Assembly (NCBI GenBank): GCA_043718735.1
Contig: JAYSVC010000030.1
Span: 1 to 41,309, forward strand
Origin: a bacterium
GTDB lineage: Bacteria; Patescibacteriota; Minisyncoccia; Phycocordibacterales; UBA5272
DNA length: 41,309 bases
Direction: 5' to 3'
Shown here: positions 1 through 41,309 of the stretch, one piece after another
Numbering within the stretch: the stretch's first letter is position 1
Layout of the letters: every line of letters begins with the position of its first letter
Notes under the pieces: generated by a model
What the model saw: the letters and a program-made list of their open reading frames with translations, nothing else
Database searches by the model: none
What the model was told of the DNA's origin: nothing
Translations under genes and position numbers: made by a program

Positions 1-24
1 ACCTTCACTGAATCTCGGTATCAT
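1..24 (-). CDS. 5' end (first 8 codons, MIPRFSEG) of a CDS continuing beyond the window edge
   Basis: ATG at 22-24 on the minus strand, preceded by AAGGAG (31-36) at 6-nt spacing. The frame stays open to position 1. Confidence 0.35.
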
Positions 25-102
25 ACATATCTCCTTTTCAAATTAGCACATATCATAATGTGTACCCCACAATACTAATATAATTTAAAATTAAATGCAA
101 AT

Positions 103-144
103 AAAAAAACACCGAGCCTTGAAAATTAATTCAAAACTCAGTGT
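103..144 (-). terminator. Possible rho-independent terminator downstream of CDS 167-586
   Basis: 8-bp stem with one mismatch (109-116 / 137-144). It is followed on the minus strand by a U-run (A-run 103-109 on plus). The loop is long, about 20 nt. Confidence 0.35.
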
Positions 145-166
145 CTATAGATTTTAGAGTATTTTT

Positions 167-586
167 TTAGATTCCAAAATAAAAACCTTTATGAAAACCA
201 AATTGATAAGTAAGTGAAACTTGTTCTCCTTCATATTTACCTGATAACAATTTTTCTATGTCTGGCCAAAATGACTCTTCTAAATCTGCACTATAAATAC
301 CTCCAGAGTTGACGCCGAACACATCGTGAGATTTATCAGCCTCTTTAAGAGATACGCCACCATGCTTAAAGGCGATCTTACCATCTTTATAAGATATATC
401 AGCATTGCCAATCTGAGACGCCCTCGCAAAAGTAATAGCAAAAGATTCAGATTCAAATTTACCCAGTCCGTAAAGCTTAAAACCTTTGATTTTTTTCTTA
501 TCTTTTGAATCCTTAAAAACAAGCTCAAAATGAAGATCATCTGATACTGATTGCGGTATAGTTCGCAGATTGGAAAATTTATCCAT
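167..586 (-). CDS. Hypothetical protein (139 aa)
   Basis: Clean ORF with AAGGA-type SD upstream. No family motif recognised. Confidence 0.6.
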   Translation of the reverse strand: MDKFSNLRTIPQSVSDDLHFELVFKDSKDKKKIKGFKLYGLGKFESESFAITFARASQIGNADISYKDGKIAFKHGGVSLKEADKSHDVFGVNSGGIYSADLEESFWPDIEKLLSGKYEGEQVSLTYQFGFHKGFYFGI

Positions 587-645
587 GTTTATATCCTTAA
601 AAATTAATGAACGTAAAAAATATTTATAAATAAATATTCTTTTTT

Positions 646-675
646 AGAATAACATAATAAATATATATTTGTCAA
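646..675 (-). promoter_or_regulatory. Sigma70-type promoter, TTGACA-N18-TATTCT with TGT extended -10
   Basis: Minus-strand TTGACA at 670-675, TGT at 652-654, TATTCT at 646-651. Lies upstream of CDS 167-586. Confidence 0.45.
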
Positions 676-694
676 GTAAATATAAGATATATAC

Positions 695-1498
695 CTAATG
701 ACTATCCTTACTCGTCATCACAAGCAATGAATAATACACCGTGATAAGCGCCATAAACACTATCGCCTGCACTACACCCACGAGTATTCCCATGCCCATC
801 CATATAGCTGGCACACCAATAGAAAGTGAACCCAGTAATATTATCATCAACACTTCATGTGCGAACATATTACCAAAGAGACGAAGTGACAATGAGACTA
901 CTTTTGCCAGCTCACCGATGATTTCTATTAGCCCCACAAAGAACTCAACGATACCAAGGAAGCCTGCACCCAATGATTTTCTAAAACCACTAATTATTGG
1001 TTTTATTTTTATAAAGTGTGACAAGTGTGAGAAGAATCCATTCTCAACCGCACCTACGATGTGTATGATAACAACTGCAGCAAGGGCGAGGGAAAATGTA
1101 GTATTAAAGTCCGCAGTTGAAGCCGAGAACATGTGATGTCCATGAAAAGTAATAGATGTGAGACCAGGAATAAGTGATGCTAAGTTAGAAAATAAAATAA
1201 AAAGGAATACTGACCCGACATAAGGCAATATCAATCTTGCTTTCTTTTTATCACCCACTATCTTCTCTATAAAATCTAGTACAAAAAGCACTAGCATCTC
1301 CATCACGTGTTGAAAATAATTAGGAATGAGTTTAAACTTATTAGTTTTAAAAGCCAAATAAGTAAAAACAAACACAGCAAGCAGTGACATCATCGTCGCA
1401 GGAGAAAAAGTAAAAGGCCCAAATGAAAATAATTCATGAGGAAATATGCTGGGTAATTCTTCTTTTACTTGCAGTATGTGACTTATCTTTTCTGACAT
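695..1498 (-). CDS. atpB: F0F1 ATP synthase subunit a
   Basis: Polytopic membrane protein with the subunit-a signature LSLRLFGNMFAHEVL. The ATG at 1498 is preferred over the TTG at 1525 used by the ORF track. Confidence 0.9.
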   Translation of the reverse strand: MSEKISHILQVKEELPSIFPHELFSFGPFTFSPATMMSLLAVFVFTYLAFKTNKFKLIPNYFQHVMEMLVLFVLDFIEKIVGDKKKARLILPYVGSVFLFILFSNLASLIPGLTSITFHGHHMFSASTADFNTTFSLALAAVVIIHIVGAVENGFFSHLSHFIKIKPIISGFRKSLGAGFLGIVEFFVGLIEIIGELAKVVSLSLRLFGNMFAHEVLMIILLGSLSIGVPAIWMGMGILVGVVQAIVFMALITVYYSLLVMTSKDSH

Positions 1499-1558
1499 AA
1501 TTTTATTTTTATACCTGACAACCAATCAAGTGATTCAAAAGTGTTTAAATATTGTAGT

Positions 1559-1567
1559 ATTATAACA
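1559..1567 (-). promoter_or_regulatory. Extended -10 element TGTTATAAT upstream of atpB
   Basis: Exact TGTTATAAT on the minus strand. The -35 is weak. Confidence 0.4.
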
Positions 1568-1599
1568 CAAAAGAAGTGAAAAATAAATAATTTTAACCC

Positions 1600-1627
1600 T
1601 TGCTATTACTCCACATAAGAGTATACT
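1600..1627 (+). promoter_or_regulatory. Promoter TTGCTA-N16-TATACT
   Basis: TTGCTA at 1600-1605 and TATACT at 1622-1627, upstream of the small membrane gene. Confidence 0.45.
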
Positions 1628-1670
1628 GAATCTAGTGGAAGGTCTTTTATTAAAAATAATAAAAAAAATC

Positions 1671-1823
1671 ATGCTAACAAAAATTGCAACGATTCTGGTT
1701 ATATTATGGTTAATTGGTTATCTTGGTTTCCCTGTTTTGGGTGGGCTTATACATATATTACTCGTAATAGCGGTTATCGTTATATTACTAAGAGTAATCG
1801 GGGGAGAAAATCCACTTAAGTAG
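1671..1823 (+). CDS. Small membrane protein, lmo0937-family-like (50 aa)
   Basis: ILVILWLIGYLGFPVLGGLIHILLVIAVIVILLRVIGG matches the remembered lmo0937-type pattern. The ATG at 1671 is preferred over the GTG at 1635. Confidence 0.7.
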   Translation: MLTKIATILVILWLIGYLGFPVLGGLIHILLVIAVIVILLRVIGGENPLK

Positions 1824-1836
1824 TTGTGGTAAAATT

Positions 1837-1866
1837 AAAAGGCAGACCTTCCATTGTCTGCCTTTT
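1837..1866. terminator. Bidirectional rho-independent terminator
   Basis: Stem GGCAGAC (1841-1847) / GTCTGCC (1856-1862), flanked by an A-run and a T-run. Lies between convergent genes. Confidence 0.75.
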
Positions 1867-1891
1867 GATTTAGTTAGATCTATCTTTTAGA

Positions 1892-2878
1892 TTAGTTCCT
1901 TCCTTTATCCTTTTTATTTTCTTTATGGTCTCTATCTTCCCTGTCCTCTCTTTCTTCTTTATCTTTTTTATCCTCTCTTTCTCTATTTTCTTTAGCTTCT
2001 TTTTTTAATCTTTTTTCTTCTTTTTTATTATCTTTTTTTACTTTTTCAACAAAAGAAACACATTTACCTTGATTTTTAAAAGTTGGATTTGTAAAATTCT
2101 TCCATAACCTATTTTTACATTGATTCTTATTTGTTGGTCCATTTACTATTGGTGTAGTAGTAGCATTAGTAGTGCTAGACGTTACTGTAAACAAGGTTAC
2201 AGATGAAGTACTAACATTTTCTGCTCTATCTATAGCACGTATTAATAATGTATGACTACCTATACCTAAGTTAGTAGTAAACGTAGTATTAAGTAAATTA
2301 TTAAACCAAGTACTAGTACCATTAACACTATATTCATATCTTGCTACTCCTGACAAATTATCAGATGATGTTCCAAATGACCACACTTGAGATCCTGTAG
2401 TTGTAGTAGACACCGGTGCAACATTAGAAGTCAGAACGATTCCTACTGGTGCTTGTGGTGCTGTATTGTCTACTGTAATTTTTGAAGTTGATGACCAAGC
2501 GCTACTTGTAGCTAGACTAGTGCTAGCAGCAGACAAGTCTAATGCACGCACATGCCAGTAATATACACCTTCAGATGTTCCTGATGTAGATATTGATGAA
2601 CTAGCAAGATTACTAGATACAAAAACTGGTGTTAAAAAGCTACCATTAGCTTTTGTACTAGTGCTGTGTGAAGATTCATAATTATAAGCTACTGTTGATG
2701 TGCCGACTAATATATCAGTCCAATCAACATTTGTAAAGTTAACCGTCTTAAGCGTGGCATTATCAGCTGGACTTATATGTGTTGGGGTAGGGATAGACGT
2801 AGTTACTACTTGTGCAATAGCAAAAGCAGGCATAGTAACAAAGAGTATTCCTAAAATTATTTTATTTAAGTATTTCAT
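1892..2878 (-). CDS. Secreted protein with Ig-like/beta-rich S/T-rich body and highly charged K/E/R/D C-terminal tail
   Basis: N-terminal signal peptide (ILGILFVTMPAFAIAQ). RAIDRAENVS is a Big-like motif. The last ~50 aa are almost only K, E, R and D. Confidence 0.7.
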   Translation of the reverse strand: MKYLNKIILGILFVTMPAFAIAQVVTTSIPTPTHISPADNATLKTVNFTNVDWTDILVGTSTVAYNYESSHSTSTKANGSFLTPVFVSSNLASSSISTSGTSEGVYYWHVRALDLSAASTSLATSSAWSSTSKITVDNTAPQAPVGIVLTSNVAPVSTTTTGSQVWSFGTSSDNLSGVARYEYSVNGTSTWFNNLLNTTFTTNLGIGSHTLLIRAIDRAENVSTSSVTLFTVTSSTTNATTTPIVNGPTNKNQCKNRLWKNFTNPTFKNQGKCVSFVEKVKKDNKKEEKRLKKEAKENREREDKKDKEEREDREDRDHKENKKDKGRN

Positions 2879-3034
2879 ATTTTAATTGTTTTATATTGAG
2901 ATGAAGAAGTATATAACCTCTCCTATACTATATAACAAAAGGGGGTGACCTAGAGTGACAAGTAGATTTTTAGTATTTTACCATAACACATAATACAAAT
3001 ATGTAAAATGAAAACAAAAATCAAAAGAAATGTA

Positions 3035-3043
3035 TGTTATAAT
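3035..3043 (+). promoter_or_regulatory. Extended -10 element TGTTATAAT upstream of CDS 3058-3780
   Basis: Exact TGTTATAAT. It lies 14 nt before the ATG, so the leader is very short and no SD is visible. Confidence 0.4.
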
Positions 3044-3057
3044 ATAAAAAGATAAAT

Positions 3058-3780
3058 ATGAGCAAACAAATAATAGCCAATACCGAATCAGAAGAATATA
3101 AAAAAGCTAGATACCATTACTTGTTACAAGTTATTTTTGGTGAGACGCTGGCTATTAATTATTGTAATGTCATAGCCAGCTTTGCTCCGAATGAAAATGC
3201 AAAAAACTTTTTGATAAAACAACAAGCCGATGAAGACAGACACTTAGAAGCCCTGACTGACTACATGAACATACCCAGTGGGCCTGATGTAAAAATCTCA
3301 AGACACATGGGTGACGTACACAAAGTCATGGATAAAGTTTTAGAAGAAAAAGATTATGCAGGCTCAATACTAATACAGAACTTTATAGCGGAGGGGTTAG
3401 TAATCATTCTATTACAAGAGATGTCAAAGCATGGTGATGCCAGCCTCAAGCAATTATGTGACTCGATAAATCATGATGAAGTGTCTCATGTTCAATTTGG
3501 AGTGAGTGAGCTGAAGAGAATATTGTCTGAACATGATGGAGTGAGGGGTAAGAAATTAAATAGAAAATTAGCAACGTTACAAAGAAAAGTTCTTTTTCAT
3601 GGTGTATTACTTTTTGCTGACCTCGCTCGTGAAGCGAGACATCTTGGTATCAAGTGGGATGACTTGGCTGATAAAGTTTTAGAGGATCATTATGCCAGGA
3701 TAAGAGAAGCTGATTTTCACATACCTTTTTATGACAAGATAATGCTAAAGGTAGCCATTTGGTTTTTTATAGTAGTTTAG
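3058..3780 (+). CDS. Ferritin-like di-iron carboxylate protein (240 aa), function unknown
   Basis: Two ExxH motifs (EDRHLE, HDEVSH) plus upstream carboxylates (GETLA, AEGL) with four-helix-bundle spacing. Confidence 0.6.
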   Translation: MSKQIIANTESEEYKKARYHYLLQVIFGETLAINYCNVIASFAPNENAKNFLIKQQADEDRHLEALTDYMNIPSGPDVKISRHMGDVHKVMDKVLEEKDYAGSILIQNFIAEGLVIILLQEMSKHGDASLKQLCDSINHDEVSHVQFGVSELKRILSEHDGVRGKKLNRKLATLQRKVLFHGVLLFADLAREARHLGIKWDDLADKVLEDHYARIREADFHIPFYDKIMLKVAIWFFIVV

Positions 3781-3801
3781 AATAAATAATTCTAGCAAAT
3801 T

Positions 3802-3835
3802 AAAAAGCATCAAGTCTTAGTTAAGACTTGATGCT
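3802..3835. terminator. Bidirectional terminator (perfect 14-bp palindrome)
   Basis: AGCATCAAGTCTTA (3806-3819) pairs with TAAGACTTGATGCT (3822-3835). An A-run precedes it. Lies between convergent genes. Confidence 0.7.
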
Positions 3836-3851
3836 TGCTTATGATTACAAA

Positions 3852-4082
3852 TTAATTAAACCCATTAATGAAATGCTCTGCTGCTGCCCTGTCTGAAGCT
3901 GTTAAAAGCAACATAGTGCCTACGAGAACACTACCTGCAGTGAGTTCATTTTTAGAAAGATCAGACATCATTGATGCACAGGCTTGTCTTATCTCAGTTT
4001 GGCTACCCTGACCAAGCAAGGCCAAGGCCCTTTCTTTGCACCATTGCAGATACTCTGCTCTTGTTTCTATGGCTTGATTCAT
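3852..4082 (-). CDS. Hypothetical small protein (76 aa)
   Basis: ATG at 4082 with AAGGA SD. The longer ORF-track start at 4157 would lie inside the promoter -35 box. Confidence 0.5.
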   Translation of the reverse strand: MNQAIETRAEYLQWCKERALALLGQGSQTEIRQACASMMSDLSKNELTAGSVLVGTMLLLTASDRAAAEHFINGFN

Positions 4083-4127
4083 GGCAAGTTTCCTTATAAA
4101 GTTAAAATGAATTAGAATTACCAAATA

Positions 4128-4157
4128 AATATAACATAATAAAACTATTCTTGTCAA
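4128..4157 (-). promoter_or_regulatory. Promoter TTGACA-N18-TATATT with TGT extended -10
   Basis: Minus-strand TTGACA at 4152-4157, TGT at 4134-4136, TATATT at 4128-4133. Confidence 0.5.
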
Positions 4158-4192
4158 GTCCGTAAATACTATACTTTTATCTTATATTTATT

Positions 4193-4534
4193 TTAAAAAG
4201 ATTTTATTTTAGTTAATACACAATGAATAGCTGAAGCAAGTATTGTCCAGTAGAAGATAATACCAATAGCAAAAAATGGTGGCGGTGTGTCCGGCTCACG
4301 ACGTAGTAGGTCAAAATATGGCATCAATGGTCCTATCAAAATCATTTTGATAGGTAGTATGATATCGGAGACCACCCTCTTCCACCCTATGAGCGAGTCG
4401 CTACCAGTTCTAAGCACTGAGTCAGGTAGCTGGGGGAATCCTCGCACACCAGTAGACCCGAGTAGTGAAGTAGTGATGAACATAAAAGTAGAACTACAAA
4501 GAAAGAAAATAAAAACAAATTTTGTTCTAGACAT
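4193..4534 (-). CDS. Hypothetical membrane protein (113 aa)
   Basis: Hydrophobic N- and C-terminal segments. Lies 8 nt downstream of the preceding gene. Confidence 0.5.
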   Translation of the reverse strand: MSRTKFVFIFFLCSSTFMFITTSLLGSTGVRGFPQLPDSVLRTGSDSLIGWKRVVSDIILPIKMILIGPLMPYFDLLRREPDTPPPFFAIGIIFYWTILASAIHCVLTKIKSF

Positions 4535-4541
4535 GTTGATG

Positions 4542-5531
4542 TTAAGGTTGAAATACTGGTTTTGTATATACTATCGATTTTACATTAGCAAATTGTTTTG
4601 CTGTTGCTTCTAATTGAGCTTGTAAGACTTTTGCTCTACATGATCCCCCGCTCGTCCTATTGTTAGGATCAGCTAGGTCGATAGTCAACACTCCAGCATT
4701 TGAGATAAAAGCACTCTTTAGCTCAACACCACTCAGTGGATACTCCGAGCTTATGCCACTATTTTTCTCAGCAAGAGTGAGTTCTCCTTTTAAAAATAGA
4801 CGAAGAGTGTCCTGAAGAGGTGTCTGTGTGATAGGGACAGATCTTTGCACTGGCACGAGTCCTTTTGCAGAACATAGAATATTCCCATTTATATCTTTGT
4901 CGAGTACACTATTATAATAATAAAGATTTACAGAGCGCTGATTTTTGTTAACATCAAAACGAACAGGAACCCTAAAAGATCTCTCATTTTCAGGGAGGCC
5001 ACTCGGATTATCATTTTTAAAGATAAGAGTTCCTGTTTCTGTGGTTGGATTTGCAAAAGTTATTGTAATCTTAAATGGGACAAAAGCAGATGTCATCCAG
5101 TCTGATTGGGCTGTAGCTGGACCTTGGAACAATATCTTGCCGTTTGCGTCCACTAGCTGCACCGGAAAAGATGCTTCAAAATACCAACCTTTTGCCTCCC
5201 CCTCTATTGTAATCGGACTTTGGATGACTTGACCAGATGTTAATCCATAAATCTTAATCTCGTCATTGCCGAGAGGAGTGCTTACTCCATTTCCTGTGTC
5301 TGGATTGGTTGGTGTAGCCTGCTCTGAACTATTGATAAATGTTTTCCCATCTGGAGTTTTGCACTGCGGAGGATAACTTTCAAGTATCGGATACCCTGCT
5401 CGCCTACACTCTTCAAATGTAGATATCAAGTTATAACTATTATTTTTGTAAAAATAAAAGAATGCTCCTGTTAATAAGATTATTAAAAGTATCAGAACTG
5501 TGACAATTTTCTTTTGTGTAGTGTTTTTCAT
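4542..5531 (-). CDS. Membrane-anchored protein with Gmad2-like Ig domain and GerMN-like domain
   Basis: N-terminal TM segment. IKIYGLTSGQVIQSPITIEGEAKGWYFEASFPVQLVD resembles Gmad2. The C-terminal half resembles GerMN. Both calls are from memory. Confidence 0.6.
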   Translation of the reverse strand: MKNTTQKKIVTVLILLIILLTGAFFYFYKNNSYNLISTFEECRRAGYPILESYPPQCKTPDGKTFINSSEQATPTNPDTGNGVSTPLGNDEIKIYGLTSGQVIQSPITIEGEAKGWYFEASFPVQLVDANGKILFQGPATAQSDWMTSAFVPFKITITFANPTTETGTLIFKNDNPSGLPENERSFRVPVRFDVNKNQRSVNLYYYNSVLDKDINGNILCSAKGLVPVQRSVPITQTPLQDTLRLFLKGELTLAEKNSGISSEYPLSGVELKSAFISNAGVLTIDLADPNNRTSGGSCRAKVLQAQLEATAKQFANVKSIVYTKPVFQP

Positions 5532-5647
5532 ATTTTGTTTTGTAATTTATTTTATAATTTACCTCTCTATTATAAGAATATACCTAATTTGATAAATAGT
5601 CCAGTGTAGAGATTTGTTACAGAAATGTATAGACTGTAGGTTAAATA

Positions 5648-5857
5648 TTAAAAATCACCATTTAAATATTTACCAGCAATACTAAGGGCAAATGAAGGCA
5701 ATATTACACAAGCGTCAATAAGCAAAAGCTGGTGAAGTCTTTGATTCCATAATGATGGATTGTTTCCATCTGGCCCACCGACTAAAACTGATATTATACC
5801 TACAATACCAAAGGAGACAGAAGAATAAATAAAAACTTTTGTAGCCATCTTTTGCAT
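5648..5857 (-). CDS. Small membrane protein (69 aa)
   Basis: Two hydrophobic helices. No family recognised. Confidence 0.45.
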   Translation of the reverse strand: MQKMATKVFIYSSVSFGIVGIISVLVGGPDGNNPSLWNQRLHQLLLIDACVILPSFALSIAGKYLNGDF

Positions 5858-5968
5858 AGTTTTATTATAGCATGCTTAGTACTGTGCAAGTAGACTCTTA
5901 TTCAAAGAGAAAAGATATAAATTGCAAGCAAAACAATGATTAAATGCTTAGCTAGGATAGGTTTTCTT

Positions 5969-5996
5969 TTTGCTTGCATTTAAGCATGCAAGCAAA
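5969..5996. repeat. Perfect 11-bp inverted repeat TTTGCTTGCAT / ATGCAAGCAAA with 6-nt spacer
   Basis: Arms at 5969-5979 and 5986-5996. A third TGCAAGCAAA copy sits at about 5922-5931. No flanking U-run on either strand. Confidence 0.6.
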
Positions 5997-5997
5997 T

Positions 5998-7443
5998 TTA
6001 ACTTTTATTCAGATTAAGGTCTTCACTGTTAGAGAGTTTATACTTAGTGTTTTTAGTAGAATTTTCTATCTGTATTTTAACAAGCAAACCTTGTGAAACC
6101 CATTTTGTAAACAATCTTGACATCTTATGAAGTTGTGCTATATTGGTCAACTCTCTTGCTTTGGAATTGTTTATGTAATGATTAGACAAAAGATACTCTT
6201 TAACTTTTTCCCACTCATCTTGCCTCTTCTCATTAAGCAAAACAACTTTTATAGAGTCTTCGTAAATTGGATAAGATAAGTAAATTGGATCATAAAGATT
6301 TTGCTCTCGCATTTCGTTTCTCATGGCCTGAACACCTTCATTTCTATCAAGATTAGGTTGTTCTGGAAATTCTCTCAGATGCTTTACTATTAAATCATTT
6401 CTATACCCATCTGCTCTAACGCGTCCGATATTTGATGTTGTTATGTTGTATGGGAATAATCCTGGATTAATTATTTCAATCCTGTCCTCAAATATACTTA
6501 TTTCTATATCTCTTTTAATAAAATAATCTCTATGGATAATTGAATTTGTTATAGCCTCTTTTACTGCACGTTCTGGTATTTGATATTTAGTTAGAAACCC
6601 AGAATGTATTTCTATCCCATTTCTCAGTAGAAGTAACACATAATCTTGAGTATCTTTTATTATTTTTATAAGTGGTCCTTCTAAGGTTTTTGGTATCCCT
6701 TTTAGATTCGGAACTTCACCAAAAGTTTCAATTGTGCCAGAATACTGAAAAACTCTCACAGCACACTTTGTATCTAATATATTGGTTGGATGGAGTGCAA
6801 ATAACAATACAGAAGCTCTGGTTGGCAATAATATCCCTTGCTCATTTTTTCTTGCTAAACCTGTGCTAAATAATGTGTCTCGTATTGAACTTATAGGCAA
6901 TTCTCTAAACTGCTTCCAAGATTCATAGTGCTCTGTGTTCAATAATTCAAAATCTACATCCACAAGCTCTATGTCTGCTTTTTCAAAACCTTTAGCATAG
7001 CTCATTTTTATAATCTCTTGAGGAGATAGCTTTTTATTACTTTTATTTTGTCTTATCCATACCTCATTATTTATAGAATGAAATACATTAGGACTTTTTT
7101 GAATAGTTAGGTGCACAATTGTTTTATTAACAATTTCATCTTTAATTTTTATAGGGATCCAAATATTTCCAATTGGAGGAACAATTTTCTGCACCTCTCT
7201 ACCAATCTCATCAAATAAATCCATATTTTCTTCTAAGCCAAATATTCTATCTCTTCCTTTTAATTTTGTTTTTTCTGGGTCATCAATTCCAAAAAAAATT
7301 ACACCCCCTTCCATGTTAGACATCGCAACTATGGTCTGAATAATCTTAGTCACAACCTTATCACCTTTCAATCTTTTGAATTCTATTTTTTGAGTTTCTT
7401 CCGGAATGGCAAGAATTTTGTCGACAATTTCTTTATCTAGCAT
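5998..7443 (-). CDS. AlbA_2 (Schlafen-like) DNA-binding domain + HATPase_c_4 ATP-binding protein (COG2865-type)
   Basis: N-terminal EETQKIEFKR is an AlbA_2 motif. AVKEAITNSIIHRDY is an HATPase_c_4 motif. The C-terminal part looks wHTH-like. Confidence 0.7.
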   Translation of the reverse strand: MLDKEIVDKILAIPEETQKIEFKRLKGDKVVTKIIQTIVAMSNMEGGVIFFGIDDPEKTKLKGRDRIFGLEENMDLFDEIGREVQKIVPPIGNIWIPIKIKDEIVNKTIVHLTIQKSPNVFHSINNEVWIRQNKSNKKLSPQEIIKMSYAKGFEKADIELVDVDFELLNTEHYESWKQFRELPISSIRDTLFSTGLARKNEQGILLPTRASVLLFALHPTNILDTKCAVRVFQYSGTIETFGEVPNLKGIPKTLEGPLIKIIKDTQDYVLLLLRNGIEIHSGFLTKYQIPERAVKEAITNSIIHRDYFIKRDIEISIFEDRIEIINPGLFPYNITTSNIGRVRADGYRNDLIVKHLREFPEQPNLDRNEGVQAMRNEMREQNLYDPIYLSYPIYEDSIKVVLLNEKRQDEWEKVKEYLLSNHYINNSKARELTNIAQLHKMSRLFTKWVSQGLLVKIQIENSTKNTKYKLSNSEDLNLNKS

Positions 7444-7461
7444 GAGGTTATTTATAATATA

Positions 7462-7490
7462 ATTATAACATTTTTACTTTAAATTTGTAA
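7462..7490 (-). promoter_or_regulatory. Promoter TTACAA-N17-TATAAT with TGT extended -10
   Basis: Minus-strand TTACAA at 7485-7490, TGT at 7468-7470, TATAAT at 7462-7467. Confidence 0.5.
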
Positions 7491-7541
7491 ATTAAAAAAC
7501 ACTTTTTTTACAAAACAGGAAAACTTAATGTGCACAATAAT

Positions 7542-7568
7542 AAAAACCAGACGCGAGGTCTGGTTTTT
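7542..7568 (-). terminator. Rho-independent terminator (possibly the native terminator of the tRNA-Lys/tRNA-Asn unit, now separated by the island)
   Basis: Stem CCAGAC (7547-7552) / GTCTGG (7558-7563), with an A-run before it and a T-run after it. Confidence 0.7.
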
Positions 7569-7688
7569 ATTATTTTGCTCCCTATACTGGACGAGTTCAG
7601 AACTGTTAACTGGGGTAAAATTGAGAGTGATTTAAGGTATAGTGGTCTCTTTGGATTATTTGAAATTAAAGAACTTCAAAACTTTTGA

Positions 7689-8363
7689 TTATAAGATATT
7701 TAATGGTTTATACGTCTTCTTCAACTTTTTAACAGTTTTCTCAAAATATCTTTTTGCTTTTAAGCTTTTGAATGGCCATATTTTTTGCACTCTATTAAAA
7801 AATGCTCTTGTAAAGTGTCTGATTATTAATTCATTATCTATTCCGTATATTTCATAAATATAACCAAAAGACAGCGATAATATCTCGTCACTCATCAAAG
7901 TTATTTGCTTGAATGCTTTAGCTTCACTAATTTTTAACGGGTTGGACAGTCTTCCTTTTATATTAACTTTTTTACCTTTTTTAGGTAAACCAACATAAAC
8001 ACTATTCTGTTTAACGCTCTCTAATTTACCTTTCGAGACACCTTCAAGAAATCTTTTATGAGTATCTCCGTGTTCAGACCAATTATTAAAATAAGAATTA
8101 TGGAAAAAATAACTCTGTTTACCTAAATGACTATAAAACATATTTAAAAAATCTTGTTCAAGTTCGCCTAAACCATCATCCCAGTGGAGACCTTTTTCAA
8201 CCATATGGACTTTACCTATTTCTTCTAGTGCAAGAATTGATAAAAAGTATGCACTAGCAAAAGATTTTTTCTTATGTAAATGTATAGAGTCTTTATGTAA
8301 TCTAACAGCGTTATGAAAAGAGAGTTCTCCTATCTTTTCTAGTTTTTTACTACTTATTCCCAT
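7689..8363 (-). CDS. AbiV-like (HEPN) abortive-infection protein
   Basis: SFASAYFLSILALEEIGKV resembles the AbiV/HEPN N-terminal signature. The size, 224 aa, is typical. The call is from memory. Confidence 0.55.
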   Translation of the reverse strand: MGISSKKLEKIGELSFHNAVRLHKDSIHLHKKKSFASAYFLSILALEEIGKVHMVEKGLHWDDGLGELEQDFLNMFYSHLGKQSYFFHNSYFNNWSEHGDTHKRFLEGVSKGKLESVKQNSVYVGLPKKGKKVNIKGRLSNPLKISEAKAFKQITLMSDEILSLSFGYIYEIYGIDNELIIRHFTRAFFNRVQKIWPFKSLKAKRYFEKTVKKLKKTYKPLNIL

Positions 8364-8422
8364 CTCATAATTATATCATGACACCTTACTTTTCTTTACA
8401 TTTTATTGTATAATTACAGTTA

Positions 8423-9739
8423 ATGAAATATAAGTTGGAAGACGATTACGAACCATTTAGTGGCATACAAGAATTATTTGAAAATGACAAATACCTTCTC
8501 TTTCTTTTAACCTTCTTAGAGGCGTACAAAGACGATAGAGACCATATAAGATTGTCTGAACTTACTAAAAATATTGACTGGAGTCATGAAGACTTTCACG
8601 ACAACTTACCAGATGAAGACTTTTACACTTATCAAGAAAGGGCTTTTAGTCAGGCAGAGATGTTTTATGAGTATTCACGATTAGGATTTTTTACAGCTGT
8701 GGGTATAGAAGATTACGAAGAGACAATAAATAAAATATTACTACATTTTGCTAGAGAAATAAAAGAAGAAGAGCTTAACCGAGATACAGCTAGTTATTTT
8801 CAAAATATAATAACAAATCTTATTTATTTTGCAGATAAAAGGAAAAATATGTTAGAAAAAGATAATGAAAGAAAAATTAAGAAGGGTCTATCCAAAGAAA
8901 ATCTTGATGAGTTTTTTAAGGAACTAAGAAGAAAAGATATTTTTATTTCAAAAGAAAATAGATATTTCAATAAATTACACGAACTTATGGGGGTTATTCC
9001 TGAGGACGTAACAATACTTATAGATAAAAATAAAAAAGGTTTTGATAAACTGGAAAAAGAGTTAAAAAAATATTTAGATGAGTTTATAAACAATAACCAC
9101 CACCTTAATAATAATCATAATGAGGCAAGAGAGCACGTATTCACACAAATTAACTTATTCATCAGATATATAAATACTCTTAATCCCGTAAATGGTTATG
9201 TTAATATACCCTTCTCAGTTCTTAAAGAAAAAAAGTTTGAAGCCATAAAACTAATAAAATACTTAGAGTTACAAGGACAAGTTAAGGTAAAGTGGAGTGA
9301 CGAGAAGAGTCTGAAATTAAAGTTTGCTAAAAATATGATTGATGAAAATCTATTTTTTGAAAATGAAAATAAAATAGAAACTCCTAATAATAATCCTAAA
9401 ATAAATAAAATTAAGTTTAACTTAAGTTTTTTACCTACCACTGGAATACTTGAAATAGCAAACAGAGATGGAGCTAAGTATAAAATAATAATACAAGGAC
9501 AAGTCCAAAAAGAAGTAATTAGGACTATATTTAAAACCCCAGAAAATACTTATTCTGAATGGAGTTTATATGAAATAAGCGAAGAGCTTGGTGGAGTGGA
9601 TATGAATGAAAGAGCCATTAACAATGCTCTATACCAGTTAAATAGAAAAGTTCAATTAGCGATACCAGAAATAAAAAATCTATTTGAGTTGAACAAACAT
9701 TCAGCAACAATAAATACAGAATATGTCATCAAAAATTAA
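8423..9739 (+). CDS. Hypothetical K/E/N-rich protein (438 aa) with possible C-terminal winged-helix
   Basis: Clean ORF divergent from the AbiV gene. The C-terminal ~90 aa (EWSLYEISEELGG...INNALYQLNRKV) looks like an OmpR/CadC-type wHTH. No NTPase motif seen. Confidence 0.6.
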   Translation: MKYKLEDDYEPFSGIQELFENDKYLLFLLTFLEAYKDDRDHIRLSELTKNIDWSHEDFHDNLPDEDFYTYQERAFSQAEMFYEYSRLGFFTAVGIEDYEETINKILLHFAREIKEEELNRDTASYFQNIITNLIYFADKRKNMLEKDNERKIKKGLSKENLDEFFKELRRKDIFISKENRYFNKLHELMGVIPEDVTILIDKNKKGFDKLEKELKKYLDEFINNNHHLNNNHNEAREHVFTQINLFIRYINTLNPVNGYVNIPFSVLKEKKFEAIKLIKYLELQGQVKVKWSDEKSLKLKFAKNMIDENLFFENENKIETPNNNPKINKIKFNLSFLPTTGILEIANRDGAKYKIIIQGQVQKEVIRTIFKTPENTYSEWSLYEISEELGGVDMNERAINNALYQLNRKVQLAIPEIKNLFELNKHSATINTEYVIKN

Positions 9740-9763
9740 GTAAACTTAAGTAAGCAATAAAGT

Positions 9764-9792
9764 ATCCTGAAGTTAGTCCTTCGGGATTTTTT
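9764..9792 (+). terminator. Rho-independent terminator
   Basis: Stem ATCCTGAAG (9764-9772) / CTTCGGGAT (9779-9787) with one G-U pair, followed by a T-run. Confidence 0.7.
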
Positions 9793-9948
9793 ATGCAGAT
9801 TACTAACGACAACAATTCTATAAAAGTAAATATAGAAAAGAAAGAAGAAATACCAGATTTTGAAAATGTGGTCGGTCTTTTTAACCTACTTTTAAAAATT
9901 GATAAGCGTGTTAATCCGCATATTTATAAAAATAATAATACAAAATAA
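9793..9948 (+). CDS. Possible small ORF (51 aa), not in the ORF track
   Basis: ATG at 9793 and TAA at 9946-9948, ending 2 nt before the next ATG. No SD or family match. Confidence 0.3.
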   Translation: MQITNDNNSIKVNIEKKEEIPDFENVVGLFNLLLKIDKRVNPHIYKNNNTK

Positions 9949-9950
9949 AT

Positions 9951-10235
9951 ATGGAAAAGTTCTACACATTTATACCAGATTACTCAATAGGCGAAGGAGA
10001 AAAACTTCTCTTCCCTATAACATCAGAAGAAGTCTTAAAGAGATTAGAAGATAAGCTTATAAACAAATACTTATATAGAGTGCATATGGCTCTTTGTTGT
10101 GTTGATAATATAAAAAAGCACTTAATAAAAGCTATGGATGAGGCTTCACTTATGGCTTTAGATGATAATGAACCTATATGGAAAGAGATAGATAAAAAAT
10201 ATCAAGAAGAAATACTAAACTCCATGAAAATATGA
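9951..10235 (+). CDS. Hypothetical protein (94 aa)
   Basis: ATGA stop/start overlap with the downstream Rep gene. Confidence 0.5.
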   Translation: MEKFYTFIPDYSIGEGEKLLFPITSEEVLKRLEDKLINKYLYRVHMALCCVDNIKKHLIKAMDEASLMALDDNEPIWKEIDKKYQEEILNSMKI

Positions 10236-11359
10236 TAGATACCATCTGCCTACTTATACCAAAGGATAAATTAATTTTCTTAAATGAAAGTAATAGTCCT
10301 AGTTGGAACTTACAATCTCATACAGAACAGTATGATAGGTTTGTAAAAAACCCTACAAAACTTCAAAAAGAAAGTGGTTACTACTACCCTCGTCTTACTG
10401 GATACAAAAGAAAATATAATGATGAACGCAATGTAAAAATTGAGTTCTCAGTTCCAAAGATTATCTACAATAACAACTTAGACGAAGTTGAAGAAAATCA
10501 ATTTGACGAAATAGTGAACACTTTAAGAAATAGACTAAGAGAAATGGGTATTGTAGCAACTGAAAGTACTATCAAAAATGCAGGAGTAAGCTCTATGCAC
10601 TATTCTAAAAATATAATACTTCAAGATGGGTACACTGTTAATCAAGTAATATCAGAACTAAATAAGATAGACCTGCGAAAGACTTTTGATTTTGCAAAAG
10701 CAAGATTTATCAATGATGGTCAAAGTCTATATCTCCATACTACCTCACACGAGTTTACAATCTATGACAAGCTAGCTGATATGAAAAAGGATAAAAAGCG
10801 TGCAATAGATAAAGACCAAACAATGATACAAAGAACTCTATTTAATCAAATAGATAAGAAAAAAGTCTTGAGCGAAGTTTTAAGATTTGAAGTAAGACTT
10901 AGTAAGAAAGTAAAAATGGATAGCCTGCTTGAAAAACTTGGGTATTCTAAACATATGAACTTTGAACAATTATTTAAAAAAGAAATAAGTCAAAAAATAG
11001 TTACTCATTATTGGGAAACTTTAATCACAGAAAGAAACCTTGGACTATTCACTGTACAAAGTTCAGATAAAGACTTGCTTAGAAGTATATATAGAGCTAT
11101 ACCGAATATAAAACCAAATAGAGCCATATATCTAACGGGATTACTATTACTCGCAAAAGATGGTAACGGGATGCGAGAACTTCGGTCCATATTAGAAAAG
11201 AAATCAAATGATAGAACTTGGTTTCGTATCGCAAAAGATGTAAGAGAATTATCAAGCTCACTACCCTCTAACTTGGTCAGAGGCTGGGTAAAACAAATAG
11301 ATAACGCATTATTAACTTATAAACCATTAAGAATAAAAGATTATGAAGAAATTACCTAA
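10232..11359 (+). CDS. Rolling-circle replication initiator, phage/plasmid gene II/X (Phage_CRI)-like
   Basis: N-terminal MIDTICLLIPKD resembles f1 gpII MIDMLVLRLPF. LRFEVRLSKK resembles gpII VRFEARIKTR. Comparison is from memory. Confidence 0.5.
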   Translation: MIDTICLLIPKDKLIFLNESNSPSWNLQSHTEQYDRFVKNPTKLQKESGYYYPRLTGYKRKYNDERNVKIEFSVPKIIYNNNLDEVEENQFDEIVNTLRNRLREMGIVATESTIKNAGVSSMHYSKNIILQDGYTVNQVISELNKIDLRKTFDFAKARFINDGQSLYLHTTSHEFTIYDKLADMKKDKKRAIDKDQTMIQRTLFNQIDKKKVLSEVLRFEVRLSKKVKMDSLLEKLGYSKHMNFEQLFKKEISQKIVTHYWETLITERNLGLFTVQSSDKDLLRSIYRAIPNIKPNRAIYLTGLLLLAKDGNGMRELRSILEKKSNDRTWFRIAKDVRELSSSLPSNLVRGWVKQIDNALLTYKPLRIKDYEEIT

Positions 11360-11381
11360 GCAAAAAAGAAACGAAATAGAA

Positions 11382-11419
11382 TTACTAATTGAAAAACAAA
11401 TGAAAGTTTTTACTAATTG
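11382..11419 (+). repeat. Direct repeats TTACTAATTG x2, with further (A/G)TAATACA x3 and TGTAAAG x2 repeats up to 11503. Candidate iterons/origin.
   Basis: TTACTAATTG at 11382-11391 and 11410-11419. TAATACA at 11431, 11445 and 11497. TGTAAAG at 11478 and 11488. The region lies immediately downstream of rep. Confidence 0.45.
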
Positions 11420-11471
11420 TATTATAAAAATAATACAAGAAAAGTAATACACATTATAAACAAAAATACTG

Positions 11472-11500
11472 TTGCAATGTAAAGAATTGTAAAGTATAAT
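11472..11500 (+). promoter_or_regulatory. Promoter TTGCAA-N17-TATAAT for the xis-M-R-recombinase operon
   Basis: TTGCAA at 11472-11477 and TATAAT at 11495-11500. A small hairpin CCAAG/CTTGG follows in the leader. Confidence 0.6.
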
Positions 11501-11534
11501 ACAACCAAGTAAGACTTGGATAAATAATCTTATT

Positions 11535-11723
11535 ATGAACGAAAAAAATACAAAAGAGTTTTACAAAGCTGAAGAGCTTGCCGAAAAATTAGAGGTCAAC
11601 ATTATGACTATCTACCGCTACATAAAAGCTGGTCGTCTCAAGGCTTATAAAATCGGTAAAGAGTTCAGAATAGACAAAGACGAGTTTAACGCTTTTCTTA
11701 AAAGTGTAAGAACATATGAGTAA
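11535..11723 (+). CDS. Excisionase-family (MerR-like HTH_17) DNA-binding protein
   Basis: EELAEKLEVNIMTIYRYIKAGRLKAYKIGKEFRI matches the excisionase-type HTH pattern. Confidence 0.75.
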   Translation: MNEKNTKEFYKAEELAEKLEVNIMTIYRYIKAGRLKAYKIGKEFRIDKDEFNAFLKSVRTYE

Positions 11724-12651
11724 TAAAAAAAACATAACTTATTCCTCACCAACTTTATTCGCTGGAACGAGTAAGAAAATTAACCATACTACTACTTTCA
11801 TTGATTTATTTGCTGGAATAGGAGGCTTTCATATAGCATTTCGTAACGCTGGTGCTGAATGTGTTTTTGCGTCTGAGTGGGACGAACACGCAAGAAAAAC
11901 ATACATTGAAAACTTTTATAAAAATGACCCAGCTCTTTTTGACGACGGTAACTTTGTTGGAGACATAACAAAAGTTGATAAAGCCTCAATACCTGATTTT
12001 GATATTCTTACAGGAGGTTTTCCTTGTCAGCCGTTTAGCCAAGCAGGACACAAAAAAGGTTTTGAGGATACAAGAGGAACTTTATTTTTTGATATTGCAG
12101 AAATACTTAGGATAAAAAGACCAAAAGCATTTTTCATTGAGAATGTTAGAGGGTTACTTACTCACGACTTAGGAAGAACTTTTGAAACAATTAAAAATAC
12201 AATCACTGAGGATTTGGGCTACTCATTTCATTTTGGAATTGTAAAAGCATCTGACCACGGATTACCACAACATAGACCAAGACTTTTTATGGTTGGTTTC
12301 AGAGATAAAGATATTGTGTTTACACCCCCTATAAAAAGAGAATTGATGTATACAATGTCAGATGTCTTTGAGGGTCAGGCAGAGAAAAAAGTTGGATTTA
12401 CTTTGCGTGTTGGAGGTAAGGGTTCAAGCATTACTGACCGCAGAAATTGGGACAGTTATATGGTTGACGGAAAAGTTAGACGGATTACTCCAAAGGAGGG
12501 CAAGCGAATGCAAGGATTTCCTGACGATTTTGTTTTCCCTGTTACTGATAATCAAGCAATGAAACAACTTGGTAACAGTGTTGCGATTAGGGCTATCCAA
12601 GACTATGCACAACAAATAATTGATACTTTAAATAAACACTATGAAAAATAA
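11716..12651 (+). CDS. DNA (cytosine-5)-methyltransferase
   Basis: Motif I FAGIGGF, motif IV GGFPCQPFS, motif VI ENV, motif VIII QHRPRLF, motif X GNSV. Confidence 0.92.
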   Translation: MSNKKNITYSSPTLFAGTSKKINHTTTFIDLFAGIGGFHIAFRNAGAECVFASEWDEHARKTYIENFYKNDPALFDDGNFVGDITKVDKASIPDFDILTGGFPCQPFSQAGHKKGFEDTRGTLFFDIAEILRIKRPKAFFIENVRGLLTHDLGRTFETIKNTITEDLGYSFHFGIVKASDHGLPQHRPRLFMVGFRDKDIVFTPPIKRELMYTMSDVFEGQAEKKVGFTLRVGGKGSSITDRRNWDSYMVDGKVRRITPKEGKRMQGFPDDFVFPVTDNQAMKQLGNSVAIRAIQDYAQQIIDTLNKHYEK

Positions 12652-13717
12652 TAATCCAACAACAGGAAATACGGGAGAATGGAGTGAACTATACGCACTT
12701 GGATTTTTACTTGCTAATGGTGGTGTGTACGGTGCTGATAGTAAACAAAATAGAAAAGATGATTTATTCTATAAGGTTTTAAGAGTGATTTTCCAAGGTA
12801 AAGAAAACAAAGAACGAGTGTCTTATGACATCAATGATGAAAATGTTGTTATTTACTTTGATAATAAAAGGGTCTCATCAATAAAAATTAGTAAGATAAA
12901 AACGGTCCTGAATAAGTTTTTGCTTTCACTTACCTCAAAGAACGAAGGGCGAGCATACAAATTAGAGACTGGCGAGGAAATGATGAAGTTACTCAAAAAA
13001 GAAGTTATAAAAGCATCAAGTAAAGACAAGAAAGATTTGGACTTGGTGTTACTTGATATAAAAACAAAGATACAAACACCTGAGATTGGTTTTAGTATAA
13101 AGTCTCAAATAGGTAGTCCCTCAACACTCATCAACGCGTCAAAGGCTACTAACTTTATTTACGAGGTCTTAGATAAGAATGGTAAGACACCAAAGACTTT
13201 ACCTGACCTACACCCTAAGAATGTAAAAGATAATATATCTTTATTACTTGATAGTGGCTATCAAGTCGTTTTCTCTAAAATGGAAAGTGCTACTTTTCAT
13301 AAAAATCTTACTCTTATAGACAGTAAACTTCCTGAGTATGTTGCTAAGTTCTTACTCTCATTCTTTTCAAGAGGAGCAAACTCAATGAGCGACTTAGTGA
13401 ATAAAAGTTTTACTGGTGAGGCAGGAAAGCAACCGATATATAAGATAAAAGAGTTTTTGAGTATTATGGCTCTTGGTATGATGCCTAATACTGATTGGAA
13501 TGGAATACTAACAAGTCTTGGAGGAATGCTTTTAGTAAAGAAAGACGGTGATGTGCTTTGTTATTATCTCTATAACATAGAGGATTTTCAAACTTACCTT
13601 TTGGACAACACAAAACTTGATACACCCAGCACAACACGATACGGTATTGGAAAGATAATACAAGAGGACGGAAAGATGTATATAAAACTAAACCTACAAG
13701 TCAGGTTCATAAAATAA
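12641..13717 (+). CDS. Type II restriction endonuclease, HpaII-family-like
   Basis: N-terminal GEWSELYALGFLLANGGVYGAD resembles the remembered HpaII-family start. It overlaps the C5-MTase gene by 11 nt. Confidence 0.6.
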   Translation: MKNNNPTTGNTGEWSELYALGFLLANGGVYGADSKQNRKDDLFYKVLRVIFQGKENKERVSYDINDENVVIYFDNKRVSSIKISKIKTVLNKFLLSLTSKNEGRAYKLETGEEMMKLLKKEVIKASSKDKKDLDLVLLDIKTKIQTPEIGFSIKSQIGSPSTLINASKATNFIYEVLDKNGKTPKTLPDLHPKNVKDNISLLLDSGYQVVFSKMESATFHKNLTLIDSKLPEYVAKFLLSFFSRGANSMSDLVNKSFTGEAGKQPIYKIKEFLSIMALGMMPNTDWNGILTSLGGMLLVKKDGDVLCYYLYNIEDFQTYLLDNTKLDTPSTTRYGIGKIIQEDGKMYIKLNLQVRFIK

Positions 13718-13718
13718 T

Positions 13719-15242
13719 ATGAAATCTCTAATCATAGCTAGAGTATCAACAGAAGAGCAAAGAGAAGCGGGTAATTCATTGCCAGCTCAACAAACAAGAC
13801 TTCTTAACTATATAGAACGCTCATATAGTAAAACCGATAACTCTAAGCTTGAAATAGATAAAGAGTTTATATTTGATGAAAGTGCTTATAAAGAACACAG
13901 AAAAGAGTTTGGTAAAATACTTGAATACATAGATTTACAAAAAGAAAACATAGCAGTTTGTTGTGATAAGGTCGACAGACTTTCAAGAGATTTCTTAACA
14001 GGATTGCCAGGATTAGAAAGACTTAGAAGAGTTGGTAAGATTGAATTACATTTCCCTTCTGATAATTTAGTTTTACACGTAAACTCTCCTGCTACAGACT
14101 TATTTCATTACAACATAGCAGTCGCTTTGGCTCAATATTATTCTAATGCTATAAGTGATAATACAAAAAGAGCCTTAGAGCAAAAGAGAAGAAATGGTGA
14201 ATGGACTGGTCCTGTAAGACTAGGCTACTTGAATGTCCCACTTGATGAAGAAAATAGGACCAGGAAAACTATAATCATAGACCCTGAAAGAGGACACCTA
14301 GTCGCAGAGATGTTTGATAAATATGCTACTGGTAATTACTCACTTGAGACCATAAGACAAGAAATGGCTAGTAAAGGCCTTAAGACCCGCAAAGGAAATA
14401 GCGTGTCTAAAAGTGGTGTTGAAAATATTTTAAAAGATAGTTTTTACTGCGGTATAGCGATGTCTAAAAAATATGGGCCATATGCTCACATATATCCAAA
14501 ACTTATAGACAGACCGGCTTTTGATAAGTGTAAGGAAATAAGAGAAAGTAGAAAGAAAAAACCAAATAAAGAAAAATCAAAAGACTTCATTTTGAAAGGT
14601 ATTTTAACTTGTTCAAATTGTGGTTGTAACATAACAGCTGAACAAGTAAAGAAGCCAAATGGTAATATTTATAACTACTATTCTTGCACAAATGGTAAAG
14701 GAATATGCAAGAGAGTGTATGTATCAGAAAAGACATTGCTAGAGCCTGTATATGGCATTTTAGGGCGTTTAGAAGGCATATCACAAGAAGCTCAAGAAAG
14801 ACTTATAAAGGAATTAAGAAACTTGAACGAAACACAAGTTGAATATCATAAAAAGCAAGTAGAAAGAATACAGTCTGAATACAAAAAATACCAAACAAGA
14901 AAAAATAGTATTCTTGATATGTATGCGGACCAGAGTATTACTAAGTTAGATTATGACAAAAAGATGCAAGAGTATAATGACAAAATGCAACTTCTTGAAA
15001 TTGAGCTTTCTGAATATGGAAACGCAGACACAGAATATAAAATCGTTATATCTACAGTATTTTCTCTGGCAAGAAGAGCTAAAGAAATATTTGATAGTTC
15101 TGAAGTGAATGAAAAAAGACAGATTTTGAGTTACCTACTTCAGAACTCCACCTTAAATGAAAAAACGCCTTGCTATACAATGCGTTCTCCGTATAATCTG
15201 ATACTCGGACTACATAGTAACCCTAACTGGCTCCGTGAGTAG
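13719..15242 (+). CDS. Large serine recombinase (integrase)
   Basis: The resolvase catalytic N-terminus IIARVSTEEQ is followed by a recombinase domain. A zinc ribbon (CSNCGC...YYSCTNGKGIC) and a coiled-coil tail complete the protein. Confidence 0.9.
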   Translation: MKSLIIARVSTEEQREAGNSLPAQQTRLLNYIERSYSKTDNSKLEIDKEFIFDESAYKEHRKEFGKILEYIDLQKENIAVCCDKVDRLSRDFLTGLPGLERLRRVGKIELHFPSDNLVLHVNSPATDLFHYNIAVALAQYYSNAISDNTKRALEQKRRNGEWTGPVRLGYLNVPLDEENRTRKTIIIDPERGHLVAEMFDKYATGNYSLETIRQEMASKGLKTRKGNSVSKSGVENILKDSFYCGIAMSKKYGPYAHIYPKLIDRPAFDKCKEIRESRKKKPNKEKSKDFILKGILTCSNCGCNITAEQVKKPNGNIYNYYSCTNGKGICKRVYVSEKTLLEPVYGILGRLEGISQEAQERLIKELRNLNETQVEYHKKQVERIQSEYKKYQTRKNSILDMYADQSITKLDYDKKMQEYNDKMQLLEIELSEYGNADTEYKIVISTVFSLARRAKEIFDSSEVNEKRQILSYLLQNSTLNEKTPCYTMRSPYNLILGLHSNPNWLRE

Positions 15243-15302
15243 GGATCGAACCTACGACCAATTCCTTAACAGGGAACTGCTCTACCGCTGAGCTATCACG
15301 GA
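15228..15302 (-). tRNA. tRNA-Asn (GTT), CCA encoded
   Basis: Manual cloverleaf: acceptor TCCGTGA/TCACGGA, anticodon loop CTGTTAA, T-loop TTCGATC, 75 nt. Confidence 0.9.
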
Positions 15303-15309
15303 ATAATGG

Positions 15310-15386
15310 TCTCGCTTAGCGCCTACTGAACGTAAGATATTTACACTCACTTTTTCGTATACGAAGAAAGTCAGCGCTAAGCGAGA
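15310..15386 (-). ncRNA. Candidate structured RNA / tRNA-Asn leader (Y-shaped, ~77 nt)
   Basis: 13-bp perfect closing stem (15310-15322 / 15374-15386) encloses two ~8-bp hairpins. It starts at the predicted TSS of the promoter at 15392-15420. Confidence 0.45.
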
Positions 15387-15391
15387 AATAC

Positions 15392-15420
15392 ATTATACAA
15401 AATTTTTGACATAAATGCAA
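15392..15420 (-). promoter_or_regulatory. Promoter TTGCAT-N17-TATAAT
   Basis: Minus-strand TTGCAT at 15415-15420 and TATAAT at 15392-15397, with a 17-nt spacer. Confidence 0.6.
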
Positions 15421-15464
15421 ATTAAAATCCCCAAGTTCTGGAGAGTTTAACTTTTATTTTTTTG

Positions 15465-15537
15465 TGCCCCCGGCAGGATTCGAACCTGCGACCATCTGCT
15501 TAAAAGGCAGTTGCTCTACCAACTGAGCTACAAGGGC
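15465..15537 (-). tRNA. tRNA-Lys (TTT), CCA not encoded
   Basis: Manual cloverleaf: acceptor GCCCTTG/CGGGGGC with two G-U pairs, anticodon loop CTTTTAA, T-loop TTCGAAT, 73 nt. Confidence 0.85.
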
Positions 15538-15545
15538 TTGAAAAT

Positions 15546-15574
15546 ATTTTAACATATTTTCAAAAAAATAGCAA
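15546..15574 (-). promoter_or_regulatory. Promoter TTGCTA-N17-TAAAAT with TGT extended -10, 8 nt upstream of the tRNA-Lys 5' end
   Basis: Minus-strand TTGCTA at 15569-15574, TGT at 15552-15554, TAAAAT at 15546-15551. Confidence 0.6.
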
Positions 15575-15745
15575 AAAAAGAATGCTTTGAATGCAGAGTA
15601 TTTTGCTTTTTATATGACACGTTATCCCCAACTTGGCAAAGTTTACTTTCTGTGGTGGTTATGATAGTATTCAATTAAGTATAAACATCTTTATAAAAAA
15701 ACCTGCTTATACATTAATAGAGAGACTTAAAAAAATAAAAACTTT

Positions 15746-18700
15746 ATGAAAAATATAATCGACTTTACAAACTTTACTAAAAAGATTTTCGCTAGCACAC
15801 TACTAACTAGTATGCTCGCCACATTATTAATATCAGCAACATTTAGCTCTGCCTTAGCTGCTGGGGGTAATACTGTTACCCTAACGCCAGTAGCAGACAC
15901 GACTTATGGTTCTGCACCAATATCAATAACGGCAACACTTGATCCAGCTGTTGGGAACGTAACATTCACTTGGTCAGGAAGCTGTAATCTAACTGGAGCT
16001 GGAGAGACACGCAGTATAAGTATAACTGGAGCAGGAACATGTACTGTTACTGCTACTAAAAATAGTAATGCTTTTGCTACTGTTACTTTTAATATAGCAA
16101 AGAAGGACATTACTATGAGTACTGGAGATTTTGCCAGTCCTAGCAAAATCTATGACGGGACAACTGTTGCGAGCACAATACTGAATCCAACAGCTATCAC
16201 TTTTTCTGGAGTAATCAATGGCGATGATTCAGACGCGGCAAAGTTAAGTGTGAACACTTCTACCGGAGTTGCTACTCTATCTTCTAGAAATGTGACCACA
16301 ACAGCAGTGAACAATGTTACTTTTACAGGTTACACTCTGCAAGGAACAAAATCAGGTAATTACAATCTTACAAATCAACCATTACCAGAAACACAAATAG
16401 TAAACAAAAGAACTATTACTGTAACTCCTGCGGCAACTACAAAGGTTTACGACACTAACACATCATCTGTCACCTCTCCTGTGATTAGCCCTGCTGTTGC
16501 CACTGGCGATACTGGTGCTTTTACTCAAAGTTATGTAACTACAGACGTTGCTACAGCCAAAGAAATGATAGCAACAGGAAATGTATCAGATTCTAATGAT
16601 GGAAATAATTATACTGTGACTTTTGCAACTGCTAGCGTTGGAGTTATAACAAAAAAAGGACTAACTGTAACAGGATTAACAGCTTCTAACAAAGAGTATG
16701 ATTCAAATACTAGCACTACTGGTGCGGGAGTTCCTGCTCTTGTTGGCGTGATGGCTACTGATACTGTAACTCTTGGAGGTTCTGCAGTTATGAGCTTCTT
16801 AGATTCTGCAGTGGCTAATGGAAAGACAGTAAATGTAACTGGCTTAACTATTAGTGGTACTAGTTCTGATAACTACTCACTAACACAGCCAACATTAACT
16901 GCAAATATTACAGCCAAAAATATAACAATATCTGGTCTTAGTGTTGCGAATAAAGTATATGATGGACTAACAACAGCCATAATGAGTGGTGTAGCTACTC
17001 TTGTTGGTGTTATAAATACTGACTTGCTTAATGTCAGATTAGGGGGGAATCCTATCCTAGCTAACTTTGACACAAAGAATGCCAGCACTTCAAAACTAGT
17101 TAACATAACAGGATACACAGCGAGTGGAACAGCTGCAACTAATTACAATATTGTCACTCCTACAACTACTGCAAATATTACAAAGAAAACTTTAACTGTA
17201 ACTGTATCAGCTGTTAATAAAGTATATGATGGAAATACAAATGCTGTTGTGACTTTTTCTGATAACAGATTAATGGGAGATTTAATAACTATAACTGGAA
17301 CAGCTAATTTTTCTAGCAAAACTGTTGCTAATACAAAATTAGTAACTGTAACTGGATTAACTGTGACAGGCACTGATGCTGTAAATTATGTTTTAGCTAC
17401 TACCACATTAACAACAACTGCAAATATCACAAAGAAAGATATAACTACTAATGTCACTGCTTCTTCTAAAACCTATGACGCAAATACACTTGCTTCGTCT
17501 ACTGTATACTCATCAGGCATTGCTATAGGTGATTTTGTAAATTACACTTTTACAAGCTCTAACTTCTCAAACAAGAATGTAGGTATTGCAAAATTAGTAA
17601 CAGTGAATGGCATAGCTCTTGCAACTGCAACTGATACTCTTAATTATAATTTATTAAATGCTGTTGCAACCACAAATGCTAACATCACAGCTCGTGACCT
17701 GATTGTCTCTTCTGTGGGTGTTAATAAAGCATATGATGGCACTACTACTACAACCGTTAATTCTCTAACTTCTAATTCTTTACTTGGGGATGTAATTGGA
17801 GCCATATCTTCTACTACATCTAACTTTATAGACAAGAATGTAGGAGTAAATAAATTAGTAACTACAAATATACTAATAGGTGCTGGGGTTGATAATACCA
17901 ATTACAACTTACCACTTATCTCTACAACAACTGCAAATATCACAAAGAGAACATTAAATATGTTAAGTGCATCTGGCACTGATAAGGAGTACGATGGTAG
18001 CAGATACGGATTTGCTTCAATCACAGACAACAGAATAACTGGAGATGTGTTAGTCTATGCTTCTACAACCTCACTCTTTGACACAAAGAATGCTGGTGAT
18101 ACAAAAAGCATAACAGTAATCGGTATAACAATAAGTGACACTGATGCCATGAACTACACATTAGCGTCAACTAGTATTACGACTCCTCTGAATGTAAAAA
18201 TCACTAAAAAATCAGCAACTATATCGGCTGAAAACAAAACAAAAGCTTTTGGTGACGCTGACCCGATATTAACAGCAACTACTAGCATGATTATTGGAGA
18301 TACTCTAACAGGAACACTTGTAAGAACAGTAGGTGAAAATGTAGGTACATATACTATTAATCAAGGCACACTGAGTGCTGGCAATAATTACATAACTACT
18401 TTTAATGCTGGAACATTCACAATCACAGAGGCTGTGATTCTTACACCAGTTATTGTAGAAAACTTTGCTGGATTCCTTATCGCTTCTACTAACCTCAGTA
18501 GAAATGCTACGGTGAGAAATAGCGATGGATCATTACAGGTACTACAAGTATTAGGAGCAAGCAAGTTTAGATTCAACAAAAATCTTAAGCTTGGAATGAA
18601 GAATAATAATGACGTAAAAGAATTACAAAAAGCATTAAATGCTCTAGGATTATATGCGTCTACCAGCACAAATGGAAACTTTGATAATGATCTATTTAAA

Positions 18701-18787
18701 GCCGTTAAAGCTTATCAAAAGATTAACAAAGTGACTCCAGTATCTGGATATTTTGGACCAATCACACGTGGTGTTATAAACAAATAA
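15746..18787 (+). CDS. Large secreted surface protein: 8 YDG-type repeats + MBG domain + C-terminal peptidoglycan-binding domain
   Basis: Signal peptide present. Recurring K(V/I/E/T/A)YD(G/T/S/A)xT ... NY ... TANITKK units. MBG-like AFGDADP...GENVGTYTINQG...NY. PG_binding_1-like DVKELQKALNALGLY...AVKAYQK. Confidence 0.85.
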   Translation: MKNIIDFTNFTKKIFASTLLTSMLATLLISATFSSALAAGGNTVTLTPVADTTYGSAPISITATLDPAVGNVTFTWSGSCNLTGAGETRSISITGAGTCTVTATKNSNAFATVTFNIAKKDITMSTGDFASPSKIYDGTTVASTILNPTAITFSGVINGDDSDAAKLSVNTSTGVATLSSRNVTTTAVNNVTFTGYTLQGTKSGNYNLTNQPLPETQIVNKRTITVTPAATTKVYDTNTSSVTSPVISPAVATGDTGAFTQSYVTTDVATAKEMIATGNVSDSNDGNNYTVTFATASVGVITKKGLTVTGLTASNKEYDSNTSTTGAGVPALVGVMATDTVTLGGSAVMSFLDSAVANGKTVNVTGLTISGTSSDNYSLTQPTLTANITAKNITISGLSVANKVYDGLTTAIMSGVATLVGVINTDLLNVRLGGNPILANFDTKNASTSKLVNITGYTASGTAATNYNIVTPTTTANITKKTLTVTVSAVNKVYDGNTNAVVTFSDNRLMGDLITITGTANFSSKTVANTKLVTVTGLTVTGTDAVNYVLATTTLTTTANITKKDITTNVTASSKTYDANTLASSTVYSSGIAIGDFVNYTFTSSNFSNKNVGIAKLVTVNGIALATATDTLNYNLLNAVATTNANITARDLIVSSVGVNKAYDGTTTTTVNSLTSNSLLGDVIGAISSTTSNFIDKNVGVNKLVTTNILIGAGVDNTNYNLPLISTTTANITKRTLNMLSASGTDKEYDGSRYGFASITDNRITGDVLVYASTTSLFDTKNAGDTKSITVIGITISDTDAMNYTLASTSITTPLNVKITKKSATISAENKTKAFGDADPILTATTSMIIGDTLTGTLVRTVGENVGTYTINQGTLSAGNNYITTFNAGTFTITEAVILTPVIVENFAGFLIASTNLSRNATVRNSDGSLQVLQVLGASKFRFNKNLKLGMKNNNDVKELQKALNALGLYASTSTNGNFDNDLFKAVKAYQKINKVTPVSGYFGPITRGVINK
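16090..18200 (+). repeat. In-frame tandem array of ~230-nt coding repeats (YDG domains)
   Basis: DNA-level recurrence of ACTGCAAATAT(T/C)ACAAAGA(A/G)A and AAAGTATATGATGG. These are protein repeats, not CRISPR. Confidence 0.8.
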
Positions 18788-18800
18788 TGCACACAGGCAT

Positions 18801-18832
18801 AAAAAGGCACGACCTACGGTCGTGCCTTTTTA
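18801..18832 (+). terminator. Rho-independent terminator
   Basis: Stem GGCACGACC (18806-18814) / GGTCGTGCC (18818-18826), followed by TTTTT. Confidence 0.8.
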
Positions 18833-18847
18833 TGTTATAATATTATT

Positions 18848-19960
18848 ATGATAGGAAACTCCAGATCTCCAAAAAAAATAAGACATCATCTCAAGCATTT
18901 TTTTATTCCACATGAGCACAATGATTTTAAACCACATATATTCCGAGAAGTGTCTGTGTCTGTTATGCTCGCCACTACTCTATTTTTATTTGGACTCTCT
19001 ATTGGTAGTGCATACATAATACAAGGAACAGTAATAGGTCGTGAGATAATCAGTAAAGTCTTAATAGACCTGACCAATGAAAATAGAATCTCTAATAATC
19101 TAACCCCACTAAATGAAAACAATAAGTTAACCTTAGCTGCACTACTAAAAGCAAAAGACATGTTAGGTCGCCAATATTTTGCTCATGAGTCACCGACAGG
19201 TGCAACGCCTTGGAGCTTCATAGAGCAGGCAAATTATGAATATACCTATGCTGGTGAAAACCTAGCCATAAATCATATTGATAATAATCAGACGGATAAT
19301 GCCTGGATGAACTCACCACTACATAGGAAAAATATTTTAGATAGTAATTTTGAAGAGATAGGTATCTCGGCCTACTCTGGAGACTATCAAAATAGAAACA
19401 CCATCTTTGTAGTGCAAATGTTCGGCACACCTGCAAAAAATTATGACTCTACAATCTTAGCTACAGAAAATGTAAAAATAGAGAATGATACACAAGAAAT
19501 AAATACTAACACAAATACACCAAAAGAACCGGTAAAAAAAGTTTTAGCAAGAGAAACAAAAAAAGTTTTAGCAAAAAATCCAGAATCAAAAATAGAATCA
19601 ATAGCAACCAAAACTACTCCCACCCTAGAAAATAGCTCGTCTTCTGTACTTAATAATTCTACCAATACACTATTAGCCCCCACTGCTACTACTGAAGTTT
19701 TAAAAGTAGAAGGAACTAGTAATAAAAATTATTCCAATATCTATGAAAGGTTAATATATAATGGATCCAACTATGTTCAAAATATGTTACAGATTTTATT
19801 TGTAATTATTTTCATAGCCACCCTAACTGATATATTAGTAGAAATAAAAAAACAGCACATGCGTCATATTGCTTATGCTGTCTTATTACTTATTATCTTA
19901 ATCACCCTGATGTATTTGAATAAGAATTATTTTGAATTAAACTTTAAAGTTTTATTCTAA
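18848..19960 (+). CDS. CAP (SCP/PR1, YkwD-like) domain membrane protein
   Basis: YFAHESPTG...YAGENLA...WMNSPLHRKNIL...IGIS is a CAP signature. TM segments at both the N- and C-terminus. Confidence 0.8.
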   Translation: MIGNSRSPKKIRHHLKHFFIPHEHNDFKPHIFREVSVSVMLATTLFLFGLSIGSAYIIQGTVIGREIISKVLIDLTNENRISNNLTPLNENNKLTLAALLKAKDMLGRQYFAHESPTGATPWSFIEQANYEYTYAGENLAINHIDNNQTDNAWMNSPLHRKNILDSNFEEIGISAYSGDYQNRNTIFVVQMFGTPAKNYDSTILATENVKIENDTQEINTNTNTPKEPVKKVLARETKKVLAKNPESKIESIATKTTPTLENSSSSVLNNSTNTLLAPTATTEVLKVEGTSNKNYSNIYERLIYNGSNYVQNMLQILFVIIFIATLTDILVEIKKQHMRHIAYAVLLLIILITLMYLNKNYFELNFKVLF

Positions 19961-19963
19961 CTA

Positions 19964-20575
19964 CTATTCTAGTATACCATCTAGATTAACATCGTAAAGC
20001 ATAGCCTCACTTACTAATCTGTAATTTACTATTTCACTTGCTGTAAACCATATATTAACCTCACGGTCATACGCCTCCACGCCGTCCTCTGGATCTGTGC
20101 AGTGTATCAGATTTCTCATGCCACGTGACCCATCTGAATCACAAAGAAAATAAGAGTCTATGGCATAATCACCACGTATAGTTCCAGTGTCAGCACTTGC
20201 TGGCTCAGTACTGCCAACTAATCTCTTAACTACGGCACCTGAGTTATTACCCTCAATAACCATGGCAACAACTGGACCACAAGTCATATATCCAACTACA
20301 GCACGTATAATATCCTTACCGTACTCTACTGCTTCCTTCTCTACTGGTAGACCTAATTTCTCGCGATTAGCGATAAGGCCTGTACCCTTTTTAAGATACC
20401 AAGCATCATCTTTTTGATAATGATCCCAGCATTGTGTCTCAGTTGGCACTATCATTTTCATAGCCGCTATCTTAAGACCGATACGCTCAAATCTTTTAGT
20501 TACTTCACCCACAAGGCCACGTTGTACTGCGTCAGGCTTTAGTATTACAAATGTTTTTTCTTTTTTTGGATGCAT
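19964..20575 (-). CDS. ndk: Nucleoside-diphosphate kinase, long form (203 aa)
   Basis: KTFVILKPDAVQRGLVGEV, GPVVAMVIEG, GTIRGDYA and NLIHCTD (catalytic His), with about 35 extra residues inserted and a C-terminal extension. Confidence 0.8.
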   Translation of the reverse strand: MHPKKEKTFVILKPDAVQRGLVGEVTKRFERIGLKIAAMKMIVPTETQCWDHYQKDDAWYLKKGTGLIANREKLGLPVEKEAVEYGKDIIRAVVGYMTCGPVVAMVIEGNNSGAVVKRLVGSTEPASADTGTIRGDYAIDSYFLCDSDGSRGMRNLIHCTDPEDGVEAYDREVNIWFTASEIVNYRLVSEAMLYDVNLDGILE

Positions 20576-20663
20576 ATATTTTTTATTTTATTTATTAAAA
20601 TTATTTTTATTAGTGATTTTTTAACTCTTGTATTATAGCATAAAATTGATGTTTTTAGAAATT

Positions 20664-20690
20664 AAAAAACCCACTTTTTACGGTGGGTTT
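20664..20690 (-). terminator. Rho-independent terminator downstream of CDS 20709-21155
   Basis: Stem CCCAC/GTGGG extended by A/T pairs. A U-run follows on the minus strand. Confidence 0.55.
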
Positions 20691-20708
20691 ATCTTTAAAG
20701 ATTTTATT

Positions 20709-21155
20709 TTAGTGGAAGTTATAGAAAAGCTTTGTACCCACTTTCCATGCACCATGCTCATCTGGCTTCCAGATTTTTGCACACCATTTTAGTGAGTCTT
20801 CTCGTTGTACTATTTCTAATACCAGACATTCACCTTCTGCATTTGCAATAGGGAAAAGATTAGACGTACCTGATTTTTCTAATTCGTAGCCGATACCAAA
20901 AAGAACAGGCTCAGGCTCATATTGATTCTTTGTAATAAAAACAACTTGATCAAGCGTAACTGGTTTTTCATAAGCGTGAAGCATATAAAAAACTTTTAAA
21001 TCAAATTCTGCTTTGCTTAAAGTTGTAAACTCTAAGCCATGAGACATTACATGTAAAGTAGTTTTCTTTTTGAATAAAGTAGCAACATTGTCACTGACTA
21101 ATGTAACCCCTTCAAAATACCATTCCGGTCTCACTTCTTCTGTTGCTAATTCCAT
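20709..21155 (-). CDS. Hypothetical protein (148 aa)
   Basis: Clean ORF with AAAGGAG SD. Confidence 0.6.
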   Translation of the reverse strand: MELATEEVRPEWYFEGVTLVSDNVATLFKKKTTLHVMSHGLEFTTLSKAEFDLKVFYMLHAYEKPVTLDQVVFITKNQYEPEPVLFGIGYELEKSGTSNLFPIANAEGECLVLEIVQREDSLKWCAKIWKPDEHGAWKVGTKLFYNFH

Positions 21156-21215
21156 GACATCTCCTTTTAATGAACGAGACGTTTATAATAACACAAATAT
21201 GCTGTAAAGTAAATA

Positions 21216-21255
21216 AAAAGAAAAGGCGACACCTTCGGTGTTGCCTTTTCTTTTT
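21216..21255 (-). terminator. Rho-independent terminator after rpsR
   Basis: Stem GGCGACACC / GGTGTTGCC with loop TTCG, flanked by A/T runs. Confidence 0.75.
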
Positions 21256-21271
21256 ATTTACTTTTCCAAAA

Positions 21272-21460
21272 TTATCTAGCGATGTATGGAAGTAACCCCA
21301 TAAATCTAGCACGCTTAATAGCTGCTGCTAAGTCACGCTGTTGTGTTGCTTTCATATTAGTTTTTTTACGTCCTAATATTCTAGCATTTGGATTGATGAA
21401 CTTTTTAAGAGTGTCAACATCTTTGTAGTCTATATTTTTAATTACTGCTGTAGTTTTCAT
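21272..21460 (-). CDS. rpsR: 30S ribosomal protein S18
   Basis: LKKFINPNARILGRKKTNMKATQQRDLAAAIKRARFMGLLPY is a bS18 signature. Confidence 0.92.
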   Translation of the reverse strand: MKTTAVIKNIDYKDVDTLKKFINPNARILGRKKTNMKATQQRDLAAAIKRARFMGLLPYIAR

Positions 21461-21481
21461 TTTTGTTTTTTAATTAAAAGA

Positions 21482-21934
21482 TTAGAACGGTATATCATCA
21501 GGATTGATGACCTCGCCATAATCTATGGTATCTAATTCTTGCTTACTACTTACTGAAACATTTTCCTCATTAGCGCTTGATGATGCCCCCATTGCTGGTG
21601 CTCCACCTTTTGCTCCCATTTGCATATTTTCAGCGATGATTTCTGTGCGGTATTTTTTACCTCCACCAGCTGGATCATCCCAGCTTCTGGTTTGTATTCT
21701 TCCTTCAATCAGACATGACTGCCCTTTTTTCAGATACTGACCAGCCACTTCTGCCTGTCTGCCAAATGTTACTACGTTATGATACTCTACCATTTCTTGC
21801 TTTGCACCATTCGCGTCTTTGTAGCTACGATTAGTTGCAAGGGCAAAGTTACATACTTTTGTGCCATTTGGTAATGATTTTAGCTCTGGGTCACGAGTTA
21901 GATTCCCTAAGATATAAGTTTTATTTAGATACAT
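21482..21934 (-). CDS. ssb: Single-stranded DNA-binding protein
   Basis: OB-fold N-terminus (GNLTRDPELK...), Gly-rich linker and acidic C-terminal DDIPF tip. Confidence 0.92.
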   Translation of the reverse strand: MYLNKTYILGNLTRDPELKSLPNGTKVCNFALATNRSYKDANGAKQEMVEYHNVVTFGRQAEVAGQYLKKGQSCLIEGRIQTRSWDDPAGGGKKYRTEIIAENMQMGAKGGAPAMGASSSANEENVSVSSKQELDTIDYGEVINPDDIPF

Positions 21935-21983
21935 GTATTTGTGTAATTAATTTAATATATAATAATTATATTATATATTCTGA

Positions 21984-22475
21984 TTAATTGCTAGCAACTT
22001 CTGCTTCTTTTGTAATAACTTCTTCAGACTTTACGGTTGGAGTAACTTCTGTTGTAGTGTCAATATTTACATTATCTTCAACAACTTTTTCAATTATTTT
22101 CTTTGTATAAATATTAATATCTCTGTCAGCTTTTACGGCTATGTATCTTATTACATCTTCGTCAAGCTTAAAAGATTTTTCTACTTTTGCTAATTTAGAA
22201 GGATCAAGTTCAAACTTTACCCATCCAAAATAACCAGTATCAAATCTGTTATTTACGTTTTTAATAACACGGAGCATTTCGTAAGATAGGTCACGCATAT
22301 ATGGTGCCTCCTCAGAAATGAAGCTCGCGCCTTCGCTAGCAATAGACTGTTTAAGAGAATTAATCTTCTCTGCGGCTGCGTCCTCAGTTATCGTCGGTAC
22401 TAATATGTACGATATCTCATAGACACGGTTTTCAATTCCGCCTTCTACTATGGTTTCATTTTCAATTTTGTTCAT
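21984..22475 (-). CDS. rpsF: 30S ribosomal protein S6 with N- and C-terminal extensions
   Basis: YEISYILVP...RDLSYEM is an S6-like core. It occupies the canonical rpsF-ssb-rpsR arrangement. Confidence 0.8.
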   Translation of the reverse strand: MNKIENETIVEGGIENRVYEISYILVPTITEDAAAEKINSLKQSIASEGASFISEEAPYMRDLSYEMLRVIKNVNNRFDTGYFGWVKFELDPSKLAKVEKSFKLDEDVIRYIAVKADRDINIYTKKIIEKVVEDNVNIDTTTEVTPTVKSEEVITKEAEVASN

Positions 22476-22483
22476 AGACTTAT

Positions 22484-22512
22484 ATTATAACACAAAAATT
22501 AACTTTACTCAA
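22484..22512 (-). promoter_or_regulatory. Promoter TTGAGT-N17-TATAAT with TGT extended -10, 8 nt from the rpsF ATG (near-leaderless)
   Basis: Minus-strand TTGAGT at 22507-22512, TGT at 22490-22492, TATAAT at 22484-22489. Confidence 0.55.
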
Positions 22513-22532
22513 GAATGATAAAATGACTAAAA

Positions 22533-23915
22533 CTATCTTCCTTCCATTACTATTTCTGCTTTTTTAAGTAATATAGCGTTGAACTCACCCCTTCTTTTAC
22601 CAAAAACTTCCAAAATATAATTATTATTCCCTATGACAAAATCACCAACTGGCTTTGTTAGCATTACTAAACTGTTTGGGTTAATTTTTGCTAATAATTT
22701 CTCTGTGTTAGTGTCCCATTTATATTCTTCTTTTGTATTTTTATTTGTAAGTATGACATTTAAATCTGAAATATAATCATTACCGATATTACCAATAGTT
22801 AATTCTAAATTATTCTGCTTTTGCACTCCGTCTCTACTTCTTAAAAAATAATTTAATTTTTCACCTTGAACTTCTACTTGTGTTTTGTATGTTATCACAG
22901 AGGCATTTATATTCACCTCCAAGACATCAGTCGCATAGCTGGACCCAGTCTCATCATTTTCTTTTACTTCAGCGACATAGCTTCTTATATTTTTAGTCTG
23001 ACCTATACTATTTTTAAAATATCCAGTCACTCTATACTCCCTCTCTTCACCAAGCGGTAGATTCTCTATGAAAAAGTGAGTAGCATCTTCTTCTGCATTT
23101 TTCTTTATGACAAAACCGTTTGGCATCTCTACTACCAACTTTGATCTAATAAAGTTTTTAAGCGAGAGATTCTTTACTTTAAAGGTGTAAGTATTTTCAT
23201 AATCTTCTACCACATCATTCGAACCTGATATCTTTACCGAGGCTAATGGCGTAATTATCTTAACTTCTTTTTCTAAAGTTTTACTGAACTCAGCATTAGA
23301 ATTTTCTACTTTGTAAGTTAGGGTTAATTTAACTTTTCTAATATCTCCCTCACTACCGATAAATAGATAATCAGTGCTAGTCGCCATGTATCCATTAGCT
23401 ACCACATCACCAAAAATAAAATCTTTTGTTAATGTATCTGTCTCACCTTCACGAGTAAATCCTTTTTGATAAGTGAACTTTACTTTTACATCTTTTATAA
23501 CTACTTTGTTTCCATTATTTATTTCTATTTTAAAATTATTACTTTCTCCCGCTTTTACATCTAAGGGTATATCACTAGTTAAGCTTATCCTCTCGCTCGA
23601 GACCTGACTTTTGTCAAAATAATACTTATAAGCTAAAAACATTCCACTCAGTAGCAACAAGGTTAGTCCAGCGATAAAAAACCAAAAGAAAAATGGTCTA
23701 TGTTTTTTACTCTCTTCTGACTCTAACAACTTCAAAGCTTTTTGATCTTCTTCTTTTCTAATATTCTCCACTTCTTTTTGTTCGGACATAACTTTTAAGT
23801 GATTCCAGTCAGTCGGGGTTCTCACGTTTAAAACAGGCACTACTTCAACCTTTAGAACATTAGGGTGGTCCGCAGCGTGAACGCTTTCTATTTTAATATC
23901 ATCATTAATATTCAT
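22533..23915 (-). CDS. Hypothetical membrane-anchored beta-rich protein (460 aa)
   Basis: Single TM segment (FFFWFFIAGLTLLLLSGMFLAY) followed by a long beta-rich extracytoplasmic region. Confidence 0.65.
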   Translation of the reverse strand: MNINDDIKIESVHAADHPNVLKVEVVPVLNVRTPTDWNHLKVMSEQKEVENIRKEEDQKALKLLESEESKKHRPFFFWFFIAGLTLLLLSGMFLAYKYYFDKSQVSSERISLTSDIPLDVKAGESNNFKIEINNGNKVVIKDVKVKFTYQKGFTREGETDTLTKDFIFGDVVANGYMATSTDYLFIGSEGDIRKVKLTLTYKVENSNAEFSKTLEKEVKIITPLASVKISGSNDVVEDYENTYTFKVKNLSLKNFIRSKLVVEMPNGFVIKKNAEEDATHFFIENLPLGEEREYRVTGYFKNSIGQTKNIRSYVAEVKENDETGSSYATDVLEVNINASVITYKTQVEVQGEKLNYFLRSRDGVQKQNNLELTIGNIGNDYISDLNVILTNKNTKEEYKWDTNTEKLLAKINPNSLVMLTKPVGDFVIGNNNYILEVFGKRRGEFNAILLKKAEIVMEGR

Positions 23916-23945
23916 AATAATTTAACTTAAATTAATCTATAGTAA

Positions 23946-24500
23946 TTATAACATACTTGCAGTGATAGCATGAGTTACTATTTGCACAGCTTCTTTTTTA
24001 CGTAATTGTATGTGTAATATATAATCTTCTACCGATGTAGATAAGTATTTTTCTAAGCTAAGACCAAGCAGCTCACTATCAAGATATCCAAGCATAATCA
24101 TGATTTCAGAAGTGAGACATAATTTTAAAATACTTTGATCTAATTCTGGATAACATATATAATCTTTTAACCTGTCATAAAGCTTTGTATTTTTCTGCTC
24201 TCCGGTTATGTATCTACCAACTATACTCGTAACTACAGGCAAGTTTTTATGGGCATTTATTTTATCATACTCTTCTTTTGCTCCAGCTAATCTGTAATAT
24301 TCTTTTCCTTTTACTAAGGTTACATTTGAGATTCTATTCTCTACGATGTGGGCGCGTAATTTTACACTTTTACGCAAGCTCATGGACTTCGTATATATCA
24401 TACCAAAATCACGAGTATACATCTTGATCACTGCATCATTTTCTCCACTTTCAAATATCCTAACTATTATCGCTTCTGTACTTTGCTTTTCTATGGACAT
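23946..24500 (-). CDS. recO: RecO-like DNA repair protein (short, 184 aa)
   Basis: N-terminal OB pattern EAIIVRIFESGENDAVIKMYTRDFGMIYTKSMSLRKS resembles RecO. Confidence 0.5.
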   Translation of the reverse strand: MSIEKQSTEAIIVRIFESGENDAVIKMYTRDFGMIYTKSMSLRKSVKLRAHIVENRISNVTLVKGKEYYRLAGAKEEYDKINAHKNLPVVTSIVGRYITGEQKNTKLYDRLKDYICYPELDQSILKLCLTSEIMIMLGYLDSELLGLSLEKYLSTSVEDYILHIQLRKKEAVQIVTHAITASML

Positions 24501-24578
24501 GATTATAAAAATTAACTTGTCATATTATAACATAAATAAAACCCCTCAAATTAGTGAAGGGTTTATTATTTTAAAAAT

Positions 24579-24995
24579 CTAATTCGCAGTAAACCAAAGA
24601 TAAACGGTAGGTAAAGGAGCAACACTACAGTACGCACCAAAATTAGTAGCAGTGCCTCCATTATTCACACAACCATTAGAACAGTAAGTCGTGTTACCTC
24701 CTACCCCACAGGCTATGGAGTGGTCGTATATGTAGTCACCGTTACATGTCTGCCCTGACGTAGGACAAGATGGTGTCCCTCCAACCACAGGAGCAGTTGT
24801 AGCTGGGGGTGCACTAGTTGTCCCTCCTGGAGGATTACCAGGAGGTCCCCACGCTTGAGCCTCTTGATAATAAACAAAATTACCAGAGATTCCTTCAGGT
24901 CTAGTTTCTCCCCCTGATGTTTCTTGTGCATATACAAACACAGAAGTAGATAGTGCGACTCCTATTAAAAATGAAGCGATAGTTTTAATTTTCAT
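24579..24995 (-). CDS. Small secreted protein: signal peptide, P/G/T-rich linker, 6-Cys C-terminal module
   Basis: Signal peptide ending VYAQE. Linker PPGNPPGGTTSAPPATTAP. The six Cys lie in CPTSGQTC...ACG...YCSNGC...YCS. Confidence 0.65.
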   Translation of the reverse strand: MKIKTIASFLIGVALSTSVFVYAQETSGGETRPEGISGNFVYYQEAQAWGPPGNPPGGTTSAPPATTAPVVGGTPSCPTSGQTCNGDYIYDHSIACGVGGNTTYCSNGCVNNGGTATNFGAYCSVAPLPTVYLWFTAN

Positions 24996-25050
24996 ATATT
25001 AATTATATATGAAATAAATGAATAATAAAATAAGTTATGCACAAAAAAAT
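24996..25050 (-). promoter_or_regulatory. Copy A of a conserved ~58-nt leaderless promoter module (TTTTTGTGCATAACTTA-N8-TTCATTTATTT-N4-TATAATTAAT-N2-ATG)
   Basis: Near-identical to 28165-28219. TATAAT ends 6 nt before the ATG. Confidence 0.55.
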
Positions 25051-25071
25051 CCACCAAGTATTCTTGGTGGA
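25043..25071 (-). terminator. Rho-independent terminator after the lipoprotein gene
   Basis: Stem TCCACCAAG / CTTGGTGGA with loop TATT. A U-run follows on the minus strand. Confidence 0.75.
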
Positions 25072-25087
25072 CTGATAATCATTTTGA

Positions 25088-25696
25088 TTATTTTACCTTG
25101 ATCAATACTTCTCGAATCTGTGGAAGTAATGATGTTGTGTCATTCTCTTCTTTGAGTGTTTTCTCTCCGAAGTTAATCAAATATACTTCACCATAAGGAG
25201 AGTATGACTGAAACTTGTAAATTACTTTTTTTGAAGAAGTAATTTCTTTTTGACAAAGTCTTATTGAGCCATACTGATCTCTTTTAATGTTAGGGCAACT
25301 TGTATATACACTCCCTCCGAGATAACTATTATCTTTACTTGTAGAAACATAACCACCAGAATCAAGAACATCTTTAAGTAATCTGTCATTAATTCTCGTA
25401 AAGAAAACGAAGCTAACTTTGTCATTCTCCGAGTAGCAGACGCTGACCACTGGATGATTAGGTCGTGGATAATAAGAAGCTGTATCATCAAAGTAACAAA
25501 TCATATTTTCTTTTAATGATTTAAAGTCAGGATCACTGAGATCGAGACCTTGTATGTTGAACTTCTCAACCATTTGGTTGTAGGCTTTTTCACCCGTAAC
25601 TTTGTTGCCAAAGTTATTAGTGGCAGTCGCACAACCAGTAAGCAAGGTAAGCAACACAGTAGCTGTCAAAGCTAACAAGTTCTTAATTAATTTCAT
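25088..25696 (-). CDS. Putative lipoprotein (202 aa) with 4 further Cys
   Basis: Lipobox LLTGC after a signal peptide. AGGAGA SD. Confidence 0.65.
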   Translation of the reverse strand: MKLIKNLLALTATVLLTLLTGCATATNNFGNKVTGEKAYNQMVEKFNIQGLDLSDPDFKSLKENMICYFDDTASYYPRPNHPVVSVCYSENDKVSFVFFTRINDRLLKDVLDSGGYVSTSKDNSYLGGSVYTSCPNIKRDQYGSIRLCQKEITSSKKVIYKFQSYSPYGEVYLINFGEKTLKEENDTTSLLPQIREVLIKVK

Positions 25697-25807
25697 GTAT
25701 ATCTCCTGTAAATGAACGAATTGATGTGACTAATAAAGGTTTTCTATCTTTATTAAGTATGTAATTATTATATACTTAATTATCTATTTTGTCAATAGTT
25801 AAGATTC

Positions 25808-27037
25808 TTAGATTTTATTTAGCTCGAACTTATAAGCAAGTTCCTCACTCACTACTGGACAAGTAAAGTCTTTTTTGCCAAAAATTTTATATCTATTGCT
25901 AGCTATCAAATCATACACTTTGTCTGAGATTTTTAATGGTATTAATTTTATAAAGAAAGCAAAAACTTTAAAGACTCCACCACATGCATCATAAATATAA
26001 AGCACTGCCTTGGTCTTACTTAGTACCTCCTCACCATTCATCACTAATATACTTTTGATTTTATTATTTGTGACATATTTTTTATCAGACATAAAATCAG
26101 TGTCTTGTATGTTTTTAAAGTAAACTTTATTTTCATGATCCAGATTAATTATATGCTTTACAAAATTATGGCACAAGCCACAATATCCATCATAATAAAT
26201 ATTTATTTTTTTAATATTTTCTTTGCCCCTTATCCAAACTGGATCAAAAACAACTAAGCTGTATATTAACATGAGTAACTGTATGTCGGTGAGATTCATA
26301 AAAAAAAGAAGTCCGAGCTGTAATGCAAAAATAGAATACCAGATTTTCTCCATCCAGTTTTTACTTAGAAAAGCTAGTGGCACGATGAGCTCATCCAAAG
26401 CCACAAAATAAGTTAATAACTTTTTAAAATAAACTGGTACAGAATTATATATATCCTGAATAAAACCACCTCTAAAAAGTTGATGATTACCTATTAACAC
26501 TAATGCATCTCCCGACAGCCAACCATAACTAATTATCTTAGTGTAGCCACTATAAAAATAATACCCAGCAAAATTAATCCACAAAGCTAAAAATATAAAA
26601 GGTTTTGTATAAATGTTTTTATTTTTCTTGATACTATCATCAGTCTTTTTATAAGGAATACTGGCAAAAGCAGATATTATCAAAAGCATTAAAAGTGTCT
26701 GACTACCAACATTAGTAGTCAGTGGACTAATCAGTCCAAAACAAACAAATATATACCATAAAATAATAGAAGACGTGAAAGAAGTTTTTCTAAAGAGTAA
26801 GAATAAGGAGACAAAGAAAATAGAACCCCAAATATATTTTGCATTGTCACCACTAACATAATTTAAAAAATTAGGAATGAACCACATTATATTCTCTGAG
26901 ATTTTTGTAAACTGAGAAAAATCCTTGTTATAAAGCAAATCAAAATATTTATATCCTGAAAAGGTGTAGGCATACAAGTAAATAACCAGTAACAATCTCC
27001 AAAAAATATTATAATGATAATCTTGTCTGTTTTTCAT
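25808..27037 (-). CDS. Fusion protein: polytopic membrane domain (HTTM/SdpB-like?) + C-terminal DCC-family thiol-disulfide oxidoreductase (DUF393)
   Basis: About 270 aa of multi-TM sequence come first. Then INIYYDGYCGLCHNFVKHIINLD...YFKNIQD, the DCC CxxC signature. The HTTM assignment is tentative. Confidence 0.65.
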   Translation of the reverse strand: MKNRQDYHYNIFWRLLLVIYLYAYTFSGYKYFDLLYNKDFSQFTKISENIMWFIPNFLNYVSGDNAKYIWGSIFFVSLFLLFRKTSFTSSIILWYIFVCFGLISPLTTNVGSQTLLMLLIISAFASIPYKKTDDSIKKNKNIYTKPFIFLALWINFAGYYFYSGYTKIISYGWLSGDALVLIGNHQLFRGGFIQDIYNSVPVYFKKLLTYFVALDELIVPLAFLSKNWMEKIWYSIFALQLGLLFFMNLTDIQLLMLIYSLVVFDPVWIRGKENIKKINIYYDGYCGLCHNFVKHIINLDHENKVYFKNIQDTDFMSDKKYVTNNKIKSILVMNGEEVLSKTKAVLYIYDACGGVFKVFAFFIKLIPLKISDKVYDLIASNRYKIFGKKDFTCPVVSEELAYKFELNKI

Positions 27038-27039
27038 AA

Positions 27040-27534
27040 TTAATTTTTACAATATACTATGTTCGTATATTCTTTTACTTTTCTTTTAGTATTTTGAGAG
27101 ACTAATCTCCTTCTAACTTCCACTCTTTCATTTGTTGGGTCCTCACAAAATATTTGTTTTGCTGCCAAGTATTTTGAACTAGTTTTAAGGTTTCTAACTT
27201 CTACGGGATTTTCGAACTGGGATAATATCAAATTAGTTATGACTTTGTTATAGCTATGATTGAATACTGGCTTTATGGGTTTTATATTTTCAACTGTACC
27301 ATCTTTTTTAAAAGCGAGGACATACACTTCACCACCAAGAAAATTACTATACTTTCCATCAGTAGAGGTAAAGACTCTGGTATTAACCATAAGAGTAGTG
27401 TCTTTGAAAAAAGAATTAGGAGAAATTAATATACCAAGAAGTCTAATAGCAAAAGAGACTATAAACAAAAATGACAGCATTTCAAAAAATGTAATATCTA
27501 TATTTTTTATTCTTTTCTTAACTAAAGAAAACAC
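27040..27534 (-). CDS. Hypothetical membrane-anchored protein (164 aa), translationally coupled to the HTTM/DCC gene
   Basis: GTG start 3 nt after the upstream stop. Its own stop lies 2 nt before the downstream ATG. One N-terminal TM segment. Confidence 0.55.
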   Translation of the reverse strand: MFSLVKKRIKNIDITFFEMLSFLFIVSFAIRLLGILISPNSFFKDTTLMVNTRVFTSTDGKYSNFLGGEVYVLAFKKDGTVENIKPIKPVFNHSYNKVITNLILSQFENPVEVRNLKTSSKYLAAKQIFCEDPTNERVEVRRRLVSQNTKRKVKEYTNIVYCKN

Positions 27535-27537
27535 GGA

Positions 27538-28164
27538 TTAAATATTAAAATAATTCTTAGCTTTTGTAAAAAGACTGTCATCTGTTACATCTTTTATTAA
27601 AGCATTTAATTTTCTGTCTACTGTTTCCTTTTTTCCTTCTGGATCAAAATCACATACGAGGGCAAAATTATCCAAGTCTGGGTCTTGCTCATGAGGGAAA
27701 TAAAATACCGAGAAGTTCATGAGTCTGGTTGTGCTAGAAACAAAAGAGATAACACAGTCTGACTTTTGCTTATTCTCCGCATCTACATTACATTTTATTT
27801 TCTTTTCACCTTTTTCACCTGTAAGCTTACGTATTAAGTCTGAGAAAAAAAGCTGCATGACTGGGCCATTTAATTCCTTAGTCTTCCAGCCTACAGCAGT
27901 ATAGAAGCTGTTAACAGCACGAACATTAGTGTTACAGTTAATATACCAGTACATTTCTGATTCCGCTGGTTCTAATGGAGAGTCTTTTTCACAAAGAAGA
28001 TTCTTCAACGCCTCCTTATCCTTTACACCATAGCTAAGATTTTCTTTTATGTATGTCAGAGTCTCACCCTTGTTTTCATTTTTATATTTATAGTAAAACA
28101 AAGAAGAAATTATGATGACTAGGAGTGTGGCCAAAGTTACGCCAAATATTATTTTTTTGTTCAT
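27538..28164 (-). CDS. Hypothetical membrane-anchored protein (208 aa) with several Cys
   Basis: N-terminal TM segment. First gene behind promoter module copy B. Confidence 0.6.
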   Translation of the reverse strand: MNKKIIFGVTLATLLVIIISSLFYYKYKNENKGETLTYIKENLSYGVKDKEALKNLLCEKDSPLEPAESEMYWYINCNTNVRAVNSFYTAVGWKTKELNGPVMQLFFSDLIRKLTGEKGEKKIKCNVDAENKQKSDCVISFVSSTTRLMNFSVFYFPHEQDPDLDNFALVCDFDPEGKKETVDRKLNALIKDVTDDSLFTKAKNYFNI

Positions 28165-28219
28165 GAATTAATTATACTTTAAATAAATGAATTAAGTGGG
28201 TAAGTTATGCACAAAAAAT
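28165..28219 (-). promoter_or_regulatory. Copy B of the conserved ~58-nt leaderless promoter module
   Basis: Aligns without gaps to 24996-25050. TATAATTAAT ends 2 nt before the ATG. Confidence 0.55.
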
Positions 28220-28242
28220 CCCCCTCGCTTACGCTCGGGGGA
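28213..28242 (-). terminator. Rho-independent terminator after CDS 28309-30333
   Basis: Stem TCCCCC/GGGGGA with an inner GC/GC pair. A U-run follows on the minus strand. Confidence 0.55.
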
Positions 28243-28308
28243 TATATATTTCAATATATTCTCTTAATTACAACTCATTTTTCATAAATTGCTTTTAATT
28301 TTATTATC

Positions 28309-30333
28309 TCAACCAAAAACTTTTTTCTCTTCTATTTTTGGACATCTTTCGTTAAAAAGTTTCCAAAGCTTCCAGATTGTAACAGGCACATAAATAATGG
28401 CCCCGCCTATCATGGAAAAAATTATTACAAAAAATCTTAAAGCTTTTTCTAAAAGATATTCTAGCTTTGCTAAAAATATATTCTCTTTAGATACTTTCAC
28501 TTCTTCTGCTTTATCTATTTTTACTGGTTTTATAACCCTATCCAAAATAATGTTACCATACTCAGTTTTTATATACGTACCGTACCCATTGGCTTGCCAT
28601 ACTTCTGCCATCAATTCAATATCAATTCCTTCAGCATACATCATCTGAAACTCAGGTCCTGAGTGCCATAATATCCTACCGACGGTAGTGTCGTACGCTT
28701 CAGCCAATGAATTAATCACTTCTACATTTTTTGCATTTAACAAAAAGTGTTGAAGTTCTTTTACATATTCATAGTCATAATCCATAAATCTACGTAAAAG
28801 ATCATGTGTCTCATAACTGAACACACCCATCAAGCTCCTGCTGTCTGAAAAAATATTTTGATTCTTAGCAAGTGAACTTGAAAATAATCTGTTTAACTTT
28901 CTTTTTGTCGCTCCACTATTCATGTCAGCGATATACTCTTCTACCTGCTTTTTGTATGGGTCACAATTGCCAGAATAAAAGATAATGCCCAAAAACAAAA
29001 CAAAAGAGAACAAGGCAATAGTCAAATCTAAGTTAAGAGGCAAATCAAAACCTTTTACTGGAACGAACCATAATAAAGATACAAATATCACAGCAAGGAA
29101 ATACATGAATACCTTCATCTTTTTGAAAAGTTCATAACGCTTTTCTAAAGACTCTTCTTTTTTACTGTCTACCACTAATTGCATAGCGATAAAAATAAAC
29201 ACTCCGATAACTAATCCTAAAATAGGAAAGAGGGCATTTTTATATATAGCAACTAACACCTCCAGAAACTTTTCATGCCTTGTCGCATCAAGATAAATCA
29301 TAACTGGTGTTAAGGCAGAAAATAATTTACTTAATACTGGCAACCTGAAGAGACTCTTTTTTTCATGCGCGTAAGTTATAATACCCCACACTGTAAAGAG
29401 GAATAAAGTGAGTGAGTTGATTCCAATAATCAAAACAATTAAACCAACTAGTCCTGCAGCCAGAAAAGAAGCACCAATAACCTCAATTATTTTTTTCCAA
29501 AACTCTTCGTCGTAGCTGGTATTCTTGAACATATGTAACCAACCCCAAGCAATTAATATACATGGAGTGACAGCACCAAGCACTGAAAATAACCAAGCTT
29601 GCCAGCCATAAGAAAACACAGAAGCAACGGCAAAGAGTGGTGATAGTATCAAAAAGAAAAACCAGCCAAACAAAGTAATCCAGAACCCAGGACAAATGTA
29701 AGGTGACAATTTTACTTTTTCTTTTCCCCATAATGCATTTTTACGCATCAGATGATAAAAAATAAAATAAATACCTAGCTCTTCCTGATTAACTTCAAAG
29801 CCTTTCTCTTTGTCATTACGTAGTAGATCACGCATCACACTTTTGTTTACAGGTTCAGAATGTTCCTCATTTGCGTAAGTTGTAAATCCAAAACCAAAAC
29901 CAAAAAAATCATGGGCTATTGCTTTTGATTCTTCGTATTTTGATTTTTTATTTTCAACTGGAGTCTTTACAAAAAACTCTACGCATTTCCAGAACTTGTT
30001 ACGCATACCCTGTTTGTAGCAAGGCATTATGTTTCTATCATTACCAAGCAAATACATATTAGCATGTGCCAGCAAGGTGACTATCTGGTCACTTGTTATT
30101 CTTTTTAAGAATAACTCAAAACCTTGAAAGTCAGTATTACTCCAACGTAACCAGCGACGAAAGATATCAGCTGGCAACAAATGTGCTGCCGCAACTACGC
30201 GATAGCGCATGTCACAACGATTGTCTTCCAGAATATTCTTAAGAACTTTTTCTTCATTTTTAACAATGCCATTTCTAAGGCGCTGCCAAAAATTAAGATA
30301 GTTTTTATAATCTCTTACAATGAACGTATCCAT
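28309..30333 (-). CDS. Large polytopic membrane protein (674 aa), unknown function
   Basis: About 200-aa soluble N-terminus, then many TM helices and a soluble segment before the last TM. AAAGGAG SD. Confidence 0.7.
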   Translation of the reverse strand: MDTFIVRDYKNYLNFWQRLRNGIVKNEEKVLKNILEDNRCDMRYRVVAAAHLLPADIFRRWLRWSNTDFQGFELFLKRITSDQIVTLLAHANMYLLGNDRNIMPCYKQGMRNKFWKCVEFFVKTPVENKKSKYEESKAIAHDFFGFGFGFTTYANEEHSEPVNKSVMRDLLRNDKEKGFEVNQEELGIYFIFYHLMRKNALWGKEKVKLSPYICPGFWITLFGWFFFLILSPLFAVASVFSYGWQAWLFSVLGAVTPCILIAWGWLHMFKNTSYDEEFWKKIIEVIGASFLAAGLVGLIVLIIGINSLTLFLFTVWGIITYAHEKKSLFRLPVLSKLFSALTPVMIYLDATRHEKFLEVLVAIYKNALFPILGLVIGVFIFIAMQLVVDSKKEESLEKRYELFKKMKVFMYFLAVIFVSLLWFVPVKGFDLPLNLDLTIALFSFVLFLGIIFYSGNCDPYKKQVEEYIADMNSGATKRKLNRLFSSSLAKNQNIFSDSRSLMGVFSYETHDLLRRFMDYDYEYVKELQHFLLNAKNVEVINSLAEAYDTTVGRILWHSGPEFQMMYAEGIDIELMAEVWQANGYGTYIKTEYGNIILDRVIKPVKIDKAEEVKVSKENIFLAKLEYLLEKALRFFVIIFSMIGGAIIYVPVTIWKLWKLFNERCPKIEEKKVFG

Positions 30334-30373
30334 AAATACTCCTTTTAAAAATTGAAATATGGTTAACTTTAAA

Positions 30374-30403
30374 ATAATAACATAATCACTCTCTCTCTGT
30401 CAA
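30374..30403 (-). promoter_or_regulatory. Promoter TTGACA-N18-TATTAT with TGT extended -10
   Basis: Minus-strand TTGACA at 30398-30403, TGT at 30380-30382, TATTAT at 30374-30379. Confidence 0.5.
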
Positions 30404-30444
30404 TGTAAATATTTTTAAGGACACTCTTAAGAGTTATATTATTT

Positions 30445-33400
30445 CTACGCTTTTTTAACTGCAAAAACATCACCAATAGTCACTTCTAATATCTTCATTT
30501 CTTTTTTGTATACATCATCTATTAACTCTACTCTACTGCTCTCAATAACTAGAAATATATTATCAGAAGAAACTAGCCCGAGCTCTTTTCTTCTGTCTTT
30601 TACCTCTCGACTTAATTCTCTTTGTTTACCTTCTCTTATTAGTTCTGGACTTAAAGTAAAATCTAAAATATTTTCTTCAATTTCCTCACTGATGATTATC
30701 TCTTTTACATTTAATTCTTCTCTTATTATCGCTTCATATTTTTCTAGAATATTTTTAGGAGTATTTTTATTCAGGGTTAACCTTGATAATGGTTGACGCA
30801 CTGGTGTATTATTTTTCTGCCTCATCATAAGCACACTGGTTACTATCTCTCTCACTTGCATCATTTCTTCTAAGATATTTTTTTCATTCCCGTCCAACTC
30901 TTTTTTCTCTGGATATTTTTGAAGGTGCACACTATCATTTGCTGTTACTGTATTTATTTTATTTACATTTTGATATACACGCTCAGCGAGGAACGGCATA
31001 ACAGGAGCTATAACTTTTGCGAATTCTACAAAAATATATTTCATAGTTTCTAATGCTTCTAATTTATCTTCGTCACCCTTCAGTCTGTCACGACTGCGAC
31101 GCAAATACCAAGTAGACAGATCATCTACGAACCTATCTACCTCACTCACTGCGACATCGAGCTTATAATTTTCATAACCATCTACACTTTTATTTACAAC
31201 TTCTTGAAGTCTAATGAGTATCCACTGATCTAAAATATTTTTAGACTTTGTATCTGCTTTTATATTTGCCATATTTTCAGAATACATATTATAAAAGTCT
31301 ATTACATTTTCTAATCTTTGTATATTTTTCTTATACACCTCTTCTGGTAATGCATCCGTAAACTCTACACCTTCACCACGCATAGCAGGACTGTTAACTA
31401 GTGCAAAGCGTATGGCATCTGCTCCGAACTTTTCTACTAGCACCATCGGATCTGTGTAATTCTTAAGACTTTTTGATAATTTCTCACCACCGGCAGCTAA
31501 TATGTGACCATTCACTATTACATTTTCAAATGGCACCTTATCAAAAAGACCGACACCAAGATTAATGAGCGAATAGAACCAGCCACGTGTCTGGTCTACA
31601 CCCTCAGCTATAAAGTTAGCCGGGAAGTTTTTGTTAAAAGTTTCTACGTTTTCAAAGGGATAATGCATGCTAGCATAAGGCATGGACCCCGACTCGAACC
31701 AGCAATCAAAAACATCACCGATAATTTTCATGTCTCCACCCTTACCATCTTTTAATATAACTCTGTCTATGTATGGACGATGAAGATTAATTAATCCATT
31801 CTCATCACGAGAAAGTGGCCTCCATATTGCCTCTCTATAATCTCCAGTCTGCACAAAAGTGTCATGATCTCTGTGGTGAGGCTTATCAGCATCTCCGATT
31901 ATCTGACTGTCTGACCTGGCTAGGCCATTGGCTATTACTGCCTTCACTAATCCCAAGTGAGTCACCATTAAAATATTTTTATCTTTAAAATTATTCTCAG
32001 TCTCCATTACTAAGTTACCAACTCTTATCTTCATTTCGTTATAACTCTCTAATCCATATTCATTTGAACTAAGATCATTTGCATGATTCTCAAAAACTAT
32101 TTTATGAGTGTCATCAAAACATTTACCATCTAATGTTCCCAGTCCATGCTCACGTAATCTGTCATCATAAATTATCTTACTTTTATCATAACCTATTACT
32201 TCTGCTACCAAGCCCGCAGTCTCTCTCGTTCTTAGGAATGGGGAACAGAATATAACATCTATATTCTTACTTTTTAATTTTTCTGCCGATTCTCTTACTT
32301 GATTTTTCCCATTTTCAGTTAAGTGATTTTCTGGGTCGCCACTCGAGTCATATTTTTCTTGACCATGAACATTGTGCATCGCCTCACCGTGACGCATTAC
32401 TAGGTATTCGTTATTTGATTTTTGTTTACTCGCCAAGTCTTCTAATGAGCCAGCTACAAATACTTCACTACCGTCTGCATTTTTCCATATTGGTAATGGC
32501 GCACCCCAATATCTTTTTCTTGATACTGCCCATTCACGAGCACCCTCTAACCACTTGCCAAATCGTCCATCACGCATATGCGAAGGGACCCAAGAAGTTT
32601 TCAGATTTTCAGATATTAACTTCTCTTTTATTTTAGGGACATCTACGAACCATGAAGAAGTGGCATAATTAAGTAGAGGTGTCTTACATCTCCAACATAA
32701 CGGGTATGAGTGTACTATTTTTTCTTTTGAAAATAATTTTCCGCTGTGAGCTAATAGCTTTACTATTTCTATATCTGTAGACATGCTGTCATCTTTTTTC
32801 TTAACCACAAGATTTTTTAGTGCTGGTAAATCAATTTCCACTTCGTTTACGAAGTGACCATTCATCAACACATGCTTTATTACTGGTATCTTATTTTCTT
32901 TGGCTAGCTCCATGTCCTCAGTTCCGAATGCTGGCGCTTCGTGAGCGATACCAGTACCGCTGTCGTCAGTAATAAAGTCTGCGTGCCACACTTTCCAGAT
33001 ATTCTCACTATTTTCTAATTTATTCAAATACTCTTCATTGTTAAAACTATTGAATACTGGCTCATAACTTTCCCCTATGTATTCATTTATGTCGACACTT
33101 TCTACGACCTCAAAAACGCCTTTCTTTTCAAAGACTTTTTGTATTAATTTAGTAGCCACTATAAAAAATTTGTTCTCATTTTTAACTATACTATATTCTA
33201 AGTTTTTATTAATAGCGAGAGCTGTGTTACCTGGTAATGTCCACGGTGTAGTGGTCCAGGCTAATATATACAAATCATTACTGTTATATTTTTTATTTTT
33301 TAATTTGAATTCTGCTATGACTGTCATGTCAGTAATGTCATGATACTCGAGACCAACTTCTGACTGAGCGAGTGGTGTCTCACATCTTGGACATATATGC

Positions 33401-33969
33401 ATTATCTTATACCCTTCATAGGCTAACTTTTTTTCATATAAATTTTTCCATGCCCACCATACGCTCTCAGTATAAGTCCAATCCATAGTCTTATATGCAC
33501 TCTTCATATCAACGAAGCGCCCGAGACGCGGAACTATTTGTTTCCATTCTGCATCGTAACGCATAACACTGTCAGCACAAGCGTCAGTGAATTTACCAAC
33601 ACCTAACTCCTCTATTTCTTTTTTACTATTTAGATTTAATTCTTTTTCTATAAGGTTTTCTATAGGTAGTCCGTGGCAATCCCAACCCCAGACGCGACGC
33701 ACGCTGTGACCCTGCATTGTCTTGTATCTTGGTATTACATCTTTTATGGTGCCAGCAAGTATATGTCCGTGATGTGGTAATCCAGTTGCAAATGGAGGCC
33801 CATCGTAGAATGAAAAAGATTTTATCTCATTACTGCCTAGTGGTAATCCAGCAGGAGACTCAACAGATTTTTCAAAGATTTTATTTTCTTTCCAAAAATT
33901 AAGTGTTTCTAATTCTTTTTCATTTATTGTTTTTTTAATATTTAAATTATTTTGATTTGTGTTTTGCAT
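30445..33969 (-). CDS. ileS: Isoleucine--tRNA ligase with an inserted histidine-phosphatase domain
   Basis: HIGH motif PHHGHILAG and KMSKS motif KLSKSLKN. Also WTTTPWTLPGN, FDCWFESGSMPY and DQTRGWFYS. The insert at about residues 516-725 carries RHG/His_Phos motifs. Confidence 0.93.
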   Translation of the reverse strand: MQNTNQNNLNIKKTINEKELETLNFWKENKIFEKSVESPAGLPLGSNEIKSFSFYDGPPFATGLPHHGHILAGTIKDVIPRYKTMQGHSVRRVWGWDCHGLPIENLIEKELNLNSKKEIEELGVGKFTDACADSVMRYDAEWKQIVPRLGRFVDMKSAYKTMDWTYTESVWWAWKNLYEKKLAYEGYKIMHICPRCETPLAQSEVGLEYHDITDMTVIAEFKLKNKKYNSNDLYILAWTTTPWTLPGNTALAINKNLEYSIVKNENKFFIVATKLIQKVFEKKGVFEVVESVDINEYIGESYEPVFNSFNNEEYLNKLENSENIWKVWHADFITDDSGTGIAHEAPAFGTEDMELAKENKIPVIKHVLMNGHFVNEVEIDLPALKNLVVKKKDDSMSTDIEIVKLLAHSGKLFSKEKIVHSYPLCWRCKTPLLNYATSSWFVDVPKIKEKLISENLKTSWVPSHMRDGRFGKWLEGAREWAVSRKRYWGAPLPIWKNADGSEVFVAGSLEDLASKQKSNNEYLVMRHGEAMHNVHGQEKYDSSGDPENHLTENGKNQVRESAEKLKSKNIDVIFCSPFLRTRETAGLVAEVIGYDKSKIIYDDRLREHGLGTLDGKCFDDTHKIVFENHANDLSSNEYGLESYNEMKIRVGNLVMETENNFKDKNILMVTHLGLVKAVIANGLARSDSQIIGDADKPHHRDHDTFVQTGDYREAIWRPLSRDENGLINLHRPYIDRVILKDGKGGDMKIIGDVFDCWFESGSMPYASMHYPFENVETFNKNFPANFIAEGVDQTRGWFYSLINLGVGLFDKVPFENVIVNGHILAAGGEKLSKSLKNYTDPMVLVEKFGADAIRFALVNSPAMRGEGVEFTDALPEEVYKKNIQRLENVIDFYNMYSENMANIKADTKSKNILDQWILIRLQEVVNKSVDGYENYKLDVAVSEVDRFVDDLSTWYLRRSRDRLKGDEDKLEALETMKYIFVEFAKVIAPVMPFLAERVYQNVNKINTVTANDSVHLQKYPEKKELDGNEKNILEEMMQVREIVTSVLMMRQKNNTPVRQPLSRLTLNKNTPKNILEKYEAIIREELNVKEIIISEEIEENILDFTLSPELIREGKQRELSREVKDRRKELGLVSSDNIFLVIESSRVELIDDVYKKEMKILEVTIGDVFAVKKA

Positions 33970-34023
33970 ATTTGTTACTGAGTGGTTTTAGGTTAATAGC
34001 TTTTTAATCTTGTGGGATTTTAC

Positions 34024-34250
34024 AAATAAAAATCACCCAAGAGTAAAACTAATAAATTAATTTTATTCAAGGGCGATTTGCTTTTGCAATTTGTCGCGGT
34101 ACCACCTTGTTTTATAAATATATTTTTAAAAATATATTTAACTTATTTATGGGTTCTACTATTTAAATTTTGCCCTTGAAAATATTAACAAGAGTTGTAT
34201 CTAAACTTCTTCCCTAGCTCCGAGGTGATTAGTCTCTTCAGTGCTTTATA
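34024..34250 (-). promoter_or_regulatory. T-box riboswitch leader of ileS
   Basis: T-box sequence GGTGGTACCGCG (34095-34106, minus strand). Antiterminator CAAGG[UGGUACC]GCGA...UCGC CCUUG at 34068-34109. A competing terminator AUCGCCC/GGGUGAU plus U-run lies at 34024-34077. Confidence 0.85.
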
Positions 34251-34285
34251 TTTATATACTAACATAGTAATAAAAAGATAAACAC

Positions 34286-34314
34286 TTTACAGATATTATA
34301 ATATAGTGTATAAT
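34286..34314 (+). promoter_or_regulatory. Promoter TTTACA-N17-TATAAT
   Basis: TTTACA at 34286-34291 and TATAAT at 34309-34314. Upstream of CDS 34368, which has an AGGAG SD. Confidence 0.55.
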
Positions 34315-34367
34315 AAAAAAGATCTTTTGTAATTATACAAAGTGACAAAAAATAGGAGTATCAAACA

Positions 34368-34715
34368 ATGACAACTTGGTTAAGTATTATAACTGACGAA
34401 CCAAAGCTATTAACTTCAGGTCAAAAAAAATACCTGGAACGACTAGCTACTGCCAGTAAAAGTGTTTCTAAAAATAAGTTAGATGGTCGCAGAAAGTCTC
34501 ATTTGCCAAAAAGCATTAAAATACTAGCTTTATCTAAAAAAATAATAAATAGCCTGATTGCTTCTAAGATAGAAAACATGTGTTGTCTTTGTAAGATGTC
34601 AAAAGGTGAAGTTAAAAACTTAAGTGGTATCGGTAAAACAAATTGTTTAAAAATAGAAAAGTCTTTAGAAAAATATGGACTGAAACTGAACACTGAATTA
34701 TCAGACTTTAATTAA
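34368..34715 (+). CDS. Small protein with RNA polymerase alpha C-terminal-domain-like helix-hairpin-helix
   Basis: ILALSKKIINSLIASKIENMCCLCKMSKGEVKNLSGIGKTNCLKIEKSLEKYGLKL follows the alpha-CTD pattern. Confidence 0.55.
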   Translation: MTTWLSIITDEPKLLTSGQKKYLERLATASKSVSKNKLDGRRKSHLPKSIKILALSKKIINSLIASKIENMCCLCKMSKGEVKNLSGIGKTNCLKIEKSLEKYGLKLNTELSDFN

Positions 34716-34724
34716 CTTTAAGAC

Positions 34725-34756
34725 AAAAACGACTGCAGTAAAGCAGCCGTTTTTAA
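34725..34756. terminator. Bidirectional terminator
   Basis: Stem AAAACGACTGC / GCAGCCGTTTT with one mismatch, between convergent genes. Confidence 0.65.
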
Positions 34757-34782
34757 TTTTCGTCATTTGTGTTATTTTTTTC

Positions 34783-36117
34783 TTAACTGCCCTCTCTACT
34801 TAAAACAGTTTTGATAGTTTTAAGTATAATTATAATATCTAAAATAATAGATCTATTTTTAATATAATACAAATCATATTTGAGCCTCTCTCTCGTGTCC
34901 TCAACAGTGCGAGGCTGATAATCCATATTAACCTGAGCCCAACCAGAAAGTCCCGGAGTCACACTGTAACGCAAATTATAATTCTCTATCTGTGTCTCCA
35001 GATTCTTCCAAAGGTTTACATTGTCAGTGCGAGGACCAATGAAACTAAGATCACCTTTTAACACCGCAAATACCTGAGGCAACTCATCTATTCTGGTCTT
35101 TCTAAGGAATGCCCCAACTTCTGTAATTTTATTTACACTGTTATCATGCCATACTCCTGCATCGGTAAAAGTCATACTTCTATATTTTTTAATAAATATT
35201 TTTTTATTATACCTTCCCACTCGCTCCTGAATACTATACACCTCTCTTCCGTCACCCTTTTTTATGGTCCACCACACCCATGGATGTAATATGGCCCAAA
35301 CTATCAAAATAGGAATACACAGAATTATATCTATGCTTCTTTTAACTACTTCATATATTTTTGTATCTACTTTCACCTCCTTAAAGAACCAATTATAGCT
35401 AATACTGGACAACATAGTTTTCTTAAAGATGAACTCGTAAAATGCGCTTATATCCATTATTTTTATGCCAGCTTTTGACATATCATATATGCTTGGGAGT
35501 AACTTTGTAATTTTTATATCACTAAGATCTAAAACTAAAATATTCAAATGTTTACTCTTAATAATGTCTGTGACATTTTTTTCTGAATACTTGTCAAAAT
35601 CTTCTATTAGACTTTGCACACTGTTATCTATCTCAAAGCTATTATTTTCTCTTATTACTTTTTCTATTTCGTCTTTATATTTTCCTGCACCTATTAAGGC
35701 TAACCTTATTTTATTTTTATTTGTAAAGTCAGAAATGAGACGTAATAAAAATGAAAAAGTTAAAAGCAGTCCAAGCTGTATAACTAATACAGTTTTTGGA
35801 GTATAGTCATTATGAAATAAATAAAAAAATGTAGTCCCAAAAAGTCCTGCTGCAAAAGTAACATAAATAATGCTCTTAATTTTTTTTAATCTTGAGCCTA
35901 TTTGCAACACTTCGTACATGCCCATAATATACATACCTGCTACAAAAATAATATATATAATTAAAAATGTAGGTATGTGTGATATAAAATAATTTACACT
36001 TACAAACTCTAAACGCCTTATGGATAAAGCAAAATATAAGGAAAGCAAAAAGATTGATGTGTCCATCAAAAATAAGCTATATTTCTTTATGTTTATTCCC
36101 CATATACTCATAAGCAT
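34783..36117 (-). CDS. Polyprenyl-phosphate sugar phosphotransferase (Bac_transf, WbaP/EpsL-like)
   Basis: N-terminal TM helices, then the C-terminal motif KYRSM...RIDELPQVFAVLKGDLSFIGPR. Confidence 0.85.
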   Translation of the reverse strand: MLMSIWGINIKKYSLFLMDTSIFLLSLYFALSIRRLEFVSVNYFISHIPTFLIIYIIFVAGMYIMGMYEVLQIGSRLKKIKSIIYVTFAAGLFGTTFFYLFHNDYTPKTVLVIQLGLLLTFSFLLRLISDFTNKNKIRLALIGAGKYKDEIEKVIRENNSFEIDNSVQSLIEDFDKYSEKNVTDIIKSKHLNILVLDLSDIKITKLLPSIYDMSKAGIKIMDISAFYEFIFKKTMLSSISYNWFFKEVKVDTKIYEVVKRSIDIILCIPILIVWAILHPWVWWTIKKGDGREVYSIQERVGRYNKKIFIKKYRSMTFTDAGVWHDNSVNKITEVGAFLRKTRIDELPQVFAVLKGDLSFIGPRTDNVNLWKNLETQIENYNLRYSVTPGLSGWAQVNMDYQPRTVEDTRERLKYDLYYIKNRSIILDIIIILKTIKTVLSREGS

Positions 36118-36203
36118 ATACTACACTTTTAAATAAGAAAAATCAAGTGCTTTACATTATAAATTATTTTTGTCAATTTACTTACAAAATACTTAAAAAT
36201 GTA

Positions 36204-36725
36204 CTAGAAGTGCACCATGTCTCCGACTTTTATATTTTTCTCTTGCACCACTTCTGCATTTAGCTCTAAGATATACTTTGCTTTTTGCGTGTTTCTAATT
36301 TTCTCTGATTTATTTGGCTCTACTTTGTTATACGCTTCTTTCTTTACATTAGCATGTATCTCTACTATCTTTTTATCAATATCAATAAAAATAATATCTA
36401 AATCATAATTCATATCCTTCATCCAAAAAGCATAATTGTCTTCTTTTTCAAAAATAAATAACATACCGCATTCCCTGCACATACTCACTCTGCCCGACAG
36501 TCCGAGACTAGTCTCTTCTCTTCCTTCTGCTTTTTCTATGAGATATTTGTTTTCGTTTATTTTTAAAGTACTATTATATCCTTCTATAATAAGCTTTTCT
36601 TCTGGCTTTGAATACTCTGTTTTGTTTTGATTTTTAGAAATACTATTTATATCTATTTTAGATATATTGTAAAAAAGTCCAATAATAAAAAAGACAAGAG
36701 AAAGTGAGAAAATTAGTCTTTGCAT
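36204..36725 (-). CDS. DUF192-family protein
   Basis: GLSGR...GMLFIF...FWMKDMNYDLDIIFID matches the DUF192 pattern. N-terminal TM/signal segment. Confidence 0.7.
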   Translation of the reverse strand: MQRLIFSLSLVFFIIGLFYNISKIDINSISKNQNKTEYSKPEEKLIIEGYNSTLKINENKYLIEKAEGREETSLGLSGRVSMCRECGMLFIFEKEDNYAFWMKDMNYDLDIIFIDIDKKIVEIHANVKKEAYNKVEPNKSEKIRNTQKAKYILELNAEVVQEKNIKVGDMVHF

Positions 36726-36732
36726 AGTTACA

Positions 36733-37302
36733 TTATTTTATGAAAGTATGTTTTACTCTTTCTGAGACTTTCATGTATATACCCCAAATAAACATTTGTA
36801 CCATTGAATGTATGAGTGGTTTGTATAGATCGGTTCCAATAAAAAGTTTTTGAGTTTCTTCATTTGGATAAACAACAGAGGTGAGCATTTGTATCTCCAT
36901 GAAATTAGACAAAACAAAAGCTATAGAAAAATAAATATAAAAATTGGGAAAATGTTTAGAGTCTTTTTCTATCAAAATAAATAGATATAGAATGTAAAAA
37001 AATATTGCAGACTGAGTAACTATTTGAAATCCAGTAGCAACAACTATACCGTCTATATGGAGAACATTTTGAGTTAGGCCGTCCACAAACAACAGTGAAG
37101 AAGAATATACGGACTGACCCAATTGATATAAAGTAAAAAATAAGCCTAGAATTGGTAATATAAGCCATCCTTTAACCCCTTTTAAATTATCTTGGGTTAA
37201 ATCTTTTTCTACAACAAGTTTTTGAATGCTGTCACACTGGCTACAAAATTTAGATTTGGCAACCAATACATTTCCACACTGAGTACAAAATTTGTTTTCC
37301 AT
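36733..37302 (-). CDS. Zinc-ribbon + multi-TM membrane protein
   Basis: N-terminal CTQCGN...CSQCD zinc ribbon followed by 4-5 TM helices. Confidence 0.65.
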   Translation of the reverse strand: MENKFCTQCGNVLVAKSKFCSQCDSIQKLVVEKDLTQDNLKGVKGWLILPILGLFFTLYQLGQSVYSSSLLFVDGLTQNVLHIDGIVVATGFQIVTQSAIFFYILYLFILIEKDSKHFPNFYIYFSIAFVLSNFMEIQMLTSVVYPNEETQKLFIGTDLYKPLIHSMVQMFIWGIYMKVSERVKHTFIK

Positions 37303-37319
37303 AGTTTTTTATTTATTTG

Positions 37320-37392
37320 TGGGCGATAAGGGATTCGAACCCCTGACATCTACAACGTCAATGTAGCGCTCTACCAACTGAGCTAACCGCCC
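37320..37392 (-). tRNA. tRNA-Val (GAC), CCA not encoded
   Basis: Manual cloverleaf: acceptor GGGCGGT/ATCGCCC, anticodon loop TTGACGT, T-loop TTCGAAT, 73 nt. Confidence 0.88.
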
Positions 37393-37417
37393 TTTTGATC
37401 TATACGATCTGTATTTT

Positions 37418-37426
37418 ATTATAGCA
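37418..37426 (-). promoter_or_regulatory. Extended -10 TGCTATAAT upstream of tRNA-Val
   Basis: Minus-strand TGCTATAAT about 26 nt upstream of the tRNA 5' end. Confidence 0.4.
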
Positions 37427-37605
37427 TAAAAAAATAATTAGCTCTAGATTTTTTATATTCTCACATGAGAACAAATTAATTTAAACTTTTACTACTCATT
37501 CTTCATTTCGTCAATATGTTCACAAAATATTTTTTACTAAGTATTTTCATGATAAAATTAATATATTAGAAATATAGATTTATAAATAAAAATAACTTAA
37601 AAAAT

Positions 37606-38721
37606 ATGGCATTAGCTAAAAAAGCAAAAAAAGTGGTGGTGAAAAAAATAAAAGGAGAAGCAGACAATGACAAAAGTATTGCAAATAGTGGCTCTAGAAG
37701 TGATGCATTATTAAAATCAATACAAGATAAATTCGGAGAGGGAGCAATAATGAAGCTGGGTAGTGCTCCAAAAGTAGACATAGAAGTGGTACCTACAGGT
37801 TCTATTGGCTTAGATTATGCACTCGGTGTTGGAGGTCTTCCTCGTGGACGTATAGTAGAGATATTCGGACCAGAATCATCAGGTAAAACTACATTAACAT
37901 TACATGTAATAGCTGAAGCACAGAAGATGGGTGGACTGTGTGCATTCATCGATGCTGAACACGCTATGGACCCAGAATATGCAAAAAAATTAGGGGTGAA
38001 TATAAATGAATTGTTGATATCACAACCAGACAATGGCGAGCAAGCACTTGAAATCGCAGAATCGATAGTTCGTAGTGGAAAAGTAGATGTATTAATCATA
38101 GACTCAGTAGCAGCATTAACCCCAAGAGACGAAATAGAAGGTGACATGGGTGCGCATCACGTTGGTAAGCAAGCGAGACTAATGAGTCAGGCATTAAGAA
38201 AATTAACTGCTATAGCCCATAAAAGTAAGACAGTTATTATTTTCATTAATCAAATCCGTATGCAAATAGGAGTGATGTTCGGTAATCCTGAGACAACGCC
38301 AGGAGGAAAAGCTCTTAAGTTCTACTCTTCTGTTCGTATAGACATACGCAAAACTGCACAAATAAAAAAAGGTGAAGACGTGGTAGGAGCAAGAACAAAA
38401 GTTAAAATTATAAAAAATAAAGTAGCTGCACCATTTAAAGTTACAGAATTTGATATCATATATAACGAAGGTATCTCAAAAGAGGGTGAGTTGTTAGCGC
38501 TCGGAGAGAAGTTTAAACTAGTTTCAAAATCAGGACAAAGTTATATGTATGGTGAGGAAAAACTTGGCCGTGGTTATGATGCGTCTAGAACATTTTTAAG
38601 AGAAAATGTGTTAATTAGTAAAAAATTAGAAGACGAGATAAAGCTAAAATTTGAAAAAGGTGAGGCAGTAGAAGCTGGGCAAGTAGATCCAGAAGAAAAT
38701 GAAGAACCAAGCGAAGAATAA
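37606..38721 (+). CDS. recA: Recombinase RecA with Lys-rich N-terminal extension
   Basis: [10 protein letters not shown] Walker [16 protein letters not shown], and an acidic C-terminal tail. Confidence 0.95.
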
Positions 38722-38773
38722 TATATATAAAAAAATAATTTAGAATACAAATTATTTTATTAAAGAACTGTAT

Positions 38774-38801
38774 AAAAAGCGCGACCGTAGGTCGCGCTTT
38801 G
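38774..38801. terminator. Bidirectional terminator
   Basis: Stem AGCGCGACC (38778-38786) / GGTCGCGCT (38790-38798), flanked by A and T runs. Confidence 0.7.
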
Positions 38802-38815
38802 CTTATTCTACACTC

Positions 38816-39043
38816 TTAGATAAAAAACACTGTTACTGTGCAACTATGATTCGCAACTATTTGATTAGCTCTGTGTGCCAATGTCTCAGCGATTTCTTTT
38901 GTGCACTCAATAACGATTTCCTCTTTTCCAGAATGGACCACATACTTTATGAGATCTTTAACTAGCTTTGACTCTTTGTGAAAAAGTGCTGCTAACTTGT
39001 TACAAAAAGCTGGCCAAATTATTATTTTAGTACCAAAAGACAA
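38816..39043 (-). CDS. Hypothetical ORF (75 aa from TTG). The frame is open for 126 codons with no ATG or GTG.
   Basis: TTG at 39041-43 is the only start-like codon. The same frame stays open up to 39196. This may be a decayed gene or use a non-canonical start. Confidence 0.3.
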   Translation of the reverse strand: MSFGTKIIIWPAFCNKLAALFHKESKLVKDLIKYVVHSGKEEIVIECTKEIAETLAHRANQIVANHSCTVTVFFI

Positions 39044-39235
39044 ACCTTCACTTCGTATAAAAACTGCATACTCTGAAGGCTTTACTGATTTCTCAGGTAA
39101 AGAAATAGACGGTCTGTTAATTATTGCATTTTCTGATATTTTTATCCCCTTGTAAAATATTTTAAAAGAACTCTTTGAAGAAAATAATCTGAGTTTTTAT
39201 TCTAACACAAAAAAACTAAAACGTAAATGATGATT

Positions 39236-40096
39236 TTAGAATTGATTAACTACACGTAGGTCACCATTATACAGTGCACGCACATCGTCTAGCTCAGACT
39301 TCATCATAACCATCCTATCTACTCCACAACCAAAAGCAAATCCTTTATACTCTTTTGGGTTAATTCCTCCCGCTTGTAAGACATTAGGATGCACCATACC
39401 CGCCCCGCCAATTTCTATCCAGCCTGAACCACGACAAACATTACAATTTTCTTCTGTGTTTTCTTTTTTCTTTCCAGTTCCATTACACTTGAAACATTCC
39501 ATATCAACCTCATTCCCCGGCTCAACAAAAGGAAAATAAGATGAACGTAAACGAATATTTAACTTGGTTCCAAAAAAGTCTGAGAAAAACTTTTCAGTGA
39601 CTCCTATCATCATGGCGAGACTAGCATCCTTACCCACATATAACATTTCTATTTGATGGAATTGTGCCTCATGTGTTGCGTCTGTCGCTTCATTACGAAA
39701 AACTTTTCCAGGTACACAAATTGCTATTGGAAACATTTCTGATTCTAATTTTTCTCTATCTTCGCCAAGTTCTACTCTTTTCTTTATTTCATTTGTAACT
39801 TTTTCCATGGTTCTGATTTGCACTCCTGAGGTATGTGTTCTAAGCACGTAACCCATTTCTTCACCATATTTATCAATACCTTTTTTATCTTTTATCCAAA
39901 AAGTATCCTGCATGTCACGTGACGAGTGGAACTTTGCAACATTGAGTGCATCAAAATTATGCCACTCATCTTCTAGTTCTGGACCCGTCTCAGTATCAAA
40001 ACCCATATTAGAAAATATACTAGTTATACTATCTATAGCTAGTGTTATGGGGTGAGCATGGGCTTTTTTATTTATTAACAAATCATTTTTTTCCAT
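39236..40096 (-). CDS. pheS: Phenylalanine--tRNA ligase alpha subunit (short N-terminus)
   Basis: Class II motifs: FPFVEPGNEVD, CFKCNGTG...CNVCRGSGWIEIGGAGMVHPNVL, GFAFGCGVDR. Confidence 0.92.
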   Translation of the reverse strand: MEKNDLLINKKAHAHPITLAIDSITSIFSNMGFDTETGPELEDEWHNFDALNVAKFHSSRDMQDTFWIKDKKGIDKYGEEMGYVLRTHTSGVQIRTMEKVTNEIKKRVELGEDREKLESEMFPIAICVPGKVFRNEATDATHEAQFHQIEMLYVGKDASLAMMIGVTEKFFSDFFGTKLNIRLRSSYFPFVEPGNEVDMECFKCNGTGKKKENTEENCNVCRGSGWIEIGGAGMVHPNVLQAGGINPKEYKGFAFGCGVDRMVMMKSELDDVRALYNGDLRVVNQF

Positions 40097-40118
40097 ATTT
40101 ATGTTGTGTATTAAGATT

Positions 40119-40127
40119 ATTATAACA
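40119..40127 (-). promoter_or_regulatory. Extended -10 TGTTATAAT upstream of pheS
   Basis: Exact TGTTATAAT on the minus strand, 22 nt before the ATG. Confidence 0.4.
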
Positions 40128-40222
40128 TAAATCCATATCTTACAAAAATAATTAAAACATTATAAAAAGGCAGTAAAAGAGAAAAACAGTTAGTCAATAT
40201 TTATTTATCTTTTATATCTTGC

Positions 40223-40228
40223 TATAAT
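40223..40228 (+). promoter_or_regulatory. -10 box in the TATAATTAAT-N2-ATG arrangement (leaderless cmk)
   Basis: TATAAT ends 6 nt before the cmk ATG. This is the same TATAATTAATnnATG string seen at 24996 and 28165. Confidence 0.45.
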
Positions 40229-40234
40229 TAATGT

Positions 40235-40903
40235 ATGCAAAATAATATTCCCATCATCCCCATAGATGGACCATCAGCAAGCGGCAAAGGAACTATCGCC
40301 AGAAAATTAGCCAAACATTTTAATTTTAATTATCTTAACTCTGGATCACTTTATAGACTCACTGCCTATGCAGCAAAACAAAAAGATATTTCTTTTGAAG
40401 ACCATAAAAATATTATAAAAATAGGAGCAAATTTGTCTCCTATTTTTTTGGATGAAAAAGTTATAATCAATGATATTGATGTCTGGCCAGAAATCAGCAA
40501 AGAAGAAGTTGGAAAATTAGCTGCAATCATAAGTCCAATACCAGAGTTAAGGTCTACCCTTTTTAATTTTCAAAGATCACAAGTAAAATCTCCAGGACTA
40601 GTAGCTGAAGGTAGAGACATGACTAGTCAGGTGTTCAAAGATGCGATAATAAAAATATACTTAGATGCAACTCCAGAAGTGCAAGCAAGGAGAAGATTAA
40701 AAGATGAGCAAGATAAAAATATAAACGCAACATACGAAGACCTGTTAGAAACAATGAAAAAGAGAGATTATGCTGATAAAAACAGGAATATAGGGGCACT
40801 AAAATTAGTCCCAGATGCTCTCTACATAGACACTAGTGACTTGACCTGTGATGAAGTTTTTGAAAAAGCGAAGAGCTATTGTGAGGATATTCTTTTAAAA
40901 TAA
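40235..40903 (+). CDS. cmk: Cytidylate kinase
   Basis: IDGPSASGKGT P-loop, LNSGSLYR, and GRDMTSQVF. Confidence 0.9.
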   Translation: MQNNIPIIPIDGPSASGKGTIARKLAKHFNFNYLNSGSLYRLTAYAAKQKDISFEDHKNIIKIGANLSPIFLDEKVIINDIDVWPEISKEEVGKLAAIISPIPELRSTLFNFQRSQVKSPGLVAEGRDMTSQVFKDAIIKIYLDATPEVQARRRLKDEQDKNINATYEDLLETMKKRDYADKNRNIGALKLVPDALYIDTSDLTCDEVFEKAKSYCEDILLK

Positions 40904-40929
40904 AATCTAAAAAATACATCTACAAAAGT

Positions 40930-41309
40930 TTATTCTACTACAGGAGTTACTACCACTTCAGGAAGTATGATCTCTGTATAAGTAGTAGCAACCTCTTCTG
41001 TACTACCTACTATAATCTGATCTGTGCTGGCACTTGTACTATCTGTTGTCGATGCTATTATCGTTGATGTGGTTGACGAAGTTACTGATGATGTAGTAAA
41101 ATCTGTGATTATGGTCTGATTCTGATTAGTGGTATTTATACTTTGTAATATGGTTTTTATTTCACTCTCATTCAAACATGTTTGACCCACACATAACCTG
41201 TCTGTGTTTACAGTCTTGCTACTAAAACTCTCCCTCCACTCCCCCATTGTATTTACAATCTCTTTTATAGCTTGTATTACGTAAGGAATCAACCCCCCAT
41301 AAGCCACAG
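40930..41309 (-). CDS. C-terminal part of a larger S/T-rich secreted protein (5' end outside the window), possibly with a tail-fibre/S74-chaperone-like end
   Basis: The frame is open to the window edge. GLIPYVIQAIKEI resembles the intramolecular-chaperone region of tail-fibre-domain proteins, but only weakly. Confidence 0.5.
   Translation of the reverse strand, partial: VAYGGLIPYVIQAIKEIVNTMGEWRESFSSKTVNTDRLCVGQTCLNESEIKTILQSINTTNQNQTIITDFTTSSVTSSTTSTIIASTTDSTSASTDQIIVGSTEEVATTYTEIILPEVVVTPVVE

Follow-up and report, generated by a model that had tools for sequence, protein, structure and literature searches.

Large serine integrases of the phiC31 type act on short attachment (att) sites with a 2-bp core and a dyad-symmetric proximal motif, leaving no long repeats; in the known systems the distal motif lies 5 bp nearer the centre in attB than in attP (PMC3783163). 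The element described here shares these traits, and its recombinase has the domain order of the phiC31, Bxb1, A118/LI, TP901-1, SPbeta and SCCmec Ccr enzymes: Resolvase, Recombinase and a zinc ribbon with a coiled-coil insert. Unlike phiC31-type systems, however, the element targets the 3' end of a tRNA gene, only the tRNA half of its attB is conserved, and its attP lies within the integrase ORF, with the consequence that integration alters the C-terminus. The tyrosine-integrase islands and prophages of the Islander type likewise insert into the 3' part of a tRNA gene and restore the tRNA, have their integrase gene next to it and accrete in tandem at a single tRNA. These, however, employ an unrelated enzyme family, whereas here five tRNA nucleotides are replaced and the identity between attL and attR covers 4-11 nt rather than tens, which puts the far end out of reach of a repeat-based search. 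According to the 2014 Islander paper, serine-family integrases targeting tRNA genes were not known (PMC4383910), and we found no earlier description in the literature of a serine-integrase mini-plasmid in a tRNA end with a truncated integrase.

Archaeal integrases of the SSV1 type similarly carry attP inside int, and the split gene is intact only on the circle (PMC8371274); those enzymes, however, are tyrosine recombinases that lose a large part of the protein, whereas the serine recombinase of our element loses a 35-aa tail. C-terminal truncation also makes the free and integrated products differ in the integration-dependent immunity of mycobacteriophages (PMC3694055), but there the integrase is a tyrosine integrase, the truncated gene is that of the repressor and a degradation tag is lost; the element truncates the integrase itself. 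Finally, a small circle (6.7-7.7 kb) and a replication protein with a G2P-like predicted fold recall rolling-circle plasmids and filamentous-phage G2P, with the difference that this Rep has no sequence-level family membership and the element has no virion genes.

Boundaries and attachment sites at tRNA-Asn

The window – the whole stretch of 41,309 nucleotides that was analysed – comes from a candidate-phyla-radiation bacterium. It very probably holds one intact copy of a small, plasmid-like integrative element that is inserted at tRNA-Asn, has a circular free form and carries a serine integrase truncated by the insertion. Counting one copy of the TC core, the element spans 7581-15233 (7,653 bp). 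The features that define its ends are:

7532-7578, no strand assigned: host hairpin with flanking T/A runs (inverted repeat)
7577-7581, plus strand: GCTCC, common with attR; putative crossover TC at 7579-7580
7581-7603, plus strand: P' arm, including TGGACGAGTTCAGAAC at 7588-7603
7581-7688, plus strand: detached 3' end of the integrase gene, 35 codons and TGA, in frame with 13719-15233 only in the circle
13719-15242, plus strand: large serine recombinase (Resolvase, Recombinase, Zn_ribbon_recom), integrated truncated form, 507 aa
15205-15252, plus strand: attR, with the P arm (within the integrase ORF), TC at 15232-15233 and the B' arm (tRNA acceptor and T arm)
15228-15302, minus strand: tRNA-Asn(GTT), the integration target (ARAGORN; Rfam tRNA, 69.7 bits)

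The first-pass annotation had proposed an element with a large serine recombinase, Rep, restriction-modification (R-M) and Abi genes integrated at tRNA-Asn, a reading that comparative loci and domain matches now support. It had also stated that only short identities link the two ends: both pairs are present (GCTCC at 7577-7581 and 15230-15234, TAACTGG at 7607-7613 and 15224-15230), and nowhere upstream is the tRNA end repeated in direct orientation over a greater length. End identities of 5-7 nt are by themselves at chance level, and carry weight only because of the comparative data on related loci.

These data fix the left boundary. The motif GCTCC-N6-TGGACRAGTTCAGAAC, together with a further ~60 nt (window 7577-7650), is conserved among related Patescibacteria loci, where it lies on the plus strand 4-10 kb upstream of a homologous recombinase. 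We collected 36 such attL sites (at most 3 mismatches to the P' motif, with a shared core block in front), and in every one of them the DNA preceding the motif is non-conserved host sequence: information is 0.25 bit/position to the left of GCTCC and ~1.8 bit from GCTCC on. Within the P' motif it is 1.2-1.6 bit at all codon positions. The blocks of attL/attR identity, 4-11 nt long, all cover GCTC (positions 2-5 of TGGCTCC), with one exception among the 36 pairs, L031-4554, where a weak motif with 3 mismatches shares positions 4-5 only (2 nt). TC is at the centre of a dyad, GTCC-N8-TC-N8-GGAC, which the P arm of this element matches less well (ACCC in place of GTCC). Judged by sequence comparison, the element ends at TC 7579-7580 and TC 15232-15233, each within GCTCC, and TC is probably the exact crossover dinucleotide.

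The half-sites also carry a distal motif. GAAC occupies half-site positions 21-24 in P', the place of the zinc-ribbon-domain motif in known attP sites, and positions 16-19 in B', where it is the GAAC of the T loop; the shift of 5 bp towards the centre agrees with the attP/attB model (PMC3783163). The shift is seen for the right-hand half-sites only: neither the P arm nor the B arm has a clear distal motif, and that of P' is not clearly mirrored in the P arm.

Of the two candidate cores between which the first-pass annotation could not choose, GCTCC has the conserved motif of the 36 loci and the circular relatives (see below) behind it. Were the crossover at TAACTGG instead, the element would start at ~7614 and the TGGACGAGTTCAGAAC motif would be host DNA. 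This pair is the longer identity between the ends, at 7 nt, but the motif on its left is conserved in elements at five tRNA species in different hosts, always preceded by a host terminator that is not conserved and by the first nt of the tRNA 3' end, and in the circular relatives GCTCC leads directly into the TGGACGAGTTCAGAAC motif. Moreover, AAC-TGG is a conserved Asn-Trp codon pair that occurs twice in the full-length integrase. TAACTGG as the core is thus already contradicted, being a conserved Asn-Trp coding motif, and we regard a crossover there as extremely improbable.

It had also been suggested that the left boundary might lie further left. A mobile unit reaching over the AlbA_2/HATPase_c_4 gene (5998-7443), as a single element or a tandem array, would fit with the tandem arrays common in relatives (L089, L055, L069, L017, L015, L031, L038) and with AlbA_2 itself, which resembles defence-associated PADLOC models and is low in GC. 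However, the window has no second P' end motif, even with 3 mismatches allowed, and no second recombinase to the left; AlbA_2 is separated from the element by a terminator hairpin, followed by its own strong promoter of the extended -10 type, as expected of host DNA; and the gene is found with the same left neighbours in another sample. Since conservation across the 36 loci begins exactly at GCTCC and the tRNA's own terminator occupies the DNA to the left, we find no support for this extension and consider a larger unit improbable. Composition, proposed as a further check on the two ends, shows a weak shift: GC content is 31.4% in the element and 33.4% outside, and the 4-mer distance of 0.297 inside compares with 0.226 +/- 0.049 outside (~1.4 sd).

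The terminator hairpin previously noted at 7547-7563 is real and longer than first described, with arms of 21 nt each (7532-7552 and 7558-7578) that are 95% complementary. In the reconstructed empty site it serves as the tRNA-Asn terminator, and in attL it makes up the B arm, which is not conserved; at the matching position the 36 related loci are non-conserved (0.25 bit/position), often with a hairpin and a T-run. The crossover TC corresponds to tRNA positions 71-72, and the last five nucleotides of tRNA-Asn (A72, G73 and CCA) now come from the element. The reconstructed empty site ends ...CACGGAGC-AAAATAA, with CCA not encoded, and in this it resembles the unoccupied genes in L085 and L086. 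Unoccupied tRNA-Asn genes of other organisms have the identical 3' half, a T-run or terminator directly after it and no encoded CCA. The proposed ancestral arrangement of tRNA-Asn followed by the hairpin is therefore matched by unoccupied genes elsewhere, but not by an empty site from the same species: exact look-ups of four flanking proteins recovered neither an empty site nor a circular junction for this very element or host (three gave no match, the fourth a short contig ending before the junction).

The arrangement recurs widely. In 64 of 75 evaluable related loci the recombinase gene has its 3' end placed on that of a tRNA, mostly tRNA-Asn but also tRNA-His, -Leu, -Gln and -Asp, and the att geometry is unchanged at the Leu, Gln, Asp and His targets. 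As far as sequence can tell, the relatives of the window copy form a large, tRNA-targeting family.

Circular relatives, a probable replication protein and cargo

Circular forms are available for close relatives of the element, but not for this exact copy. Two contigs from different samples, L090 (6,795 bp, with a 121-bp terminal overlap) and L091 (6,712 bp, with a 38-bp overlap), are circular permutations of one another at 100% identity and close to a 6,674-bp circle. The circle is 79-85% identical to the element at the nucleotide level, and its Rep is 90% identical at the amino acid level. The right end of the element aligns to L090 up to position 5091, and its left end (7585-7686) from 5096: the circle joins the homologues of the element's two ends. 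The recombinase gene is unsplit in the circular relatives, among them two more circles, L083 and L084, whose recombinases have 539 and 527 aa. Tandem copies could in principle produce such terminal overlaps in metagenomic contigs as well; this origin is unlikely here because two identical assemblies are differently permuted.

The genes between the two ends of the element are:

7689-8363, minus strand: AbiV-family abortive-infection gene (Pfam HEPN_AbiV 1.2e-20; TIGR04498 9e-19; PADLOC AbiV 4e-10)
8423-9739, plus strand: 438-aa accessory protein, no family match, homologues in 10 related loci
9951-10235, plus strand: 94-aa protein directly upstream of and overlapping Rep, no family match
10232-11359, plus strand: 375-aa core protein, probable rolling-circle initiator (G2P-like fold)
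11535-11723, plus strand: 62-aa HTH_17/excisionase-family core protein (HTH_17 1e-12; TIGR01764 'excise' 6.5e-13)
11716-12651, plus strand: C5 cytosine DNA methyltransferase (Pfam DNA_methylase 1e-82; PADLOC MTase_II 2e-100)
12641-13717, plus strand: HpaII-family type II endonuclease (Pfam RE_HpaII 5.6e-88; PADLOC REase_II 6e-80)

By homology, related elements share three core genes, which encode the integrase, a G2P-like replication protein and an HTH protein of the excisionase type. The 375-aa Rep (980 homologues) recurs in 61 related loci with 49-68% identity, the HTH_17 protein in 65 related loci. The latter is a candidate directionality factor or regulator and may have a role in excision. 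The gene for the 94-aa protein is found at the equivalent position in circular L091 and in L089.

The label of rolling-circle Rep, given in the first-pass annotation, holds at the level of fold and finds no counterpart among sequence families. Neither Rep nor 36 of its homologues has a sequence match in Pfam, NCBIfam, PHROG or PDB. The AlphaFold (AF2) model of Rep (pLDDT 81) gives Foldseek matches in BFVD with E-values of 7e-9 to 6e-7, probability 1.0 and moderate TM scores of 0.41-0.50 (~0.45-0.5 for inovirus G2P proteins), including 'Replication-associated protein G2P [Inoviridae]', and no significant fold match in PDB. The UniRef name of one homologue, assigned automatically, is 'Replication initiation protein', and Y178-D179-K180 and several His residues are invariant among homologues. 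The model is thus consistent with rolling-circle replication of the element. Such a fold raises the question of whether the locus is an integrated filamentous, inovirus-like prophage, as the Foldseek matches to inovirus G2P, the typical inovirus size of ~7 kb and the inoviruses reported in the candidate phyla radiation (PMC6813254) could suggest. We judge this very improbable: no ORF encodes a Zot/pI-like ATPase or a recognisable coat protein, the 438-aa protein being without a family match; IMG/VR and the GenBank phage collection have next to no members of the family; and beyond Rep, HTH, R-M and the integrase, the circular relatives hold only two or three genes that are small or unknown.

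The cargo of the plasmid-like element is anti-phage: an HpaII-type R-M system, whose methyltransferase and endonuclease genes are adjacent with an ORF overlap of 11 nt, and AbiV. Matches in Pfam, NCBIfam and PADLOC bear out the earlier assignment of R-M and Abi genes. AbiV was not found in the related loci.

The split integrase gene and a proposed life cycle

The recombinase has 1,199 homologues and matches Pfam Resolvase (4.4e-17, residues 5-162), Recombinase (1.3e-13) and Zn_ribbon_recom (9.8e-6); its best NCBIfam matches (CcrA/B/C, XisF) fall far under the cut-offs. R8, V9, the catalytic S10 and T11, as well as Cys298, 301, 303, 323 and 330, are invariant in 33 homologues, and the AF2 model of the homologue P0102 has paired long helices (355-402 and 408-451), a predicted coiled-coil pair. 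The ORF overlaps the tRNA gene by 15 nt. Element-derived codons run to 15233; the last two (Arg-Glu) and the TAG stop at 15240-15242, which lies inside the tRNA gene, come from the latter (15234-15242).

Joining the ends of the element restores an in-frame integrase of 540 aa, as against 507 aa for the integrated form, which keeps all recognised domains and lacks a conserved 35-aa tail. All 36 attL sites continue the recombinase reading frame past the core for another 25-41 codons (median of other frames, 9). The tail has the consensus LPLVDKFRTxNWxxIKSDLQFSGILGLFPxLxLQN, and its information by codon position (0.83, 1.15 and 0.54 bit) shows the periodicity of coding sequence.

The following life cycle would accommodate these observations. 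The free element would be a circle, probably replicating by the rolling-circle mode via its 375-aa G2P-like initiator. The integrated and circular forms of relatives point to attP x attB recombination by the integrase: the serine recombinase, whose own gene carries attP at its 3' end, would recombine this site of the circle with the 3'-terminal part of tRNA-Asn in the host. The tRNA stays intact because the element's own copy replaces the last five nucleotides (A72, the discriminator G and CCA). On the chromosome, the enzyme appears to read chiefly the tRNA half: GAAC of the T loop is placed where the zinc-ribbon domain of serine integrases binds the attB half-site, and by this analogy the domain may read the T loop. 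The other chromosomal half-site is the non-conserved tRNA terminator. With attP inside the gene, integration detaches the last 35 codons (7581-7688) from the ORF at 13719-15233, such that the integrated copy would produce the 507-aa protein with two tRNA-encoded end residues and the circle the 540-aa protein with the conserved tail.

Does the exchange of tails act as a regulatory switch, the 540-aa and 507-aa forms differing in activity, stability or directionality? The long form might, for example, favour integration, and the short form, perhaps together with the HTH_17 protein, excision. This reading refines, and does not replace, the explanation by an integrated element. In its favour, the tail is conserved as protein far past the ~25-bp P' half-site (open in all 36 sites, with codon periodicity) and is kept in integrated copies, where it is no part of the integrase; there is precedent in integration-dependent immunity, where attP lies in the repressor gene and a C-terminal degradation tag is removed (PMC3694055), and in archaeal integrase genes containing attP (PMC8371274). 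On the other hand, confidence in the predicted tail is low (pLDDT 33-54) and the model shows no docking site for it, the overlapping DNA-binding motif explains the DKFRT part of the conservation, and selection in the circular phase alone would also keep the tail. A switch is therefore possible, but on balance doubtful.

We put forward the combined reading equally tentatively: that a large clade of serine integrases in more than 400 Patescibacteria species uses the T loop and acceptor as a half-site, and that a 35-aa tail present only on the circle is a switch. If true, such integrases could hop between tRNA species via the universal T loop and acceptor end, and, because the other half-site is free, repeated insertion beside one tRNA would build up defence islands. 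The tail, in turn, would switch directionality or stability, and control would not depend, as it classically does, on a directionality factor alone.

Gene content and class of the element

As the first-pass annotation had stated, the recombinase gene ends inside tRNA-Asn: its TAG stop (15240-15242) lies within the tRNA gene, and its codons for Trp-Leu-Arg-Glu are the reverse complement of the CCA, discriminator and acceptor strand.

Features of the element block and its tRNA target
7689-8363, minus strand: AbiV
within 7689-15242: 438-aa ORF and 94-aa ORF, without family match
within 7689-15242: 375-aa ORF (putative Rep, 10232-11359)
within 7689-15242: 62-aa ORF, HTH_17/excisionase family
within 7689-15242: C5 methyltransferase and HpaII-family endonuclease, overlapping ORFs
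within 7689-15242: 507-aa recombinase with Resolvase, Recombinase and Zn_ribbon_recom domains
15228-15302, minus strand: tRNA-Asn(GTT)
160 nt beyond tRNA-Asn: tRNA-Lys

Among related loci the core genes are those for the 375-aa protein (in 61) and the HTH_17 protein (in 65); the other genes are variable, and among the cargo of relatives are Pycsar-like genes and further restriction-modification systems. Searches of Pfam, PHROG, NCBIfam, PADLOC and PDB sequences gave no match to the 375-aa protein; PDB folds yielded nothing significant, and tblastn against phage and plasmid collections was likewise negative. The one informative search with this protein was a comparison of its AF2 model (pLDDT 81) with the folds in BFVD, which returned inovirus G2P replication proteins (E 7e-9 to 6e-7, TM 0.41-0.50). 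Given this match and the UniRef label of one homologue ('Replication initiation protein'), the protein is best read, with moderate confidence, as a putative rolling-circle initiator.

We rejected a prophage identity: no virion genes were found, and viral, phage and plasmid collections are almost devoid of the family, with no IMG/VR matches to the attP pattern and two weak ones to the recombinase. We therefore call it an integrative plasmid-like element. A shift in composition, suggested as a mark of integration, was seen weakly, the GC content and 4-mer usage of the element differing only slightly from the rest of the window. Within the window, 4-mer composition deviates most, and more than in the mobile element, in the gene for a secreted-looking 1013-aa protein (15746-18787, plus strand) with many repeats (…YDGTT…NYNL…TANITKK…).

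Several further features were observed in and around the block. The intergenic region between the Rep and HTH genes (11360-11534) may serve the element as an origin or in regulation; it contains an imperfect inverted repeat of 23 nt (11404-11426 / 11495-11517), and TTGCAA-17-TATAAT at 11472-11500 resembles a promoter. Between tRNA-Lys and tRNA-Asn, an 18-nt inverted repeat (15310-15386; 89% complementary, 41-nt spacer) may be a processing or terminator structure of the tRNA transcription unit. Just outside the element lies the gene for an AlbA_2/HATPase_c_4 protein (5998-7443, minus strand), which matches pAgo-associated and SIR2-associated PADLOC models (E 1.6e-20) as well as a 'DNA helicase' family in PHROG (2e-74), and which may be a defence-related host gene beside an integration hotspot.

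Element ends and crossover site

From 7577 to 7650 the window has a non-random sequence: GCTCC, six nucleotides, TGGACGAGTTCAGAAC and then TGTTAACTGGGGTAAAATTGAGAGTGATTTAAGGTATAGTGG. The left-end 16-mer occurs once in the window; in related loci it is carried on the plus strand, 4-10 kb upstream of the recombinase, by 36 left junctions (attL; defined by at most three mismatches to the 16-mer and a preceding shared core block). At these sites the motif always comes after the first nucleotides of the 3' end of the local tRNA; the DNA to the left is non-conserved in the relatives, often comprising a hairpin and a T-run. Information content is 0.25 bit per position leftward and ~1.8 bit from GCTCC exactly, and because conservation jumps precisely there, the element starts at GCTCC. 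Leftward of it, the host sequence is the terminator of the tRNA itself, with hairpin arms at 7532-7552 and 7558-7578. A tRNA-like fold of the left-end motif was ruled out by inspection.

Two candidate cores had been proposed, GCTCC and TAACTGG; both identities are present at the two ends, and an identity of 5-7 nt alone proves nothing. The accompanying claim that long direct repeats are missing was confirmed: comparing the tRNA end with the 15 kb upstream returned chance-level 8-10-mers and nothing longer. When both junctions of 36 attL/attR pairs (attR being the right junction) were aligned on the T of TGGCTCC as position 0, the extent of the shared block proved locus-dependent, yet it always included positions 2-5 (GCTC); the one exception, L031-4554, has a weak three-mismatch motif and a block of positions 4-5 only. 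The consensus contains the dyad GTCC-N8-TC-N8-GGAC, centred between positions 4 and 5. The constant coverage of GCTC and the position of the dyad centre point to TC as our best estimate of the central dinucleotide, at 7579-7580 in attL and 15232-15233 in attR, corresponding to tRNA positions G71 and A72; the element is then 7,653 bp long. Shared block and dyad thus favour GCTCC, whereas TAACTGG is actually a codon pair, Asn-Trp, found twice in the full-length protein. With its ends fixed at this TC, the element at tRNA-Asn is real, and its original interpretation was essentially right. Elements at tRNA-Leu, tRNA-Gln and tRNA-Asp show the same geometry, as does tRNA-His by manual alignment: positions 4-5 fall within the shared block at each of these targets, and GAAC of the T-loop occupies positions 20-23. 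From the window, the predicted empty host site (attB) is GGTCTGGTTTTTATTATTTTGCTC/CGTGAGTAGGGATCGAACC and the predicted site on the free circle (attP) is ...CATAGTAACCCTAACTGGCTC/CCTATACTGGACGAGTTCAGAAC.

A split integrase gene and circular forms

Joining 13719-15233 to 7581 onward keeps the reading frame and yields a 540-aa product ending ...NPNWLPILDEFRTVNWGKIESDLRYSGLFGLFEIKELQNF. Past the core, the recombinase frame is open for 25-41 codons (median 35) at 36 of 36 attL sites, as against a median of 9 codons in the other two frames. The tail has the consensus peptide LPLVDKFRTxNWxxIKSDLQFSGILGLFPxLxLQN, with a codon periodicity beyond the DNA motif (0.83 bit at first, 1.15 bit at second and 0.54 bit at third positions), and it is present unsplit in three homologues, P0102 (539 aa), P0050 and P0051. 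From the in-frame join and the conserved tail we conclude that the integrated copy encodes a protein without the 35-aa tail, which has two tRNA-encoded end residues instead; at other loci a different tRNA reading frame appends up to about a dozen arbitrary residues. The tail was not confidently placed in the AF2 model of a full-length integrase, and a search with the tail peptide matched orphan small ORFs called at attL sites and nothing else. Such ORFs, of 36-88 aa, have been annotated by gene callers on homologous tails in other genomes (P0246-P0260), and in the integrated state of the window a TTG at 7575-7577 stands in frame immediately before the detached tail codons (7575-7688). The tail ORFs are putative genes predicted by gene callers.

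The contigs encoding P0102 and P0051 (7,412 bp and 7,459 bp) overlap exactly at their termini, by 43 bp and 83 bp, respectively, and their attP, ...GTCCTAACTGGCTCCCTCTCGTGGACAAGTTCAGAAC..., is identical to that reconstructed from the window. The closest relative of the window element, located through Rep (90% amino acid identity), was recovered as a pair of JGI contigs, L090 (6,795 bp, 121-bp overlap) and L091 (6,712 bp, 38-bp overlap), each from a different sample; the two are 100% identical and circularly permuted, and hence represent a 6,674-bp circle. The right end of the window element aligns to this circle up to position 5091 and the left end (7585-7686) from position 5096, at 79-85% nucleotide identity. 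The anticipated circular junction is therefore found in a close relative, though not in the window's exact element.

A same-species empty site, with tRNA-Asn directly followed by the terminator, was not found by exact-protein look-ups of the flanking genes: the 1013-aa, AlbA_2 and 370-aa flanking proteins had no record, and the 329-aa protein and the recombinase were on short Logan contigs ending before the junctions. Two unoccupied tRNA-Asn genes came from a single metagenome scan. They belong to other organisms and are identical in the 3' half, which ends ...CACGGAGC and is followed by a T-run or terminator; both are without encoded CCA and agree with the reconstructed attB.

tRNA targeting, probable site recognition and tandem arrays

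The enzyme is a large serine recombinase, as judged by its domains, catalytic residues, coiled coil and att-site architecture. At E <= 1e-20 there are at least 1,199 homologues, most of them ~500 aa long with 55-60% full-length identity, and those with a named source come nearly all from Parcubacteria/Patescibacteria metagenome-assembled genomes. Scanning one genome per GTDB species for relatives gave 407 encoding stretches, from which 80 loci were fetched. Of the 75 loci whose contig includes the 3' end of the recombinase gene, 64 have that end on the 3' end of a convergent tRNA: tRNA-Asn by ARAGORN in 42, a tRNA T-arm without an ARAGORN call in 14, and tRNA-His, Leu(CAA), Gln or Asp in 8. 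Among eight no-call loci scanned with Rfam, six have a group I intron (RF00028, 55-90 bits) in the anticodon loop of tRNA-Asn, and ARAGORN misses the tRNA there because of this interruption. The intron is absent from the window's own tRNA-Asn.

Intron-bearing tRNA-Asn in related loci (Rfam RF00028)
L004, 4755-5013
L006, 7139-7428
L014, 11549-11790
L028, 6464-6734
L037, 11543-11823
L058, 11526-11742

At locus L036, a recombinase only 29% identical to the window's (18131-19675) also ends on a tRNA-Asn 3' end (GCTCCCCCGGTAG/GGATCGAACC), so tRNA targeting may reach past the window's clade. At L009 (1545-1792) the recombinase ends on an 18-nt tRNA 3'-end fragment (TGGCTCCGGAGGTAGGGA) followed by unrelated DNA, with an intact tRNA-Asn ~175 nt beyond the fragment; this junction may be rearranged or decayed.

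According to a structural model of serine integrases (PMC3783163), attP half-site positions 16-24 are bound by the zinc-ribbon domain, whose motif lies 5 bp nearer the centre in attB. Counted from the TC centre, positions 16-24 of the element arm at attL (P') read GTTCAGAAC, and positions 11-19 of the tRNA arm read GGATCGAAC; the two arms share the same distal GAAC, offset by 5 bp. In the tRNA arm this GAAC is the T-loop. The distance from T-loop to acceptor end is fixed in every tRNA, which would explain the family's moves between tRNA species. The second chromosomal half-site, on the non-tRNA side, is non-conserved, and this freedom is probably why new elements can insert between a resident element and the tRNA. 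As inferred from the geometry of these sites, the family appears to read the tRNA T-arm, widening the known target range of serine integrases.

Tandem arrays support the proposed insertion between resident element and tRNA. At L089, one element's integrase (P0005, 533 aa) runs on in frame into the tail of another element, which has its own recombinase and Pycsar-like genes; at L055, L069 and L017 the P' arm of the tRNA-proximal element is the end point of a distant recombinase (27-38% identity); and L015, L031, L038 and L082 have two P' motifs each. The window holds one element and no second P' motif. The arrays at the same tRNA were seen at L089 1-17250 (JGI 3300078828), L055 987-2543, L069 455-2077 and L017 27-1460; within them, one element's integrase joins the next element's P' tail at the core. 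On the neighbouring elements are Pycsar-like cyclases together with PycTM, ResIII accompanied by a methyltransferase, and a more distantly related serine recombinase (27-38% identity). Arrays with defence cargo suggest that defence islands beside the tRNA were built up stepwise.

Serine integrases are the main tools for large-DNA insertion and, to our knowledge, have been described as avoiding tRNA genes. In contrast to other large serine recombinases, the window enzyme targets a tRNA gene, and in its family attP lies within the integrase ORF and one attB half-site alone appears constrained. The authors of Islander noted in 2014 that serine-family integrases were not known to target tRNA genes (PMC4383910). 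Genes of SSV1-type tyrosine integrases are split by integration (PMC8371274), and mycobacteriophage repressors are C-terminally truncated by it (PMC3694055). Our literature search, which was incomplete in coverage so that earlier reports are possible, found no description of this element family or of tRNA-targeting serine integrases, and no report of a serine integrase split or C-terminally truncated by integration.

An integrase C-terminus set by the free or integrated state would be a simple and directly testable genetic switch. We know of very few plasmids or integrative elements described for candidate-phyla-radiation bacteria, and of almost no genetic tools. The family's attB is present in every bacterium of the group, and a replicating and integrating element of 6.7-7.7 kb whose att sites are defined is an obvious candidate for a vector in these bacteria. 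The stacking of restriction-modification, Abi and Pycsar-like cargo at one tRNA would explain defence islands in reduced genomes.

Follow-up and report, generated by a model that had tools for sequence, protein, structure and literature searches.

The locus described here raises the question of why the gene for a large serine recombinase (LSR) should stop inside a tRNA gene, and what protein the same gene would produce when the element that carries it is not integrated. The DNA that was analyzed, referred to below as the window, is a 41,309-nucleotide contig from a Patescibacteria (CPR) metagenome-assembled genome of ~650 kb. Its recombinase open reading frame (ORF) terminates 15 nt inside tRNA-Asn(GTT), and this final stretch reads as the reverse complement of the 3' acceptor strand of the tRNA together with its discriminator G and CCA. 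We consider it very likely that a 7.65-kb integrative element (~7577-15234) has inserted at the 3' end of tRNA-Asn, that its attP site resides within the 3' part of the recombinase gene, and that integration swaps a conserved C-terminal tail for an ending encoded by the tRNA, probably modulating the enzyme as a result. The evidence for this split architecture comes from sequence and from comparison with relatives, and the activity of either protein form is inferred.

In the integrated form, the element itself encodes residues 1-505 of the recombinase, and the acceptor stem and T-stem of tRNA-Asn provide Arg506, Glu507, and the TAG stop codon. The final five codons, aac tgg ctc cgt gag, together with tag occupy positions 15225-15242, and the codon for Trp504 coincides with the tRNA CCA (15228-15230). 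Of the three tRNAs in the window, only tRNA-Asn carries an encoded CCA. Both this restriction and the placement of the stop codon inside the tRNA, which would thus supply the final codons, had been pointed out in an initial annotation of the sequence, and both are borne out, with the end of the ORF and the ARAGORN call in agreement.

Despite its unusual ending, the 507-residue protein has the expected parts of an LSR. Resolvase, Recombinase, and Zn_ribbon_recom domains are present, with matches to PF00239 (E 4.4e-17; the N-terminal resolvase catalytic domain), PF07508 (E 1.3e-13), and then PF13408 (E 9.8e-6). In a family alignment of 33 sequences, R8, S10, D83/D86, R87, and R90 are invariant or nearly so, and the catalytic Arg8 and Ser10 as well as the zinc-ribbon cysteines (C298, C301, C303, C323, and C330) are invariant in the family alignments. 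A phmmer search of the recombinase against PDB sequences yielded no match. A family profile matches structures of the TP901-1 N-terminal domain and the A118 C-terminal domain, and with this profile residues 180-478 align to the A118 integrase C-terminal domain (4kis), nearly to the end of the chain. As regards the coiled-coil motif that LSRs carry embedded in the zinc-ribbon domain, an AlphaFold2 model of the homologue P0102, which is a prediction only, has long helices at residues 370-402 and 408-451 (pLDDT ~70-93). Truncation by the tRNA removes 35 residues of a C-terminal extension of ~60 residues and leaves all canonical domains in place.

Table 1. Features of the integrated element and its target in the window
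Feature	Position	Strand	Basis or remark
Host flank (B arm), 17-bp hairpin then U-rich run	7534-7576	-	Fold -25 kcal/mol, z -7.15
attL core GCTCC	7577-7581		
Orphan frame, displaced recombinase C-terminal tail	7578-7688	+	Tail profile match; identity to P0102
P' half-site of attP	7582-7605		DNA-level conservation; family consensus
AbiV/HEPN gene, left-end cargo	7689-8363	-	
Unknown 438-aa protein, left-end cargo	8423-9739	+	
Backbone genes (51 aa, 94 aa, 375 aa)	9793-11359	+	Conserved; common to L093, L094, L125, L126
HTH_17/excisionase-like protein, 62 aa	11535-11723	+	Conserved in related elements
C5 cytosine methyltransferase, cargo	11716-12651	+	
HpaII-family restriction endonuclease, cargo	12641-13717	+	
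LSR gene, prophage form, 507 aa	13719-15242	+	
P half-site of attP, within recombinase coding sequence (LxL...PNW region)	15198-15229		Family consensus; binding inferred
tRNA-Asn(GTT), integration target	15228-15302	-	ARAGORN
attR core GCTCC	15230-15234		Sole block common to attL and attR

The residues that the integrated gene lacks can be traced to the opposite end of the island. A tail profile was built from independent full-length homologues, with the window left out, and was compared with all six reading frames of the 41-kb window. Its sole significant match lies at 7491-7685 on the plus strand (E 3.4e-4; next match 0.4). Aligned over 35 aa, the left-end translation and the tail of P0102, a full-length homologue, have 54% identity (E 2e-15). 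Together, the profile match and this identity indicate that the C-terminus lacking from the recombinase is encoded at the left end of the island. The frame is open from ctc at 7578 to the TGA at 7686-7688, and consists of the Leu codon shared with the recombinase, 35 tail residues (7581-7685), and the stop codon.

The initial annotation had already described this open frame, along with a TAACTGG sequence at both ends of the island, and had proposed that the ORF would continue in frame into the left end on circularization, with a gain of about 26-36 residues. The frame and the repeated sequence are present as claimed. Continuation in frame is now supported by attP-form contigs and by comparison with homologous recombinases, in that the conserved tails of full-length relatives match the left-end translation of the window. 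Only the upper end of the proposed range is correct, since 35 residues replace 2.

Several observations bear on whether the tail is a protein segment in its own right. Between the nearest upstream stop codon and the core there is no in-frame ATG in 29 of 38 elements, and 13 of the 38 have no start codon of any kind, so the tail is not an independent gene. Its translation is possible only from a circular (or tandem) form. When 28 tails, the one in the window among them, are aligned, codons 13-26 have a second-position entropy of ~0-0.2 and a third-position entropy of 1.2-1.9. For the tail, pN is 0.25 versus a pS of 0.80, with synonymous sites saturated, and the tails stop at a conserved position (...LQN-stop). 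This codon pattern indicates a peptide that would be translated and is under purifying selection at the protein level. The first nine tail codons behave differently: across the 28 tails their third positions are conserved over the ~25 bp that adjoin the core, including the D-x-F-R-T codons, which points to constraint at the DNA level as expected for the P' half-site. Because D-x-F-R-T overlaps this half-site, the apparent protein conservation is partly not a product of protein selection. Also, AlphaFold2 renders the tail of P0102 as three short helices with pLDDT 40-69 (mean for the model 80.9), a confidence too low for any inference of docking, and a structural role for the tail is unsupported.

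The same arrangement recurs among relatives of the recombinase, which number more than 1,200 and are mostly from Patescibacteria. Among the 120 closest homologues, conservation extends as far as a ...P-N-W-L block that they have in common. Roughly 100 of these stop 2-30 residues past the block, with endings (among them RG, RE, PG, and R-G-Q-D-S-N-L-R-P) that are the translated reverse complement of an acceptor stem and T-arm. A further ~17 extend into a conserved tail whose motif is L-[PR]-x-[LV]-D-x-F-R-T-x-N-W. According to the initial annotation, homologues with exactly this short ending in non-integrated contexts would refute its proposal. No short homologue ending in ...WL-RE was found away from a tRNA junction; the examples at L013, L044, and L062 all adjoin tRNA-Asn.

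Genomic context was evaluated at 80 homologous loci fetched from other genomes. In about 40 of the 80, the tail is found as a same-strand orphan frame 5-10 kb upstream of the recombinase, and in at least 55 the recombinase adjoins the 3' end of a tRNA, mostly tRNA-Asn. The 3' end of the gene lies inside a called tRNA-Asn at 41 loci and inside tRNA-His, Leu(CAA), Gln, or Asp at 9. Given that 50 of the 80 genes likewise end inside a called tRNA, the overlap observed in the window is not a chance event. ARAGORN called no whole tRNA at the 3' end in 19 cases, the contig ends at the junction in 7, and an attP-like junction is present in 4. Most of the 19 uncalled loci have tRNA 3'-half sequence at the junction. 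In five that were checked (L047, L016, L024, L038, and L092), Rfam identifies a group I intron right after the tRNA-Asn 3' exon, which accounts for the absence of a whole tRNA call there. Judged from these alignments and loci, the split architecture is a family-wide property, with hundreds of related elements sharing it.

The position of crossover can be narrowed by comparing the two ends of the island. The only block common to attL and attR is GCTC(C), both in the window and in 33 other elements, and the same holds when attL is aligned with attR in 38 elements. The 5 bp GCTCC of the window thus represents an example of short att sites without long direct repeats. Read on the plus strand at attR, the core starts at the first C of CCA, continues through the discriminator G, and takes in the three bases that end the acceptor stem. 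The reading frame passes through the core as ttg-ctc-cct at attL and as tgg-ctc-cgt at attR. In 34 of 38 elements the core occupies the same codon register in the tail frame as in the recombinase frame, for which the chance expectation is one third.

Unoccupied target sites provide an independent view of the DNA before insertion. Eight relatives from the same genus and family (G011, G001, G012, G010, G019, G009, G013, and G002) have unoccupied tRNA-Asn genes, 97-100% identical, that end in GGAGC followed by A-rich sequence and lack CCA. These genes are then followed by AT-rich hairpins, like the attB site reconstructed from the window. In G005, where a related recombinase occupies the same position, the sequence reads GGAGCCA as it does in the window. 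The absence of CCA from the unoccupied genes leads to the conclusion that CCA is supplied by the Trp codon of the element. This rule is not absolute, because the unoccupied gene of G008 does encode CCA. The initial annotation had asked whether tRNA-Asn in relatives without the island encodes CCA; eight such genes do not, and one does.

When the left flank of the island is joined to the tRNA body at the core, the product is likewise GGAGC plus an A-rich run. The hairpin segment of this flank starts 4 nt past the predicted original 3' end of the tRNA, and G010 shows this layout at its unoccupied site. The hairpin is probably the terminator of the tRNA operon, and a scan for consensus terminators across 7400-7750 flagged nothing. 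A search for synteny of the left flank in relatives produced matches of only 23-58 nt, and several of these fell in the conserved P'/tail DNA belonging to other elements. Direct use of the flank was thus ruled out, and the unoccupied tRNA-Asn sites took its place.

Forms in which the recombinase gene is uninterrupted have also been recovered. Three contigs, L093 (7412 bp), L125 (7625 bp), and L126 (8733 bp), carry the long gene and no tRNA, and L093 has an exact terminal overlap of 43 bp, as expected of an assembled circle. The order of genes in these contigs wraps from restriction-modification genes through the recombinase, minus-strand cargo, backbone, and HTH_17 genes back to restriction-modification, and is a circular permutation of the island in the window. 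Some chromosomal long forms are instead tandem elements at one tRNA, in which the distal recombinase is fused to the tail of the proximal element. At L046 the second recombinase of the tandem ends in tRNA-Asn, and fusions of the same kind are present at L043 and L094. Since tandem arrays also yield long forms, a long form is not always episomal. For the copy in the window, neither the attP junction (15234-7577) nor the attB junction was found in Logan contigs of the four runs that hold the element. Logan contigs break at 7562-7581, next to the predicted core, which is only a weak hint.

The arms of the att sites can be described from the family consensus, albeit with less certainty than the core. 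The P' arm has the motif GTTCAGAAC ~15-23 bp from the core, contained in the same half-site that encodes D-x-F-R-T, and in the B' arm, which the tRNA contributes, the T-arm sequence TCGAAC lies at a distance of ~11-18 bp. In serine integrase sites, attB and attP half-sites differ by an outward displacement of ~4-5 bp, as seen in structures of A118/LI integrase. The anatomy proposed for the P' and B' arms of this element is an inference. Each att arm bears a GTTC-n-GAAC-like motif. The B arm in the host flank is merely AT-rich, and dyad symmetry is weak, with complementary positions at 0.37 in the reconstructed attP and 0.34 in the reconstructed attB.

These observations can be assembled into a model for integration and excision. 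When the element is circular, the product of the gene would be 540 aa long and end in the conserved 35-aa tail. Recombination with attB would take place within the 5-bp core GCTCC, which extends from the end of the acceptor stem across the discriminator to the first C of CCA. Integration would then carry the tail-coding segment 7.65 kb away to attL and join codon 505 to the tRNA, which would supply Arg-Glu-stop, and the tRNA gene would acquire an encoded CCA from the Trp codon of the element. On excision, the long form would be restored.

Two other crossover positions must be weighed against GCTCC. The initial annotation had offered two candidate cores, of which GCTCC is retained and TAACTGG is rejected. 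A crossover at TAACTGG (7606-7612 and 15222-15228), which would create the junction CCTAACTGGGGT and an episomal extension of 24 residues, has in its favor an identity of 7 bp at both ends. It would, on the other hand, delete the L-P-x-L-D-x-F-R-T segment that is found between the Asn-Trp dipeptides in every long-form homologue; moreover, attL and attR share only GCTC(C) across 33 elements, and unoccupied sites end at GGAGC. We regard this alternative as highly implausible and attribute the 7-bp identity to coincidence, since the recombinase body and the tail each contain a conserved Asn-Trp dipeptide. The other option is a crossover deeper in the tRNA, with the element carrying its own tRNA 3' end and the protein ending identically in both states. 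Tyrosine-integrase islands in tRNA genes are usually organized in this way (PMC4383910). For the present element, this option can practically be set aside: no displaced tRNA 3' fragment beyond GCTCC was found at the left end, which encodes the conserved tail instead, and attP-form homologues read on into the tail and not into tRNA sequence.

With exchange at GCTCC accepted, what remains to be judged is the consequence of the swap. Because the truncated protein keeps its canonical domains, modulation is favored over inactivation, and the inference is that the swap probably modulates the recombinase and does not destroy it. By analogy with IntP and IntX of phage Mx8, the swap could change activity, directionality, or stability. 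It is possible, and we propose this only tentatively, that the swap serves as a built-in switch for directionality or commitment, by which the circular or integrated state of the element is written into the recombinase. A different view is that the swap has no function, and that the ORF spans attP through compactness and the placement of half-sites in coding sequence, leaving the two forms equivalent. Free variation of the tRNA-derived endings from 2 to ~30 residues is consistent with this view, as are the low AlphaFold2 confidence for the tail and the overlap of the strongest tail motif with the P' half-site, where third codon positions are conserved. We find it unlikely nonetheless, since codons 13-26, which lie beyond the ~25-bp half-site, combine near-zero second-position entropy with saturated third positions, and the conserved end of the tail at ...LQN-stop likewise indicates selection on a translated product. 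Yet another view holds that integration inactivates the recombinase in the 'suicidal' manner of SSV-type integrases, with the island locked in place unless a second copy acts in trans. SSV-family integrases with attP in the ORF are split on integration (PMC7253208), and integrated copies of the present family are far more common than long forms. Inactivation is nevertheless improbable in our estimation: the loss is limited to a C-terminal extension beyond the canonical A118-type fold, all 80 of the sampled integrated genes are intact up to the junction with attL tails still open, and circular or attP-form contigs exist.

If the exchange of C-termini is indeed a switch, the integrase made from the episome would bear the tail and be tuned for attP x attB recombination, and the one made from the prophage would lack it and differ in competence or stability for attL x attR. 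A separate directionality factor would then be complemented or replaced. The simplicity and strict directionality of serine integrases make them prized tools for genome engineering, and how their direction is controlled in nature, beyond separate recombination directionality factor (RDF) proteins, is an open question. The present family offers a natural case of state-dependent control that can be tested directly with two proteins and four short sites. If the reading given here is true, the family would also constitute the first large serine-integrase group with a specialization for tRNA 3' ends. The assumption that serine integrases avoid tRNA genes, which is built into island-finding software, is overturned. 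Furthermore, exact ends are now defined for the very common 5-10 kb elements that carry defense genes in Patescibacteria.

The principle of an attP site whose use alters a protein is established for tyrosine recombinases, and the present system is a serine-recombinase analogue of Mx8 IntP/IntX. In Mx8, attP is inside the integrase coding sequence, and integration creates a new 3' end and a changed C-terminus, yielding a protein that is active with altered properties (PMC6070905; PMC4383910). The likeness extends to the prophage protein having a different C-terminus, which here is a 507-aa form ending in WL-RE versus a reconstructed 540-aa form with the tail. The Mx8 enzyme is a tyrosine recombinase, its attP is long and complex, and the phage measures 49 kb, whereas the family described here consists of LSRs with a 5-bp core in elements of 5-10 kb, and all of this family within Patescibacteria shares the layout.

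Other precedents differ in which protein is altered or how severely. SSV-type integrases target tRNA genes. Their recombination site is likewise in the ORF, and the gene is partitioned on integration (PMC7253208). They are tyrosine recombinases that are divided into two inactive parts, whereas only a 35-aa extension is exchanged in the present case. Thus, the enzyme studied here works like those of the Mx8 and SSV systems and lies outside their protein families. For mycobacteriophages BPs and Brujita, attP is also in a coding sequence, the viral and prophage C-termini differ, and integration removes a degradation tag (PMC3694055). Those phages use a tyrosine recombinase as their integrase, and it is the repressor gene that is split; no degron has been demonstrated for the element described here.

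The enzyme resembles the canonical A118/LI, TP901-1, Bxb1, and phiC31 integrases in domain order, in the shortness of its att sites, and in the tiny identity between attL and attR. To our knowledge, all characterized large serine integrases have attP outside the int ORF. The present family departs from these canonical LSRs by virtue of a C-terminal extension of ~60 aa that spans attP. Islander-type tDNA islands are defined by an intact tDNA plus a displaced tDNA fragment, with the fragment in attP restoring the gene; here integration leaves the tRNA intact, no more than 5 nt are shared, and the element adds a CCA that is absent from the unoccupied genes. A survey of inoviruses found such small elements in CPR and required direct repeats of at least 10 bp, and a core of only 5 bp would escape a repeat-based att search of this kind. 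Searches of the open-access literature turned up no account of such an architecture in serine recombinases.

The remaining gene content of the island gives hints about its life outside the chromosome. The defense genes on board are AbiV and an HpaII-type restriction-modification pair. No second copy of the recombinase or of the tail was found elsewhere in the genome. The 438-, 51-, 94-, and 375-aa proteins gave no significant family match in Pfam or PHROGs searches. The order of the 51-, 94-, and 375-aa backbone genes recurs in L093, L094, L125, and L126. For the 375-aa protein, the nearest Atlas clusters are replication initiators of the Phage_CRI/gpII type (score 0.97, which serves as a lead only), and this protein is possibly a rolling-circle Rep of that type. 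The 62-aa HTH_17 protein is a candidate for a regulator or for the directionality factor on which excision by LSRs depends, and its role is inferred. The presence of this protein alongside a Rep-like protein fits an element that can exist as a replicating episome.

Some members of the recombinase family have switched their target tRNA, and the layout in which the recombinase gene ends inside the tRNA gene is unchanged in them (see the table of features). These target-switched members constitute a resource for studying how the specificity of serine integrases changes.

Where the target remains tRNA-Asn, the target gene of several Patescibacteria relatives contains a group I intron, matched by Rfam RF00028 at 52-88 bits, directly after the 3' exon, which is the exon that adjoins the recombinase. 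Because the intron interrupts the tRNA gene, ARAGORN makes no tRNA call at the intron-bearing loci listed. In a same-genus relative (locus L102, G008:C27), tRNA-Asn encodes CCA and has a terminator hairpin directly downstream, with no recombinase present. This CCA may be native; alternatively, an earlier element may have left it behind.

Features at homologous recombinase loci (L-numbers) and in the window
Feature	Location	Strand	Detail
Recombinase ending in tRNA-His	L021, L055
Recombinase ending in tRNA-Leu CAA	L031, L073
Recombinase ending in tRNA-Gln	L054, L056, L060
Recombinase ending in tRNA-Asp	L077, L085
Group I intron in tRNA-Asn	L047:11543-11823		Rfam RF00028
Group I intron in tRNA-Asn	L016:7139-7428		Rfam RF00028
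Group I intron in tRNA-Asn	L024:11549-11790		Rfam RF00028
Group I intron in tRNA-Asn	L038:6464-6734		Rfam RF00028
Group I intron in tRNA-Asn	L092:11526-11817		Rfam RF00028
Tandem array at one tRNA	L046:11491-19735
Tandem array at one tRNA	L043:11515-11614
Tandem array at one tRNA	L094:5649-17250
Perfect 17-bp hairpin, A and U runs on either side	window 7534-7578	-	fold -25 kcal/mol, z -7.15
375-aa backbone protein	window 10232-11359	+

In the tandem arrays at single tRNAs, the recombinase of the distal element forms an in-frame fusion with a tail that belongs to another element, the proximal one, and the product is a chimeric long form located in the chromosome.

At the left edge of the window island, Logan contigs of two runs stop and start exactly at 7562-7581, beside the attL core, where their depth is 2.8-4.2 compared with 10 in the flank and ~9 in the island. 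This break could be an assembly-graph branch created by empty-site or circular molecules. The attL core is also adjoined by the 17-bp hairpin, which a consensus terminator scan did not detect.

Searches of Pfam and PHROG gave no match for the 375-aa backbone protein. In the ESM-Atlas clusters nearest to it (score 0.97), 19-26% is Phage_CRI / G2P_X_C, the rolling-circle Rep type of filamentous phages. Neighbours of equal size are found in the element-sized contigs L093, L125 and L126 and in the L094 array. In the 5-10 kb elements of these four loci and of the window (7689-13717), the cargo is nearly all defence, including restriction-modification genes of the HpaII, Tsp45I, BanI and TaqI types, AbiV, DUF3800, SocA_Panacea, and a Pycsar-like cyclase with PycTM. 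Such elements resemble minimal mobile cassettes for defence in genomes of ~0.6 Mb.

Follow-up and report, generated by a model that had tools for sequence, protein, structure and literature searches.

The window analysed here, a stretch of 41,309 nucleotides, encodes an isoleucyl-tRNA synthetase (IleRS) that carries a complete branch-1 histidine phosphatase as an in-frame domain insertion in CP3, within the Rossmann fold. We regard this as a true domain insertion because the flanking halves of the synthetase align without a break to a solved type-2 IleRS (IleRS2) and because the inserted segment passes Pfam on its own. An earlier note had read the sequence in the same way, as an insertion and not a fusion boundary, a frameshift or a connective peptide, and the alignment, the Pfam match and the AlphaFold fold all agree with that reading.

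The host gene and its locus

The gene and its parts are arranged as follows (IleRS domain names are after PMC7191050 and PMC7955072).

30445..33969, minus strand: whole gene, type-2 (eukaryote-like) IleRS with nested phosphatase, 1174 aa plus stop in one uninterrupted open reading frame
32452..33969, minus strand: IleRS N-terminal part, aa 1-506, aligning to 8C8U residues 3-467; holds the first Rossmann half, CP core, CP1 editing domain, CP2, CP2-3 linker and first CP3 beta-hairpin
33763-33774, minus strand: HHGH, in the first Rossmann half
33238-33255, minus strand: TTTPWT, in the CP1 editing domain
32503-32541, minus strand: CP2-3 linker, AREWAVSRKRYWG
31798..32451, minus strand: inserted segment, aa 507-724, in place of a CP3 loop of 16-35 aa; the gap in the phmmer alignment to 8C8U
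31921..32403, minus strand: histidine phosphatase superfamily branch 1 domain, PF00300 match, aa 523-683 (E=1.4e-28)
30445..31797, minus strand: IleRS C-terminal part, aa 725-1174 plus stop, aligning to 8C8U residues 484-871; holds the rest of CP3, the second Rossmann half, the anticodon-binding domain and the type-2 C-terminal domains
31765-31788, minus strand: NLHRPYID, in the rest of CP3
31675-31716, minus strand: DVFDCWFESGSMPY, in the second Rossmann half
31573-31596, minus strand: DQTRGWFY, in the second Rossmann half
31468-31482, minus strand: KLSKS, in the second Rossmann half

The protein scores 805.9 bits against the ileS equivalog HMM TIGR00392 (cut-off 621.4), in two matching stretches that flank the insert, and Pfam tRNA-synt_1 matches lie on either side of it. 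In the PDB, its sequence is matched best by IleRS2 and eukaryotic IleRS (8C8U/7D5C, E about 1e-198), and the IleRS1 structures 8C9E/1FFY match at only about 1e-85. Pfam further assigns Anticodon_1 to aa 914-1062 and, in the type-2 C-terminal domains, a weak DUF5915 match. The full-length AlphaFold model (pLDDT 86.8, pTM 0.79) has TM scores of 0.72/0.81 to 8C8U, and a fold search with it ranked IleRS2 first. The IleRS motifs that the earlier note had listed as intact are all present, namely the class I motifs HHGH (aa 66-69) and KLSKS (aa 830-834), DVFDCWFESGSMPY (aa 752-765) and DQTRGWFY (aa 792-799), as is the CP1 editing motif TTTPWT (aa 239-244). Across 112 homologues, HHGH, KLSKS, TTTPWT and the CP2-3 linker motif are invariant or nearly so. 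By these marks, the gene is the organism's presumptive housekeeping type-2 IleRS, with its synthetic (HHGH, KLSKS) and editing sites predicted to be intact.

The order argS-ileS-recO-like is kept in 60-65 of 80 loci, and the conserved neighbours in relatives are housekeeping genes only (argS, the recO-like gene, metG and glyS); this synteny indirectly points to the predicted formation of Ile-tRNA(Ile) and editing of Val. In the window itself, ileS is flanked by genes for a membrane protein without a Pfam match, Bac_transf, DUF192 and RecA. Neither the window nor the relatives' loci offer a pointer to the function of the domain from the operon or neighbourhood. The neighbouring ArgRS, MetRS and GlyRS have no embedded histidine phosphatase among the loci examined, the window holds no second His_Phos gene, and a single distant one was found across 81 loci. 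Rfam finds three tRNAs only over the window, in which promoter-like and terminator-like sites occur at chance level.

Position and reality of the insertion

In the phmmer alignment with the Priestia megaterium IleRS2 (8C8U), query residues 8-506 align to 3-467 and residues 725-1116 to 484-871, so that about 218 query residues occupy the place of 16 in the solved protein. The insert, found in relatives down to about 35 per cent identity, maps to core-HMM column 486. The spacing from WGxPxPxW to LH(R/K)xx(I/V)D is 26-35 aa in insert-less relatives (47-53 aa in a few) and 197-243 aa in insert-bearing ones, in line with the 'about 25' residues that the earlier note had given as normal; its span for the domain, 31795-32424, corresponds exactly to residues 516-725. 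Alignment of orthologues likewise places a CP3 loop of 16-35 aa at the insertion point and finds the catalytic residues invariant.

Three trivial accounts of the segment were rejected. Misassembly or a frameshift is contradicted by the continuous reading frame, by uniform composition and by an identical protein on three independent assemblies (one NCBI MAG contig and two Logan assemblies); the chimeric assembly by which the earlier note might have been refuted is thus not borne out. An ordinary CP3 connective peptide is at odds with the Pfam match and with the short CP3 loop of insert-less IleRS2. An intein or recent mobile insertion was dismissed because no Hint, intein or homing-endonuclease Pfam match was found and because the insert (GC 0.370, GC3 0.298) has the GC and GC3 of its host gene (0.354 and 0.289 in the rest of the gene).

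Identity of the nested domain

The phosphatase motifs named in the earlier note all occur in the insert: RHG at 526-528, LTENGKNQV, CSPFLRTRETA (with R580), RLREHGLGTLDG (with E607) and ILMVTHLGLV (with H671). The His_Phos_1 HMM (Pfam PF00300), by which that assignment could be checked, matches significantly, with 100.4 bits against a cut-off of 21.7. AlphaFold models the domain with pLDDT mostly of 84-97 (83.9 for a domain-only model), and a Foldseek search with the domain model returned 4IJ6, 4IJ5, 1H2E and 1EBB at the top (E 1e-11 to 5e-10, TMt 0.69-0.77), with an rmsd to 4IJ5/4IJ6 of 2.4-2.7 Å. As modelled, the insert has the alpha/beta fold of the superfamily. An alignment of 18 rows served as input to structure prediction. 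The linkers around the domain are also predicted at high pLDDT, which suggests that its attachment may be rigid and not floppy.

A profile search of the PDB was led by PspA (4IJ5), PhoE (1EBB/1H2E) and CobC (6NRU), and FBPase-2 domains were also among the matches. Taking profile and fold together, the best solved relatives are PspA, PhoE, CobC, glucosyl-3-phosphoglycerate phosphatase and a riboflavin-pathway phosphatase. Since these are phosphatases, the domain is probably of the phosphatase rather than the mutase type.

The insert reaches the cut-off of no functional subfamily in NCBIfam. The best family is dPGM_arch (NF038349; E=2.7e-27, 95.9 bits against a cut-off of 225), followed by the phosphatase half of NF005567 (85 bits). 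Scores also stay below the cut-offs of the other cofactor-dependent phosphoglycerate mutase (dPGM) models (GpmB, 46.3 against 261; PRK01295, 31.2 against 316) and of PspA (49.5 against 350), CobC (76.7 against 162.9), PRK15004 (44.8 against 250) and SixA (42.3 against 74.5); pgm_1 (TIGR01258) is absent from the matches listed for the insert. The PADLOC defence libraries gave no match for the insert. The substrate-binding motifs of dPGM are ERHYG and HGNS(L)R. Both are missing from the window protein, which has LREHGLG and THLGLV; the consensus of the embedded family is LRE(F/Y/H)(N/D)(M/L)G with THGGPxRM (THGG/THLG), and dPGM structures align to the insert weakly and over its N-terminal half only. 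The embedded family has conserved marks of its own, an N-terminal signature (P)KNx(Y/F) and an exit linker PRD(E/A)TG. In about 8 per cent of close homologues the domain is shorter, at about 171 aa; this short variant has lost the cap region and retains the catalytic pentad. The domain is acidic (median pI 5.8; net charge -9 in the query), and an acidic net charge is weak evidence against RNA substrates.

Catalytic residues and selection

The predicted active-site residues lie at the following positions.

32386..32394, minus strand: RHG motif with R526, H527 (predicted phospho-accepting nucleophile) and G528
32371..32373, minus strand: N533, phosphate-pocket Asn of RHGExxxN
32230..32232, minus strand: R580, second phosphate-binding Arg, in SPxxR
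32149..32151, minus strand: E607, predicted general acid/base
32023..32025, minus strand: R649 of GGE(T/S)xxxxxxR
31957..31959, minus strand: H671, second catalytic His, in the T-H-G/L-G motif

The GGE(T/S)xxxxxxR motif with R649 is one that we take to be typical of PhoE/GpmB/CobC-like phosphatases. No substitution of any of the seven residues (R526, H527, N533, R580, E607, R649 and H671) is seen in the 121 close homologues or in the 81 GTDB sequences. In a wider set of 304 embedded domains, R526 is retained in 300, H527 in 302, N533 in 288, R580 in 302, E607 in 299 (with three E-to-D changes), R649 in 299 and H671 in 303, and the pentad R526/H527/R580/E607/H671 is intact in 295 (97 per cent). 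Mean identity to the query is 33 per cent for the insert and 59 per cent for the IleRS body. Retention of the pentad at such low identity indicates that phosphatase activity is probably under selection, and the pattern of substitution is that of strong purifying selection on the predicted catalytic residues. Degenerate members are few: P0145, with LHG and no second His, and P0236, P0159 and P0234, which show single substitutions.

Distribution, alternative sites and other nested domains

Related genomes, whose survey the earlier note had proposed, share the insertion throughout the clade. PF00300 was found in 120 of the 120 best protein clusters at 90 per cent identity, in 98 of the 150 best representatives at 50 per cent identity, and in all 80 retained GTDB species representatives, which were drawn from at least 594 matching stretches. 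GTDB carriers are named Paceibacterota, Parcubacteria and Nomura-, Kaiser-, Adler-, Taylor-, Vogel-, Yonath- and Wolfebacteria. Judged from these homologues, the architecture is not rare but the norm in a large clade of Patescibacteria (Paceibacteria/Parcubacteria) IleRS; it is seen in hundreds of species, and the insertion is evidently ancient. Conservation on this scale marks it as real biology and not a single-genome oddity.

Within this clade, one domain family, recognizable by its (P)KNx(Y/F) signature, occupies three sites in IleRS: one in CP3, one in the loop that precedes FPADFIAEGxDQTRGWF and one at the junction with the anticodon-binding domain. Two phosphatase copies per IleRS occur in some relatives. 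In a domain-level neighbour analysis, paralogous copies in one protein were not each other's nearest relatives, and recent tandem duplication was rejected on that ground; ancient duplication or relocation, or repeated capture, is the favoured origin of the two-copy proteins, as far as such comparisons indicate. In a relative of 67 per cent identity (P0121), the domain has been cleanly deleted and the IleRS is intact, so the domain is dispensable for IleRS in some lineages. Other domains are nested in relatives' IleRS as well, namely GNAT (P0224, P0234 and P0268), NUDIX, alpha/beta-hydrolase, P-loop kinase (CPT/Zeta-like) and RAYT transposase domains, and in P0174 the phosphatase is paired with a P-loop kinase.

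Possible functions

On balance, we think it probable that the domain acts autonomously, as a phosphomonoesterase that is tethered to the housekeeping IleRS but stands outside the mechanism of aminoacylation and editing. By the standard chemistry of the superfamily, H527 would attack a phosphomonoester to give a phospho-histidine intermediate; R526, R580, N533 and H671 would hold the phosphate, and E607 would protonate the leaving group and then activate water. The domain would be a phosphomonoesterase of the PhoE/PspA/CobC type, most probably with a small-molecule substrate. Tethering would ensure 1:1 co-expression with IleRS, and selection would keep the activity and the link to IleRS, but no exact geometry with respect to the site of the tRNA or of the adenylate. 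We favour autonomy and tethering over geometry because of the three IleRS sites, the duplicates, the clean deletion in P0121 and the acidity of the domain.

As a counterpoint to the tethering view, a single family is found at three sites and in duplicate, and, among the aminoacyl-tRNA synthetase (aaRS) genes seen, in IleRS only. This repeated placement argues for some specific functional tie to IleRS, for which pure co-expression is insufficient. The high pLDDT of the linkers, with the rigid attachment that it suggests, also speaks against that view. In yeast IleRS, the CP2-3 linker lines the pocket for the tRNA CCA end, and CP3 starts right after it (PMC7955072); a tRNA-directed role is therefore sterically conceivable for a domain in CP3.

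One more specific proposal, which we consider unlikely, is that the IleRS of Patescibacteria serves as a modular platform of cis-acting counter-measures against attacks on tRNA charging. The phosphatase would then clear phosphates from the CCA end (after toxSAS-type pyrophosphorylation) or from the KMSKS loop of the synthetase (after the action of HipA-type kinases), and the NUDIX, GNAT, serine-hydrolase and P-loop-kinase domains of relatives would belong to the same toolkit.

Decidedly unlikely, in our estimation, is the healing of tRNA 3' ends. The domain would strip CCA ends of a 3'-phosphate, or of the phosphate that remains once pyrophosphate has been cleaved, and so restore chargeable tRNA(Ile) at the synthetase; toxSAS-type pyrophosphokinases can block such ends, and ribotoxins can leave them. 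Pyrophosphorylation of the tRNA CCA end by toxins, with a block of aminoacylation as its result, is documented (10.1101/2021.04.30.441581, PMC11559606, PMC9712102). The linker that precedes CP3, CP2-3, forms part of the CCA-end pocket, and the NUDIX pyrophosphohydrolase or P-loop kinase nested in some relatives' IleRS would fit a multi-step repair of ends. However, the 3' ends of RNA are not known to us as a substrate of any histidine phosphatase, the domain is acidic and its closest solved relatives are small-molecule phosphatases. Moreover, three distant sites, including the junction to the anticodon domain, are hard to square with reaching A76, and only IleRS carries the domain, although such toxins strike many tRNAs.

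Equally improbable, in our view, is a hidden metabolic enzyme, either a cofactor-dependent phosphoglycerate mutase or another missing phosphatase (e.g. phosphoserine phosphatase), that has been overlooked inside ileS. The archaeal-type dPGM family is the best NCBIfam match, among solved structures a PspA-type phosphoserine phosphatase comes closest, and an essential metabolic role would agree with the strong conservation of the catalytic residues in genomes so small. Nevertheless, no equivalog cut-off is reached (dPGM_arch, CobC, PspA or GpmB), LRE(F/Y/H)(N/D)xG and THGG/THLG stand in place of the dPGM motifs ERHYG and HGNS, and true dPGM structures show only their weak, half-length match. Such a role would also leave the location in IleRS, at three sites, without a reason.

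We give little credence to a cis-acting protein phosphatase that undoes inhibitory phosphorylation of IleRS (e.g. of the KMSKS serine) or of another translation factor. HipA/HipT kinases phosphorylate the KMSKS serine of GltX/TrpS, and some branch-1 histidine phosphatases (SixA, Sts, PGAM5) are protein phosphatases, SixA being among the weaker NCBIfam matches of the insert (42 bits). The cap-less short variant with its intact pentad implies a more open active site, and tethering at any of several sites would be enough for a substrate in cis. Yet neither a kinase nor a toxin lies in the conserved neighbourhood as a partner, the insert stays below the SixA cut-off and most members keep the cap that is typical of small-molecule enzymes.

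Still less do we credit an in-cis immunity function, in which the phosphatase would inactivate adenylate-mimicking or phosphorylated IleRS inhibitors near the synthetic site. The GNAT, alpha/beta serine hydrolase and NUDIX modules nested in relatives' IleRS would do likewise, and a CPT/Zeta-like kinase is nested there too; these classes match the MccE, MccF and HinT classes of enzymes, which neutralize antibiotics that mimic aminoacyl adenylates, and type-2 IleRS is the mupirocin-resistant form. This support is entirely circumstantial: to our knowledge, no IleRS inhibitor is a phosphomonoester, the gene has no biosynthetic or resistance context around it, and the diversity of nested domains, including the RAYT transposase, fits a permissive scaffold equally well. 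Finally, it is scarcely credible that the domain is a spacer or structural module of no catalytic relevance, or an artefact of assembly or annotation, for the few degenerate members and the one close relative without the domain are set against all five catalytic residues in 97 per cent of 304 domains at about 33 per cent identity; the artefact is effectively refuted by the three assemblies with an identical protein and by the recurrence of the architecture across hundreds of species.

Relation to the literature and to known systems

The earlier note knew of no characterized aaRS with an embedded histidine phosphatase, and targeted full-text literature searches, which found no description of an IleRS with such a nested domain, agree. 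A 2026 survey of 96,219 IleRS architectures does not mention the phosphatase, and a search for IleRS together with Nudix and GNAT found nothing relevant. As far as the searchable literature shows, this would be the first description of an unrelated and seemingly active enzyme within the catalytic fold of a class I aaRS, the editing domain aside. A phosphatase hidden in ileS would go uncounted in metabolic reconstructions of the Candidate Phyla Radiation, and the gaps reported from them, such as that of phosphoglycerate mutase in Parcubacteria, may have to be examined afresh. The three naturally permissive insertion sites and the set of domains nested in IleRS (His phosphatase, GNAT, NUDIX, hydrolase, kinase and RAYT) are useful for studies of multidomain synthetase evolution and for protein engineering. 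If the target of the domain is the end of a tRNA or the synthetase itself, a new chapter would begin for the biology of translation toxins and anti-toxins; should the counter-measure platform be real, repair or immunity functions embedded in a synthetase would form a new class.

With solved type-2 IleRS (8C8U/8C8V from P. megaterium, 1ILE from Thermus thermophilus and the yeast/Candida structures 7D5C, 8WND and 6LDK), the window protein shares the set and order of domains, the HIGH/KMSKS-type motifs and the fold (TM 0.7-0.8; sequence E about 1e-198). It differs from them by about 200 extra residues, which make up a second enzyme within CP3 at a place taken by a short loop or a Zn knuckle in the solved proteins; the window protein lacks the CP3 Cys ligands. 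The CP1 editing domain of class Ia synthetases and the INS domain of ProRS are conceptual precedents for a hydrolytic domain nested in an aaRS catalytic fold. These, however, act on products that their own synthetase has misactivated or mischarged, and they occur throughout their families, whereas the histidine phosphatase is lineage-specific and unrelated to them in fold and chemistry. NF040702 (ileS_w_GNAT) is a curated precedent for an IleRS with an extra, unrelated enzyme domain, but the window protein has no GNAT domain (no acetyltransferase Pfam match) and scores 295.5 bits against a cut-off of 1999. P0234 and P0268 also fall far below this cut-off and thus represent different lineages or architectures.

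Stand-alone PhoE, PspA (iPSP), CobC and GpgP (1H2E, 4IJ5, 6NRU and 4PZ9) resemble the predicted model of the insert in fold (TMt about 0.7) and share its pentad and the motifs RHGExxxN, SPxxR, LxE...G and GGE...R. The insert is only 20-25 per cent identical to them and is nested, not free-standing, and their dimeric state is not to be assumed for it. A branch-1 phosphatase is likewise fused to another enzyme in RNase H/acid phosphatase (Rv2228c type, NF005567) and in PFK-2/FBPase-2. Those are end-to-end fusions, whereas the window domain, which stays below the corresponding cut-offs, is nested in the catalytic fold of its partner.

A histidine phosphatase domain nested in the CP3 subdomain of IleRS

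The synthetase under study is encoded by one uninterrupted ORF:

30445–33969, minus strand: type-2 IleRS, 1174 aa

Pfam matches tRNA-synt_1 on this protein as two stretches with His_Phos_1 (PF00300) between them, and also matches Anticodon_1. The NCBIfam IleRS model TIGR00392 is matched with 805.9 bits (vs 621.4), and the second-rank NCBIfam matches are the type-2 MupA/MupB models. An earlier note, made from the sequence alone, had placed a complete histidine phosphatase domain inside the catalytic core at 31795–32424. This interval corresponds exactly to residues 516–725, every motif quoted in the note is present, and the His_Phos_1 match is significant (aa 523–683, E = 1.4e-28, 100.4 bits vs a gathering score of 21.7). 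Misassembly, which the note had raised as a concern, is ruled out: an NCBI MAG contig and two Logan assemblies, made independently from separate sequencing runs, all encode the identical protein and have the same neighboring genes beside it. The insert has a GC content of 0.370 and a GC3 of 0.298, compared to 0.354 and 0.289 in the remainder of the gene, and no intein or homing-endonuclease domain was found in the protein with Pfam.

In an alignment with IleRS2 of Priestia megaterium (8C8U), residues 8–506 and 725–1116 pair with residues 3–467 and 484–871, respectively, so that about 218 residues stand in place of 16. Alignment to solved structures pairs residue 513 with approximately residue 489 of yeast IleRS. 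Given the published limits of CP3 (473–534 in Candida IleRS and 459–526 in yeast IleRS; PMC7191050, PMC7955072), the insertion point falls within this subdomain. It lies immediately downstream of the CP2-3 linker (AREWAVSRKRYWG), which in yeast IleRS lines the pocket for the tRNA CCA end (PMC7955072).

Conservation of the catalytic residues

Across 80 GTDB sequences, mean identity to the window protein is 33 per cent in the insert and 59 per cent in the IleRS body. Nine insert residues (R526, H527, N533, G554, S576, R580, E607, R649, and H671) are invariant in these sequences and likewise in 121 close homologs. The R-H-R-E-H pentad (R526/H527/R580/E607/H671) is kept in 295 of 304 embedded domains from 298 proteins, the exceptions being three E-to-D replacements, some alignment gaps, and a small number of genuinely degenerate copies. 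Among the latter, the domain of the IleRS relative P0145 has LHG in place of RHG and has lost the second histidine, and that of P0234 has N in place of E. Catalytic residues are also lost, rarely, in the embedded domains of P0236 and P0159; all four domains may be decaying copies. These patterns demonstrate selection on the phosphatase residues. A single polypeptide holds two complete catalytic machines, and the nested phosphatase looks active. By the standard histidine phosphatase mechanism, H527 would be the nucleophile and E607 the acid/base, and the phosphate pocket would consist of R526, R580, N533, and H671.

A shorter form of the insert, with about 171 aa in place of the usual 210 or so, occurs in the close homologs P0025, P0029, P0030, P0039, P0043–45, P0048, P0049, and P0051 and at the genome locus L066. 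Missing from it are the cap region, which lies between E607 and the GGE...R motif, and part of the C-terminal helices; the pentad is retained, and the active site may be less enclosed.

Distribution among relatives and genomic setting

PF00300 is present in all 120 of the best 90 per cent-identity clusters (52–100 per cent identity, 1094–1227 aa); the few clusters with a name are annotated as IleRS of Parcubacteria or Pacebacteria or as 'class I tRNA ligase family protein'. At least one embedded domain is found in 98 of the 150 best representatives of a library clustered at 50 per cent identity, down to about 35 per cent identity. At least 594 stretches of GTDB species genomes encode a relative, and the whole insert is covered in all 80 retained records, which come from Patescibacteria (Paceibacterota, Parcubacteria, Nomura-, Kaiser-, Adler-, Taylor-, Vogel-, Yonath-, and Wolfebacteria).

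In 60–65 of the 80 GTDB loci, ileS belongs to a housekeeping cluster with argS, a recO-like gene, and the gene for a 625-aa protein, with metG or glyS close by (Paceibacteria synteny at ileS, L001–L080: argS in 60/80, the recO-like 191-aa gene in 65/80, and the 625-aa protein in 59/80). This setting, together with the clade-wide presence, identifies the window protein as the housekeeping IleRS. In the window genome itself, the argS-ileS-recO-like arrangement is broken. No nested His_Phos domain was found in the adjoining ArgRS, MetRS, or GlyRS of the 80 loci; among the synthetase genes seen, the nested phosphatase is specific to IleRS.

Directly downstream of the window ileS lies another gene:

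28309–30333, minus strand: multi-pass membrane protein, 674 aa, without a Pfam match

This adjacency is kept on all three assemblies of the window genome, and the protein is distinct from the 625-aa protein, which is encoded two genes downstream of ileS, past the recO-like gene, in 59 of the 80 loci.

Alternative insertion sites, double copies, and probable loss

When 350 IleRS sequences were mapped on a core HMM that was derived from relatives lacking the insert, three positions were found to hold the same His_Phos family.

IleRS positions holding a His_Phos domain
Site A: CP3, as in the window; 285 sequences
Site B: loop between CWFESGSMPY..HYPF and FPADFIAEGxDQTRGWF; 8 sequences
Site C: junction to the anticodon-binding domain; 7 sequences

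Carriers of site B include P0156, P0158, P0220, P0227, P0209, and P0228, and those of site C are P0148, P0209, P0214, P0216, P0218, P0228, and P0237. Two copies are present in six proteins, and P0140 and P0266 have tandem domains. Whichever the site, the domains have in common a (P)KNx(Y/F) signature immediately ahead of the RHG strand. The domains are about 35–45 per cent identical to each other irrespective of site, and copies inside one protein are not mutual nearest neighbors. The simplest reading of these sequences would be a single domain family with old duplication or relocation within ileS; repeated capture is also possible.

In a rough neighbor-joining tree of the IleRS core, insert-less sequences are scattered among insert-bearing ones. 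The clearest case, P0121 (L081:3863–6895), is 67 per cent identical to the window protein and is surrounded by insert-bearing sequences in the tree. A clean in-frame deletion has removed its domain (residual SLQDLI..DKSGD..QNI..IPKDETGNINLHKPYID). The 1010-aa gene is intact and lies on a contig of 16 kb, known from this single contig and a single sample, and there is no His_Phos gene within 8 kb. P0121 provides evidence for secondary loss, and its clean deletion implies that IleRS can function without the domain in at least one lineage.

Possible function of the nested domain

AlphaFold predicts the domain with high confidence (pLDDT 86.8 and pTM 0.79 for the whole protein; pLDDT 83.9 for the CP3-plus-insert segment). 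The solved structures closest to the domain are phosphatases of small molecules and include the Hydrogenobacter phosphoserine phosphatase PspA (rmsd 2.4–2.7 Å), PhoE, glucosyl-3-phosphoglycerate phosphatase, CobC, and a riboflavin-pathway phosphatase. On the insert, all NCBIfam functional models stay below their cut-offs (top match dPGM_arch, 95.9 bits vs 225). Membership in the superfamily is thus established, that in any functional subfamily is not.

We lean toward the domain being an autonomous phosphomonoesterase that is tethered to IleRS and would act outside aminoacylation, because the three insertion sites work equally well although they are far apart, a clean loss of the domain is possible, the domain is acidic (median pI 5.8), and its nearest characterized relatives use small molecules. 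Since tethering leaves the recurrence in IleRS unexplained, we keep more specific alternatives alive. One is that the domain clears 3'-(pyro)phosphate off the CCA ends of tRNAs, which is unlikely; toxins that pyrophosphorylate these ends are documented (10.1101/2021.04.30.441581, PMC11559606, PMC9712102). It is similarly improbable that the domain acts as an overlooked phosphoglycerate mutase (PGM) or phosphoserine phosphatase. In favor of this role, some Parcubacteria clades are reported to lack PGM, and PspA is among the nearest structures; true phosphoglycerate mutases give only partial matches to the insert. A PGAM-family domain embedded in IleRS would go undetected in surveys such as PMC7304191. 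A cis-acting protein phosphatase is a poorer candidate still, and inactivation of nucleotide-like inhibitors is the least probable of these roles.

Other nested domains and relation to known synthetases

Further, unrelated enzyme domains are nested in IleRS relatives at 35–50 per cent identity, mostly beside a His phosphatase in the same protein.

Other enzyme domains in IleRS relatives
GNAT: P0224, P0234; C-terminal in P0268
NUDIX: P0185, P0196, P0236; editing-domain region
Alpha/beta serine hydrolase (Ser_hydrolase/Abhydrolase_6): P0214
CPT/Zeta/AAA_33-like (AAA_18) P-loop kinase: P0174
REP-associated tyrosine transposase (IS200-like Y1): P0243 (208-aa insert from aa 334), P0268 (aa 326–472); editing-domain region, core-HMM column 293

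The transposase domain is nested in frame in both P0243 and P0268 (for P0268, NF047646, 81.3 bits vs a cut-off of 80), a hint that ORFs of mobile elements can be fixed in the ileS reading frame. In Patescibacteria, IleRS seems to be an all-purpose scaffold for domain nesting.

Neither partner is unusual by itself, the host being a type-2 IleRS and the guest a branch-1 histidine phosphatase; what is new is their nested combination. Automated pipelines have already logged PF00300 on these proteins, and the curated NCBI 'IleRS with GNAT' model is separate from the window architecture. Targeted full-text searches of the open-access literature, including for IleRS with Nudix and GNAT domains, yielded no account of a phosphatase-bearing synthetase, and a 2026 survey of 96,219 IleRS domain architectures mentions neither a phosphatase nor CPR nor Patescibacteria. 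The nested phosphatase would surprise a specialist on synthetases, is abundant in nature, and lends itself to direct tests.

Other features of the window

5998–15242: Schlafen/AlbA_2 ATPase, AbiV HEPN protein, two Pfam-less ORFs, C5 cytosine methylase with HpaII-type restriction endonuclease, large serine recombinase
15228–15302: tRNA-Asn
15464–15537: tRNA-Lys
15746–18787, plus strand: 1013-aa protein with seven YDG repeats, an MBG_2 domain, and a peptidoglycan-binding domain
18848–19960, plus strand: CAP (cysteine-rich secretory) family protein
19964–20575, minus strand: nucleoside diphosphate kinase (NDK), 203 aa

The first region, which the two tRNA genes adjoin, is probably an integrated defense or mobile island. 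The YDG-repeat protein and the CAP protein that follows it are probably surface or host-interaction proteins. The NDK profile of Pfam matches in two separate stretches, the best of which begins at profile position 52, pointing to an unusual N-terminal part or an insertion in this kinase.
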